Below, piece after piece: positions 1 to 64,000 of a stretch of 64,000 nt of DNA. The first letter of the stretch is position 1. The number at the start of each line of letters is the position of its first letter. The position numbers and the translations under genes were made by a program. The stretch spans positions 15,624,001 through 15,688,000 of the forward strand of contig CP075493.1 in the NCBI GenBank assembly GCA_021613535.1, in the 5' to 3' direction. Source of the stretch: Adineta vaga. Its lineage: Eukaryota; Animalia; Rotifera. The notes beneath the pieces were generated by a model, which was not told the DNA's origin, did not search any database, and saw nothing but the letters and a program-made list of their open reading frames with translations.

Positions 1-650
1 TTTTCTTTATAATTATCCATTTGTTGATCGATATCTAAATTCATTTGTCGAATTAATCCTGTATGAATATCAATAATCCAAGTAACATTCCATCGTTTAT
101 TTCCAATTAAACCATTTAAACAGAAACCATTTCGACCTTGAATTGTCGCTTGATTTTGAACATGATTAATATATGTTAATTCATAATTAATTTCAAAAGC
201 ACCGCCAGCCATTACAACAGACCATTTTTGTCCTTCATAAAACTTTAAATCCGGTGTCATTAAACTCTCCGGTGTTGGAAAAAGCATCCATTTATAACCA
301 TTTGGATTATCACGAGATCGAAAATCACCGAATAATGTTTGTTGAATTAAACGATCAAAATATGGTCGTTTTAATAAACGATTTGATTCTGTTTGATTCA
401 TTGGATCTAATTGAACTTTAAGATTAGTTATATGAATCATTGTTTTGTTTATTTCAACAATGTTTTCAATACTATGAATTTCACGTTGATGAATAAGACG
501 ATTTTCGTTTGCAAGATCATAACGAGTTTCAATCGTATGATAAATACTTCGATAATTCAATTGAGGACGAAATTTTAAATCGACTGGCATTTTTGATCCA
601 TGTTGAAGAATTCCAAATAAAAAATAATATTGTAAAGGACCATCTAACAT
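1..650 (-). CDS. Hypothetical protein, 5' part (runs off the left edge)
   Basis: Manual translation from ATG at 650 (MLDGPLQYYFLFGILQHGSKMPVDLKFRPQLNYR...) stays open for >210 codons to the window edge; no motif recognised. Confidence 0.55.
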   Translation of the reverse strand, partial: MLDGPLQYYFLFGILQHGSKMPVDLKFRPQLNYRSIYHTIETRYDLANENRLIHQREIHSIENIVEINKTMIHITNLKVQLDPMNQTESNRLLKRPYFDRLIQQTLFGDFRSRDNPNGYKWMLFPTPESLMTPDLKFYEGQKWSVVMAGGAFEINYELTYINHVQNQATIQGRNGFCLNGLIGNKRWNVTWIIDIHTGLIRQMNLDIDQQMDNYKE

Positions 651-2040
651 AATTTTAGTGAAAAATTCAATATTCTGTTCTGTATGTAATCGTACAAGAA
701 TGGAAGAAAACGTTCGAACACATTAAACAATCACCATGGAATCATTTTTGTCACAGAAGAAAAGAATTCTTAAGAAACATGTGTTACATTGTTTCAAAAT
801 GATTGAGAGAAGAGAAAGTATAATCTCTTTCATCTAATCATATTCGAATGTTTAAGTAAATCTCATAACTATTTGCGTGTCAAACTATATTAATCTTTTA
901 TTTTCATTCATTATTGTCTTATCGAAGTTTATAAGAACGTGATATAATGTCAGTATTTCAAATAGTTACTTATCTCAAAGTTATAGAAACGTTTGTATTC
1001 AAACAAGTTCTTTTCTGTTTAATGTTCAAAGGTAATGTAGTATGTTTGAGTATTGATCATTGTCTAGAACATTCAAAGGATAAATTCTTTGTATTTTACC
1101 ACAGAATACATTCAAACTATAAACTATAAATATGAACGACTAAGCGTGGATTTGAGGAGCTTATTGTTAGTGCTTCTGAACCGGTCAAAATATTTGATTT
1201 ATAAGCGAAAATAATTCTTTGTGAGGAATTGAACGGAACCGAATCTATTGAGTAAGAACTGATTATAATCAAACCTTATGTTACTTATTCGTATGATACA
1301 AGCACTTAAGAATTCCCTATTTCAAAAATATATTATTCTTTGAAATAGTGGTAGCTGGAGATGATTTCAACTATGTGTCATTACCCTCAATACTTGAGTT
1401 AATGTTTTTTTTTAAATATTGTAACGTCAATAAATATTCACAAGAAATAATGAATACAAAACTATATTTAATGATAAGGGGAATATTGTCCGAAGTCATG
1501 ATTTTTTAAAGTATATGAATGTACAGAAAAGTGTCCGTGAATTTACCGAATGAGCGTTACTAGTTATCATAATTCATCAAAATAGATTTAACCAAAAACC
1601 TGAAATAGCTTGTAGAGAAGATGTTATGTTCATACTGAACTTGGCGAAACACATGAGTTTAGAAACACGATTATACTACGAGAAAGAATCCTCGAACGAG
1701 TGTTATTTGTTTAAATGATAATAAACTAATTTTTTTTAGTTTCAAAAGGATCAATGAGAGTAATCATGCGTATGTCATAAACTCAGTTATAAAAGTGCAT
1801 TTTTTATTCAAGTGAGCGAGTTCTTTTTTTCTCAAATGTTGAGATTTATAGAAATGATAAATCTTTTTCTTGTTAGATCGTCATAGAAACTTGAATAATA
1901 TAATAAAAGAAGAAATTGAATTTATTTTTCTGTAGTTGAGTATCTCGTTGTTATATACTTGTTTATTCAATTCTCAGTTTTCATGAAAGATTTTTTCAAT
2001 CGATGAGTTAATATCTTTCAGATATTTATTTGTTAATGAA

Positions 2041-2949
2041 ATGAATTCATCAATTATAACCGGTGAATATTGGTTTATTCCACTTGATATCTTATCAATT
2101 CTATGTATTCTAATCGTTATAATCTTATCGTTAATCTATTTCATAATAATAATATTTGATAAAACTTGTCATACAATTGCAATGATGTTAATTGGTAATT
2201 CATGTTTAATATCATTTTTAAGTGGATGTTGTATATTAAATTTAAATCTATTTACATTACAAAATGATATCAAACAAATTTCATATGAAGATTCATTATG
2301 TGTAGTTCGTGGTTATACAACATATGTTTCATGTTGTGCATTTAATTATTCATTTTTAATTCAATCATTATATCGTTATATAAAAGTACTTTATCCAAAT
2401 TTTATTTTTTATCAAACATTAAAATGTCAATTGTTAATGATTTGTTTGATTTGGATATTTAGTTTTACATTTCCATTAATATTTATATTTCGAAATGAAA
2501 TTATATACAATGAAGATAATCAGATATGTCAAATACCATTTCAATTCTCATTTTCAATTCTTTATCTTGTTCATTGTGCTTATTTAATACCTGTTTTAAG
2601 TATTATGTTTATTTATTTAAAATTAATTCGATTTGTTAAACAAATAAGTCAACGTGTTAAAACTGGTAATATATTAATACGTGCTCGACGAGAATTAAAA
2701 ATGGTTCAACATACAGTTATTATAATAACAATATTAATTATTCTTTGTTTGCCATATGCGGCTTTTATTTTTATGTCGTTTTTTACTCCTCCACCGAAAT
2801 ATCATTTTCGAATTTCTTATATTTTTGCAGAAATTTCATTAGTTTGTGTTATGATTACATTATTTTATTTTACTGAACCAATTAAAAATTCTCTTTTGAA
2901 AAAAATTCGAAAACGACCAAGAACTATGGAAGTATTACCTAGGGTATAA
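2041..2949 (+). CDS. Orphan rhodopsin-like (class A) 7TM GPCR, intronless
   Basis: 302 aa with seven hydrophobic segments, TM3 Cys (LCVVRGY), DRY-like SLYRY, TM4 Trp, TM6 LCLPY. Confidence 0.85.
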   Translation: MNSSIITGEYWFIPLDILSILCILIVIILSLIYFIIIIFDKTCHTIAMMLIGNSCLISFLSGCCILNLNLFTLQNDIKQISYEDSLCVVRGYTTYVSCCAFNYSFLIQSLYRYIKVLYPNFIFYQTLKCQLLMICLIWIFSFTFPLIFIFRNEIIYNEDNQICQIPFQFSFSILYLVHCAYLIPVLSIMFIYLKLIRFVKQISQRVKTGNILIRARRELKMVQHTVIIITILIILCLPYAAFIFMSFFTPPPKYHFRISYIFAEISLVCVMITLFYFTEPIKNSLLKKIRKRPRTMEVLPRV

Positions 2950-3348
2950 TGACATATATAGGAAATTATTTCAATCGAAAAGGATTTTGTGATTATCAAG
3001 AAACAATGCAAATGTTAACAATTCTCATCGAATTAGTTTAGTTGAGAAAAATCAACGAGAATTCGTCAAAATTAACAAGTTACGCGTCGATCCTTTGGAC
3101 CTCGCTCGATTCAATCCTGAAAAATGACAACATTAGACCACTAATCACACGATTTAGTGAGATTAAGCAATTGAAGAAAGTTATTATACGAACACTACTC
3201 ACGTCAGATCGTATTCGTATACTTTGTTTTCGGTAAATAAATATCGTTCTCTATTGTTATAACAAATGTTTCAATAGTTTTCTTTTACAGACATCAGTGA
3301 GAAAGCCATGTCACGAGGCTTTGCGCAAGTTGATCGATCATCTTTATA

Positions 3349-3920
3349 TTAGGTGGTCCATGAAGTTGAAGGGAAGCTTCGTCGAACAATACGACCATTG
3401 AGAGGCTGCGTCTCACGATAGTTGCTTGCGACGAAATTTGTACGAAAACGATTGAATGAAGTATCGCGTAATTCTATGGCACTTGAGACAAGCAACCAAA
3501 TGATGCGTTCGGTGCAAGGTGACGTTGTCAAACCTCCAAAATAGTGAACAAATCGGTCTTTCTTTCCTATCATAAACGATGACAATCCGCCTTGAATTGC
3601 TATATAAGTATTGTTCATAAAGTTTTGTAGAAGGAATTCTCAACTATTCGTTTTATCATCCTTTTCTTCTGATTGAGAATCAGCAAAAGTAAAGAAATAA
3701 GCAAAAACGGCTGTCTCATTTGTATTCAAGTTTCTGTGAATATGTTCGGATTGTGGCCAATGAAGATGAACACTCTCAAATGTAAATGTGCCTGATAAAC
3801 AACCACCAGTAACCACTAAAGTTCTCGGTGCAACAAGGATTGGCGTCATTGAAATTGTTTGACCTTGTTGATTTGATATTTAAAATACCGTTGGTTGCCG
3901 ATAGTCGCGAGAAAAAACAA
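3349..3920 (-). pseudogene. Degenerate alpha-carbonic anhydrase
   Basis: Motifs VHLHWPQSEH, HYFGGLTTSPCTERIIW and NYRETQPLNGR split over two frames (stop at 3640); the segment carrying the third Zn-ligand (ExH) appears deleted. 5' boundary approximate. Confidence 0.7.
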
Positions 3921-5097
3921 ACGAAGGATATGTGGTATAGGTGGTCTGAGACAGATTGACAAAGATAGGTGATTGAGATTTTCCATTTTGACATATTGTA
4001 CTCTCTTCATACGGTAATATGAATGCCTGTAAATTAGAAACTCTAATCAACTGCGTTCCAGTGCATGCAAAGAAAAAGTATTAGAAGCCAACAACTAGAC
4101 TAACACATTGCTCTTCTCTCTCACTGCACCACGAACCGCCCATGTAAAGAAAAGTAATAATAGAGATAGCTACTACTCTATATTCAAAATGAAAGCAAAT
4201 GTGAAATCACCCTACTTATTTTATGTCAAAATTTATGCCACCTGATGATAGACGCTTTAGCAAGGTCAAAAATATAGTCGTGGTAGCTATATCTTTATAC
4301 ACACCCACACCCCTTAAAAAAAACGATTTTCGCAGAGAGTCCTTAGAGACTGGATTACCATTTTTAGCAGTAGTTTCCATTTTTGCTAGCCTAGAATCCC
4401 ACAAGGACTGATCCTGATCTAACAAAATTTCTTGGCGCTGCCTCTAGTTTCTCTCTGCATGTAAAAAAATTGCTGTAGGTATGTGTGTAATATCTGAAAT
4501 TCATTCGTTTTAGTTTAAAAAACGTCGGGAATCCGCACAGATCTCAATCATGTCTAAATAAGAGCAAAAAACATCTGTCGCATGTTTGCATTGTTGACGA
4601 CTTACTTTATGTGTGCTTCCGCTTTGTGAAAAAAGTGATATCGCGAAAATCTCATTTTTCTCTACACCTTCGCATTCTTTCATTTTCTGTGGGAAGCGAT
4701 GACGCGCGAGCTTTCTTCCTGCGTCACACAGCATCACTCTAGTAGAACGACTACATGGATATAAATGATTTATTTGAGTCTCCCTATGAAACTATGACTT
4801 TCTCTACTTCGCATAGAACTATGATTATTTTCGATTTGATACAAATGTCTGATAAGATAAAAGCTTGTGAAAAAAATATCGGCGAGAAGGCGTTTTTCTT
4901 GCCAAATATATGCTGTATGAATCAGCTAGAGAATCAAATAAATTCTCAAACTCATGCATTTACAAGTTAACATTTCTATTTTCCTATCTTGAGCGGAAAC
5001 AGCAATGTATGACATTTGCTCCTGATAAAGCTCTGTAACAGCACTTTAAAAAAGTAGCACTGAACTTGCGATCTTCTTCATTCTCGTTGAAGAAACA

Positions 5098-8000
5098 ATG
5101 ATACAAGCCGCTGTTGTTATCGCTCGGCAAAGTAAGAAATATCTTGCTGAATTGAATTTGTTTGTCGATCAGGCCTGTCAATCAGACCCATATCATTTGC
5201 GCACGATGATCATTTCTACTCGTGCATATATTCTTCTTCTGGCAGCATCTGTCATCATTCTTGTCGTATTCACGTCGCTGGGCACTCAATCTCAAACAAT
5301 TAACAAGCGACACCCATCTCAAGCTGACTATGAAATATTACTCGACACATATCGGAACTCACTATCATGTCCATGCCGTCACGTCACTATTCCATATGGC
5401 AACTTTACTTCGACGACTGTCGACTACCACCCTGTGTGTTCGAGTATGTTCGTTTCTGATGACTGGATCAAGTATCTTTTCAGTCCTAACATTGGAAGTT
5501 TATATCAAGGTGATTTTCGTGCATCGGCTAGTAGTTATTTTCAACTACTTGCCGCGTTCTGTTTACACGCTAATAGATCAATACACGATACACTCACCGA
5601 TTTTCATCAGGAAACTCTTCTCACTCCCAATGTTCTTCTACAGGACTCATTCAACACTACAGTTCAAGCAAGGAGTGAATTCCTGAAATTATCAATAGCC
5701 AACAGTGTTAGTCAACTGCTTCAGCTCATTGGGAGCATGACCAATGCTAATGAATTGCAGACGGCAATACAAACGTCCAAAATACTCTTAAAAAAAGGCA
5801 CTGTTGCAAGCCTTGAACATGTATGGTTTCGTTCTGTCGAGCCACCGAATTGCTTTTGTGGGGCTTTGACTTCCTGCTCTAGGACATCTGCTTTCTTTAA
5901 TGTTGGTGATCATGAAATCAAGCAAGTAATTTTACATTTACTGGAAGACAACCGTAGAGGAAATGCGACTGGATTTTTTATAGGATGCACCGTAGTCCAG
6001 TCCCTACTCCTGTCAACACTCGAGTGTTTATTCGACTGGTCATGTCTCAGGAATATACGTACATACAGTTCATCCGGCAACATCTCCGACATCTATCCTC
6101 TTAACATAAGACAAACCCGCTTTACTTTGAACACGTCCATTGAAACAATTATCCACAAACTATTCATCGAAAAGTGGTCGACAGAACAGTCGTTCTCAGC
6201 GTATTTTGAACAATGTGCTCCTCTTCTGTGTACATACACATTTGTAGCACACAATAGTGCCCTGTATGCGATGACCAAATTGTTGGGTATCTATGGTGGG
6301 CTGACTGCCGCTCTTCGTCTGTTCGTTCCATATATTATCAGTTTGTGGCGCAAAAGAAAGATCAATTTGGGTGAGTACCGGTATCGGAAGAGTCCTCTCC
6401 GAGTCCTTCGGAAACTTTAGAACTCCTTCGAACACACGCAATTACGCTTGACTTTCCATTTATGAGGCTCTTTGATTCATTCCTGCGCCAGAGAATTTCA
6501 ACTTCGTAGCTTCTGATTTGGATTAATTATCTTGACTATTTTTTATCTTGAGACTGAGAGTGTGAGGTTGTGGGATCAAGGGACTCATGGAATCCAATAA
6601 ATCACTCTTAAGACAGAATGCTAAAAAAGTAAACTGGGTATGTGCCACTTCTGGACTTGTAGGAATGCCGTTTTTTTCTAATTCTGAAAGGGATAATCTT
6701 CACAGCGTTCAATATTTACATATTTGTATACATTTTTATTGGTTGACACTAACTAGCTAATCAGTAATGAATTTAGACACGGAAGACGAATTCGTACTCT
6801 TAAATTATTATTCTCTATGCAGAATTGACTGAAGCGAGAGACAATACATAACTATGCTGTTTTGTGTTTTTAGTCGGTTCTAAAATGCAATGTCTTCGAA
6901 GAGCATGGCAATCGATACGAATCAAGGTGATCGGATTGAATATATTCAAGTCTGCGACAATGCGCACAGATCCCTTCGAACTTACTACCTTAAGGATCTC
7001 GACTTGGATTTTTCTCGTTCTGTTGTGCTTATCGACCATTGTTATTGTTCTTTATACTGGGTTAAGTGTTCGAATCCAAAATGTCGCCGTTAAAAATCTT
7101 TCAGAAGCCGTTGTGGCAGACTTACTGGAAAAGCATTCAAGTTCCGTTGAATGTCCATGTACTCGAATCGATATTCGACATGAACGATTCATATCACTAT
7201 CTCCTCGGTTTCATCCAGTATGTAGGAGCACGTTCATATCCGATGAGTGGATAGACGCTCTATTTGATAGACAGATTGGCTCCTCGACCATAAACATTGC
7301 TACAGATTTCTTCAGAACCGGATATAAATATTTCGCCATTCTATCTTCTATCTGCGCACACGTGAATACGACCGTGTCGAATGCATCTTTGATTTTCAGT
7401 CAATCATCGTTAATCAGTAATAAAATCTTATCCTCTGCCGAATTGATGGCTCGTGCAAAGCAGATACTCGAGCAATTCGAATCGAACACAGTGGCCGAGT
7501 TCAAACGTAATCTTGCACTGATTCGGTTTCAAACAATGACGATGTATACATCGGGATACACTGATGTCTCTTGGAACATTTCTCTTTCGTTTACCGTTGA
7601 CGGGCCATTAATCTATTTTCAATCAGTACCAGTCCATAAAGGCAGCTGCTCGTGTGCACTAAGCGACGAATGCAGAGAGCAAGTGGTTCTGTATAATTAT
7701 ACTGATACTGATTACCATGAACAATTCAGTGTGCTATTCAATATTCCTAACATGTTTGCGAGTTGTTCTCACATTCAATCAGTTTTCAAATCGTCACTTG
7801 AATGCTTTTTCAATAAAACATGTTTTGATTATGTGAAAAAAAGAATAGATAAAGTTAAACCTATAGTAGTAGGTGTGCACAAGCCGGTGAACGTATCCGT
7901 ATTGCAGACGAATTGGACACGGTATCATCCTAGCACGCCTATGGAAGAAATTATCAACAAAATGATGATCGAGACATGGGGTGAGGTGATCGATTACAGT

Positions 8001-10198
8001 CAATATTATAAGCAATGTGCACCCGAACTATGTTCTTACTTTTTGACATCGCGCAACGATGGACTGTATGTATTCACCACAATGATTGGCTTGTTCGGCG
8101 GACTCTCAGTTGCCTTCAGAATTATCGTTCCACTTATCGTTGGCTGGATACGAAATAGGATGTATCCTAGGATCGAAAGAGATAATATAATAAGTAAGTC
8201 ATTGTGAAAAAAAGGAAGCTACCCAGGAAGCAACTTCTATATGTAATCACTCGATTTCTGAGCAAGTTCAAGTCACGAAAATCGCCGCGATTTTGCTGAT
8301 TTCTGAAAAAGTAGTGAGCCCTAAGTGAAGTTCTTGGTGCGAGTACTTGCTACACGTAATGAAGCAAGTAGATGTTTGTCAATAAAGTATGAAAGAGTGT
8401 ATCATTCGTTATTCTCCTATGCAGTATAGTATTTATCTCACATAACATTTTCGTAATCGAAGCAATCGATGTGATTTCAATAGCTTCCTGTTCGAGTGAT
8501 ACTGGTAGCCATATGATGTCCAAAACAGCTCATAATACAACAGTTTCATTGTAGAATAATTGCATTTATCAGTTCACAGTAAAAGCCGACTATTTCGGCT
8601 GTAAAACTAGTCGCTCTGAAGTCAGAAATAGATCGTTCGATTTTTGCCTATACTTTGTAATAGGTGAAAATTGAAGTCAATGCTCATAGAAGGACAACAT
8701 TAGACTATTAAAATTTTTATCCTTTTCTAACGTGCTTTCTGGCTGAAATAAATAAGATTATGAATTAGAAATATGTTCGCAGAAAAACTTTCTCAAAGAG
8801 TGTATCGGTATGTCAAGAAAGAGATCGCTTGTCAATACTATGTAGAAAATATATTAGGTTGACTGGTTTTTAATTTTAGATCCTCCTACAGTGTGTGAAC
8901 GTGTTCATCGTCTCTGGCTCTTTATCAAGACGAAAATGGTCGAACTGAACTTGTTTGAAAGCGAAGCATCATGGAATGATGACCATCGTCGTCATTATGA
9001 GATTATTTCCACTCGACTATATCTTCTTCTGCTGACATTTGCCGTCATTATTGTCATTGTTTATACTACAGCGAGCGTTCAAAATCAAGTGATCGCAGTG
9101 GAATCTCCATCTCAAGCAACTTTCGAACGACTTGCATCTAATCCACAATACTCGACTACACTCGACTGTCCGTGTGAGAACATTTCCATTCCATATAGTT
9201 CGTTCACGTCGATCTCTTATTCCTACCATCCACTTTGTACAAGTGACTTTGTTGCTGAGAATTCTCGGTGGATCGATCTTGTGTATCACAGTCCGAGCAC
9301 GGTCACATATTCATTTGACGACTATCGTCTTTTTGTCACATCTCATTTTCGACTGCTTGCCTATTTGTGCACTCTAACCAACGATACACTCACCGATGCC
9401 TTGTCTATTTTCCAGTCAAATACACTGGTCAATAAACGAGCACAGTCTCGTGAAGCTGTTGAAACACAGCTAAATGCTACTATCAATCAGTTTCGATCAT
9501 CGACACCACAAAAATTTGTACGTATGCTCGACTTTATACAGGAGATGGCTCAAGGCAATAGACTAGTCTCGTCGATTTACTCCAATTGGCATGTACTACC
9601 GCTAGAGTTTTCCAGGACATTTGCGTTTTTCGGACCCCGATCGTATGGTACCAACAGCTGTTCATGCGGCACAAGTTCAACGTGCACGTCTTCGGCAGCC
9701 ATTGATCGACAGATTGTACCTGGTTTTCTTGTGGGATGTCATCCGCTCGAATCTCTTCTTCAATCAACTCTCGAATGTCTTTATAATGAGACATGCATCA
9801 ACAGATTAATAAACACGAATAAATCTTCGAATAGAACGATTCGTCCTCTGAATTCTAAGCTTTCTTCTCCTAACGTCACTGTTCAATCTCTTGTCAATGT
9901 ACTTATGGTTGCTAAATGGAAATCAGATATCACCTATGAGCCTTACTATTCGACATGTGCACCTCTTTCATGTACTTATGTAGTCAATCAGCAAACCAAT
10001 CTAATATATATAATCACTAGTGTTATTGGTCTCTATGGTGGATTGAGTGTCGTGCTACAACTTATCGCTCCTGTCCTGGTCAAAATAGCCCGATATTTGA
10101 TCATGTGTCGCCGACAGCGAATCGCGCCAGTGGTAATCGGTATTTCTGATCATGAACGAATCAACGCGAAGAACACTGCAGAAATAAGAGACGAATAA
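5098..10198 (+). CDS. ~1303-aa protein of three tandem two-TM, Cys-rich modules (exons 5098-6370, 6874-8193, 8880-10198)
   Basis: The three ORFs share LN(L/I)F...STR/W-TM1, CPC, HP(V/L)CxSxF, CxC, S(T/S)LEC, CAPxxCxY, G(I/L)(Y/F)GGL-TM2. Donors gtgagt (6371) and gtaagt (8194) and acceptors tttag (6873, 8879) are all phase 1 and join in frame. Confidence 0.8.
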
Positions 10199-10494
10199 TT
10201 GATCGATTCACTCGTTATTGTCAACGCTTTCTTGTTTGTCTAAATGTTCCTACTGTTGCTTCTTGTTTATTTGAAAACGATTTTTTGTCAACCGTGAAGA
10301 CTACTTGTACAGTTCGGAGGAAAAGTAGGTATCTCCAAGGGAGAGCAGGGTTGTAACCGGTCCGGTTCGATCGGTTGAGAAACTTTTCAGATCGCTAAAA
10401 ATCGGCCGATATGTTAGATCATTGACTGTTTATAAAACGAGAAACTTCCAAAACATCCATCTGAATATTCTTTACTCACTTTTTTAAATTAATA

Positions 10495-10558
10495 TTCAAG
10501 GGTGGACGTGAGTGTCTATCTATTTTCTGGCATCCACACCCTCACCCACACCCTCAAG
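10495..10558. repeat. Short MITE-like element with GGGTG/CACCC-rich inverted ends
   Basis: ttcaagggtggacgtgag...cacccacaccctcaag; related copies at 15793, 51818 and 52631. Confidence 0.45.
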
Positions 10559-10937
10559 ATAAAATATATCCAAATAATGTTGGTATTGATTTCATAATTG
10601 AACAAAGAAGAATAAATATAATAATAGCTTCAAATGGTCCTATAACCAAAGATAATGTATAATTTCAAATTTTTCATATCATTAGCTATTAAATTAATCA
10701 TTTGTCTTGTATTTATTTGTTGAGATAATGTAGATTTGTCAGATCGGTTTACAATAACGTCATCATTATCAATCTGTGGATAAGACAGATGGTTTATGAT
10801 CTTAGATGAAGAAAGTATAGTATTTATTTGACATCTGATAGATGAGAATTTTATATAAGTTCGGAAACAGACAATTTATTATTTAGATAAATACAATACG
10901 AGATTACAACATGCAGCTGTTAGTCAGATATAAATAA

Positions 10938-11888
10938 TTAACATAAAATTATTTTCTTGACTTCGTTTCGAAAAGTTTTTGATATGATGAAATTTGCATA
11001 ACAACTAATACAAAATGGAATCGTTCCACTAAATTGACATATATTACTACTAATGGTTTCTAGCTGTGTTCGTTCAGCATTTTTAACATCATTCTGTGTT
11101 ATTTGTTGATAGATGAGATAAAATGCAAATGCAAAACTAAATAATGCATAGATGATAATATCGATCAATAATATTAGGAAAAGTTGATGATCTTTTGATG
11201 AATGAGAATGCTGATTAGATCCTAAAGTTGCAGATAGACTAGCAGCCGGTCTAACTTGTTGAAGACCTCGAATATTCTTAATAGACCATATTCCACATAT
11301 CATCATTAATGAAAGTGCACTTGTTGCTCTGAAAAGTGAAGTATAACTTATGAAAGACAAATAAACACTTGACTGAAAATAACAAATAAATGCATTAGGA
11401 CCAATTTGTATAATATTTGCGAAAACTAATATAGGAGCATGCAAGAATGTCCAAAATAATGTTCCAATAATAATACATATACAAGCAAATCGACGAGTAC
11501 TTCGTCGCCGTGTAAGAGCATTTGGTGAAGTAATCAAAACTCGATCAATAGAAGCGAAAACTAAATAAAGTGGACTTACAACATTGGATAAAATGGTAAT
11601 GTAAAGACGAACACGGCATATAACTATATGACGTGTACTGATATCAATACCATATCCTAGATTCAATGTTGAAGGTACTAATGAAAAATAAATGAATACA
11701 AAATTAGCAAAATTATGAGCAATAAAATAAATTGAGCATGGACTTTTTCTTAGATTCTTTTGATTAAATACAAGTAAATTTAATATACAACCAATAGTAC
11801 CGATAAATATCAATAATGCACTACCAAATTGATATAAATATTTTTGTGCTAGTTGCATTGTAGCGAGTATGTTGGTGGACGAGGACAT
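10938..11888 (-). CDS. Orphan rhodopsin-like GPCR, intronless
   Basis: 316 aa, 7 TM; GCILN in TM1, CRVR, ASIDR (DRY), C-terminal SKTFR helix 8. Confidence 0.87.
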   Translation of the reverse strand: MSSSTNILATMQLAQKYLYQFGSALLIFIGTIGCILNLLVFNQKNLRKSPCSIYFIAHNFANFVFIYFSLVPSTLNLGYGIDISTRHIVICRVRLYITILSNVVSPLYLVFASIDRVLITSPNALTRRRSTRRFACICIIIGTLFWTFLHAPILVFANIIQIGPNAFICYFQSSVYLSFISYTSLFRATSALSLMMICGIWSIKNIRGLQQVRPAASLSATLGSNQHSHSSKDHQLFLILLIDIIIYALFSFAFAFYLIYQQITQNDVKNAERTQLETISSNICQFSGTIPFCISCYANFIISKTFRNEVKKIILC

Positions 11889-12503
11889 GATAACCTTGGA
11901 TGTTTGAGATAGTTAATAAAGTGCGCTTTCTTCAACTGTTGATGTCAAATAAATGAAGTAATCAGAGATGGGAAAAAAACGCGTATTTTGTTTGTGATAA
12001 GAGACTAATGAACAGTGTTGTCAGATCTTCCGGATTTTCCAGAAACATTGCGGATATTCCAACCGTTTCTGACTTTTTTCCAAGTTCCGGATGATTCCAT
12101 ATTTTTGATGATTTTTATTGAAATAAATTTTATTCATTCTAGTCAAAAATATTCTATAAAAAGGAACAACCCCCTTCTCATATTCAGTTTATTAGAGTGA
12201 AAAACTGTAATTCAAACATAGAGAAAATATACATAATTAAACAAAGAACTAATTTAATATTTCTTAATAAATTTTCATAAAATAAAAACTAACTGAAGAA
12301 AAGTCCATCTCCAGTTAGATCAAGTCGTTGAATAATAACATCATCGATTTTAATCTTTACATTATTGGTAATTTGTATTGTATCCTGAAATTGTCGTGTT
12401 CAATTGCATTGTTTGATTTAGTCGTACACACATCTCTTTGAAATTATCGAGATTTTGTTTGATTTAGAGAAGTTTTATTTCATCGTTATGTTAATTTGAA
12501 TGC

Positions 12504-13406
12504 TATGTTTTTGGTCAACAGCCACTTCGTCGACAAACACTTCGTCGATTCACTTTGTCAAATAATTTTCGTCGACAGAACATTTAGTCCAAAAAGTTTT
12601 GTCGACAGTATAGTCCATCGACATTTATTTCAGTCGATGCCGATAGAAGGTGTTCTGTTTTGAATAGCTTACTCATTCTAAAGATAATAATAGTTTAACA
12701 GTTCTTCGCATAAATCGTAGCATTAGTGAACGATGTCTACTCCTGTTTCTCTTCAATCATGGAATGTTTCAAACCTCAGTATTAGAACTAATAATATTGA
12801 TGAGAGTGAGATTTTTCTTGATTTCCGATGTTGTATATAGTTTAAATACATGCAGGATGGCATAAACGTTTTGCCCATCGAATTGAAAAGAAACATCCTA
12901 ACATCTGGCATTTCATAAAAGTTCTCCGAAACGAAGAGGTTTATGTAAAGCAAACTGTTCAACATGTTAAGATGGGAAAAATAAAGAAAAACAGTAATAA
13001 AGGTTGTGAAATACAGCAATGGCTAGATAATTTAATTCATAAATACAATAAAAAAGAAATCACGCTCTATGAGTACCTTGAAGGACTTTCACTTTTGATG
13101 GCTAAAACAAAAGGAGTCATCGTATATATGATCTTCATATCTATTTGCAAATCTTGATATATTTTGTTCTTGTCATTCATTTCTATGTCGTTACTTAGTT
13201 GTCTCTTGGATTAAGTATATTGTGTGATATGTTATTTAAATAAAATTCTCTAAAAACCAACTTGATAGTTTTTATCGTTTCACTTTTTCAACCTTTTTGT
13301 TAGAATATTTAGTTGACGAAATGCAGTGTCGACTAAAATTTTTTGACAATATTCTGTTGACTAACTGACTGTCGACGAAAATTTGTCGACCAAAAACATA
13401 ATTACC
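12504..13406 (+). mobile_element. Internally deleted MULE remnant with GTCGAC-rich subterminal repeats
   Basis: Inverted ends tatgtttttggtc(a/g)aca / tgtcgaccaaaaacata with many gtcgac motifs. Internal residual peptides SWNVSNLSIRTNN and GWHKRFAHRIEKKHPNIWHFI resemble the MULE transposase C-terminus. No TSD identified. Confidence 0.65.
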
Positions 13407-13631
13407 AATGAAACTATCTGTATACTAAACAGTTATATTTCTTGATTATATACAACCTTATTTCTTCGGTGCGGTATTCCTCTTGTTGATATTGTGTGAT
13501 AAAGACAAAAATATGATGTTGAGATCCCCAGTTGTACACTAAGACATAATTTAATACTGATTTTATATAAAAAAAATTATCTTTTCTGTTTCTCTTCTAC
13601 TTTTCAATACGAAAGTTTCTGCTTTTGAATT

Positions 13632-15071
13632 TCAAAAGATGGTATCGCTGTTTTCAAAGTTAACGAAAGCCTCCAGATCACAGTAATTAACTGTAACTTC
13701 GATGGATTCTTGTTCCTTAGAATTCAGTTCCGATTGAATTATTTCGACCGTTTTTTGCTTATCACCTGCAAAGACCAGACATAGATTTCGAAATTTCATT
13801 TTTCGTAGACTTTTTATTAAACGTGCTCCAGCATTATGCGGCGGATTTTCGTTGTCACGGTACATATCAGTGACAATACGAAATGTCTCTTGATTTTTCA
13901 ACCGCTGTCCAAAGGGGGACCGAAGAAATGATAGTGCGCTGTCGGTAGAGGACTTTGGAATAAAATGAACATTTTTATTCAGCGCTTTGGCTGCTGCACG
14001 CTCCATATACTCTTTATTCTGCCAGTTTTCGTCGAAAATTCGATCATCAACCCACATTACAGACCACCGGCTCATACCCAATTCAATCTGTCGCATGTAT
14101 ATTGTGTGTTGCGTTCCGTGCCATGCTATGTCATGATGAAAAACAATAAATGAAGAATGTGGTAAAAATAACACTTCATCCTCTTCTGGAAAGTTAGAAA
14201 ATTGTTTAATAAAACGACCCGTTAAAGAATATATTTTGAAAAATGTATTACGTCGTTCAAAATCACCATTCGCAACATTTTTACCTTTTTTTGAACTATT
14301 GAATTTAATCCATGTGACCAAACTCCCAGCCGTATACATATTCAGTTCATCATCTGATAACTGGCAAGCTCGTGTCACATAACCCCAATAGTATGGTATA
14401 TATGAGACAGCTTTTATTAAATAGTACAGCGTAACAACTGCCTCTTGCAGTTCATCTTCGCTTCTTTCGAGGTTTGCGCCATTTCCACGACGAGCAATAA
14501 GACTGGCTCCTCTGTGAACTACTTCATATTTTGTGCCGGTATAGAACGAAAGAGCCAATGCTATCGACTTTGCTTCGTCTATTGATAAACCTTTTTGTAC
14601 AAAATATTTATGGGTCTTTGCAACAAGTGCATCATGTTCATCCATTACTTTATCGACATTTATTCCATCGTTTTGTTCGTAGAAACGGCAGACTGACCGA
14701 AATTTTTCGAATGATAAATTCTTTTGCACCATCTTCATTACAGCGGGATTTAAATGATCTTGAGAGACAGCACGATTCCGGCATTGTTCTGCTATTTCTT
14801 CAATGTCTTCATATAGTGTTATAAATTCCAACATGAATTCGAACTTTTCGGATTCCATTATTATTAGATTCGGCTGATCGACTGTGACAGCATATTCCTC
14901 ATCTCGATTAGCGATAAAATCTTTTAACTGGTTCAGGTGTGTACGGTTCTCGACACGGCCGACTAAGATCGCATAACGATTTTGTTGCTGCGAGAGTGGC
15001 ACTCTATCAAAACTTTTATTTGGATTGAAAGCACATAAATCTTTAAGAATGTCAACTACTTGCCGCGACAT
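13632..15071 (-). CDS. R-S-E type mono-ADP-ribosyltransferase domain protein with C-terminal receiver-like domain
   Basis: YVTR, FNSS and FSNFPEEDEVLF (ExE) motifs; downstream VMWVDD strand. Confidence 0.75.
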   Translation of the reverse strand: MSRQVVDILKDLCAFNPNKSFDRVPLSQQQNRYAILVGRVENRTHLNQLKDFIANRDEEYAVTVDQPNLIIMESEKFEFMLEFITLYEDIEEIAEQCRNRAVSQDHLNPAVMKMVQKNLSFEKFRSVCRFYEQNDGINVDKVMDEHDALVAKTHKYFVQKGLSIDEAKSIALALSFYTGTKYEVVHRGASLIARRGNGANLERSEDELQEAVVTLYYLIKAVSYIPYYWGYVTRACQLSDDELNMYTAGSLVTWIKFNSSKKGKNVANGDFERRNTFFKIYSLTGRFIKQFSNFPEEDEVLFLPHSSFIVFHHDIAWHGTQHTIYMRQIELGMSRWSVMWVDDRIFDENWQNKEYMERAAAKALNKNVHFIPKSSTDSALSFLRSPFGQRLKNQETFRIVTDMYRDNENPPHNAGARLIKSLRKMKFRNLCLVFAGDKQKTVEIIQSELNSKEQESIEVTVNYCDLEAFVNFENSDTIF

Positions 15072-15197
15072 TCAGTGTCTTCCTTCTTAAAAAAAAATTA
15101 GAGGTTTATTAGTGGTCAATACAAGCCAATGTGCTGTCCTAGTACCATTGGGAGTGTGGGTGTGGGTTACAGATAAAACAATAGTCACACGCATCCT

Positions 15198-15425
15198 AAA
15201 AAAACAATTTTAGCAAAAAGGATCAGGAAAAAGGTATGATATTACTGGAAAAATCCTATTCACAAAAAAGGAGATTTCTTGAAACCCCAAAAAAAATTCT
15301 GGGATAGACTAAAAACATCCCAAAACCTTTTTTAAGGGTTCAGCAAACGTCCTTTTTTTGTGAATAGGATTTCTCCAACAATATCATACTTTCTCCCTGA
15401 TTTCTTTTGCTAAAATTGTTTTTTG
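15198..15425. repeat. Imperfect palindrome (foldback MITE-like), ~90-bp arms
   Basis: aaaaaacaattttagcaaaa...gtatgatatt...aatcctattcacaaaaaagga is mirrored by tcctttttttgtgaataggatt...aatatcatac...ttttgctaaaattgtttttt. Confidence 0.7.
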
Positions 15426-15792
15426 TTGTTGTGCATGTCTATGCGTGTGCTCGTTTTTTTCTCTTCTTTTTATTTTTCTTGTTTCTTTTTTCTTTTCTCT
15501 TTCTTGTTTACTGGCACTATTAGGATCTGATAGTTAAAGTTTTTTTAAGCAAATAAAAAAACAATAATGCCATATCTTTTTCTTTCTGTAGAAATATATG
15601 TTAGAGATATCATAAACGACGAAGAAAAAGATAGAAGCAGTCAAACACGAGAAAAAAGTCAAGTTGAAATATACATTTGCGATAAAAATTTATTCGTTCC
15701 CACAGATTTTATCATCTGCTCATTTCAGTTTCTACCAAAACAGCAGTGTAGCTCTTACTAACAAGGCCCTTTTGAAGGTGCGGGTCAATATG

Positions 15793-16066
15793 CTTGAGGG
15801 TGTGGGTGTGGGTGTGTGTGGGTGTGGGTGTGGGTGTGTGTGGGTGTGGGTGTGGGTGTGTGTGGGTGTGGGTGTGGGTGTGTGTGGGTGTGTGTGGGTG
15901 TGGGTGTGGGTGTGTGTGGGTGTGGGTGTGGGTGTGTGTGGGTGTGGGTGTGGGTGTGTGTGGGTGTGGGTGTGGGTGTGTGTGGGTGTGGGTGTGGGTG
16001 TGGGTTATACTCTTTTTTTCACCGACAACCACACCCACATCCATCCACATTCACACCATCCTCAAA
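15793..16066 (+). repeat. Interstitial (TGTGGG)n telomere-like array (~205 bp) inside a MITE-like element
   Basis: TGTGGG units with periodic extra TGTG at 15798-16004; the element starts cttgaggg and ends cacaccatcctcaa. Confidence 0.85.
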
Positions 16067-16322
16067 TTTACATGATGAGTTTTTTTCAGCAAAAGCGAAA
16101 TTTTAGTAAAAGTTTTATCTTAAAGATACTTTCAAATAGTTATGTTTAGTATTATTGCAACCATTAAAAAGAAAAAACTAATAATCGTTTGCGCTTATCT
16201 TGCTTTTTTATCTAGCTGTCTGTCAAAAAGAAACATGTATTTTATCAAGTAAATGTCGAAAACAGTATAGCGTTTTGTTCTTCTTTCTTTAAGCTAATGC
16301 ACATGTAAATATCTTTAAAATC

Positions 16323-19300
16323 TCAATACAAATATCGCTTAGCAATGTCTATGAATGAACGTTGTTGAGTCTGTTTAATAAATGATAATTGAAGAAAAGC
16401 TTGTTTATAAATTGATGATGAATAAATAAAAAATGGGAAAAACGTAACTTGCGGAATATATGAAAAAAGAAAAATAATTATAATTATATGTCGAAGCCAA
16501 ATTTGATTCCATTGATGACAATTAACAACAAATCCAATAATAAGTTGTGGTAATGATGAAATAATCATTAATAATGAACAAAAACATTGTTCTTGAAATT
16601 TATTTATTTGTTTTGATATGGAAATAAAGAAACTTTCCTTATAACTTTTCGATTTACTTTTTGATACTAAATAAATAAGTTTTAAAATTGAATAACTATT
16701 AAGACAAAATGGTGTTAAATGATGAATAAAAGTTAATAATGTGGCAAATGTTTTCCATAAACCATATGGTTCAGTAATACATTGATAAGATTTCATCTGA
16801 TCATTCTTATTTAAAATTAATAAACGATGAAATAAGATTTCTGTTATTGTACTAATTGATACAATGATCATCAATGTTATATACAAGATTATCTATTCAA
16901 AATAAAATAAAAACAAATTTTGACAACAAAAAATTCAATTACTTTTCGTTTAATTTTAGAAGATTGATCCATATTTGTTAATATTTGTGTTGATTGTTGT
17001 AAACGAGTTATATTTATCAATGCAGTTGACCATTTACTAACATATACAAACATATTAATTATATAAGATATAGATTTACATAAAATATAATTTAAAGAAA
17101 TATTTGTTATCTGAGATAAATCATTCATAAAGATATAAATAATTTGTATTATAAGACTAAAAAGTGTTATTTGATTCCAAATACATGTAAAAATAAGAAG
17201 ATAAACAAGAAATGTACGAATTATTGTTGAATGTAAAAGAGTTAAGATTGAACATAAATTACTTAATAAACCAATAAAAAACATGAAAATTGATAAAATA
17301 AAATAAATTATTTTTGATATTGATGAAATATTTTCATAATCATCAATTTGATCATTGGAAATTAATAAAGTTTCAAGTGAATAACCAAATTGTGCTGTTT
17401 TATATTGACATAATAATCCATAATAACATTTAGAACATCGACATAAATAATCATAACGATTTTCATGTTTATTACGATAAACACACAAACCATCATTTAA
17501 ACCTTGAAATAAAAGACTTATATCGAAAAATCTTTCTCTTTCTAAGAATAAATATCTTACAGAAATGACATTGATCATATTGAAAATCATATTTATAACA
17601 TGATGCTGATTGTCTTTGTAAATCACATAAACATAAATATGTTTGTTCATCATAAAAACATAAAATATTCGAATTTTGACATGCTTGATGATATCGTTTC
17701 ATAAATGGTATTAATTTTATATCAGAATTATAATCATTTTTATCTTCCGGAACTAAATTCTGAAATTCTCGCGCATGACGACATCGATTTGTTTCATTCA
17801 ATGTAAAAATTTCTTTTGAATAAAGTGGAGCATTTCTGGTCCATAGAAGATAAATATTATAATTCACGGAGCTGGTAAAAACTTTTAATAAACCTACACG
17901 ATAATATCGTTCGTTAGAATAGAAATACGGTGAACTTATTGTTGAATTGAACATATTGACTTGATATTGATGAGAAATAGTTAATGTATGTGAATCAATA
18001 CTTAGAGAACTTATTTGTAAAGTCATTGCTAGAGACGTTGAACGTACTGATATTTGTAGTGAAGAGCCGTGAATTTCACAACTATGATACAAACGAAAAT
18101 ATTTATGTGGTTGAATATATTTTTCGATTTTACTTATCACCAAAAAATGTTTTTTGACAAAAACAAAATGCTTCCGCTTTTTCATCATAATACCTATCTG
18201 CTGTTATAAGATATAAAGTTCCATTTTTTCCACATCTATTTGAATACAAAGCTCCTTCATCGACCATATGACATGTATGACCATATCGATTGATTGGACA
18301 AATACATAGAAAATCATCATATTGATCAATTCCATTGTAAAACGTCGGAAGAAAATAACTATTGGACGCACAAGATACATTTTGATATTGTTCAGTACAT
18401 TCTAATCCATACCATCCTGATTGACATTCACAATAAAATGATGCAGTATCAATCAAATGACAATTTTGACTATGAATTCCACAAGAATTTATCATAGAAT
18501 TTGAACAGGATTTTGAACTTGTTGGATTTAATATAACAGTTAGACGATATGTTGGTAAAAATGGATATTTAATTGGATAACGATGAATACTAAATAATTT
18601 CACTAGATTTCTTCCAATTGTATAAATATGAAACATAATTGTATAATCATTCGATGATGCTTGATGAATTGTATCAAGTAATGACCAAGGATAGTGAAGA
18701 TAAAATCTTTGTTTTCTTTTTAATGGTAATTCTATCCAATTAAATGATAATTTCATATGATCAATTGTTTTATATTGATACTGAAGTAATGTTATTACTC
18801 TTATATTACTAAAATTATGTTTCGATGGATCAAGTGTCATTTCTATTGTATAGATCACAGTTATACGATGAGATTGGTATTGACATCGATCACCATAAGA
18901 ACTTGATGGGCAAAGACAGGCTATTCTCATTGATCCAAGGGTATAATAATTTTCAATTGCTATTCCACGATTACAAAACCATACAAGATTAGGAGCAGAA
19001 GAAGAAAACTGTGGTTCTTGTTGTGGACGTGGCGTAGTTGGATTTTCCTTGTTCGTGTATTTTACAAACTTATTTCTTATATTTCTTTGAGAATGACATC
19101 TTTGTTCATCAGGATTAAGATTACGTGGAAGACATTCTGGTTTACCATCGCATCGAGCATTTCTATTCAAACATTGCAAATATTCTGTTACATTTGGTTT
19201 TCGAGATAATGAACAATCAAATGTTCCTCGTGGACAAATTCTTTCAGTGAATAAATTATCTTGATGACGACAATAACCATTTGATTCATCTTCACCATTC

Positions 19301-21598
19301 AAACAATGTTCTATTCCATCACCTAAACACAAAAAAAGAAATAACAAAAGATTTTTCTATTAAATCCTATACACATACAGAGCAATTGTTGATCTATACA
19401 AGTACCATTCGAACATCGAAAACGTTGTCCAATTTGATATTCATCTTCACATGCTATCGTATTTCGTTCATCTTGACCTCCTAAACAATCGATAATTCCA
19501 TTTCCAATTAAATCTGGTCTAAGTTTAACATCAATGAATTTCCATGTTGTAATATTTTGACATATCCATCGAAATGCTTTACTATTTAAACAAAAGATTT
19601 CATCTCGTCCATCAACAAAATCCCATATATGATTACAATTGCTTCGTGGTGGAATACAATTTCCATTCCATAATAATGAGTCTTTTCGATCATATTGAAA
19701 CCAATTTGATAAACATTTCCAGCCTGATATTGAACAATTCATTTCATCAATTCCATATGCTAAATCCCATTGTGAATCACAAAGATCAGAAAATTTTATT
19801 CGTAATTCTTTGTTAATTAAATTCATGTCATTTGCTTCTCTTAATAATTGACAACCAATATCATTTGTTTGTTCGCATTTAATAGATTTCCAATCAATTT
19901 GTTGATAAATTTCATCTGAACCATCTGAACAGTCGACTTGTTCATTTCCTACAAAGAACTTGTTGAAAATGAATTCTTTCATAATATAACTTACCGATAA
20001 GATGAAACATAATCTTTTCTGAAACAGTTTTACATTGATATCGATCTTGTAAAAATCTTTCATCTTCTATTTCAATATTTTCATCTGATCCATCTAAACA
20101 ATCTTTATAACCATCTAATAATCGATATTTTGAAATACATTCAATTGAATTTAAACATTGATAAAAGTCATGAGGATGTTCACGACATGTATCTTTTTCT
20201 AATTTGATTTGAAATAAATTATCGAATGGAATCGAATGATATTTAGAAAGATTCTCGTTTGTTACGCATTGATTTTTAAAACAAAATAAATCAGGATGAA
20301 GTGAACCATTATTAATTTGTTCACTGCTGATGTATGCATTGACAAAAGGTGAAAAGAAATATGAATATGCATAAAATAATAAAGATTGATTCATTGTTTT
20401 ACATTTATTTGATATATCATTTTGAATTGTAACTAAATCACTTAAATCTTGTGTTCTCGATGCAATATAATGACGGATGACATCAATACATTCTGAATTT
20501 GTGTTCGGAACATCTTTCCACTGACAATATCCATCGTTTAAAGTTTTTCTTAAAACTTTCTGTTCACACATATAAAACATATCATTCCAATTCATACATT
20601 TAATTGATACTTGAAATCGAGCAAACCATGATATACATTGTCCATCACCACATGAAAATTGATCTTTCGTACAAAGATGTTCTTCACAATCAATCCATGG
20701 AAATTGATAACATAATTGTTCATTTAATTTTAATTGTTCATCACTTCCATCTAAACAATCAAATTGACCATCAAATAAAAATTCTGGTGGAATACATAAA
20801 CCATTTCGACAACGAAATTCTATTTCAATATCACATTTATTCATTTCGAAATTCATACATTGATTTTCATCATCACCATTAATACAATCAATTTCACCAT
20901 CACAAATATCACGCCAATCAAGACATCGTTTTCTATTTAAACTATCACGACATGTCGCAAGTAAATTGTAACATGATATAAGACGATTTTCAGGTGAGAA
21001 TTCTTTACGTGCTTTTCCAATAGATGGAACTATAATATCACCCACATCGATAAATTCTTCATTTGATATAATACGAAGTACTTTATATTCACAATATCTT
21101 CCAAAAATTTCTTCAGATTTACAAATACATATGAATAGTTGTTTGTTATTAATTAATATTTCTGTTTGATTTTTTCGATAGAAAATATATTGTTGATATG
21201 CATCGATCAAATCAAGTGGAATATTCAAATCCATTAACCAGTATTCATTTTTATCTGAAAAATAAATCGAATCTTTATTTAAAAATAAAAGAAAATCATT
21301 TACTTTCTTTATATAATTTTTCAAATGAAATCTTTTGTTTTGTAAATAAGGAACATTCTGTTGATTTTTCGTCATAAGGTATTCGTATACACAAACGTAC
21401 ATAATCATCAATGTCGTCTGTATTAGATGTGATGCGTCCGAGATACGTATTTCTGATGTAAAAACAATCACGATAAATTGCATTGGGTCGTCGATTGAGT
21501 GTGAACTCGAAAATATCTGCTGCGAGTTTATATCTGTCAGTTACAGTCAATTGTATTACTATGAAAAATATAAGAAAACAATCTATTTGGTAACTCAT
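16323..21598 (-). CDS. Multi-exon LDL-receptor class A / EGF-repeat 7TM receptor
   Basis: Signal peptide at 21598; many LDLa motifs (CDGEIDCINGDDE, FDCLDGSDE, CSDGSDE); EGF motifs (CLCPSSSYGDRC, CECQSGWYGLEC); C-terminal 7TM region 16323-17300. Frame switches between the ORFs are consistent with short introns (first junction checked). Confidence 0.8.
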
Positions 21599-22669
21599 CG
21601 TTCAGTATAATGCAAATATTATATAGAAATATGCGTATATCTTTTTAGTGATTGATTTTCATAAAAAAATGTCAATCTCAATGTGTTTCAATATTATTAT
21701 AATGTCAAACTACTTACATATGTTCATTTATTAAAGTGTATTTTATTAGAATTAACAACATTTTTATTCAATAAACAATATTTTCTATGGGAAATTCAAA
21801 TGAAATGATTATTTACTACCATAAGTAACATTGTTGATAAATATACTAATCGATGAAAAATCTTCATCAATAATTGAAAATCATAAAATGTACATGATTT
21901 AATAGTCACGTTTTGAATACAATTTTTCAAAGAAAAATATTCAAAATCTTCAATATACTATACCGCTGCAGCGCCGCTGTGAACATCTCAGATTCATATA
22001 TCAAATCAATTTTATTCTAGTATAACAGTATCACATTTAGTGGCAAAATCTTCAAGCAAAAATAATTGTTTGAATCTTCTCGTTTTGAATCAAAAGGGTG
22101 ATCAGGAAAATAAAGTTCAAATTTTAATGTATATGTTACACGGGAAATTAAAATCCAGGGCAATTTAAAATTCCCCTAAGGGGAAATTGATGGTAAGAAT
22201 GTACGTGTAAGTCAGAATAAAGGTGAAACAACCTCCTACACCCACACCCACACCCACACCTTGCTACTCAAAGCTTAGCATCAAATTCAATAATATTTAA
22301 AACTGCTCGTGATCAATTCTTTGACGATCTTCAAACAAAAATAGAAGATCCGAAAGAATTTTTTATAATACGTTTTAACTGAGTTTGACTTCCATGACTT
22401 GACTTGGCTTGACTTGTGAAAACGTCTGACTTGCCCATCTCTGGACACATCGAGTGATTCTAGTTATGCGCTCACTTTTTCCGTACATTTGAAAAAGTAC
22501 AAGATTCTAAATCTTTTCTCGATAGCATACTGTTGATACCTGATTACATTGTGTTCTTAGTTTTCTTGAACATATTCTCTCTATTATTCAAAAATCAAAT
22601 TTAAAATTACAAAGACGTTATTTAGCCGGTGTTAGTTTACATCAAATCATAACAGAATTTAAATTTAAA

Positions 22670-23527
22670 TTGCAACAAAGATCGAATTCATTATTTTTCG
22701 GTGCAAATTGTCGTTTGAAATTATCTCGTTTAGATCCAAGTACAGTTGATAAATTAACAAATTCGTTTGTGCGTTTTATTGAACGAATCATTGAATACAT
22801 TGATGAATATTATTTGTCGAAAAAGAAAGATAATAATGGGGAAATTATTGAACCTAAATGTATTACACCATCAGAAATGTATGAAACTATGAGTCCATTT
22901 GGTTTATCAACAATTAATGACATTACATGGGATCAGGTGACAAAATGTATTGAATTACTTCAAATAAAAAATATAAATGAAAATGATTTATTCAATGAGT
23001 TTTGTGAAATTCAAATGATTTTTAAATCTATACTAAATAACAATATTCCTTTGTATGATCAAATTCAATGTTATATGGACAAAAAATCCAATTTAAAAGT
23101 ACCAACAACAACAACTGAACTGAACGAAGAATTTGAAGAAGAACAGAATAATGATACAGATGATGACAACAACAGTGATTTAAAAGAAAATACTTTTACA
23201 AAAGAAATTCGACCCGATCACCTATGGGCGATATTGTTATCTATTAAATCAACACCTTCACCTAATCTACATAAACTAATCTGCTTCTTATTCTCGTTCC
23301 CATGTAGTAATGCATTTGTTGAAAGTGTTTCCTCCGCAATGAAGCATTTATTCGACGATAAACGAAATCGTATGTCAACAAAACTTGTTGCAGCTGAATT
23401 AAAAATTCGTTTCAATTCTTTCTTATCGAGTAAAGAAGTTTATGATTACTTTTTATCAAAAGCAGAATTGCTCAAACTTATTCAATCCAATGAAAAATAT
23501 TGTGCAAAAAAGCAACGTGTTAATTGA
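22670..23527 (+). pseudogene. hAT transposase C-terminal fragment with dimerisation domain
   Basis: FSFPCSNAFVESVSSAMKHLFDDKRNRMSTKLVAAELKIRFN matches the hAT PxSxAxxERxFS...RNR pattern. N-terminus missing; hAT-like right end atctggcatctctg at 23718-23731. Confidence 0.75.
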
Positions 23528-25542
23528 CTATAAATTATAAAGTTTAGAACTTATTTTTGATACTTTAATCATATTTATATGTTTGCTTTCTTTTATGTAA
23601 TTAAAATATGTTAAATTTTGCGAAAATATATGAAGATATTCATAATGTGAATTAGATAGACGACCTTTACTTCATTAAAATAGTCTTCGAAGACCTTTCC
23701 GGATTTTTAAGTTTTACATCTGGCATCTCTGGTCTTCTCATAAATTGACACAGTTTTTCAAATTAAGTTCAAATAGAAAAATATTATTGTTTTTTTTTAA
23801 ATTCATTTGAGTTTTGATGTGATATTTATTTGTCACTTTTACGAATATTGAAGAAATATTTGATGTATATGCGGAAAAACGATAGAGATCTGTACAAGAT
23901 CACATAAAAGATAAATCCTATGAAAAATACTAAATAGAACAGTATCTTTGCTTTTTCATCTTCGTTCTCTCTCACAAAAGAAAATGAATTTTCATCAGAA
24001 ATTTCAAAACTATCAAAAGTACATCGAAAGAAAGTTCATATTCGGAGCTTTTGAAAATAATATCATTTTTATCTAAAACGTTTCTTTTTAGTTTTATAGA
24101 AATTTCTCTAATTTGCTTTCTGAAAGGTCCGTTCTATTGTTCAATTAGACTCTTGGTTTCGATGGTATTTTGTCATTTTACTTCTGATTTTATTTTAATA
24201 AAAACAAAGTCAATTCCAAAAGATTATAACGATATCGAATCATAATAACAAAATGAACTGAATTTTATTCTTACGATTATTCTTTTTCCAATATCATTGA
24301 TTTTAAACTCATTTCATTGTTATGTTTATCAATATAAATTTATCTTTTCATTTATAAAAAAATGATCAAAAGAAATAAGAAAACACAATATTTGAAATCG
24401 AAGAAAAAGAATCAAAAATCTTTCTAAAGATTATTCAAAGAAATTGTTTCAAATAGATCATATTGATCTGTACAAAATACTTTCGAATTATTCATAACAG
24501 AAACAGATGAGAATGTTAAAGAATTCACATCGAACAAATAATAAAACAAAGAGAAAAGTGAAGTTATTGTTCGTTTGACGATAAAAAAAAGTATTTACGA
24601 AGAAACCGATAAGATTCTTATAAAACAATTGTGACACAATATTTGATTATGACTAAAGGTACAAATCAATATCTGAATTAGTATATAGAGACCGTAATTA
24701 GAGATAGGATTTTAACACAAACTTTACTTCAAATTCCGACTCACTTATTTTTTCTTTAAAAGATTGATAAAAGTTTCACAAAATATTTCAATAAAATTTC
24801 CATTTTTACTTTTTCTTTTTGTAGATTTCTTAGTTTTTTTCCTTTTAAATAATGATTCATTTCTTTCTCTTTTGTTTATCTTTATCGATAAAAAGAATTC
24901 TCTCGTTAAATATTCAAATGTGTTTTTTATTCTTTTGAAGAAAATTTCATTTGATTTGTTTTTGTTGGAATATTTCATTCATCTTTTTTCTTCAATAAAA
25001 TATTCGTTTTTATACAAATAAAAGCTGATACTTGAATTTTTCAAAGATTTTTCAGATATATTTCTCATGGTCTTTTATTTAATTCATTTTAATTTAATGT
25101 TATTAAAGAATTTATTTCTTTGATATTATTTATCACAATTTTCTGGAAAAAACTGACCTTTCAAATGATTAGATGAAGAAAAGTTAAATATTTTTGGCAA
25201 TAAGAAATTCTTTTATTTCAATTATGATCATTTTAAATTAACTTTGATATTATATCAAAATATTAGTTTTATACGATAATTTAATTTTAACATTTTCAGA
25301 ACAATGAATTCTCATTCAGAAACAAAATATTGATCAAAACTATGAAAATCAAAGAGAAAATTAGTTGTATAGATTCTTGTTTTAGAAATGTTTACTTTAA
25401 TAAAAAAACATCGATGTGGATAGAAGAGATCGAGACAAATAGTAAACATTGAAAAATCGAGAAAAAAAATCATTAACTTTTTTTACAATTTTAAAAGAGA
25501 AAAATGAATTGTTTTTTTTAGATAAAAATTTCATTTCTTCGT

Positions 25543-28500
25543 ATGGCAACTTCACAACAGATCATTTCTTCATCTCATTTACGACGTAAAATAGCACTTG
25601 TCATTGGTATTGGTGATTATATTATGGGAAAACAATTACCAAATGCATTAAATGATGCAAATGATATGTCAAAAGAATTGAAAAAGATTGGATTTATTAT
25701 TCATAATAATGAACCAAAATTAAATTTAACATATAAAGAAATGAGAAGAACTCTTACAGATTTTGAATGTTCAATTGAAAAAGGAGATATGGTTTTATTT
25801 TATTTTGCTGGACATGGAACACAATGGGAAGTAAGAAGATTTATTTATTGAAGATTTTCTTTTATTTAATTTTAATTTAGGATCAAAATTATCTTATTCC
25901 AATGAATAACTTTAAAGAAGAATTTGAAACGATAGTTGAATTAAGTGGTTCTGATTTAAAAAAATATTCAATTAATGCACAAAATCTTTTAAATAATATT
26001 GATGATCGTGAACCATTTCTTATTATGTTTTTCTTAGATTGTTGTCGAACTTATCATTTACGTCATACGGAATTACAAAGAAATATAAGAGAATATCCAA
26101 ATAATAATTCATTACATGGACTTCAATCAATGCCTGCTAAAGTTGGATCATTAATTGCATTTGCTTGTGCACCAGGAACAACAGCAGATGATGGAAATAA
26201 TCAAGATAAAAATGGTTTATTTACCAAATATCTTCTTCAACATATTTCAAAACCAAATGAAGATATTCGAATGATTTTAAGTGATGTTACTGATGGTGTT
26301 ATTAAAGAATCAAACAAAAAACAAATTCCACATGTTACTTCTGTTTTGACACATCGGAATATTTATCTCAATGAAGTAAAACAAAGTATAGAAATAAATT
26401 TCTTTTATTAATTTTATTGTTCTGAAAATAAAACGCAATCGAAATCATTTCTTCTTTTAGATTCTTTTGAATCATCAATAAAACAATTATCTATTTCAAC
26501 AGTAAAGAAACCAACAATAAAACAAAAGCAAAGTAAATTTATTTTATTTTTAATATTAATAAAACTTATTCTCTCGATATTAAAAGAAGAATTATATTAA
26601 ACAAAAATAATTTATTTGTATCTAAATCAAATGTTAAAAGTTAAACAAAGAAATATTTATAAGAATATTAAACAATTTCACTAATCCTTTTTAAATCACA
26701 AATTCAATCTCTTGATGTTATTCAATTCATACGAACTAATTAATTAGATGTTTTTCTCCTTGATCTTCCTATCAATCACGTTTTTCTGATACAAATAGAT
26801 AAAAATAGTTAAGTATGTGCAAGGGGGGAAAAGCGAATCCTGGATTCTCAGATCCTCATAGATTTCGGATCGGTATGGATTCTCGTGAATCCTACGGTAA
26901 AATTGATTTCTTTTAATGCGACTACGTAGTATCATTAAAATATATTCACTTTATCGTAGGATTTCTCACGATCTAGAATCCAACACGATCTATGAGGATC
27001 TGGAGATCCAGAATGTGATTTTTCACCCTTAAGTATGTGTGTATTTCTTTGTGAATTGATTTAGACTGATAAATTTTCAATTTGTATTATTGAGATATGA
27101 TGAGTTATTATTTACGTCTTGTGCGTTCTTGATAATCCGAAGCGCGGTTAGAAGTGATGGATAATAGGGAATTGACGAAAAATCTCGTGTTTCTTTGGAA
27201 GTATTTCGATGAAGAAATAACTTCTTAGATCAATTTCAGTCATAGATTAAACAGATCATCTCGATAAACATTCTTATTTATTTATTATAAAATATAAATT
27301 GAATTTCTAAGATATTTTCTTTGATTTACAAATCAAAAGATTTTCTTTTTCAAATTAATTTCAGTTAAAAACAAGTTTCTTTCTTCTACGTTTAAAAATT
27401 AAAAAGAATCCAAAGAAAAGAAAAGAAAAGATAGATTATTTTATTTTATAATTCAATCAAAGTTCGTTTTCGTCAATTTCATTTTAATTACAAAAATTAA
27501 AATTAATCTTCGAAGATAATAATTCATTAATCAGATAAATCATTTATTTATTAACAAATGATTTGATCAAATTATTAATTCAACAAAAAAGTCAATTCGT
27601 TTCTTTTCTCTTCGATTCTTTGATAATTATTCGATCAAATCAAATCTTTTTATTTATTTCAAAAAAAATAAATCAAAACAAAAACTTTTCTTTATTTATC
27701 AATTTAAAATTCATTTTTTCCTCTTTCTTTTTCAACAAACAATATTAATTTAACGAATTTATTTCGTTTTTTTAATTAACTTAAATCAAATTCGATTCGA
27801 AAAGAAAAAATTTATTTTCATCAAATTATTAATGATTTTATTCAAATGAAACTTTTCTCAAAAGAAACGAAACTCAAAATATAAAAACATCGATCAAAAC
27901 AAATCTTTTTTCTTTTCTTTGTTTAGAAACGAAATTTCAACAAAATGGAACAATTGTTGCGGGAGGGAATGGAGATGGAAATCAATTAAATCAGCTCAGA
28001 AATCCTTTGGGAATCTTTGTTGATGAAAACAGAAACATTTTCATTGCTGATTTTGAGAATGATCGTATTGTTGAATGGAAATGTGATGAAAAACAAGGAC
28101 AAATCATTGCAGGTGGAAATGGACAAGGAGAGAGAATAGATCAATTGTATTGTCCAAGAGATGTGATTGTTGATCCACAAGATCATTCAATCATCATTGC
28201 TGATCAAGTGAATAGACGAGTGATGCGATGGTCACGAGATCAAAAACAACAAATTCTCTTTCAAAATATTTGTTGTTATGGTTTAACAATGGATCAACAT
28301 GGATTTCTTTATGTTTCTGATTATAAGAAGAATGAAGTGAGAAAATGGAAGTTAGAAAACATTAATAAGAACAAAAAAGGAATATTAGTTGCAGGTGGAA
28401 ATGGATATGGAAATCAAAGAAATCAACTCAACTATCCTACTCACATTTTTGTTGATAAAGATCAATCTCTTTATGTTTCAGAACGAGGGAATGATCGTGT

Positions 28501-28829
28501 GATGAAATGGAGAAAAGATGCGAAGGAAGGAATTGTTGTGGCTGGAGGAAATGGTAAAGGAAACAATCTCAATCAATTGAATTATCCTAAAGGATTGTTT
28601 GTTGATGAATGGAATCAAATCTATGTGGCAGATTCTTATAATCATCGAATAATGCGATGGTGTGAAGGAGATGAAGAAGGTTCGATTGTTGTTGGTGGAA
28701 ATGGTCAAGGAAGTGAATCAAATCAATTGGATTATCCTGAAGGTCTATTTTTCATTTAATCTTGAAGGAAATCTTTATGTTTCAGATTGTGGAAATAATC
28801 GAATCGTTCGATTTGATAAAATTCATTGA
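25543..28829 (+). CDS. Metacaspase (C14) - NHL-repeat fusion; exons 25543-25830, 25881-26385, 26461-26532, 27927-28829
   Basis: ALVIGIGDY, FYFAGHG and FFLDCCR (His-Cys dyad); NHL repeats AGGNGxG..QLxxP. Splice phases are compatible; a frameshift near 28750 truncates the last blade. Confidence 0.82.
26820..27031. mobile_element. hAT-type MITE in a metacaspase-NHL intron
   Basis: Inverted ends caagggg...ctggattctcagatcctcataga / tctatgaggatctggagatccaga...ccctt; flanking direct repeat agtatgtg (26812-26819, 27032-27039). Confidence 0.7.
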
Positions 28830-29137
28830 AATGAACTTTACATTTGAAATGAAAAGATTTGATAAAAAACGATTTTTGTTGATTCGATTTTAATTTTAAA
28901 AAACGAAAAAGATTTCTTTCAAAATAAAATTGAGAAAATCTTTTAGTTTTTCATGAAGAACTCGATGAAAAAATTGATTTGTTTCGCTGAAATTGTTTTG
29001 TCAAAGAATTTTTCTTGTCGTGAAAAATGAGTTTTGTTAATTTGAAATGAAATTTGGTAGAAGAAATGTTTTGATTTGATAAAAATGTTCGTTGAATCAA
29101 AGATTTTGTGTTTTTGATAATTTTATTTCTTTGGAAA

Positions 29138-29378
29138 TGTGAGTCTCTTATATCAGGGGATGAAGATGAATCTCCAGCTAACGAATATATCGTAAGCTGA
29201 ACTACTATACGAAAGTATGATCTGATGTGAAATCAAGAATCACGTCAAATATCCTACCGGAGATGACTGGAATGGATGAGGAGATGAAGAAATGGATGTA
29301 GATGAGATGAGGAAAGATGATAATGGTGTTTTATTGGATGAAATCAAATAAAACACTAAAGAAAATGATAACAAAAGA
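29138..29378 (-). repeat. 3' LTR, distal part
   Basis: Matches the first 241 bp of 49923-50428 with one substitution seen (gaatctcc vs gaatttcc). Confidence 0.95.
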
Positions 29379-31206
29379 CGTAGGATATCTTAGCGACGGA
29401 TTCGACTTTTTCTAGGATTTATTCGTTGTTTTATGCGTTCCAACTGAGATCTCACTGGTTCCAAGTAGAACTTGATGAGCTCTATCGATTCCAAAAAAAA
29501 TATTTCAAAAACTCACTTTCTTAACCCCTCAAAAACCCAAAAAACTGCGAAAAAACAACAAAAAAACGTCGAGTTCAGAGTAAACCCGTGGACGATTCGC
29601 CCTGAGACCCATTCCAAGAATTCTGACAATGGTTCCATATGTAACTCGATGAGCTCTATCGATTCCAATCATCAGATTTCCCATAGATCACTTCCTTAAT
29701 ACTCAAAAACCCTAAAAACCACTAAAATTTGCTAAAAATCTTACAAAAACCTTTGCGGATTCGCCCTGAGACCCATTCCCAGAATAATGACAATGGTTCC
29801 ATATGTAACTCGATGAGCTCTATCGATTCCAATCATCAGATTTCCCATAGATCACTTCCTTAATACTCAAAAACCCTAAAAACCACTAAAATTTGCTAAA
29901 AATCTTACAAAAACCTTTGCGGATTCGCCCTGAGACCCATTCCAAGAATTCTGACAATGGTTCCATATGTAACTCGATGAGTTCTATCGATTCCAATCAT
30001 CAGATTTCCCATAGATCACTTCCTTAATACTCAAAAACCCTAAAAACCACTAAAATTTGCTAAAAATCTTACAAAAACCTTTGCGGATTCGCCCTGAGAC
30101 CCATTCCCAGAATTATGACAATGGTGCCAGATGTAACTTGATGAGCTCTATCGATTCCGGAAAAAAAATTTCAAAAAACTCACTTTCTTACCGCTCAAAA
30201 ACCCAAAAAACTGCGAAAAAACAGCAAAAAAACGTCGAATTCAGAGTAAATCCCTGGACGATTCGCCCCGAGACCTATTCCAAGAATAATGACAATGGTT
30301 CCATATGTAACTTGATGAGCTCTATCGATTCCAATCATCAGATTTCCAAAAGATCGCTTCCTTAATACTCAAAAACCCTAAAAACCGCTAAAATTTGCTT
30401 AAAATCCTACAAAAGCCTTTGCGGATTCGCCTTGAGACCTATTCCAAGAACTATGACATTGGTTCCAGATGTAACTCGATGAGCTCTATCGATCTCACAC
30501 CTCGTTCGTGAATTTTGATCATTTTATTGCCAAAAAATAGATTAATTACTATATTGACAGTATAGCAACATAGAAAAACATTATGATTGGTTGATTTATT
30601 TTAACCAATAAGCTATGAAAATATGTCAGATGGCATATTTATCGAATATAAAAAAATTTATTTGTTGTTTTTAAATGAATTGAATTTTTTTCTATTTTAA
30701 CGACACAAAAGAAATTTCTTTGACTGGTTGAAATATTTTACCAGTAGAAAAATATTTATTCTAAGAAATGTGTAGATAGCGCTCTCTATCAGTTTAATGA
30801 ACATAAAAAGATGACTAGTTCAATAAACAAAATCTATTGGTCGAGTCATTTGCGCGAATAAAATGAAATAAATTGGAACAATGTCAATGTCAAACTGTTG
30901 TTTGATGGAGAATTATGAATTGTATTAAGAAAAAATATTAGAATAAATTTTTGATAGATTTTGAATACGAAAGACAATTTTATTGATGAAAATTAAATGA
31001 AAAAAATTTATTTTGGTAAAATAATTTTAATAATCGTAAAATATGATTTTTAGGAATAAAAAAAAGAAAAGAAATTTTAAAGAAATAAAATAAAGAATAC
31101 GTATATTTTGATAAAATTTAATTTAATTTAAAGAAATAATTTTAAGAATCGTTAAATATAGAATAATTATAAATGAAGAAAAATTTACATAAAAATTGTT
31201 GTTATT
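29379..31206 (+). repeat. Left TIR (1828 bp) with 174/164-bp tandem units
   Basis: Core GAG(C/T)TCTATCGA at 29477, 29651, 29815, 29979, 30143, 30317, 30481, then ~725 bp AT-rich inner arm that is the reverse complement of 41001-41726. Confidence 0.93.
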
Positions 31207-31828
31207 GAAAGCAAGATTTTTGCATACTGGTTGAATATAAAGTTAAAGTTTATTTTTCAGTATCTTTTAAATCGTGTTTATCAAAACATACTAAGATGCA
31301 AATTTAGGTCGGTAATGTAAAAATTACTTTTGAAAATCAATCCTATAGTTCTTAAGTAGTTAATAAAATGAGTAATGGTGTATTGTATATTCTTATGTAT
31401 AAATCATCTAATTAGAAAGATAAAACGAATATTTGTTTTTCTCGTTTGTTTCATTTCATTTTTTCTTTTTATCTTCATGTGCTGACAGAACGTCTTTTTG
31501 ATTACAGTTGTTGCATAAGACAAAAAAAGAATGAGGAAATTGAATATGTTCTTATAATTTTTTTATGTTTTTCGTTCTATGAATTAAGTGATAAGCTATT
31601 TGTTGTAAACATTATTTAGATATCAATTTATTGGTAAACGTTTTTTCCAGTGATAAGAATAATCTGAAACTGTATTAAATATATGTTTATGTAGAATATA
31701 TATTTTTATCTAATTTTATTCTGAATATTCAATATCTATTTTGATATAGATAAAGATCTTTCTAATCTACTACTACAATCAATATATTTCTGTACGAACA
31801 TAGGAAAACTATTGTATATAGAAAAAAA

Positions 31829-33451
31829 CTAGATAGGAATCAAATCGTCTATGATATGTTCAAACTTATTAATTTTGTGTTGCAATTTATATTTAACAAG
31901 TTTGACCATGTAGATAAATAGAATCAATAAAATAAGACATAAGATTGATATTATAGATATTGCGATATCACGAATTAATTGCTTCACAGTAAATGTTTTT
32001 GATGTATAATAAGACGGTATGAAACTATTGAACAAATTTTGGAATTGATTTTGGTACGATGCCATTAGTACCTGTTCATAACCTTTAACCGGAATAAAGA
32101 AGCTTGATAATTGTTCTATATTAAATTCAGGATTATGTAAAAAATGTATTCTCTTTCCACTACATGTTGTAATAGGTAACTGGAAGTTAGTGCATGTGAT
32201 TGCCATGTCGCATGGTAAGCGTATCAATCCAGTTTCATTAACTGAAATTGTTTCAGTTGTACCATTTTGGTATGAAATTTTACAATAAATTGTATTTTCA
32301 ATATTGTAAAAGAAGAATATTCCATCATCTATTTGTAATAAATTTTGATCTATATCTTGCGATCGAGTAAGTGAACATTTAGTGTTAGAAATTAATTGAT
32401 GATTGAATAATTCATGTAAACATGAATACTTTCTTAATATAAAGGATATTGGTTTTTTCTTACATATGACAATTCTTGAAAATGTACATTCATTATAATC
32501 AAACTCATCGTTCCACAATACTAATTTATTATCAACTGTATTCATCCCAATTGCTTTTGGAAGATTTATATATGTATATTTTTCATAATTGAATATGAAC
32601 GGTAAGGGAATCACTTGAAAAACGGAAAATTTTGTTATACTATCAGCTGGAATCTCTAAAAATAATGTGGACATTACTAGACACGGTTGAGTTGAAACTA
32701 AGTTGGTAGTACTCTTCAAACAATTTCTCATGACAAATACAGATTGTCCAATAATTAGTTCACTAAATTCATTTAATGACTTTTGAATATCATATATTGT
32801 GTTTGAGCTATCAATAGGTGATAATACTGCGGTTAAAAGTACATGTAAATCATCATTAGACAAATAATCAAAATCGATTTTGTTGTTAGTAATGTGTTGA
32901 AGAATTATTTCAGCTGGTACTGCACGAGCACGAGGAATATTGGTATGAATACTGAGACCATCGCTCTCTAGCGTTGAAGTTAATGTACTTTTATCCAATT
33001 GTTTTTGACAAAAGAATTGTTTCTTAAAATAATGAAATATTGATTTATTATTTGGAAAACTTTTATCATGTTGCTGCATAAGTATATGGTTTAAATCATC
33101 ATTAATCAATTTCGAAATATTATTCTTATGAAAAGATGATAATGTATGAACTGATTCACGAGATGACATGATCGTACCTATTTCCAATACATTTACATTC
33201 TTGTGTTCTAAGTCGTATACACAAACATCTGAATTGGATGAAGCAATACAGAAATTATGTAGAGGTAAGAATGTGTGAACTATTTGCTTGACAAGATTTG
33301 GTGAATAATCGCCAAGACGGCGAAGAACAAAGCCTTTGGTTGTATCAATTATAATATCACTTTCTAAAGAATCGAACACAGATACAAATGATTGAGTTCG
33401 AATGGCATTCATCATAAAATATATGACGAATAATTTTCGAAAATAAATCAT
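31829..33451 (-). CDS. Env-like (gypsy env / baculovirus F-like) membrane glycoprotein, intronless
   Basis: 540 aa: N-terminal signal peptide, Cys-rich ectodomain with N-glycosylation sequons (NIS, NKS, NGT, NET), FLEIP...FSVFQVIPLPF motif resembling gypsy env/F proteins, C-terminal TM and short tail. Confidence 0.68.
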   Translation of the reverse strand: MIYFRKLFVIYFMMNAIRTQSFVSVFDSLESDIIIDTTKGFVLRRLGDYSPNLVKQIVHTFLPLHNFCIASSNSDVCVYDLEHKNVNVLEIGTIMSSRESVHTLSSFHKNNISKLINDDLNHILMQQHDKSFPNNKSIFHYFKKQFFCQKQLDKSTLTSTLESDGLSIHTNIPRARAVPAEIILQHITNNKIDFDYLSNDDLHVLLTAVLSPIDSSNTIYDIQKSLNEFSELIIGQSVFVMRNCLKSTTNLVSTQPCLVMSTLFLEIPADSITKFSVFQVIPLPFIFNYEKYTYINLPKAIGMNTVDNKLVLWNDEFDYNECTFSRIVICKKKPISFILRKYSCLHELFNHQLISNTKCSLTRSQDIDQNLLQIDDGIFFFYNIENTIYCKISYQNGTTETISVNETGLIRLPCDMAITCTNFQLPITTCSGKRIHFLHNPEFNIEQLSSFFIPVKGYEQVLMASYQNQFQNLFNSFIPSYYTSKTFTVKQLIRDIAISIISILCLILLILFIYMVKLVKYKLQHKINKFEHIIDDLIPI

Positions 33452-34100
33452 TTTGATTTAATGCAATAAAGTGTTATAAACAGCAACGAACGTTGTAAAT
33501 TAGTGTAAAGAGTTTGTAATTATAAATGATATATGTATGATGAGGATATGAAAGAGCGAAAAGAACAATAGCGAGAATGGATATTTAGAACATTCATTCA
33601 AACATCGATATTTATATCTAACCACAATCTCGCTTTATGTGTATTTAATGATCAACTTTCACATTATAGGTAAGCTATCTCTTTGATTATTTTTCTTATC
33701 AATAGCTCTTTTAAGATATACGAAGACAATACTAGCGATAATATATCTTAGATACACAGGTCAATATTATTTTACTTGTTATGGAATTCTTTCTCCTTTT
33801 ATATCTATATGTCATTTGATTAGTAAATAACAATAAAATGTTTGATAGACAATTGTTATCATCATCATGTCGACATGAAATATTTATCCAATCGTTACAC
33901 AATAAAACAACGACATATTTAAAAATAGAACATTGCTCTTTATCTATATCTCATTTTTATAATATATGATATGATTCAAAGACCTAATATGGCACTGTAG
34001 TTAAAGACGTTTTTCTATCAAGTTCACATTATATTATTTTATTTCATAAATAATATTTCACAAATAAGTATTGGATATGATTCTATAGAAAAAAAGATAT

Positions 34101-34729
34101 TTAAACCATTTCATCACTATAAGATGATGCTTGATCACGTTGTTGAATAAATTCGTCAAGGATAATTTCCCTTTCTAGAATTAAAAGCATAAATACTATT
34201 TAATAAAATTGTTGTATTACACTTACGACGGCGACATACGTTTCTTCTTCCATACTCCGATGGACTTTTTATTTTAAACCATGATTTCTGAAAAGTAAGT
34301 TACATTAATGATTTAACTGTTTAAACAATAAATTCTTACTTTTACTCTGCAATTATTCTTATAACATTTTATTACAAAAATTACGAAAGAATATATTGCT
34401 GCTATAGCACATAAAATTGCACTAGCAATTGTTATTGTACTAGTAACATAATTTTCAATTTTTTCTTTAACTAATTCAGCTTGATGCACAATTGTATCGG
34501 TTTTATTTATGATTTTAGTTGAATAGATGATTGGTGTTGAGGTAGTTGAATATTTAATAAGATTTTTTTTAAAGTCAAGTAGTTTGAACAAATTATAATT
34601 CTAAAAAACAGAAATTAATGAGCAAAATCAATCAAAGCGAGCACTACTCACTTGAGCACTTATACTTATACATGTATTTACAAGAAAGAATAAAATAAGC
34701 ACACTTGGCATGATAGTTATGTCTGACAT
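34101..34729 (-). CDS. Small 4-exon type-I membrane protein (~160 aa)
   Basis: MSDITIMPSVLILFFLVNTCISISAQ|NYNLFKLL...TM(ITIASAILCAIAAIYSFVIFVI)KCYKNNCRVK|KSWFKI...RR|QREIILDEF...EMV*; GT-AG introns with compatible phases. Confidence 0.68.
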
Positions 34730-35676
34730 TAAAATAAGATACAGAATATATATATATTCTTATGTTCTTTTATGTTGAAATTAATTGAATTACAATTCTT
34801 GTTTTTTTAGCCATAGAATTATAGGAAAAATCATCAAAGAAGCTAATTGATAAACAATATGTGTTACATTTATTTATTCCTTAATTGTAATATCGTTCAC
34901 CGTATTTTGTTTTATATCTTTTTTGATACAGAAATACCTTTTATACGAAAAATAGAATGAAATGATGTGCGCGTTCGATCTTACAATTTTCACACTATTC
35001 ATGTGTATATGAGATCACATAATTGAGAATTTTGTTCCAGGAAAAAGTTCGTTACACTTTAAATAATTCTTATTTTATAGTTGCTATTTATGTTTGAATA
35101 CGATAATACGCTTCACTTTCTAGTAGATTATGTATGATAAATATTGTTTTAGAAATTTACTTCAAGAATTGAAATATCTATTAACTGTTATATTATGTAT
35201 GTCAATGATTAATGAACATATAGAATGTCAATTCTGGCTCATTTTTCATCTTGTTACGTCATTCGTTTCCAATGAATAAATATTTTTTATCAGGTTAAAT
35301 GGGCTTATCTGAAAAAAAAAGGTAATTGATCAATCCAATAGTGTGAGTTGAATACATATATATTTTTCTTCAATAAGAACTTCTTATTCATAAATTAGTG
35401 AAATAAATGTTTTATATTAGAATTTGAGTTCAAATATAGTTGATTGATGATTGTGTTCAATATTTATAATACGTTTTCAGTTTGTTTTCTTTAAACGGAA
35501 ATTCCTTTTTTTATTTCTTTCAAGAATGAATGATTCATTATTAGAACCAAAAAAAGTACAAATGTATTGACATATACATGTGTATGTATATATGATTTAC
35601 AACTTTTCTCGCTAAATTCTATATACATTATAAGAACTAAGATTAATAAAAAGAAAAAGCAATGATCAACAAACAA

Positions 35677-38600
35677 CTAGCAGTTATCAAATGTATATAT
35701 TTTTGTATATATTCCATATACGATTTGACCTGTTGACGTTGTAACTGGTTTAACATTTTTTAAATCGTCATACAGATATAATTGGTCATCATTATCAATG
35801 ACTGTAGCAGTGAAGTGTTCTATTGGTACACTTGTATGATGAATAACTGCACGTAATTTATATCTAGAAAGATAATTCATATAAAACTTCAAAAGAAAAA
35901 GTATTTTTAATAACTTACTCTACAGGACCAATTTTTATTTTATATTTCAAATTACGTAGTCGAGGTGTGTAGTCGGCAAATCCTTCATCACTTCTTTTCG
36001 ATAAATGTCTGACATGAACTACAATGATTGGTGGAAAAGCGTATGTAAATGTTGCTGGAGATGTATGTGTTATACTGTTACACTTCCAAACAATTCTATT
36101 TAGAAAAAATTCATTTAAAATGGGCACAGGAGAAGAAATGAAACTCATACTCGTATTCACTTGCTCCTGTATGTTCATCAATCAGATGCATAGGAGCTTC
36201 ACGATATTTTTGTTTTTCTGCTTGTTCTGGACTTAATTCATCATGACGTGCCATTATTATGTCACATATATCGACACCACCTTCTTCAAAATCTCGAATG
36301 TAATTATCACCAGTACTATTACAAAAAATTTGATTATAGGAGGATTATATAAATGAATTGATACTTACAAAATGATTAATTCTGTTGATGAGCTGTGACG
36401 ATTCATTAACTTACATTGAGGTCGGGAACATTCAGTTTCATACGAATAACGTTGTTCTTCTTTTATGAATTGGAATACTTGTGAATCAATGGAACCAAAA
36501 AGATTCTCCTTTTTAGCAAACTTGTCCAAAAGTCCGTTTGCATGTAACCATGTAAGGCGAGCAACATCCCAACCTTCATTTTCGACTAATTGAAAAACTT
36601 TGAAAAGTGTTGCATATGCTGATCCTGCAGATGCGTTTTCAAAATCGGCACCAAGATCAAAATCAGTTTTGTATATAAAGTAAAGAGCGAACAATGCTGA
36701 ATCTGTTGCACACGTATTAGTAAGACTATAACAGCGATCTTTAAAAAAATACAAAAAAATAAATTACACCAAATGAGATATTGATTTTCTATCGCTTACT
36801 TTTGAAAAAAACTTTATTTATTCCAAATTGTGGCCAACGTATTGTCTCTCCATTAATCTTAATTGCAGGTTGATTTGCAGATGTAACACGTAATTTTATT
36901 TTTAATTGGTTAGTTGTTGAAATTTCTTCTAGATTAGAAGCAGTTTGTATCTAAAACTGTGAGGTATTTATACATACTATTTTCAATCGGGCAGGTCGTG
37001 GTAGCAACTGAAGATACAACTTTCTTGTCAAAGTCACATTCAGATAAAATTTCATTTGGTTCACCAAGATGCTCAAAATTTTCATTGTCGTCGCCGTCAT
37101 CATCATCATTCTCTTCTTCCTCTCCTTCGACTTCTTCGACTTCTTCGTCTTCATCTTCGTCTTCGTCTTCGTCTTCCTCTTCCTCTTCTCCTTCTTCTTC
37201 TTCTTCTTCTCCTTCTTCTTCCATCTCAATTCCTTTTTTCTTTTCTCTATCTTCTTCAACAGTACGACTATCCATTAATATTTTAACTTTACGAATTCGA
37301 TTATTAGAAGAAGATGATGAAGATATTTTTCGATCACGTTCAGAGTATTTTCTACAACAGAAATTTTTTTCTTGTTAATTAAATTGTTTTTTCTTACTTC
37401 GAAAAATTATTATCACATGATGTATCCGATGAAATCGATTGATTTAATGATGACGTTGCCATATCATCTTCCGATTCACTAGAAACAAATATGTATGCTA
37501 AAAATTGAAACTTGATAACATCTACCTGCTGTCTCGTTTAACACGAACAGATTGACCATTATTTGAATTTGGTTGAACACGTTTTGGTGCAAGTTTATCG
37601 ATTGCTTGTGTATATAAACCTCGACGTTGTCCACCATTTCTTTTCCATTTTTCTGTTAAAACTTTAGTAGTTCCATCAGTAATGTTCATTGAATCACGTG
37701 ATTTCTTTTTTCTTTGTTTTCTTCCTTTTGAACTTTGTGTTACTCCAAATTTATTTGCTTTAAATTGAGTTTGAATGCTTCGATAAATTTTTCTGATTGC
37801 ATCACCTGGAGTATTATTACGTTTATTACCATATATGCTTTTTTTCATTGTGCGAAAATAGCTTTCGATTGTAGCATTTGAATAGCGGATAGGAGTGTAT
37901 ATTGTTGGTACTTCTTGTTTTTTGTCAATAGAATATCGTTCTTCAAAATTCCATAATAAGCCAGTCCACAGAGGTAAATATGCCCACCATCGATAAAATA
38001 TACGAATAATTGTTGGTGAAAATAATGGATTAACAACTTTACCATAGCTTGATTTTTTATTAGTAAGAACTGCAAGATTCGGATAAAGACGAAGTGCTTC
38101 TTTATTAAATGGTGATTGATGTATAATAGGAGTACTGGAACGAAAATATTCATCGACAATTTTTAATTCTTCATTTCGTTTCTTTGCTTGTTTCAATATT
38201 TTCTTCTTATCTGATAATATTTTCGCACTTTCTTCGTCAATATTAAGTATAAGAGAAAGCATTTGTTGAAATTTTTCGTGTGCATTCTTTTCATCTGGAT
38301 CACCAAATATACTTATAACTGTACCAAGTGTTTCATATAACCGATTAATGTCATTATCACATAAAATAAATACAAAGATGTGTAATATACCACGACGAAT
38401 TGTTTTATCTATACGTGTGGCATTCAAACTTCGTGCTATGGCATGTATAACATGACAACAACAAAGATGAATAAATGATAATGATCGTAATTCTGCAGCA
38501 TTATATTTTCCAGATATAACATTCCAACATCGATTTAAATGAGCATTAATATTTTCTACATTGAATGCTTGTAGAATCGAATTCATAAGTGCAGCAGAAA

Positions 38601-40136
38601 AATCAATAATAAAAAAAGAAGGAAGAACCAATTTACGTCTAACTTTGATGATGTTATTTGCCAAATTTCCAAAAAAATAACTAATACTAGGAACTGTATG
38701 ATCTGTAAGAATTGCGTGTGCAAGTGCAATATTATCATTTGCATCAGGTCCATCTTTAAAAACCATAGTATACATGTATGCATCGTTTTGTTGTTGTAGT
38801 TTTTTTAAAATTCCACCGGTAGCATCTATATGAACAAAAGAATACTTTTGTTGTTTACAGTAGGTTATGTATCGTTCGATTTGTAATTGTGAAAATAGAT
38901 GTGTACGAAATGGTATTTCGCCGACTACTTGAACATATCCTGCGAAAAGAATGAAAAACAAAATTTATGACATGATCGTTTAATATACAATTGACTTACC
39001 TGGAACTTTGTCGGATGTTACATCTGCTTGAAGATATGAAAAGGCGATAACTCGACATTCAGTATAGACATTTTCGTCGTATTTCATTTTCTTTCGATAA
39101 TCAGCTGATGTTTTTTTTACTACTTCTATTGTATTAACTTCTGCAAAATTACCACCAGCAAGTAATTTTTCGTCGGCGGCTTCAACACGTTCACGAAATA
39201 CTGCTAAAGGTCCAATATTATTTGCTCGCTCACCTAGATTAGCATTTCATAAAAGATATAATTTATAAAAGAAAAATCCTTACCAACACGTAAGCGTTCT
39301 TCTCCACGTAGTTGCCCTGTCATTATTTCAGTTTCAGGTGTATGATTTTCTATGCCTGATATTTCCATAGAAAATAGTGCTGTTGTATAAACATCTGGTT
39401 TATTTTCCAGAGCAATTAAATATGATCTGGTACATACACTACTAGTGCATACAGCACGACACCAGAATTTTTTACTTACTTTTTTCCTTTGTCCTTTAGG
39501 TATCTGTGGTTTTCCAAATCTTACTTCACATACAGCTCCATGTAACATTATCTTTTCATTAAATATTTTAATCCAACCATCATTCATTTTTTTCTGTGAG
39601 TCGCTATAGGCAGCTTTCCATTCAACTGGACTTAAAGCAAATGTTACCTTCTGGATTGGTGGATTTTCTTCACGGTTTTCGTCCTTTTCTTGTGCTTCAT
39701 TAGCACGTGTATTTGGTCGATCAGGTATAGGTACTGATAGGTTAGAGACTAATTTTGATTTTTTCAAATTTGGTATTGATTCTTCTGTTTCATTCATACC
39801 ATCATTATCTTCATTCTTCTTATGTTTAATTATTTTTATCTTCTTTTCGACAAGTGCATGAACCTCATAACGATCTAAGTACCACACATTGTATAAAGAG
39901 TGACGTAACTTTTCTGTATGCTTAATGTTTAATTTTGCGATAACTTGAGCCCATAAAGAGGATTGAATATCATAATCAGTATTTATTCGCCATGACTCTT
40001 TTTCAAGTTGATTGACACGATCTCCAAGAGATGCAATAGCAGCGACTAATTGTTCAACAGTGATTAACGACCAGATATTTTTCGTTGTTACCTTAGAAGT
40101 GGTCGTATTTTCTGTTGTTTTCTTGGAAGTAGTCAT
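35677..40136 (-). CDS. MULE/NOF-like DDE transposase fused to a USP-like cysteine protease (~1327 aa, 10 exons)
   Basis: Exons 40136-39284, 39233-39000, 38939-37526, 37478-37398, 37351-36978, 36928-36800, 36738-36369, 36315-36151, 36095-35919, 35863-35677 sum to 3984 nt in frame. Motifs HIDATG, IIDFS, HLCCCH, SNATIESYF; acidic linker; LTNTCATDS and EHFTA...LYDD. Confidence 0.83.
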
Positions 40137-41000
40137 ATTTTCGTAGCAATGAATACAAGAACAATGAAATAGAAATACTTTTGTTGATGTAAATTCAATT
40201 TCAAATGATATGTATCGTGTTAATGAAATTTGTTCCAAATACAAACGAATATTTATACGGTGTTTATCTACCCAACCAGACGAACTTAAATCAATCAGTA
40301 AAAAGAATGCATTATCATCAAGGAGTTCTTGATGATTAAACAAAATACACTTCAAAAATTCTCCTCCTATGCCTTATCAATTTATCAACATCAACCGTAA
40401 AATGTATCCCTTTGATGCACAGCGACAGACATCAACGTTTCTTAAGACAAAAAAAATGAACACTATCAGATGGACACTTATCATACACATTGTATCTGTT
40501 CTACTATTGTTGAAACAGATTCGGTTATTGAAGAGTTAGATATCTACTCGAGAAATAAAAGAAAAAACCGAAAGATATATTGAAATCAACTACAGACACT
40601 CACAACAAACGAGTACTTAAAACAACCATTAATCGATAAAATTAACTCGAAAAGTGCTTAATAACAAGTATCATATTTTTAAAGTCATATTTCTCTGAAT
40701 TATGTTATTTCAATCAATGCGACATACTCGTCAATAAAGCATTATATTTAATAAAAACGAGACGTATACAATTTCAACTAATCAAATTTTCTATTCCATT
40801 CATCCCTATAATCAATAAACGAATATAAGTGCACATAATTTCTACATAGTCATCCAAAACTAGTAAATATAATTTTTTGATCAAAAAATTAAATAGTTAT
40901 AGTCATTTCTATTATCTGTTTTTTATTTCTTATATAATATCATATATGAAACTCTTAAATCTTCTGATATAACATCTTTTTTCCTAAGTTTTTCATTTTG

Positions 41001-42162
41001 AATAACAACAATTTTTATGTAAATTTTTCTTCATTTATAATTATTCTATATTTAACGATTCTTAAAATTATTTCTTTAAATTAAATTAAATTTTATCAAA
41101 ATATACGTATTCTTTATTTTATTTCTTTAAAATTTCTTTTCTTTTTTTTATTCCTAAAAATCATATTTTACGATTATTAAAATTATTTTACCAAAATAAA
41201 TTTTTTTCATTTAATTTTCATCAATAAAATTGTCTTTCGTATTCAAAATCTATCAAAAATTTATTCTAATATTTTTTCTTAATACAATTCATAATTCTCC
41301 ATCAAACAACAGTTTGACATTGACATTGTTCCAATTTATTTCATTTTATTCGCGCAAATGACTCGACCAATAGATTTTGTTTATTGAACTAGTCATCTTT
41401 TTATGTTCATTAAACTGATAGAGAGCGCTATCTACACATTTCTTAGAATAAATATTTTTCTACTGGTAAAATATTTCAACCAGTCAAAGAAATTTCTTTT
41501 GTGTCGTTAAAATAGAAAAAAATTCAATTCATTTAAAAACAACAAATAAATTTTTTTATATTCGATAAATATGCCATCTGACATATTTTCATAGCTTATT
41601 GGTTAAAATAAATCAACCAATCATAATGTTTTTCTATGTTGCTATACTGTCAATATAGTAATTAATCTATTTTTTGGCAATAAAATGATCAAAATTCACG
41701 AACGAGGTGTGAGATCGATAGAGCTCATCGAGTTACATCTGGAACCAATGTCATAGTTCTTGGAATAGGTCTCAAGGCGAATCCGCAAAGGCTTTTGTAG
41801 GATTTTAAGCAAATTTTAGCGGTTTTTAGGGTTTTTGAGTATTAAGGAAGTGATCTATGGGAAATCTGATGATTGGAATCGATAGAGCTCATCGAGTTAC
41901 ATATGGAACCATTGTCAGAATTCTTGGAATGGGTCTCAGGGCGAATCGTCCACGGGTTTACTCTGAACTCGACGTTTTTTTGTTGTTTTTTCGCAGTTTT
42001 TTGGGTTTTTGAGGGGTTAAGAAAGTGAGTTTTTGAAATATTTTTTTTGGAATCGATAGAGCTCATCAAGTTCTACTTGGAACCAGTGAGATCTCAGTTG
42101 GAACGCATAACACAACGAATAAATCCTAGAAAAAGTCGAATCCGTCGCTAAGATATCCTACG
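41001..42162 (-). repeat. Right TIR (1162 bp)
   Basis: Reverse complement of the left TIR minus 666 bp (four repeat units). Confidence 0.93.
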
Positions 42163-42440
42163 TAACAAAAGACTGACTAGAGAAAAAGAAAAACAATAAT
42201 ATAAATACAGATCAGAGATGATCTGAGAAAAAAAAAAATAGAAAAGAGAAGAAAACAAAGAAGAAATACAATCACAGAAATCATCATGAGAACGGACATG
42301 ATAATCAACGAAAACTAAAAGACGACAGGAAAGAAAGAGAAAGAAGATATACATATATATGTGTATATATATGTATAGAAAAGAAAGAAAACAACTATGT
42401 AGAAGGTAGCGTCATGAAGTAATATCCAATGACGCTAACA
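42163..42440 (-). repeat. TSD plus proximal part of the 3' LTR
   Basis: Matches 50154-50428 apart from a 3-nt indel in an A-run. Confidence 0.95.
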
Positions 42441-42452
42441 CCTTCCCTCTCC
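42441..42452 (-). promoter_or_regulatory. Polypurine tract
   Basis: Minus-strand GGAGAGGGAAGG directly abutting the 3' LTR. Confidence 0.85.
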
Positions 42453-42653
42453 GCGAGATTGATTGAACGCACGTTTGCCCCCCTAAACAAGGAAGCCAAC
42501 TAAACAAGTCAATCTAGAAAACAGAGAAATGAAACATCGATAACAGAGAAGGATAAGCGAAACAGAAAGGAAAAGTATAACAAAACTTTTCCAGAGATGA
42601 AAAAGAAACAACTAAACGAATAGGAAAAACAAAACGTGTAGAAACAGAAAGAG

Positions 42654-43874
42654 TCAATGACCTTGACATTGCCAATGATGATAATGAGCAACATCAAAAA
42701 TATCTGTAGACAAGGTTCGTTCAGCATGTTCTTGTCGAAGCCGGTTATGAAATCGAATGGATATTTGTTGATGACGAAAGTGAGGAATGTTGGCATAGAT
42801 GATCTGTTGATAGTCCAGGTAATTTTTCACATCTGATAATCGCCAAAGTGAATCGATACTTCGTACAACAACAAAGGATTGTTGACGTAAACGAAGTTTA
42901 AGATGACGTTTGCGATTACGAGTAGCAATCGCTGTACGAGAACGTGTATGTGTACGTGCACGTGAATGAGAGACGGTTTCGGGATTGAAGGAAGAATTAG
43001 TTTGAAAACCCGAAGAAAAACGAACTGTAGGAACAGAAGAAGCGAAATAGGTCATGATCGATGACCAAATCGTCGAACAATGACTTGGATGAAGATGAAG
43101 ACCATCATGAGTTAAATGGGTAGGTGTAATAAAAAGATCAAGAAGGAGAAAGTTTTTCCTGAAAGCTAGATCACGTAAACGAGAATTATAATGATGAAGA
43201 TTCGAGTGCAGTGAGGAAAGCGATGGGAAAGAGCGAGAAGTTTTATAACACGGAAATGTGTATGTAATACCAATGGCTGCAGGATGATCGAGATGAGCAT
43301 AGGTGTTACGTAAATAGTCAATTAATGATGCGATTTGATCTATGATGACAGAAGCTCTGGTGTTTCTAATCGAATTAGATCCGATAATGAATAATATTCG
43401 AGAGAAATTCGCTACATCTGATGAGAAAGAAGAAGAAGATGTGAGAAGAGAAAAAGTGCACAAAGACGAGTTGTACGAATGTGACCAGGATAATCCAGAA
43501 ATGGATTTAGTTGTGATGGAATATTCAGGTGTTTCGAATAGAGGAGGAAAGGCGCGACCATGGCTGTCAGTTAATAACAAGAACGCAGAGCGTAATGTGG
43601 TAGGTGTAGATAAGGATTGATGATGATGATGAGGACTATTGATGGAAAGTCGGTGAATAGGAATGTCGGATGAGTGATAGTAATGATTGGAAAGACGACG
43701 GTTGTCCACCACCGAAAGTGGAGGAAACACTGATGAATGATGAGAGTCTGCGGATGAGAGAGAGAGATGAGAGAATCGATTAATCATAGGCGACGATAAA
43801 GAATGATGCTGTAAATAAGATGAAGGTGGTGTGGTGGAAGATTTGGAATAGCACGACGGTTGATGATATGACAT
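42654..43874 (-). CDS. Retrotransposon ORF3, SGNH/GDSL hydrolase
   Basis: Block I LLLTDSHGR, block III IIGSNS, block V DGLHL; Ser/His-rich N-terminus; likely ATG at 43874. Confidence 0.8.
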   Translation of the reverse strand: MSYHQPSCYSKSSTTPPSSYLQHHSLSSPMINRFSHLSLSSADSHHSSVFPPLSVVDNRRLSNHYYHSSDIPIHRLSINSPHHHHQSLSTPTTLRSAFLLLTDSHGRAFPPLFETPEYSITTKSISGLSWSHSYNSSLCTFSLLTSSSSFSSDVANFSRILFIIGSNSIRNTRASVIIDQIASLIDYLRNTYAHLDHPAAIGITYTFPCYKTSRSFPSLSSLHSNLHHYNSRLRDLAFRKNFLLLDLFITPTHLTHDGLHLHPSHCSTIWSSIMTYFASSVPTVRFSSGFQTNSSFNPETVSHSRARTHTRSRTAIATRNRKRHLKLRLRQQSFVVVRSIDSLWRLSDVKNYLDYQQIIYANIPHFRHQQISIRFHNRLRQEHAERTLSTDIFDVAHYHHWQCQGH

Positions 43875-44105
43875 AGTTGAAATGGTACGAATGGGAAAAA
43901 GTGATGAATCACCAAAAAAAAGTAAATCTAAATGAAAGAAAAAAGAAAGGTTGGCTGAATCAATTCCGTAAAGAATGCACGGAAGAGTCATTAGTCTCTG
44001 TAATAACAGATGGACAAGATGGCCACTGAATATAATGCAGAGAACAGAGAATATTAGCAAACGAGAAAAAAAAAAAACGAAGTTTAGTGATAGTTAACTA
44101 GAATA

Positions 44106-47100
44106 TCATTCGACTAGTAGTGGTCGGATATCATTAACATGTACACGAGAAATTATGTCAGTTTCGATATCTTGTACTACGTATGTCGGATGATTCACAG
44201 CGGTAATCCGTTTCGGAATGGATGAAAATCTAGGATCTAGTTTCCCTCGGGTTCCATGAATTCGGGTCAGAACTAAGTCGTCAAGGGAATAATGAGGATC
44301 ACTACGATTTCGATCATAGACTTGCTTACTATAATGCTGTTGCATGAGAACATTATAGTGAGTGGCTTGGTGAAAAATACGTAACGTTTTTTGCAACTGC
44401 TGAAAATAGTCGTTCGGCCGTGAGAAAGAAAAACTCTTAGGACGAATGTTAATAGGTAGACGAGCAGCGCGACCGTATAATAGTTCAAAAGGGGAATATT
44501 TAGTCGTTTTGTGAACACCTGTATTATAGGCGAAAACAACTGTTTGTAAATACTCATCCCAATTGTTATCCTGATCATTCTGTAGTTTTGCTATTTGAGG
44601 AATAAAGGTGGCATTGAAGCGTTCGACAATGCCGTTGGTTTGTGGGTGATAAGGAGTACTAAAGATATGATTATAACCTATAAGATATTGAATATTCTCC
44701 ATCAGTTGGTTTCGAAAATGTGATCCTTGATCACTAAGAAGAACTGTGGGTATTCCATATTTACAGAAATAATCATTAAATAGCGCTTGTGCAGTTGTTT
44801 CTGCGGTACAATTAGGTAATGCTATTGCGGTAATATGACGAGTGAAATAATCAGTTATAACAAGCACATACTGATTTTCACGTGGTGTCTGTTTTAATGG
44901 ACCACAATAGTCAATACCGATCATTAGAAAAGGTCCCTCAGGTGGATTAAGGGAATGTAAATGACCAGGTTTCTTAAGACGACTAATATTGTGCTGTTTA
45001 CATAACCTACAAGACCTTATGTATCGTCTAATAGCAGACTTCATAGACGGCCACCAATAAAGGTTTTTAATCTTTTGATAGGTACGTTCAAACGAGAAAT
45101 GTGCTCCTATCATAGGATCATCGTGACACGCCTGAATTAAGAATTGCTCCATAGACAAAGGTAAATATATAACTGCTATTTTACGTTTAGAATGTCGTGA
45201 AGGTTTAATTATCTTATATAGAAGATCATCCTTTAAGACAAAATCTAGATTCGGTACCCGATTAGAAAGTTGATGTAAAACAGTCTGTATAGCAGGATCA
45301 TTCCTTTGTTCTGTTTGTAACTGACTTAGATCAAAATAATTAGTGGAAAAGTGTTTAGGAGATACTGTCGAGGACACAATTTGATTTGGATTACTCTCGT
45401 TTATATCATCACTATGCATTGTCTGTGCATCAGTAGACGATTTATTCTTTTTAGTGTGTGATCGAAGTGTCATTGTAGCAACGAGACCTTTTTTACTAGC
45501 TAAGCCATATTCGATCTCGAAGAGTTCATCGTGTGGATCAGGAGAATAACGAGAAAGGAAATCAGGAAGACAGTTCTCGCTGCCTTTGATATGAATTACT
45601 TGGTCGATATTATATTCTTGAAGAAGATGAGTAATACGTTCGACACGTGTGTTATGTACTGATTTTTCCATGAGATGACACAGAGGACAATGATCAGTAC
45701 GTAAAATGATGTTGCGGCCTAACAAAAATGTACGCATTCGCGCAAAACATTTATATATTGCAAGTGCTTCTTTTTCGATGGTGCTATATTTGCGCTCACA
45801 TGTAGACATCAATTGAGAATGGTAATACAAATTATGTACCTCACCATTTATTTCCTGTTGTAGCACGCCGCCTATACCAATATTACTAGCATCGGTTGTC
45901 AACATTATAGGAATGTCATCAACCGGAAAATGAAGAAAAAGTGGCGTACTAACGAGCATCTTTTTCAGAGCTGTGAATGCCTGCGATTGTGCGTATTTCC
46001 ATTGAAATTTATGACGAGTAGCTTTAGTAAGATTAGTTACTGCGTGTATAGGAGCGGCTACTGTAGCAAAATCAGGAATAAACTTCCTATACCAGCTCAA
46101 AGAACCGATAAATTTATTAGCCTGCGCAAGAGTTTTAGGCTCCTTAAGTGCCAGAATAGTGTCGATTCGTTCTTGTAAAGGTTTCAGACCATATTGGCTA
46201 ACCGTATGTCCTAAGTAATCAATTTCCTGAACAGCAAAAACACATTTAGGAGGATTAAGAACTAAATTCTTAGCTTGTAAAGCAGTGAGAACTCTTTCTA
46301 AATGTTCTAAATGGTCTGCAAAAGACTTAGAAAAGATGATGATATCATCAAGATATACAGAAGAAAAGGAACGACATGATTTCAATGTATCGGTCATGAC
46401 TTTTTGAAAGGTAGGAGGAGAGTTCCTTAGACCCATAGGTAGAACATTATACTGGAATAATCCAAAAGACGTAACAAATGCGGTTTTTGCTTTATCCTCT
46501 TCACGTATTGGGATTTGATAAAACCCTGATTTTAAGTCCAATTTAGAAAAATAACGATAACCTGTACCTAACCTACGAAGGGTGTCTTCCATGTTGGGTA
46601 GAGGTGAGGAATCCTTAATGGTAACTAAATTCAGTTTTTTGTAATCGACCACAAATCGATGAGTTCCATCTTTCTTTTTAACAAGCATAGCAGGTGCAGC
46701 ATATGGAGAATGAGATTCAGAGATCAGACCTGCCTGTAAAAATTCCTGCATTAAATCATACATGATTTGATCTTTATCGGGTTGTGGGTAAGGTTTACAA
46801 GCGGGTGGAGAGTGCGGAACTGTATTTATTACGTGATGAATAGATGTGTGAGCAATAGTATGTGTACGAACATCAAAAGATGACGAAAAATGAATGAGTA
46901 ATTGATATAATTGATGGCGATCTGATGGATTATCGATCGATTGAACTAACTGATCGATAGAATTTATGACCGACTGTGGTAGTGTATGAACTGTATTACA
47001 CATGAAAGATTGAGTAGAAGAAGGAAATGAGTATTGACCAGAAACAAATGATCGGATCGAATCGTGAGAATCAGAACCATTTGATACATCTGTCGGAGAA

Positions 47101-47699
47101 TAAAATGGATCTATGTATGTATCAGGAATGCTAATACTATTGAAGGATACTGAAGTAGATGGAAAGATGACTGGAAAGAAACAAGAAGTGTCGGCATGAT
47201 TGATATAGCCGAGGCGGTTATTATTTCTCACGGTGTGTTCCGTGTCGATACGTATAGTAGCTATTTGACTATCATATTCAATAGATATAGTTTGATGTCT
47301 TACATTAAAACTAAGATTATACTGATTGATATAATCCATTCCTAAAATCATACTGGTACATAGATGATCAGCTATCTGAGCGGTTACTGTAGTCATCAGA
47401 TGAGCAAATTGAAGAGTCAGAAAAACCGTGCCTAATACATGAAAAGGTGCGATTCCGTCAGCTAAAACGAAAGAAGAATGGGTACTGTCAATCATCTGAT
47501 AATGGGGAAGTTGTTCTAATAGATTTTTATTAATGAAAGTTGTAGTTGCTCCGGTATCAAGTAGAATTGGTGTAGAAAGTTGATTGACATATGTAGTAAA
47601 ATAGATTAGGGAAGATTTTGATGGGTTTGAAAAATCATTTCCGGAGACAACACCATCTATCGATGTCTCCGGATCTAGAAACTTGAACAGGCCGAAGCC
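44106..47699 (-). CDS. pol: Pol polyprotein (PR-RT-RNase H-IN)
   Basis: Frame open from 47699, including the protease LLDTGA (~47550); RT YLDD; RH TDAS; IN HHCC and D,D35E. Confidence 0.95.
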   Translation of the reverse strand, partial: GFGLFKFLDPETSIDGVVSGNDFSNPSKSSLIYFTTYVNQLSTPILLDTGATTTFINKNLLEQLPHYQMIDSTHSSFVLADGIAPFHVLGTVFLTLQFAHLMTTVTAQIADHLCTSMILGMDYINQYNLSFNVRHQTISIEYDSQIATIRIDTEHTVRNNNRLGYINHADTSCFFPVIFPSTSVSFNSISIPDTYIDPFYSPTDVSNGSDSHDSIRSFVSGQYSFPSSTQSFMCNTVHTLPQSVINSIDQLVQSIDNPSDRHQLYQLLIHFSSSFDVRTHTIAHTSIHHVINTVPHSPPACKPYPQPDKDQIMYDLMQEFLQAGLISESHSPYAAPAMLVKKKDGTHRFVVDYKKLNLVTIKDSSPLPNMEDTLRRLGTGYRYFSKLDLKSGFYQIPIREEDKAKTAFVTSFGLFQYNVLPMGLRNSPPTFQKVMTDTLKSCRSFSSVYLDDIIIFSKSFADHLEHLERVLTALQAKNLVLNPPKCVFAVQEIDYLGHTVSQYGLKPLQERIDTILALKEPKTLAQANKFIGSLSWYRKFIPDFATVAAPIHAVTNLTKATRHKFQWKYAQSQAFTALKKMLVSTPLFLHFPVDDIPIMLTTDASNIGIGGVLQQEINGEVHNLYYHSQLMSTCERKYSTIEKEALAIYKCFARMRTFLLGRNIILRTDHCPLCHLMEKSVHNTRVERITHLLQEYNIDQVIHIKGSENCLPDFLSRYSPDPHDELFEIEYGLASKKGLVATMTLRSHTKKNKSSTDAQTMHSDDINESNPNQIVSSTVSPKHFSTNYFDLSQLQTEQRNDPAIQTVLHQLSNRVPNLDFVLKDDLLYKIIKPSRHSKRKIAVIYLPLSMEQFLIQACHDDPMIGAHFSFERTYQKIKNLYWWPSMKSAIRRYIRSCRLCKQHNISRLKKPGHLHSLNPPEGPFLMIGIDYCGPLKQTPRENQYVLVITDYFTRHITAIALPNCTAETTAQALFNDYFCKYGIPTVLLSDQGSHFRNQLMENIQYLIGYNHIFSTPYHPQTNGIVERFNATFIPQIAKLQNDQDNNWDEYLQTVVFAYNTGVHKTTKYSPFELLYGRAARLPINIRPKSFSFSRPNDYFQQLQKTLRIFHQATHYNVLMQQHYSKQVYDRNRSDPHYSLDDLVLTRIHGTRGKLDPRFSSIPKRITAVNHPTYVVQDIETDIISRVHVNDIRPLLVE
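47640..47684 (-). promoter_or_regulatory. Putative -1 ribosomal frameshift signal
   Basis: gag and pol overlap in the -1 frame; A AGT TTC TAG is followed by a 10-bp perfect stem TCCGGAGACA/TGTCTCCGGA. Confidence 0.65.
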
Positions 47700-49600
47700 T
47701 CATGTCCAAGTTGATTACAACGACTACAGGCAAAGGATGGAAGTTCATTTGATATAAGATCAATGTGATCGGCTGATTGAGGGAGATCAATAACATTAAC
47801 AGCAGGTTGCCGAAGAGGCATTGTATTGTTCGTATTGGAGTTTGTCATAAGAGGGCTAGGACTACTACTAGAAATATACGTCGGAGCTGGATTACGTGGT
47901 TGAGTTTGTTGTGAAAAAGTGGGAGTAGGAGTCGACCGATTTTGTGATGATGGAGCTGATGAATTAGAAAAATTTCTCGATTGAGAAGGGAAATTTCTGG
48001 ATTGAGAAGGAAAATTTCGTCGTTGAGGCGAAAAGTTTCGACTGTTCGAACCTTGGTTTCTATTGTTAGAGTTGCGGAAATTTGTATAGGAGTAGGTATT
48101 CTGGGAAGCAGAATATGAAGGAACGATAGATATAGGTGTGGATTGTGAGAACGAATCATGAGGTACGCCAAGAGCGTTAGGAAAAGTTAAATTTGATAAT
48201 TGCATAAGTTCTTCAGCTTCTTTCGCAAAGTCAAGAAATTCACTTGTTGATTGAGGTTTTTTCTTGCGTACTTCGTATTGAATAGAAGGTTTAGCTTTAT
48301 TTAAAAGGTTTTTGAGTTTCGTAGCTTCACTCATTGTCGGGTCAGCTTCTTTACAAAGTTTCAATACTTCATTGACGAAGCTACGAATCGATTGATTTTC
48401 AGTTTGAGAATATGACTCTAACTTTTTGAAAGCGAGTTCTTCATGAAAAGATGAAGTGAATGCTCGTTTCAATTCTGTAACAAAAAGAATCCAAGAAGTA
48501 AATGATGAACGATTATTCTTAAACCAATCTAATGCATCACCGCGTAAGGAATAAGAAATTAGGTCTAGACGAATAGATTCGGGTAAATGTGCTAAATCAA
48601 AGAGATGTTCAATGTTTTCAATCCATTTCTTAACGTCGTCTTTACCACCTTTAAACACTTTAGGATTTTTGATGAAGTCTCCTACAATAGCTTTGCGAAG
48701 ATCATTGAGAGTTTGATCAAGTTCAAAAGTAGAAGAAGCTTGAGAGGAAGTAGTAGAATTCAAAACTGGTTTGCCGTGGACAGGAGCGGTAACATCACGT
48801 TGAACTACTGAAATGGTAGCTGAAGAAATTAATGGATCGAAAGTGTCTGACATAAAGTCAGTTTGAGGCTGAACATGAGAGGATGTAATGGACGTAGAAC
48901 TATTCTTTTCTGGTAAAGTTTCATTCGTGAACCGAACGTGATGATTAGTTTTCGACGATGATGAGGAAATAGACGAAGAATCAAACTCCCTTAACAGAAA
49001 CGCGTAAAAATCATCAAAAGATTTTATAGATGCCCGGCATCGAATATATCGTCGTTTAGCTTCGCTTGCCACTAGAAATGATATGGCAACAAATCGAGCG
49101 TTTCTACCTATGTCAAACTTTTTGAATTTCTCTTCAGTATCATCAAGCCATTGAATGACATCCTCTCGACCTGTATACTGAGTGAAATGCTTTAATATAA
49201 AAACATCAAAAGAATCATCTTCAATCTGTTGATCCTCATTAGAATATGACTTATTTTCAATAGCATCATCAATGTGTAATTTAGCAAATCGACTTGTAAG
49301 ATTACTCTGTGGAGAACAATCTTGTTTACTCGAGACTTCCTGTTTTTGAGATGAAGATCTAGCTTGATCTGATTGAATTAGAGTCTCATCTACAGAAGAA
49401 TTGTTAGTTTCACATTCCTTTGATTGTTGAAGTACCGTGGGTAGCAATGTTAATCTACCCGTTTTGTAAATTGGATGTGATGCATCGTCATCCGTGTTCT
49501 TTGTAGAGGAAAAAACAGGATTAGCATTACATAATTCGGAATCTAATGAGTCACGTGCTTCTGAAGCAAAAAATGATGTGTTGTTCTGAGGTTCTGTCAT
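47675..49600 (-). CDS. gag: Gag
   Basis: Capsid-like PKVFKGGKDDVKKWI...ALDWF; C-terminal CX2CX4HX4C knuckle CSRCNQLGHEASAC. Confidence 0.92.
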   Translation of the reverse strand: MTEPQNNTSFFASEARDSLDSELCNANPVFSSTKNTDDDASHPIYKTGRLTLLPTVLQQSKECETNNSSVDETLIQSDQARSSSQKQEVSSKQDCSPQSNLTSRFAKLHIDDAIENKSYSNEDQQIEDDSFDVFILKHFTQYTGREDVIQWLDDTEEKFKKFDIGRNARFVAISFLVASEAKRRYIRCRASIKSFDDFYAFLLREFDSSSISSSSSKTNHHVRFTNETLPEKNSSTSITSSHVQPQTDFMSDTFDPLISSATISVVQRDVTAPVHGKPVLNSTTSSQASSTFELDQTLNDLRKAIVGDFIKNPKVFKGGKDDVKKWIENIEHLFDLAHLPESIRLDLISYSLRGDALDWFKNNRSSFTSWILFVTELKRAFTSSFHEELAFKKLESYSQTENQSIRSFVNEVLKLCKEADPTMSEATKLKNLLNKAKPSIQYEVRKKKPQSTSEFLDFAKEAEELMQLSNLTFPNALGVPHDSFSQSTPISIVPSYSASQNTYSYTNFRNSNNRNQGSNSRNFSPQRRNFPSQSRNFPSQSRNFSNSSAPSSQNRSTPTPTFSQQTQPRNPAPTYISSSSPSPLMTNSNTNNTMPLRQPAVNVIDLPQSADHIDLISNELPSFACSRCNQLGHEASACSSF

Positions 49601-49901
49601 CGTGTAAATATGTAAGTATGTATTCTTTTATTTTTATTTATTTGTGTTTCTTTTCTAAGAATGAAGAGAAATCGATAATCGTCTCTATATAGAGAAATAA
49701 CTGTATCGTATAGTATATACGTTATGTGAGAAAAGAAAAAGGAGGGAGAGAAAAAAGAAAAAAATAAAGAGATGACGTCAGAAATAAACAGAACGAATAA
49801 TTTCTCGGTCTGAATAACACGCCGTTTAAAGATGTGTATAAATATATTTATGTGTTCGTCTATGTATCAATAGTTACGAACGAACGAAACAGGCTAAAAG
49901 T

Positions 49902-49919
49902 TGCCCAACTTCTCCACCA
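49902..49919 (-). promoter_or_regulatory. Primer-binding site, probably tRNA-Ala
   Basis: TGGTGGAGAAGTTGGGCA, 3 nt from the 5' LTR; complementary to a ...UCUCCACCA tRNA 3' end. Confidence 0.75.
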
Positions 49920-49922
49920 AAA

Positions 49923-50428
49923 TGTGAGTCTCTTATATCAGGGGATGAAGATGAATTTCCAGCTAACGAATATATCGTAAGCTGAACTACTATACGAAAG
50001 TATGATCTGATGTGAAATCAAGAATCACGTCAAATATCCTACCGGAGATGACTGGAATGGATGAGGAGATGAAGAAATGGATGTAGATGAGATGAGGAAA
50101 GATGATAATGGTGTTTTATTGGATGAAATCAAATAAAACACTAAAGAAAATGATAACAAAAGACTGACTAGAGAAAAAGAAAAACAATAATATAAATACA
50201 GATCAGAGATGATCTGAGAAAAAAAAAAGAAAAGAGAAGAAAACAAAGAAGAAATACAATCACAGAAATCATCATGAGAACGGACATGATAATCAACGAA
50301 AACTAAAAGACGACAGGAAAGAAAGAGAAAGAAGATATACATATATATGTGTATATATATGTATAGAAAAGAAAGAAAACAACTATGTAGAAGGTAGCGT
50401 CATGAAGTAATATCCAATGACGCTAACA
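49923..50428 (-). repeat. 5' LTR (506 bp)
   Basis: TGT...ACA ends; intact reference copy for the split 3' LTR. Confidence 0.95.
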
Positions 50429-52630
50429 GGAAATATCGAAAAAGAATTTGTTTTGATCAAATATCGATTTAAAATGATTAAACATTAATTTGGATTCGAA
50501 GGATTTTCGGAGAAAATCATTTGGAAATGTTGTTTGAAGAAATATTTCTAAAATACGATTCTTTTTGCGAATGTTTCGACAAATTCGATGTGATTTCATA
50601 GAAATTCAGTAAAGCTGACGAGTAAAAACAAAGAAAAAAAAAATTGAAATCGGATGGAAAAGTTATTTGAATTTTATTAAATTCGACTTTATTTTGATTG
50701 ATGAAATGATCGAAGATATTATTTTCAAAATGAAAAATATAAAAGAATATTTAACAAATTAAGAATTTAACAGAGAAAAACAACGAACGGATGACGAAAG
50801 AACAGAAAAAATATCCACAGAAATGGAAACGAAGAAAGTCAAATGATTGTAGAGTTGACCGATGAAACGCGTCATTTACGAAAGTAACTGTTATCAGAAA
50901 TATCCTTATTGGCTGTGAATCATTCAAATACCAATATTAATTTGTCTAATTTTTGATCGAAATAATATTAATTCATGATTTACTTTTTATATAAATTAAA
51001 AATCGATGAACATAAAAGGTTTCACAAAATTGTTCTATGGAAAGTTTTCATCAGAGAATTATTCTTAGAAATGAAATAATCAAAACTAAATCTGAAACTA
51101 ATTTAAATATTCTTCTCAATTTTCCAACAATGAACTTATCCGCTGACGAACAAGAAATAACTTGAATTCAAATAAAATATGGCATCATACTTAAGAACCA
51201 AATGTATTGTTCTGAGATCCAATCGATATTGAATAAGATTATGTAAAATAAAAATACATGAAATAAGTAATGTTATTGATGTATTTAATTAATTAATTCA
51301 ATAAAGTAAAACTAATCAACGAAATTTATCAGAACAATAATCGTTGACATTATGATATATAAGAAATGACTGAACTTTTTCTTCGATTATACTTATTCAC
51401 ATGAGAATATTGAATTAACAAACGTTCAAATGTAAAAGATAGTGAAATCCAACAGAAACAATGAATAATTGAAGATACAAATAAATACATTGTAATTAAC
51501 GATAAGTAATTACAAATTGATTATCAAAGATCACAATAGAAGTAAAAATTCCACGAAGAATACTAATAATCAAACATGAAAATGAAAGTATACTATGAGA
51601 TATACACCGAGAATTGCAATTGTTATTATAAAACCAATCAAAGGTTTAATTATTCGATAATTTAGAAAACAATTATCATCTATTATACTCATAAACCATC
51701 AGTTTTGAGAATATTTATCTCTTTCACAAAACAAACTGTTATGGAATATTTCTAACAACATTCCATAAGGAATTGTCCTACATATTTTCTTTCATTCTAC
51801 ACATATACATGTTTTCTTTTGAGGGTGGGTGTTGTAGCCTTCTTCATCCACACGCACACCCTTTTCGTGAGAGATTTTCTAATTCTTGAAGGATGTAGAT
51901 GGACAAATTTTTAAATATATACTACCTGCATGCCAAGACACCATTATCTACATCCTCGCCCTCATCAGAAATCTCAACTCTAACAATACAAAACAGACTT
52001 ATCATGTTCTATATTTTTAATCCCGCAGGGTTTGAGCTGAAACCTTTGTTAATTTAATGAATTCATCAATCGTAACTTTAATATATTTCTACTTTGAAAT
52101 GAATTTTTTTATAATAAAGATAATCAAATGTCATTTTATAAATAAAGTGACATTATCATAATCTCTCTGCGGAAGAAATGTCGTCACTATATCATATTCA
52201 ATTAGATTGTTTATATTTTAAAACGATTTCATTTGCATATTGATCTTAATTATGGTCATTTTTTTATTCTATCCTTTTTAATTTATCAGAATATTTTTCT
52301 AAGTCGCTCAATTGAAATAATACATTGATAAGATCATATTATTTTAAGTTAAACTTAGAAATTATTTCTTCCTTTGTATACTCACTCACTCTGCATAGAG
52401 AATCAAATTCTGCATCGGATGATATGTTTTTCGACATTTTTCGAGAAAATTCCTGAGTTAGAAAATTTAAAATATGATTTTCAATAGAAAAATCTAATTA
52501 ATTACAAAATAAACGTCAAATTTACAATCAGCGTTTAAAACTACACCTACAGTTTCCAAATAATAGTATTTGATAAAACATGTCATACAGTTGCAATGAT
52601 GTTAATTATAGTAATTCATATTTAATATCA

Positions 52631-52697
52631 TCTTAAGTGGATGTGGTTATCGTATGAGTATCATAATCAGATGCACACTCACACCTACGCCCTCAAG
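52631..52697. repeat. Degenerate copy of the GGGTG/CACCC MITE
   Basis: tcttaagtggatgtgg...cacacctacgccctcaag. Confidence 0.4.
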
Positions 52698-52883
52698 ATT
52701 TGATAAATAATTCGAATATAATCAACTGTTGAATTGACGAATCAAGTCAAGTCATATATTCAAAAAAAAAGTAGATCTTTCGGATTCTTTTCAGAAAACT
52801 AATTGTTTCTTTCTTTTGTGTCACTGATTATCCAGTTCGAAAACACAAAGAGCTCACTTTCAGCCAAAATAGTGTCATTTGAA

Positions 52884-54290
52884 TTAGTCATTACCTTGTT
52901 CATTTTCGTTTTCATGAATATCCTCGTCCGGATCAACACCTTGATTTGTCAGATAAGCTTGAAATAAAGTTTCTTGTCCAAGCAATTCATGAGTGATGAT
53001 ATAGCCACGTTGATCCTCTACGTCGGGTAATCCACGAACGGCACGACCGACGAACTGCATAAACTTTTTTAGGCTTACAATATGGCTAAATATGACGGCA
53101 ACTGCTATTTGTGGATTATCATAACCTTCGCTCAGCATTTTGTTTACAATTGCGACACGATATTGACCATTTTTAAAATTCTTTATGTTATTCTCATAAC
53201 CAATTTGATCCATATTTATGATAGTGCATGTTAATCCGATATTAATAAAACTTTGTTGTACTATATTTGGCAGCTGTGACCCACGACATATTGCTAATGC
53301 CTGACGAAAAACGCCGTCATTGGGAAACTGATCTAGAACGTTTTTAACTTCTTCAACCACTGAGTTAATAAAAGCTTGAGTATGCGAAACTCGATTTCGG
53401 AATTTTGATTTATACTTTTGTTGTAATGCTGTCTGGTAGTTCATTGTAACATTTGGCGCACTAATGTTAGATATCTCAGCAATCTGAATGTTTCCTTGAG
53501 TATCGATTTTAGGTGGAACAGAAATAAAATGATCTCTGAAATCCTTAACTAGTCTTGGAATTTGTAATGCATCTGCATAAGTAAATCGAGAAATTGGCGG
53601 TGGAAGAATCCATTGATCTTCACGAAAAGGAGTCGCCGACACGAAAATGCATTTTGCAGAGTTGAAAAAGTTAACCACATTATCCCAGGAGCGAGCAGGA
53701 TAATGATGTGCTTCATCAATTAGAATAAGGTCAAATAATTTCTCTCCACCGGTACATATTTGTGATATTTGTTGCAATCGTTGAATATTAATAACGGTAA
53801 TGGAAAACTGACTGGAAATTCTAGGATCGAATGGAGCTGTATTTGGTGCAACTGTTGGTAGAGGATGATGAGCAGCAATTACTTTTCGTTGTCTGATGAA
53901 AGGTTGTCGAATGTGATCGAGTGTGTCAAATAGTTGATTTCTAATGTTAACATCTGGTGCGATGTATAATACATGACGAGGTCGCTGAGGAAGAGTAAAA
54001 GGAGCACATGCTAAGATACCACTTTTGCCGCAACCCGTATGAATATCTAACAAGACTCTGCGGTCACTATTTGTCCAATTATATTTTTGTAGAGCAAGAA
54101 CTGCATCACGTTGCGGTTTGCGAAGTTCCGCATCAAGCAAGATATCAGCAGCGAAAGGGTTGTTATTTTGTATATAGAGTAACTGATGCTGAAATTCCTG
54201 TTGCTGTTGCTGCGTTTGTTCGACTTGTAGCTGTAGTTTTTGTATCGTATTCATTATTTTATCAGGATCAAAATCCGTATTCGCAGTCAT
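52884..54290 (-). CDS. SF2 (ResIII/DEAH-like) helicase, bacterial-like
   Basis: HTGCGKS, LIDEAHH, SATPFR, MLSEGYD, QFVGRAVR; likely ATG 54290. Confidence 0.85.
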   Translation of the reverse strand: MTANTDFDPDKIMNTIQKLQLQVEQTQQQQQEFQHQLLYIQNNNPFAADILLDAELRKPQRDAVLALQKYNWTNSDRRVLLDIHTGCGKSGILACAPFTLPQRPRHVLYIAPDVNIRNQLFDTLDHIRQPFIRQRKVIAAHHPLPTVAPNTAPFDPRISSQFSITVINIQRLQQISQICTGGEKLFDLILIDEAHHYPARSWDNVVNFFNSAKCIFVSATPFREDQWILPPPISRFTYADALQIPRLVKDFRDHFISVPPKIDTQGNIQIAEISNISAPNVTMNYQTALQQKYKSKFRNRVSHTQAFINSVVEEVKNVLDQFPNDGVFRQALAICRGSQLPNIVQQSFINIGLTCTIINMDQIGYENNIKNFKNGQYRVAIVNKMLSEGYDNPQIAVAVIFSHIVSLKKFMQFVGRAVRGLPDVEDQRGYIITHELLGQETLFQAYLTNQGVDPDEDIHENENEQGND

Positions 54291-55057
54291 TGCTAGTTTA
54301 CTGAAATGGTTGAGATATGTATGAAGACGAGTAGAGAATATTTCAAAGCGTGGAAAATGTGCTATGTTGTGTGGGTGTGGGATGAACAGATTTGTAAATA
54401 TACTAATTAGACCCAAACCCTCATTTCGATCTTTAATGAATATCTTTCTTTCTGTTTGTCTACTTACGTTAGGTGAGAATAACTAATAGTGATAACTGCA
54501 AAATGCTGGTTTTGTTTTTCTCTTAGTGATTCTATTTGGTTGTCGAGTTCTGTTTTTTTTCAAAAGCATACTCGCTAGAATATATAAAAGATAAGAAGTG
54601 CGACAGATACCGAAAGAATAGCAGTTGAAAAGAAAAGATAAACTTATTGTTGTCACCGAAAAAACTTGCACATCTTTATATGTACGCATCCTCAAGAAGC
54701 TTTGTATACTAAGCAATAGCCTATATGACGAGTAGTACTACCAGACACTATATTTCAATATTTTACTCGTTCAGTTTTCAAAGAAATATAGAAGGCAAAC
54801 ATCTTATTTTCATGAATAACACTGAATTCTTTATAACATTAATGGCCATATTTTTAGGTTTTATTACACAAGAACTAAAATGAAATACATCTGCAGATAT
54901 TGTATGTATAAAATCACCACTTTTGTTCTGGAGTCCATTGAAATAGTTTTTTTTGCTCGCCAGATGTTTGCTTTGGTGTCCTTCGATAGTCAAGTTTTAT
55001 GAAGAATAATTCTTTTTTACTTTTATATCAGTGAAAAGAAAAGAATAAACAAAAAAA

Positions 55058-57227
55058 TTAAATAAGAATATTTTTCTCGAGTTTTTCATGAATAATTCGG
55101 TGTTTTCTTTCGAAATAAAGAGAAATAATAAGAATAAAAAAAGCAATGAGAATTGAAAAAGCACATCCAAGACCAATAAAATTCGCTTGAAATCGATTTT
55201 GTAAATGACCTGAAAGAAATGATCCAAATAAATCGGATAAATTTACCATTGACATATACGTTGTAAATTGTGATCCTTTGATTTTCGAAAAAAAAAAACA
55301 AATTTCTTCAAATGAAAATCATTATTTTACCTTCAATATGTTGATGACATAAAGACATAAGAACAGGCATTGATGCCGATGATAATAATGGATCCATCAT
55401 ACTCCATAGAATAAGAACTATAGTTGCAATGGATTTTTTATACCAAAATGAAGTAATTAAATTCACAGTAAACATATATATTCCATGAATAATAACAACA
55501 ACAATTAGCAAACGACGTGATCCAATTCGATCAGATAAATAACCAGTTAGAAGAACAACAAGAATAACAATTAATGTTCCCCATGTTCCTGATAGAATTG
55601 AAACTGATGTGTCTGACCAATGTAAAACTTTAATTAAATGAACTAAAAAGAAAAACCAAACATTGATTTTATTTCTAACAATTGAATATCTCTACTATTA
55701 TAAGCACGAATAAATATTGATTGAGATAAATAAACAATTAAAATAGGACAAACTAATCGAATAGATTCTTTAGAAAATAAACTTCGAAATAATTCGTGAA
55801 ATAATTTTCCTATTGAATAATTCATTGTTTGTTGATAAATATCTTTTCGAGATTTTCTTTTTTTTGAACATGGAAATAATTGATCATCCGATTTTTCTTT
55901 TATAAAAAATGTTAATAAAGTAAATAAAAATAGAACAATCGAATTTATTAATGCCGCTTGAAAATAACCAATATTTCTTAATATCCATGATAAACCAGCT
56001 GAACCAATTGATGAACCAATCAAAAATCCTGCACGCATAAAACTATTCAATTTTCCGCGTTCATCTTTCCTAATCATTGTTATTGCTTGAGCATCAACAC
56101 TTGCGTCTTGTATTGATGCAAAGATTGAATGTATAAAAAATGCAATTACTAATGTTTTTAAAGATTTCGTTACGGGATCGTGAACAAATAATAAACCAAA
56201 TGATGCAAATAGTGCACAAATTTGAGAAAAGATTATCCAAGGACGACGACGACCCATGGAAGATGATTGATAACGATCTTTAGAAAAATAATTTCGAATT
56301 TTCTTAAGAAAAATTTCCTCATACCAATCAGTGGACCCCAAACAAATTGAAGAATCTAAATAAAAACAATTGTTTCTGTTAAATTAACTTCTAAAATGAC
56401 AAGACAAACCCATGGTAAACCAGACAGTGATATAAATGTTCCAATAGTTGATGATTTTTCACCTTCAGCTAAAACAATTTCAAAATAATTTCGTTAGACT
56501 ATCGTCTTTACACGTACTTACCTGTTAAATAATTTGCAAGTGCTGTTGAAGAAAATCCGGCGGGAATTCCTTGCATAATATATAAATAAGTAAATGTAAA
56601 ATAACGTAGAAATTGATTTTCTGTTAAATTTAATAAATATTTATGTTTTGTTTTTAATGAAATTGAATTATTAAAATGAGAATATTTTAGTGAATAATTT
56701 TCATTGGAGGAATATCGATAAATGAAATTTGATAAGGTTATTAATAAATATTCATTAGAAAATTCAAGTGATTTCCATTCATGTTCAATGGGATGAAGAT
56801 ATTCAAGAGAATAGGTTGAAGAGAAATGAATTTCAAATAAAGATTCATTAGGTGGATCTTGAATTAACGATCTTTTCTCATTTTTTTTCGAAGAATTTAA
56901 TTCAAGATGATTTTGTAATGTTGATAAAGATGATTTATGTTGAAATTGAAAGATTTTATTTAAATCATTGGATATTAATTGACAGATTTCAAATAAATTT
57001 TGTAAATATAAAAATTGAGATGAATCTTTAATTGATGTTGTTTCATTGAATACAAATGAAGTTTCATTTGATGAATTAAAAAATTGTTCAAGAAAAATTT
57101 GAAAAGATTTCTCATTTTCAATTTGACCATATTTTGTTGAACGTTTTATATAAAAATAACCCAAAGATTTTGCTAAACAAATTTCTTCATTCGAATTTTC
57201 TTTATCCAAATCAATAATTGGTTCCAT
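55058..57227 (-). CDS. AmpG-like MFS permease with an N-terminal degenerate 2OG-Fe(II)-dioxygenase-like region, multi-exon
   Basis: YLYIMQGIPAGF, GRRRPWII, QDASVDA and EGSQFTTYMS (across an intron) are AmpG/PAT-family motifs; N-terminus PIIDL...LGYFYI. Confidence 0.75.
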
Positions 57228-58475
57228 TGATAGTATTTTCTACAGAAAATAAAAACCTATTGAATAATCATTTAAATAATAAGACTGTTTAGACGTTCCA
57301 TCACGTCTTCCAAAAAATATTAATAGACGAAAATTAAACACGATGAGAGAATAATGTACTCTCTAACTCTTATATATATATAGTGTTTATGTAACCATTG
57401 TATACTATATGATGTAAATAGAACGACAGAAAAGGAAAAGAAACCATTATATTACTTATTTCATATGTGACTAGAAATAAATTAATGTCACGTGTTATTG
57501 AATTCGACCGGAATTACATATATGATTCTTTTTCTCTTTTCTTTCGTTCTGTTAAATGGGTATTTAATATTTTGATCTATTGAATAACAAGAAAATTTTC
57601 TTTTTCTTTGTGTACTGTACTGATTTAACTTTTGTCTTGAAATACATGCTTTGATTATTTAAACCAATGAGAAATCAGGATGTAATAGACAGAGAATGTG
57701 GATAGATATTTTCAACTACGTTTTTTTTTTGCAAATTCATGAGTAATACACGTACTAAATGTGAACATATTTTTCAATGAAACTGTTTAAAAAGAACACG
57801 TTGAAAAGAATTCGATTTTTGACTATGTTTTTATCTACGCCGAAACATGCTTATGTTTCTGAAGTGCACTGTCGTTTGAATGAACTTTTGGATTATTTAC
57901 ATCAATTTTCAATTTGTTGCACCGGAATACATCTTTTGCGCAAGTCTCTTTTTTGCTCCAACTCCGTGAAGGAACAGAAAAATAACGTGTATACTTTTCT
58001 TTGATTCATTTTTAATCATATTGTATCAAACTTTGGCCTGTCAAGATCTAGTATGATTTTCCGTTGGATTAGGAATGCATCATTTACATTCAAGATACAT
58101 ATTTATTAGTTCAAATAATTTGACAACTTGAACAGAATTAGATTATCTTCGTCATATTGATTTAAATCAAGAACTCTGAACATATTCTATAACAATGTAG
58201 GATAGTTATATCATTCATTCGATCATCATAAGCAATTCTATCTTTTCGAGATGAAATCTACTGAGAAAAATGAATTCGTACTTTATTAAATTCTTGTCTT
58301 CATTTGTCTATCTTTATTTATCCAGATAAGAAAACATTCCGTTGTTAATGACTGAAAATCTTGAATATTTTCTCGTAACTTTTTTTGATTGATGAATGTT
58401 ACGTGGAGTTTTATTGATTAAAAATAAAATAATGAAGTTCATATTTGAGAATGTAAAAGATGATATCGAATTATT

Positions 58476-58782
58476 TTACGAGATTGTACATGTATTAGGT
58501 TTTGAAGGTCTTGCTGTATCTGGTGGTTTTTCTCTTGATCCTGGTGTTCGCGTTGTTCTTAATGTTGTTGTTCTTAATTTTGATGTTCGTGTTGCTTTTA
58601 TTTTTGTTGCCGATGACATTGTTGTTGTTGTTGTTGTTAATGGTGATAATATTGTTGTTGATGAATCAACTTTCTTCTTTGTAAGTAGTATTGCTGGGAT
58701 TCCAATACCTAATATTAAAATGACACTGGTTATGAAAGTGATTAAAAACCAAATCATTTTTCTTTTCCGATTTCGAACAGAT
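58476..58782 (-). CDS. Exon of a single-pass membrane protein with a Thr-rich stalk
   Basis: TM IWFLITFITSVILILGIGIPAILL followed by poly-Thr; splice-like flanks; full gene model not resolved. Confidence 0.45.
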
Positions 58783-59336
58783 CTAAAATGAGAAATTATT
58801 TCTTATGTACATAATCAAAGAGAAAATCGATTGACAATCTATATCTTTGAAACGAAATTTGATTATTTTTGAAAACTTCATTGAACATCTAATTTCAGAT
58901 TTTCGAAATAACTTACGATAGTCTCGGTTGATTAGTTGAGATTTCTTCTTGTAATGATGGATTTGAAATAGTCTAAAAGAAAATCAAATGAAATTCAACA
59001 ATATCCGGGAGTTTTTTTTCTGAAATATTTTTTACATTACAAATATTGATTTTGTTATTGGTACAATTCATTGCTAAATCAAAGAGAAAAATTCTTGCTT
59101 TACTTTCAACAATTGAATTCTGTAATATTTTTTCTTCAATTAGATAAAACTATTCTTGAAATAGATCAAAACGTTGATTACATCATTACTCAACTTCCCA
59201 CAGAGTGTTTATTAGTAAGAGGAAAATTCATTCGACAAATCATCAATCATTTCTTTCTCTTTATTAACAAACCAAATATAGAATTCTCTAAAAACTACAG
59301 TAGAAGTTTATCGACAATGAATTGAAATGTTATTCA

Positions 59337-59572
59337 TTAAGTTTTGATGACACACGTTCTGGATGTAAAGTAATACTATTGGCAGATTCGTATTGAGTCC
59401 ATTTACCAGCATCATGATAGAAAACATAATTATTATCAACAACAGCGAAAAGATAAGGACCTTGAAAACTAATTGTTCGATAATAAATTGCATCCGGTCG
59501 ACAACTTTCTCCAGTTCGACTGAATTGATATTTGAGATCATGCCATGAAGATTCAACACCTGTAGCACATCT
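59337..59572 (-). CDS. Probable terminal exon of an unknown protein
   Basis: After acceptor ttag: RCATGVESSWHDLKYQFSRTGESCRPDAIYYRTISFQGPYLFAVVDNNYVFYHDAGKWTQYESANSYFTSRTCVIKT*. Confidence 0.4.
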
Positions 59573-61476
59573 CTAATTCATAAAGAAATGCTACAATAGA
59601 AATAATTCAATTAATTTAGTCATTAAGTTGTTGTTCTTTTGCAGAAAGAAATCTATAATCTACACATGATTCAACTGTGAAATTCTATCATCCTATCCAA
59701 ATAGATCACTCTTTCTTCTTTTATAGAAAATGAACAAAATTTTTCTGCAGTTTGATTAACTAAAAGGGAATAATAATGAAAATATATTGACTTTAAATAT
59801 TTATAATTTGATCTATCTCTGTGCATAGTATCATTTCATTCTTTAGATATTTTATAATATTACGACAGTATGGTCAGCACAACGAAATTATAATCATAAA
59901 GTATTGAATGATATCACATGTGTTCAGCTTCAAAAATATCTCTTATTTATAATCAATCTTTTCTCGTTTTTCCAATTATTTGTCTATTCTGTATCTTGCA
60001 CAATTTGGATGTATTCTCTCCTTCAGTTTTTTCTGTTTTTTACTTATTTTTCTTACTATAAGTATGTACAATCCTATCTTTATAATTATCATTGTGCGCA
60101 TTGAAGTAAATCATTTATATACTTTATAGTGAGACGTATCTTGATGTTTCACACACAAAAATACTTTGATCAAGAAGCATTCACAATTGAAATATATCCT
60201 ATGAGACAAAGTTTCATAACTTCAATAGTAAATCACACTTATCAAAAATATATTATGAAAGCACTTTTGTTTGGTATTTAGCGTAATGTGTTTTTTTTTA
60301 TGTCTAAGTAAAGTTCTCGATATCTATGGTCAATAAGTCGTTAGATGTGGTTTATGTTTATATTGATCGATTAGATGTACTAACAAAATTTGGCGTTCAT
60401 CATTTGTTCAAATGCGGAAACCAATATATGTGTGAATGAAAAGAAGATATTCATTTATTAAATTGTGATCTAACAAATAGCATCTAATAAAACAGTTTGA
60501 ACAAAACGTCCATGCAATTCAAACTTTTAGTAAAAACTTTCTTCCTGTCGAAAAAAAGAAAATCTTTAGCTTTGTTCATTTTTCCAGATTCAACATCAAC
60601 AACTGATTTTAGATGCCAAAATTTATGGATGGCGACGCTTCGAATTTCATCGACTCTTACAGGAATGAGTCGATTTTGTAAACCTATCTACTTTTTATTA
60701 CGTAAGTGGTATAGTCAAATATTTTATCAAATTTGACTCCCCATATCACCAGTCAAAAAGTTACGCATCGCTGTTTTTTTCTTCCTTTTCATGTATTGAG
60801 AAAGAACGTGGTTATTAAATCAAGAAGAGAACGGGAAGGTCATTCTTATATAAAATACTTATTTTTCATTCAAATCAGCTTAAAATTTATCCACATAAAC
60901 AAAATCTTATAAGAAATCGACAAGATATACATTTGAGGCACTCGTCAATAGATGAGTTGCTTGAATCCGAAATCGTTACGTTTGACTAGTACTACTCTGA
61001 TGCATTGCGCGATTTTAGGATAGTTGTAAAAGATGTTATCTTAAAAAGAAAGACATTTGTTACACGTAACTCTAGATCTATTGTAGTTAATCAATATATG
61101 GTTTTCAAGAGACTTTTTAAAGCTGATTTGAATATAAAATAGTATTTGAAGCTGAGTCTGAAAAATAAACAAAATTTTTACTAAAAGTTTGAATTGCATG
61201 CACCTTACCTACAAGGTACTCTAGCTTACGATGAGAACAGCGGTTCTACTTTGAAATTCAAATCTATCTAGTTCATTTGAGTTTTTAATTAAATATTTAT
61301 ATATCTCTGAGATTTTTCTATGATAGTATATTCAAAAAGTTGATACTTTTCATATACAGGTTTTATTTAACGTTAACACAATGTTTTTCATACATATCGC
61401 ATCAATTTTAGATGAGGAAGTTGTTTTAACATACTTTATAAAACATAAATTAGTGCCTTTTGATACGAAAGAGAAT

Positions 61477-64000
61477 ATGAATGAACAAATACCTTTATTA
61501 GAAAAAAATACAAATTCAAATGTTCATAAGAATACAGAACATCGACATCTATCTCAAATCGATTGGGCAGAAGCATCATGGATTAGATGGTGGCGCGTAG
61601 CATGCTTTATGTGGGTTATACCAATTCTTCGATTAGGTTACAAACAACCATTGACAGATGATGATTTAGATGACTTACCAAATAAAGATAAATCAAGATT
61701 ATTACTAAATGAATTCAACATATATGATTGGACAATAACAAATATTTGGTATGTAATTACAAAAACATTTTGGAAAGATTTTCTATTCAGTGGAATACTT
61801 CTCATACCTTATATGGCAATGCGTTTAGTACAACCATTACTTCTTCGACAGATTTTTTTATTTATTGTCAATGATCAACCATTCTCTTCTTCAGAATACT
61901 TCTATATCATCGTATTATTCATTTGTTCAATAATTCCTCCATTTATCTTTCAACAATCTTCATTTCGTATTATTCGTCTTGGATTAAGAATTCGAAATGC
62001 TTTAACATCACTTATTTATGCTCGTCTTTTATCAACGAATGCAGCAGCATTACAACAAATAAATACTGGACACATAATCAATTTAGTTACTAATGATACA
62101 GCAAAGTTTTCCGATTCATCGATTTATTTACATTTTATATGGGAAGGACCACTTGAAGCAATCGTTGCTTTTGTTTTTCTATGTCGGATTATTGGATTAT
62201 TTCCTACGCTATGTGGTTATTTTGTACTTCTCTTATTAATTCCTTTTCAAATATTATTCAGTCGAAAACTTAGTCAATATTATGAGAGAGTAACAAAACT
62301 TACTGATAAACGTTTACAAGCATTTGATGAACTTATCAATGGATGTCATGTTATTAAAATGTATAATTGGGAAGAACCAATTCAAAACCGAATCTATGCA
62401 TTGCGTAAAGATGAATCAGCCGGTTTTCGACAAGCTGCTCGATTACGAGCATACAATATGAGTTTATTCTTTTCTTTTCTACCATTAATTCTTCTTATTA
62501 CATTTAGTAGTAGTTGGCTTTTTGGTCAGCCATTAAATGCTATTGACTTGTTTACAGCTGCGTCTATCTATGCTGTAATACGATCACCTTTACTTAGTTT
62601 CTTTCCGATAGCTTTGGAAAAATTGATTCAAACAAAGATAGCTATGAAACGAATTGACACATTCATCCAATTACAACAAATTAATCAACAATTATTTCTT
62701 TCGTCTAAAATCGATGATCAACAACAAAAAGGAAGAATTGTTATGCAAAATGCTTCATTTTCATGGCAAGATAAAATGATTTGTCTCTCATCAATTGATA
62801 TTGATATAAAACCCGGCTCACTTGTGAGCATCATCGGACCAATTGGTTCTGGTAAATCATCATTATTCTATGCCATTCTTGGTGAAATGAATCGTTTAAA
62901 TGGTGAAATAAATATGAATGGAAGTTCAATTTCTTATGTATCGCAATCTGCTTGGATATTTTCTGATACTATACGTGCTAATATTCTTCTTGATAAAACA
63001 TTTAATAAAGAACGATATTCAAATATATTACGTGCCTGTTGTCTTGATGTTGATATTAATGCGTTTGGACCAAGTAGTGATCTGACAGTAATCGGTGAGA
63101 AGGGAATGACGTTGAGTGGAGGTCAGAAAACACGAATATCATTAGCACGTGCTTTATATATGGATGCTGATATATATCTATTGGATGATCCTTTGGCTTC
63201 TGTTGATAATAGAGTAGCTGAAGAAATCTATAGTCGATGCATCGGACCAGATGGTTTTTTAAACAAAAAAACTCGACTTTTAATCACGCATCAAACTAAA
63301 TACTTGTCAAATTCTGATAAAATACTTTATTTTTGTGATGGTCAAATTCAATCACAAGGTTTTTATAATGAATTACAAATGAAACATAGAATCATTGATC
63401 GAATCGATGAGAAGAATAGTTCAGAAATATCACAATTGTCTGAAATGCTTAATACGGAACAATCGAGTATTGATACACGATCGATCATCGACGATGAAAT
63501 ATTAACTCAAGGTAGTGTTAGCTGGTCCGTATGGCGACATTTACTTATCGATTCGCCGATTGGTTGGTTTGGTTTATGTCTATTGATTATTTTATTGACT
63601 TTTGGGCAAATATTTTATGATAGTTCTAACATAATACTTCGCATTTGGTTAAAACAAATATCTACTGATCAACAATTTCAATCCGTTTTTTTCTATATAT
63701 ATATTATAATAACATTATCTACTTTATTAGTAGCTTTTTTACGTTCGGATTACTTCTTTCATGTGTTTTTGATTGGTACAAATCATCTTCATAATACAAT
63801 GCTTAATAGATTAATAAATACATCAGTAAGATTTTTTGAAACTAATCCAAGTGGACGTATTTTAAATAGAGCAGGTCGAGATCAATATATTATCGATGAA
63901 ATATTGCCTATAACATTGTTTGATTCTACACAATCATTATTAATGACAATTGGTTCACTATTTATTATCATCATACTTAATCCATGGACTTTATCTATAT
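61477..64000 (+). CDS. ABCC (MRP4-like) transporter, 5' part; absent from the ORF track because it has no stop in the window
   Basis: Frame open from 61381; LGYKQPLTDDDL, IKMYNWE, Walker A GPIGSGKSS, signature LSGGQK, Walker B IYLLDDP, FFETNPSGRILNR in TMD2. Confidence 0.92.
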   Translation, partial: MNEQIPLLEKNTNSNVHKNTEHRHLSQIDWAEASWIRWWRVACFMWVIPILRLGYKQPLTDDDLDDLPNKDKSRLLLNEFNIYDWTITNIWYVITKTFWKDFLFSGILLIPYMAMRLVQPLLLRQIFLFIVNDQPFSSSEYFYIIVLFICSIIPPFIFQQSSFRIIRLGLRIRNALTSLIYARLLSTNAAALQQINTGHIINLVTNDTAKFSDSSIYLHFIWEGPLEAIVAFVFLCRIIGLFPTLCGYFVLLLLIPFQILFSRKLSQYYERVTKLTDKRLQAFDELINGCHVIKMYNWEEPIQNRIYALRKDESAGFRQAARLRAYNMSLFFSFLPLILLITFSSSWLFGQPLNAIDLFTAASIYAVIRSPLLSFFPIALEKLIQTKIAMKRIDTFIQLQQINQQLFLSSKIDDQQQKGRIVMQNASFSWQDKMICLSSIDIDIKPGSLVSIIGPIGSGKSSLFYAILGEMNRLNGEINMNGSSISYVSQSAWIFSDTIRANILLDKTFNKERYSNILRACCLDVDINAFGPSSDLTVIGEKGMTLSGGQKTRISLARALYMDADIYLLDDPLASVDNRVAEEIYSRCIGPDGFLNKKTRLLITHQTKYLSNSDKILYFCDGQIQSQGFYNELQMKHRIIDRIDEKNSSEISQLSEMLNTEQSSIDTRSIIDDEILTQGSVSWSVWRHLLIDSPIGWFGLCLLIILLTFGQIFYDSSNIILRIWLKQISTDQQFQSVFFYIYIIITLSTLLVAFLRSDYFFHVFLIGTNHLHNTMLNRLINTSVRFFETNPSGRILNRAGRDQYIIDEILPITLFDSTQSLLMTIGSLFIIIILNPWTLSI

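Follow-up and report, generated by a model that had tools for sequence, protein, structure and literature searches.

What does an envelope-like gene do on a DNA transposon that has no capsid? An initial annotation of the 64,000-nucleotide stretch of Adineta vaga DNA analysed here (the window) raised this question by describing a foldback-type transposon with a transposase, a spliced membrane protein and an env-like ORF, and by proposing either a family adapted for spread between cells or a Pack-MULE-style capture of a retroviral env. Otherwise, envelope genes have been known to occur in LTR elements and in those virus-like DNA elements that retain capsids.

An intact Mutator/foldback transposon inserted in a gypsy LTR

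The element belongs to the Mutator/foldback DNA transposons of bdelloid rotifers; it is intact and inserted recently. It spans 12.8 kb (29379-42162, starting CGTAGG), both of its termini are exact, and it is bordered by the 10-bp target site duplication TAACAAAAGA, which is present once, at 50154-50163, in the sister LTR of the host retrotransposon, marking the empty site (Table 1). The giant, near-identical terminal inverted repeats (TIRs) and clean duplication first reported were thus confirmed, the TIRs being unequal in length: they are 98.2% identical over 1077 bp and 97.3% identical over the outer 449 bp, and their 666-bp length difference corresponds to four additional 164-174-bp subrepeats on the left (seven core motifs on the left, three on the right). 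Several further flanks were found joined to the exact element terminus.

Table 1. Features of the transposon and of the retrotransposon around it, numbered from the first letter of the window
Feature	Position	Strand	Details
Left TSD	29369..29378	+	10-bp direct repeat TAACAAAAGA
Left foldback-type TIR	29379..31210	+	1832 bp; seven 164-174-bp subterminal repeat units, then ~720 bp of non-repeated arm
Type-I glycoprotein, predicted F fold	31829..33451	-	intronless, 540 aa
Small type-I membrane protein (predicted)	34101..34729	-	157 aa; four predicted exons 34729-34652, 34600-34340, 34287-34227, 34174-34101
MULE-type transposase	35677..40136	-	ATG 40136, stop 35677; 10 predicted exons, 1326 aa
Right TIR	40997..42162	-	1166 bp; three subterminal repeat units
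Right TSD	42163..42172	+	second copy of the 10-bp direct repeat TAACAAAAGA
3' LTR of host Vesta1a	29135..42440	-	split by the transposon: 29135-29378 + 42163-42440
Host genes (outside the DNA transposon)	42654..49627	-	gag 49627-47675, pol 47699-44106, GDSL-like ORF3 44093-42654
5' LTR of host Vesta1a	49920..50428	-	holds the empty insertion site

The transposon interrupts one LTR of a complete gypsy element, Vesta1a, a point missed previously. The published Vesta1a_R primer matches exactly at 42555-42576, the host element is bordered by a 5-bp GGAAA repeat, and its two LTRs differ by one mismatch and three gap columns; the transposon inserted after this near-identical pair had formed. Contigs cover the transposon interior at about five times the depth of the gypsy interior next to it (66 versus 14, and 287 versus 56), depth not being copy number, and a contig from a sequencing run represents a natural variant, 97.7% identical over 32496-33779.

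All three genes of the element (transposase, small membrane protein and glycoprotein) lie on the minus strand and are open, in agreement with the initial annotation. There is no convincing fourth gene in the gap between the transposase and the small gene (34760-35680), and the 9.8-kb interior contains no gag/capsid, DNA polymerase or packaging ATPase ORF, nor has it room for one. LTR remnants around the env-like ORF, which would have pointed to a retroelement origin of the cargo, were looked for and not found: the ORF is flanked by no LTR-like repeats, and the element contains no gag, pol or LTR remnants.

The transposase gene is predicted to have nine GT-AG introns of 46-61 nt each, and its product is 72% identical to an A. 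ricciae protein over 1312 aligned residues. Its motifs, to which catalytic roles are assigned by motif, are D401, D475, CxxH at 522-525, W680/681/687 and E721; there is also an acidic linker and a C-terminal papain/USP-like domain (NTC 1035-1037, His-box 1272-1283). Mutator-like elements (MULEs) have long TIRs with subterminal repeats, 8-10-bp duplications and a DDE transposase with (C/D)xxH and W (PMC5499845, PMC3169594, bioRxiv 2022.07.12.499685). The window element has a 10-bp duplication, long TIRs with subterminal repeats, and DDE with CxxH and a W before the E, features that uphold the MULE/foldback assignment; the CxxH, at 522, lies 47 residues past the second D, compared with a reported MULE range of 15-45 (PMC5499845). 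The Pfam MULE family PF10551 gave no match for the window transposase exon, relatives matched it weakly, at E 0.012 and 0.085, short of the curated cut-off, one relative carries the UniRef label 'MULE transposase domain-containing', and the transposase has no Pfam FLYWCH match. Some transposase models include 'SURF1-like' or Kelch parts; we rejected these as cargo and read them as gene-model fusions with flanking host genes. The element may be tied more closely to FB-NOF.

The env-like ORF is a predicted F-fold glycoprotein

The glycoprotein has an N-terminal signal-like segment, four N-glycosylation sequons, a C-terminal transmembrane (TM) segment at ~496-514, and 12 cysteines conserved in 91-100% of covering alignment rows; the N-terminal hydrophobic peak is above threshold in 10 of 12 family members and below it in the window protein. 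Pfam returned nothing meaningful for the ORF or for the 36 relatives scanned, and sequence-only searches of the PDB gave no matches. A first model, built from 12 sequences, was poor (pLDDT 44), and its matches to F proteins served as leads only; the model built from 110 sequences reached pLDDT 88.6 and pTM 0.85. A structure search of 48,161 chains placed F proteins in all of the top 12 rows, the best being hMPV F (Z 9.3, rmsd 8.7, 334 aligned), and prefusion RSV F aligned with model residues 6-461 (Z 9.9, rmsd 10.4, 345 aligned). Foldseek likewise matched the model to granulovirus F (E 1.4e-11) and RSV F (E 3e-8), at 6-16% identity between the glycoprotein and viral F proteins. The whole length of the ectodomain is thereby predicted to adopt a prefusion-like F fold, as in pneumo-, paramyxo- and baculovirus F. 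With F proteins as all of its top matches, the ORF is predicted to have a class I fusion-protein fold; its attribution to a retroviral type of env fails, as it is F-type and distinct from the furin-bearing env of bdelloid TelKA elements (PMC5408684). At 50% identity the family falls into 256 clusters; its full-length members measure 529-552 aa, with identities down to 22%.

The second cargo gene is, at the level of prediction, the spliced type-I membrane protein originally described, with a hydrophobic signal-like N-terminus, an ectodomain of ~53 aa, a TM segment near residues 84-103 and a polybasic juxtamembrane tail (12 K/R in 33). Its last two introns and tail are common to a related metagenome locus (L006), and the tail is common to R. 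sordida models. We think it probably a trafficking or anchoring partner of the glycoprotein, a putative role.

The usual fusion trigger is absent

Class I F proteins rely on features that we could not find here. The window glycoprotein has no furin-type RxxR, and none is conserved in its 12 close relatives; a furin site with a hydrophobic fusion peptide at the expected place occurs in 0 of these 12 and in 0 of 150 further members (the best 150 of 256), and the one RxxR plus hydrophobic stretch among these 150 sits at residue 276, a long way from where F proteins are cleaved. The fusion-peptide slot (residues 88-105), assigned by secondary-structure order rather than residue-level superposition, contains 0-4 Gly/Ala and 1-5 charged residues across 28 sequences, and is less conserved than the core (0.41 versus 0.52). 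The HRA-equivalent region contains 0-5 prolines, with at least three in 21 of 28 sequences, and includes a disordered 30-residue loop in the model. A working fusogen is thus not what the ORF appears to encode, with furin site and fusion peptide absent and no capsid in the element. With the usual trigger absent, the glycoprotein probably acts by binding viral envelopes or blocking them, and not by fusing membranes.

The gene set is found in relatives, with its F gene under purifying selection

Gene models of A. ricciae P0047 contain the transposase, the small protein and F in the order of the window, with 64% identity between the A. vaga and A. ricciae F proteins. In Rotaria socialis, eight of the ten F accessions listed are separated from a transposase accession by 20-33 numbers, where a control cluster of transposases gives at least 1851, and these accession numbers imply linkage of the two genes. 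A metagenome scan covering 37 of 64 parts yielded at least seven short related loci: the small gene lies upstream of F in L006, two TIR-subrepeat motifs lie upstream of F in L001 (0.05 expected), and F adjoins a transposase fragment in L004; the F copy is frameshifted in L005, and its frame ends early in L001. All seven of the loci compared, each of them short, lack matches to host gag, pol or GDSL. The conserved three-gene order that had been proposed as a test is therefore seen beyond one copy in A. ricciae, with partial linkage elsewhere. In R. magnacalcarata, R. sordida, Rotaria sp. Silwood1/2 and D. carnosus we recovered relatives of the transposase but not a named F homologue; either the cargo is patchy or it was missed there. 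In the trees of both genes the window sequence groups with A. ricciae; these trees are poorly resolved, cover three linked pairs and, for env, are a quick version.

The dN/dS of the F gene (NG86) is 0.28-0.37 in all ten pairs. These are average values, and at ~0.3 they depart from the neutral evolution raised as an alternative and support purifying selection at the sequence level.

A candidate decoy and its alternatives

We favour, at a probability of roughly 45%, the reading that the F-fold cargo is stably kept and serves on the cell surface as a putative decoy, itself non-fusogenic, for F-enveloped viruses or retroelements. The transposase would bind the subterminal repeats and mobilise the 12.8-kb unit as a whole, cutting and pasting it in the manner of MULEs. 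An RNA virus or an env-bearing retroelement would have supplied the F gene in a single event, as an intronless copy, and its fusion trigger may have been lost early, because even relatives at 22% identity are without it. At the cell surface the glycoprotein would occupy the receptor of F-bearing invaders or poison their trimers, an action also suggested for Drosophila Iris, and in a clonally inherited host this defence benefit would keep the cargo under selection. Two F homologues without a furin site offer parallels, with no orthology claimed: Iris, described as non-fusogenic and under positive selection (PMC1262188), and the F-like protein of group I baculoviruses, Ac23, likewise described as non-fusogenic (PMC4864199). 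Iris is a single-copy host gene and Ac23 a virion protein, whereas the F gene here is mobile transposon cargo; its average dN/dS of ~0.3 also contrasts with the positive selection on Iris.

A different reading, which we consider somewhat unlikely, is that the two membrane proteins move the capsid-less transposon between cells or animals, as an atypical fusogen pair or a docking ligand; in one variant the ligand would sit on vesicles or on co-resident retroelement particles carrying the excised transposase-DNA complex. Where transposon genes that work in trans show purifying selection, the common explanation is horizontal transfer, which favours such spread, and selection acting at transfer events would fit both the purifying selection seen here and the long linkage to the transposase. 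The model retains a complete prefusion-like ectodomain, stalk and TM anchor, and since it preserves the HRB stalk helix as well as a segment of HRA length (87-93 aa), a non-canonical fusion mechanism is possible; a basic residue often lies a few positions N-terminal of the fusion-peptide slot, so cleavage by a non-furin protease is possible too. Weighing against these points are the missing furin site and hydrophobic fusion peptide, the proline-broken HRA equivalent and the want of a capsid or packaging gene. The single TM segment and polybasic tail of the small protein resemble FAST/sORF2 proteins, which mediate env-independent cell-to-cell transfer of retrotransposons (PMC11952523), but Ser at position 2 and the signal-like N-terminus leave it without a myristoylation motif. 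Nor was a near-identical copy found in distant species, and the A. vaga-A. ricciae identities (72% for the transposase, 64% for F) are compatible with vertical descent. The more specific proposal of an 'infectious' MULE, with a membrane-entry module of its own in which an atypical F and a FAST-like partner move the transposase-DNA complex between cells or animals, we judge unlikely.

It seems improbable that the F homologue belongs to an old domesticated family of bdelloid host genes, for adhesion or immunity, of which a MULE lineage captured and kept one member. In its favour, the family is large, deep and trigger-less, and a second A. vaga homologue, I4U23_011330 (38%), has a locus tag not adjacent to that of the other A. 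vaga transposase found, I4U23_016505; every readable context nonetheless points to this transposon (A. ricciae, R. socialis, L001, L004, L006), the F gene is intronless between two intron-rich genes, and named homologues are patchy across sequenced bdelloids. A reduced remnant of a transposon-virus fusion is very improbable: such fusions are known, as in Teratorn and fusogen-bearing Mavericks (PMC6431247; bioRxiv 2022.07.12.499685), but the 12.8 kb contain no capsid, polymerase or packaging ATPase ORF, and in IMG/VR none of 32 candidate stretches was confirmed as an F-protein relative and none of 12 candidates as a transposase relative. Neutral Pack-MULE capture of an LTR-element env confined to this copy or lineage, which the nesting in an LTR retrotransposon, the capture of fragments by MULEs and the F-type env of TelKA elements (PMC5408684) might suggest, is hardly tenable and largely refuted by the conserved linkage and purifying selection, the gene set occurring in other species, the host Vesta1a having a GDSL third ORF, no env and no sequence in common with the element interior, the ORF having no LTR-like repeats around it, and the cargo consisting of whole genes with an intact transposase as opposed to the usual partial, copy-specific fragments in non-autonomous elements.

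Relation to known elements

A full-text literature search found no MULE carrying an F homologue and no report of a simple DDE cut-and-paste transposon with an envelope gene among its conserved cargo. The element resembles other MULEs (Muta1, Tm1/Phantom, Drosophila FB-NOF and nematode MULEs with MAAP) in its TIRs, subterminal repeats, target site duplication and DDE motifs, and these likewise carry, downstream of the transposase, an accessory gene that is conserved (PMC5499845, PMC3169594, bioRxiv 2022.07.12.499685). It differs in that its accessory module consists of two membrane proteins, one with a predicted viral F fold, and in its 1326-aa transposase with a papain/USP-like C-terminus and without Pfam FLYWCH. 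The glycoprotein shares predicted fold, cysteines, stalk helix and C-terminal TM segment with the class I F proteins of pneumo-, paramyxo-, baculo- and lispi/chu-like viruses and the env of errantiviruses and TelKA. In errantivirus and TelKA F, however, the furin site and hydrophobic fusion peptide are reported as conserved (PMC13524379, PMC5408684), whereas the protein here has neither, has no Pfam match and resides on a capsid-less DNA transposon. Fusogen-bearing nematode Mavericks and Teratorn are likewise DNA transposons with a viral envelope gene; unlike the element here, they retain genes for capsid and replication, and their glycoprotein is herpes-type, the present one being class I F-type. 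Like the FAST/sORF2 small fusogens of MDG1-group retrotransposons, the product of the middle gene is small, crosses the membrane once and has a polybasic tail behind its TM segment; it differs in its signal-like N-terminus, in having no Gly2 myristoylation motif and in coming from a gene predicted to be spliced, and we draw this likeness without a claim of homology.

Bdelloids have no conventional sex, and it is an open question how DNA transposons maintain themselves and move in them; with three genes in a small, intact and apparently recently mobile unit, from a species that is cultured in the laboratory, the element is well suited to testing it. If the decoy reading is correct, the transposon would pay its rent through antiviral defence and so form a parallel, in eukaryotes, to the defence cargo of bacterial mobile elements; a role in entry would instead mean a new route of horizontal transfer, with a dedicated vehicle in ancient asexual rotifers. 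On either reading, the glycoprotein belongs to a large unannotated family of predicted F-fold proteins that are without the trigger, with 256 clusters and no Pfam match.

Structure and age of the transposon

The limits of the transposon are exact, with terminal sequence identical in inverted orientation, and the near-identical TIRs and clean target site duplication (TSD) proposed in the initial annotation are borne out: the TIRs (1832 bp on the left, with four more subterminal units than the 1166 bp on the right) share 97-98% identity, and the TSD is 10 bp long. In a repeat scan of the window, both flanks reappear in an LTR of a gypsy element that lies on the minus strand and has gag, pol, and a GDSL-like ORF3. 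The other LTR of this element is the insertion target; the sister LTR holds the TAACAAAAGA 10-mer once and represents the empty site. Over ~510 bp, the LTR pair of this host element shows 1 mismatch and 3 gap columns. Because the LTRs of one element are identical at the moment of integration, the later-arriving DNA transposon is a very recent insertion, postdating the gypsy element. A published Vesta1a primer matches the host element exactly.

At the right end, two or three contigs per run branch into other flanks exactly at 42163 in four DNA contig sets, one further contig branches at 42165 in two runs, and at lower stringency six branching contigs are found in one run; some may come from sister families with common termini. 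In sequencing runs X2 and X3, a contig joint (30499-40025) connects the left TIR region with the 5′ end of the transposase, one side being only 25 letters long; it may come from a sister family or from a derivative with an internal deletion. The window differs from collapsed contigs of two DNA runs by single-base indels at 34315 and 40882, both outside predicted coding exons, which may be assembly errors or copy-specific.

Spliced alignment to the A. ricciae protein gives a stop-free transposase gene of 10 exons with nine GT-AG introns of 46-61 nt, coding for 1326 aa. The motifs D401, D475, CxxH, W, and E721 form a pattern that PMC5499845 describes as the MULE/hAT signature; within it, a MULE is indicated by the foldback TIRs and the 10-bp TSD. 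Relatives of the transposase match the Pfam MULE profile weakly (E 0.012). Drosophila FB-NOF presumably resembles the transposon. For the A. ricciae orthologue, language-model features of the last 300 residues provide a lead to papain-like/UCH proteases (0.93), and the nearest atlas cluster is that of vertebrate C14orf28 (0.96), which may be a lead on the origin of the C14orf28 gene. Cys-box and His-box motifs are found in the C-terminus of the window transposase.

Full-text literature searches gave no account of an F-type gene in a MULE or in any other simple TIR transposon, and the words MULE, Mutator, foldback, and envelope do not occur in the main text of PMC7943196. The architecture is real, intact, and, as first suggested, apparently undescribed, although the element may already be a consensus entry in Repbase or Dfam, in subscription papers, or in the supplements of the A. 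vaga genome papers.

The cargo proteins

The third gene is a single ORF of 540 codons. Sequence profile searches with it yielded no identification; its family is large (256 clusters at E<=0.001), and the full-length members, 529-552 aa long, go down to 22% identity. Over 85% of the ORF's length there is 98% identity to an A. vaga protein whose C-terminus is different; this puts the window in A. vaga or a very close relative and reveals a second, diverged copy. The ectodomain model (residues 25-485; 110 sequences in the alignment) has a pLDDT of 88.6, and the 12 highest-ranked of 48,161 chains searched independently of Foldseek are all F proteins (the best with Z 9.3, rmsd 8.7, and 334 aligned), such that the env-like ORF is predicted to have an F fold. 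Prefusion RSV F and hMPV F align with the model over its full extent (Z at most 9.9), the viral models that match best are those of baculovirus F and of lispi/chu-type glycoproteins, and a language-model atlas independently gave Baculo_F, Gypsy env, and paramyxovirus F as leads at 0.88-0.90. The structure matches have high rmsd and TM-scores of 0.3-0.4, so the domain arrangement is different or uncertain.

A role of this protein as a working fusogen is not supported, as the canonical fusion features are lacking: a conserved furin site (RxxR) is absent from 12/12 F-family proteins, as is a Gly/Ala-rich hydrophobic stretch between signal and TM. One of 150 further relatives (the best 150 of 256) has an RxxR plus hydrophobic match, at residue 276. 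The fusion-peptide slot, assigned by secondary-structure order, falls on a short amphipathic strand that in most cases contains an acidic residue; the stretch after it, as long as the refolding region HRA, has at least three prolines in 21/28 sequences. Errantivirus F and bdelloid TelKA env are reported to conserve both trigger features (PMC13524379, PMC5408684), and the F family is therefore distinct from them. Judged from its sequence, the transposon's F is without a fusion trigger.

The best model of the middle gene has four predicted exons and codes for a 157-aa protein with a polybasic tail and a single TM. Metagenome locus L006 shares the last two introns and the tail of this gene, and R. 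sordida models share the tail.

Conservation and selection of the cargo

Conservation of the three-gene order holds in part. The A. ricciae gene model P0047 spans the transposase, small protein, and F in the same order as in the window (72%, 48-51%, and 64% identity, respectively), and in a separate record, the accession of P0046 (small protein and F) directly follows that of the transposase (33,453-bp contig). In Rotaria socialis, where linkage is inferred from accession numbering rather than DNA and all records come from isolates of a single species, 8/10 F accessions listed differ by 20-33 from the accession of a transposase in one cluster, and three pairs have contigs of equal size; a second transposase cluster is, among the matches listed, never fewer than 1851 numbers away. 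The small protein's sequence forms the end of transposase models in R. sordida and A. steineri (the A. steineri match being judged by eye). The distribution may be patchy: no named F homologue was retrieved from R. magnacalcarata, R. sordida, Silwood1/2, or D. carnosus, though the transposase is present.

A metagenome scan identified at least seven loci with F relatives (L001-L007). In L006 the small gene is upstream of F, and in L001 two TIR-subrepeat motifs precede F, versus 0.05 expected by shuffling; in L004 (1-450), F lies head-to-head with a truncated transposase N-terminus, which suggests a rearranged or differently organised family member. L002, L003, L005, and L007 show no link of F to transposon parts, and the host element's gag, pol, and GDSL are unmatched in all seven loci listed. 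Two metagenome F copies are broken or end early.

The env-like gene is not evolving neutrally, with NG86 dN/dS of 0.28-0.37 in 10/10 (non-independent) pairs among the window and L001-L004. Between the window F and a close variant, 18 of the 29 differences are listed, 8 synonymous and 10 non-synonymous (ratio 0.32, p 0.019). The transposon is intact, and its cargo is conserved and selected.

Possible roles of the cargo

MULE-type excision and insertion would move the whole unit. The F gene would have come from an RNA virus or retroelement as an intronless copy, and lost its trigger ahead of the family's diversification. We tentatively favor (probability ~0.45) F acting as a surface decoy or interference factor that would benefit the clonal host, because the capsid-less element is unable to package itself and its trigger-less F is most similar to Iris and group I baculovirus F-like proteins (PMC1262188, PMC4864199).

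The main rival, of lower probability, is that F and the small protein form a module for spread. Selection on transposon genes has been argued to act at horizontal transfer. The modeled F fold, stalk, and anchor are complete, and the small partner has some traits of the FAST/sORF2 proteins (PMC11952523); however, it is without their myristoylation motif, the element has no capsid, and F lacks canonical fusion features. This last point also weakens the idea of an 'infectious MULE', which we consider slightly less probable still. That F is instead a captured old host gene seems improbable, and a virus remnant, in the form of a reduced Teratorn- or Maverick-like element (PMC6431247; bioRxiv 2022.07.12.499685), considerably more so. 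Neutral capture, set against the dN/dS ratios, is the least credible.

Other features of the window

Features of the window and their coordinates
Feature	Coordinates	Strand	Description
Tandem ORFs	5050-10198	+	three similar ORFs, ~450 aa each, TM near either end
ADP-ribosyltransferase ORF	13632-15071	-	479 aa; domain E 6e-8
Inverted repeat	15181-15442		89 nt, before array
Array	15743-16027		GT-rich 10-12-bp units
hAT transposase	22544-23527	+	C-terminal fragment
Caspase-domain ORF	25881-26411	+	
NHL-repeat ORF	27836-28759	+	
Host element	29135-50428	-	complete, very young Vesta1a gypsy element; GGAAA TSD, gag, pol, GDSL-like ORF3; transposon in 3′ LTR
Transposon	29379-42162		MULE/foldback element; TSD TAACAAAAGA on both sides
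Transposase end	35677-37100	-	papain/USP-like
Sister LTR	49920-50428		empty site
Helicase ORF	52884-54482	-	intronless, 532 aa; ResIII/DEAD-type, E 3e-20
MFS transporter ORFs	55643-57239	-	

The helicase ORF is possibly of foreign origin. The caspase, NHL-repeat, and MFS ORFs are of kinds typical of expanded bdelloid families.
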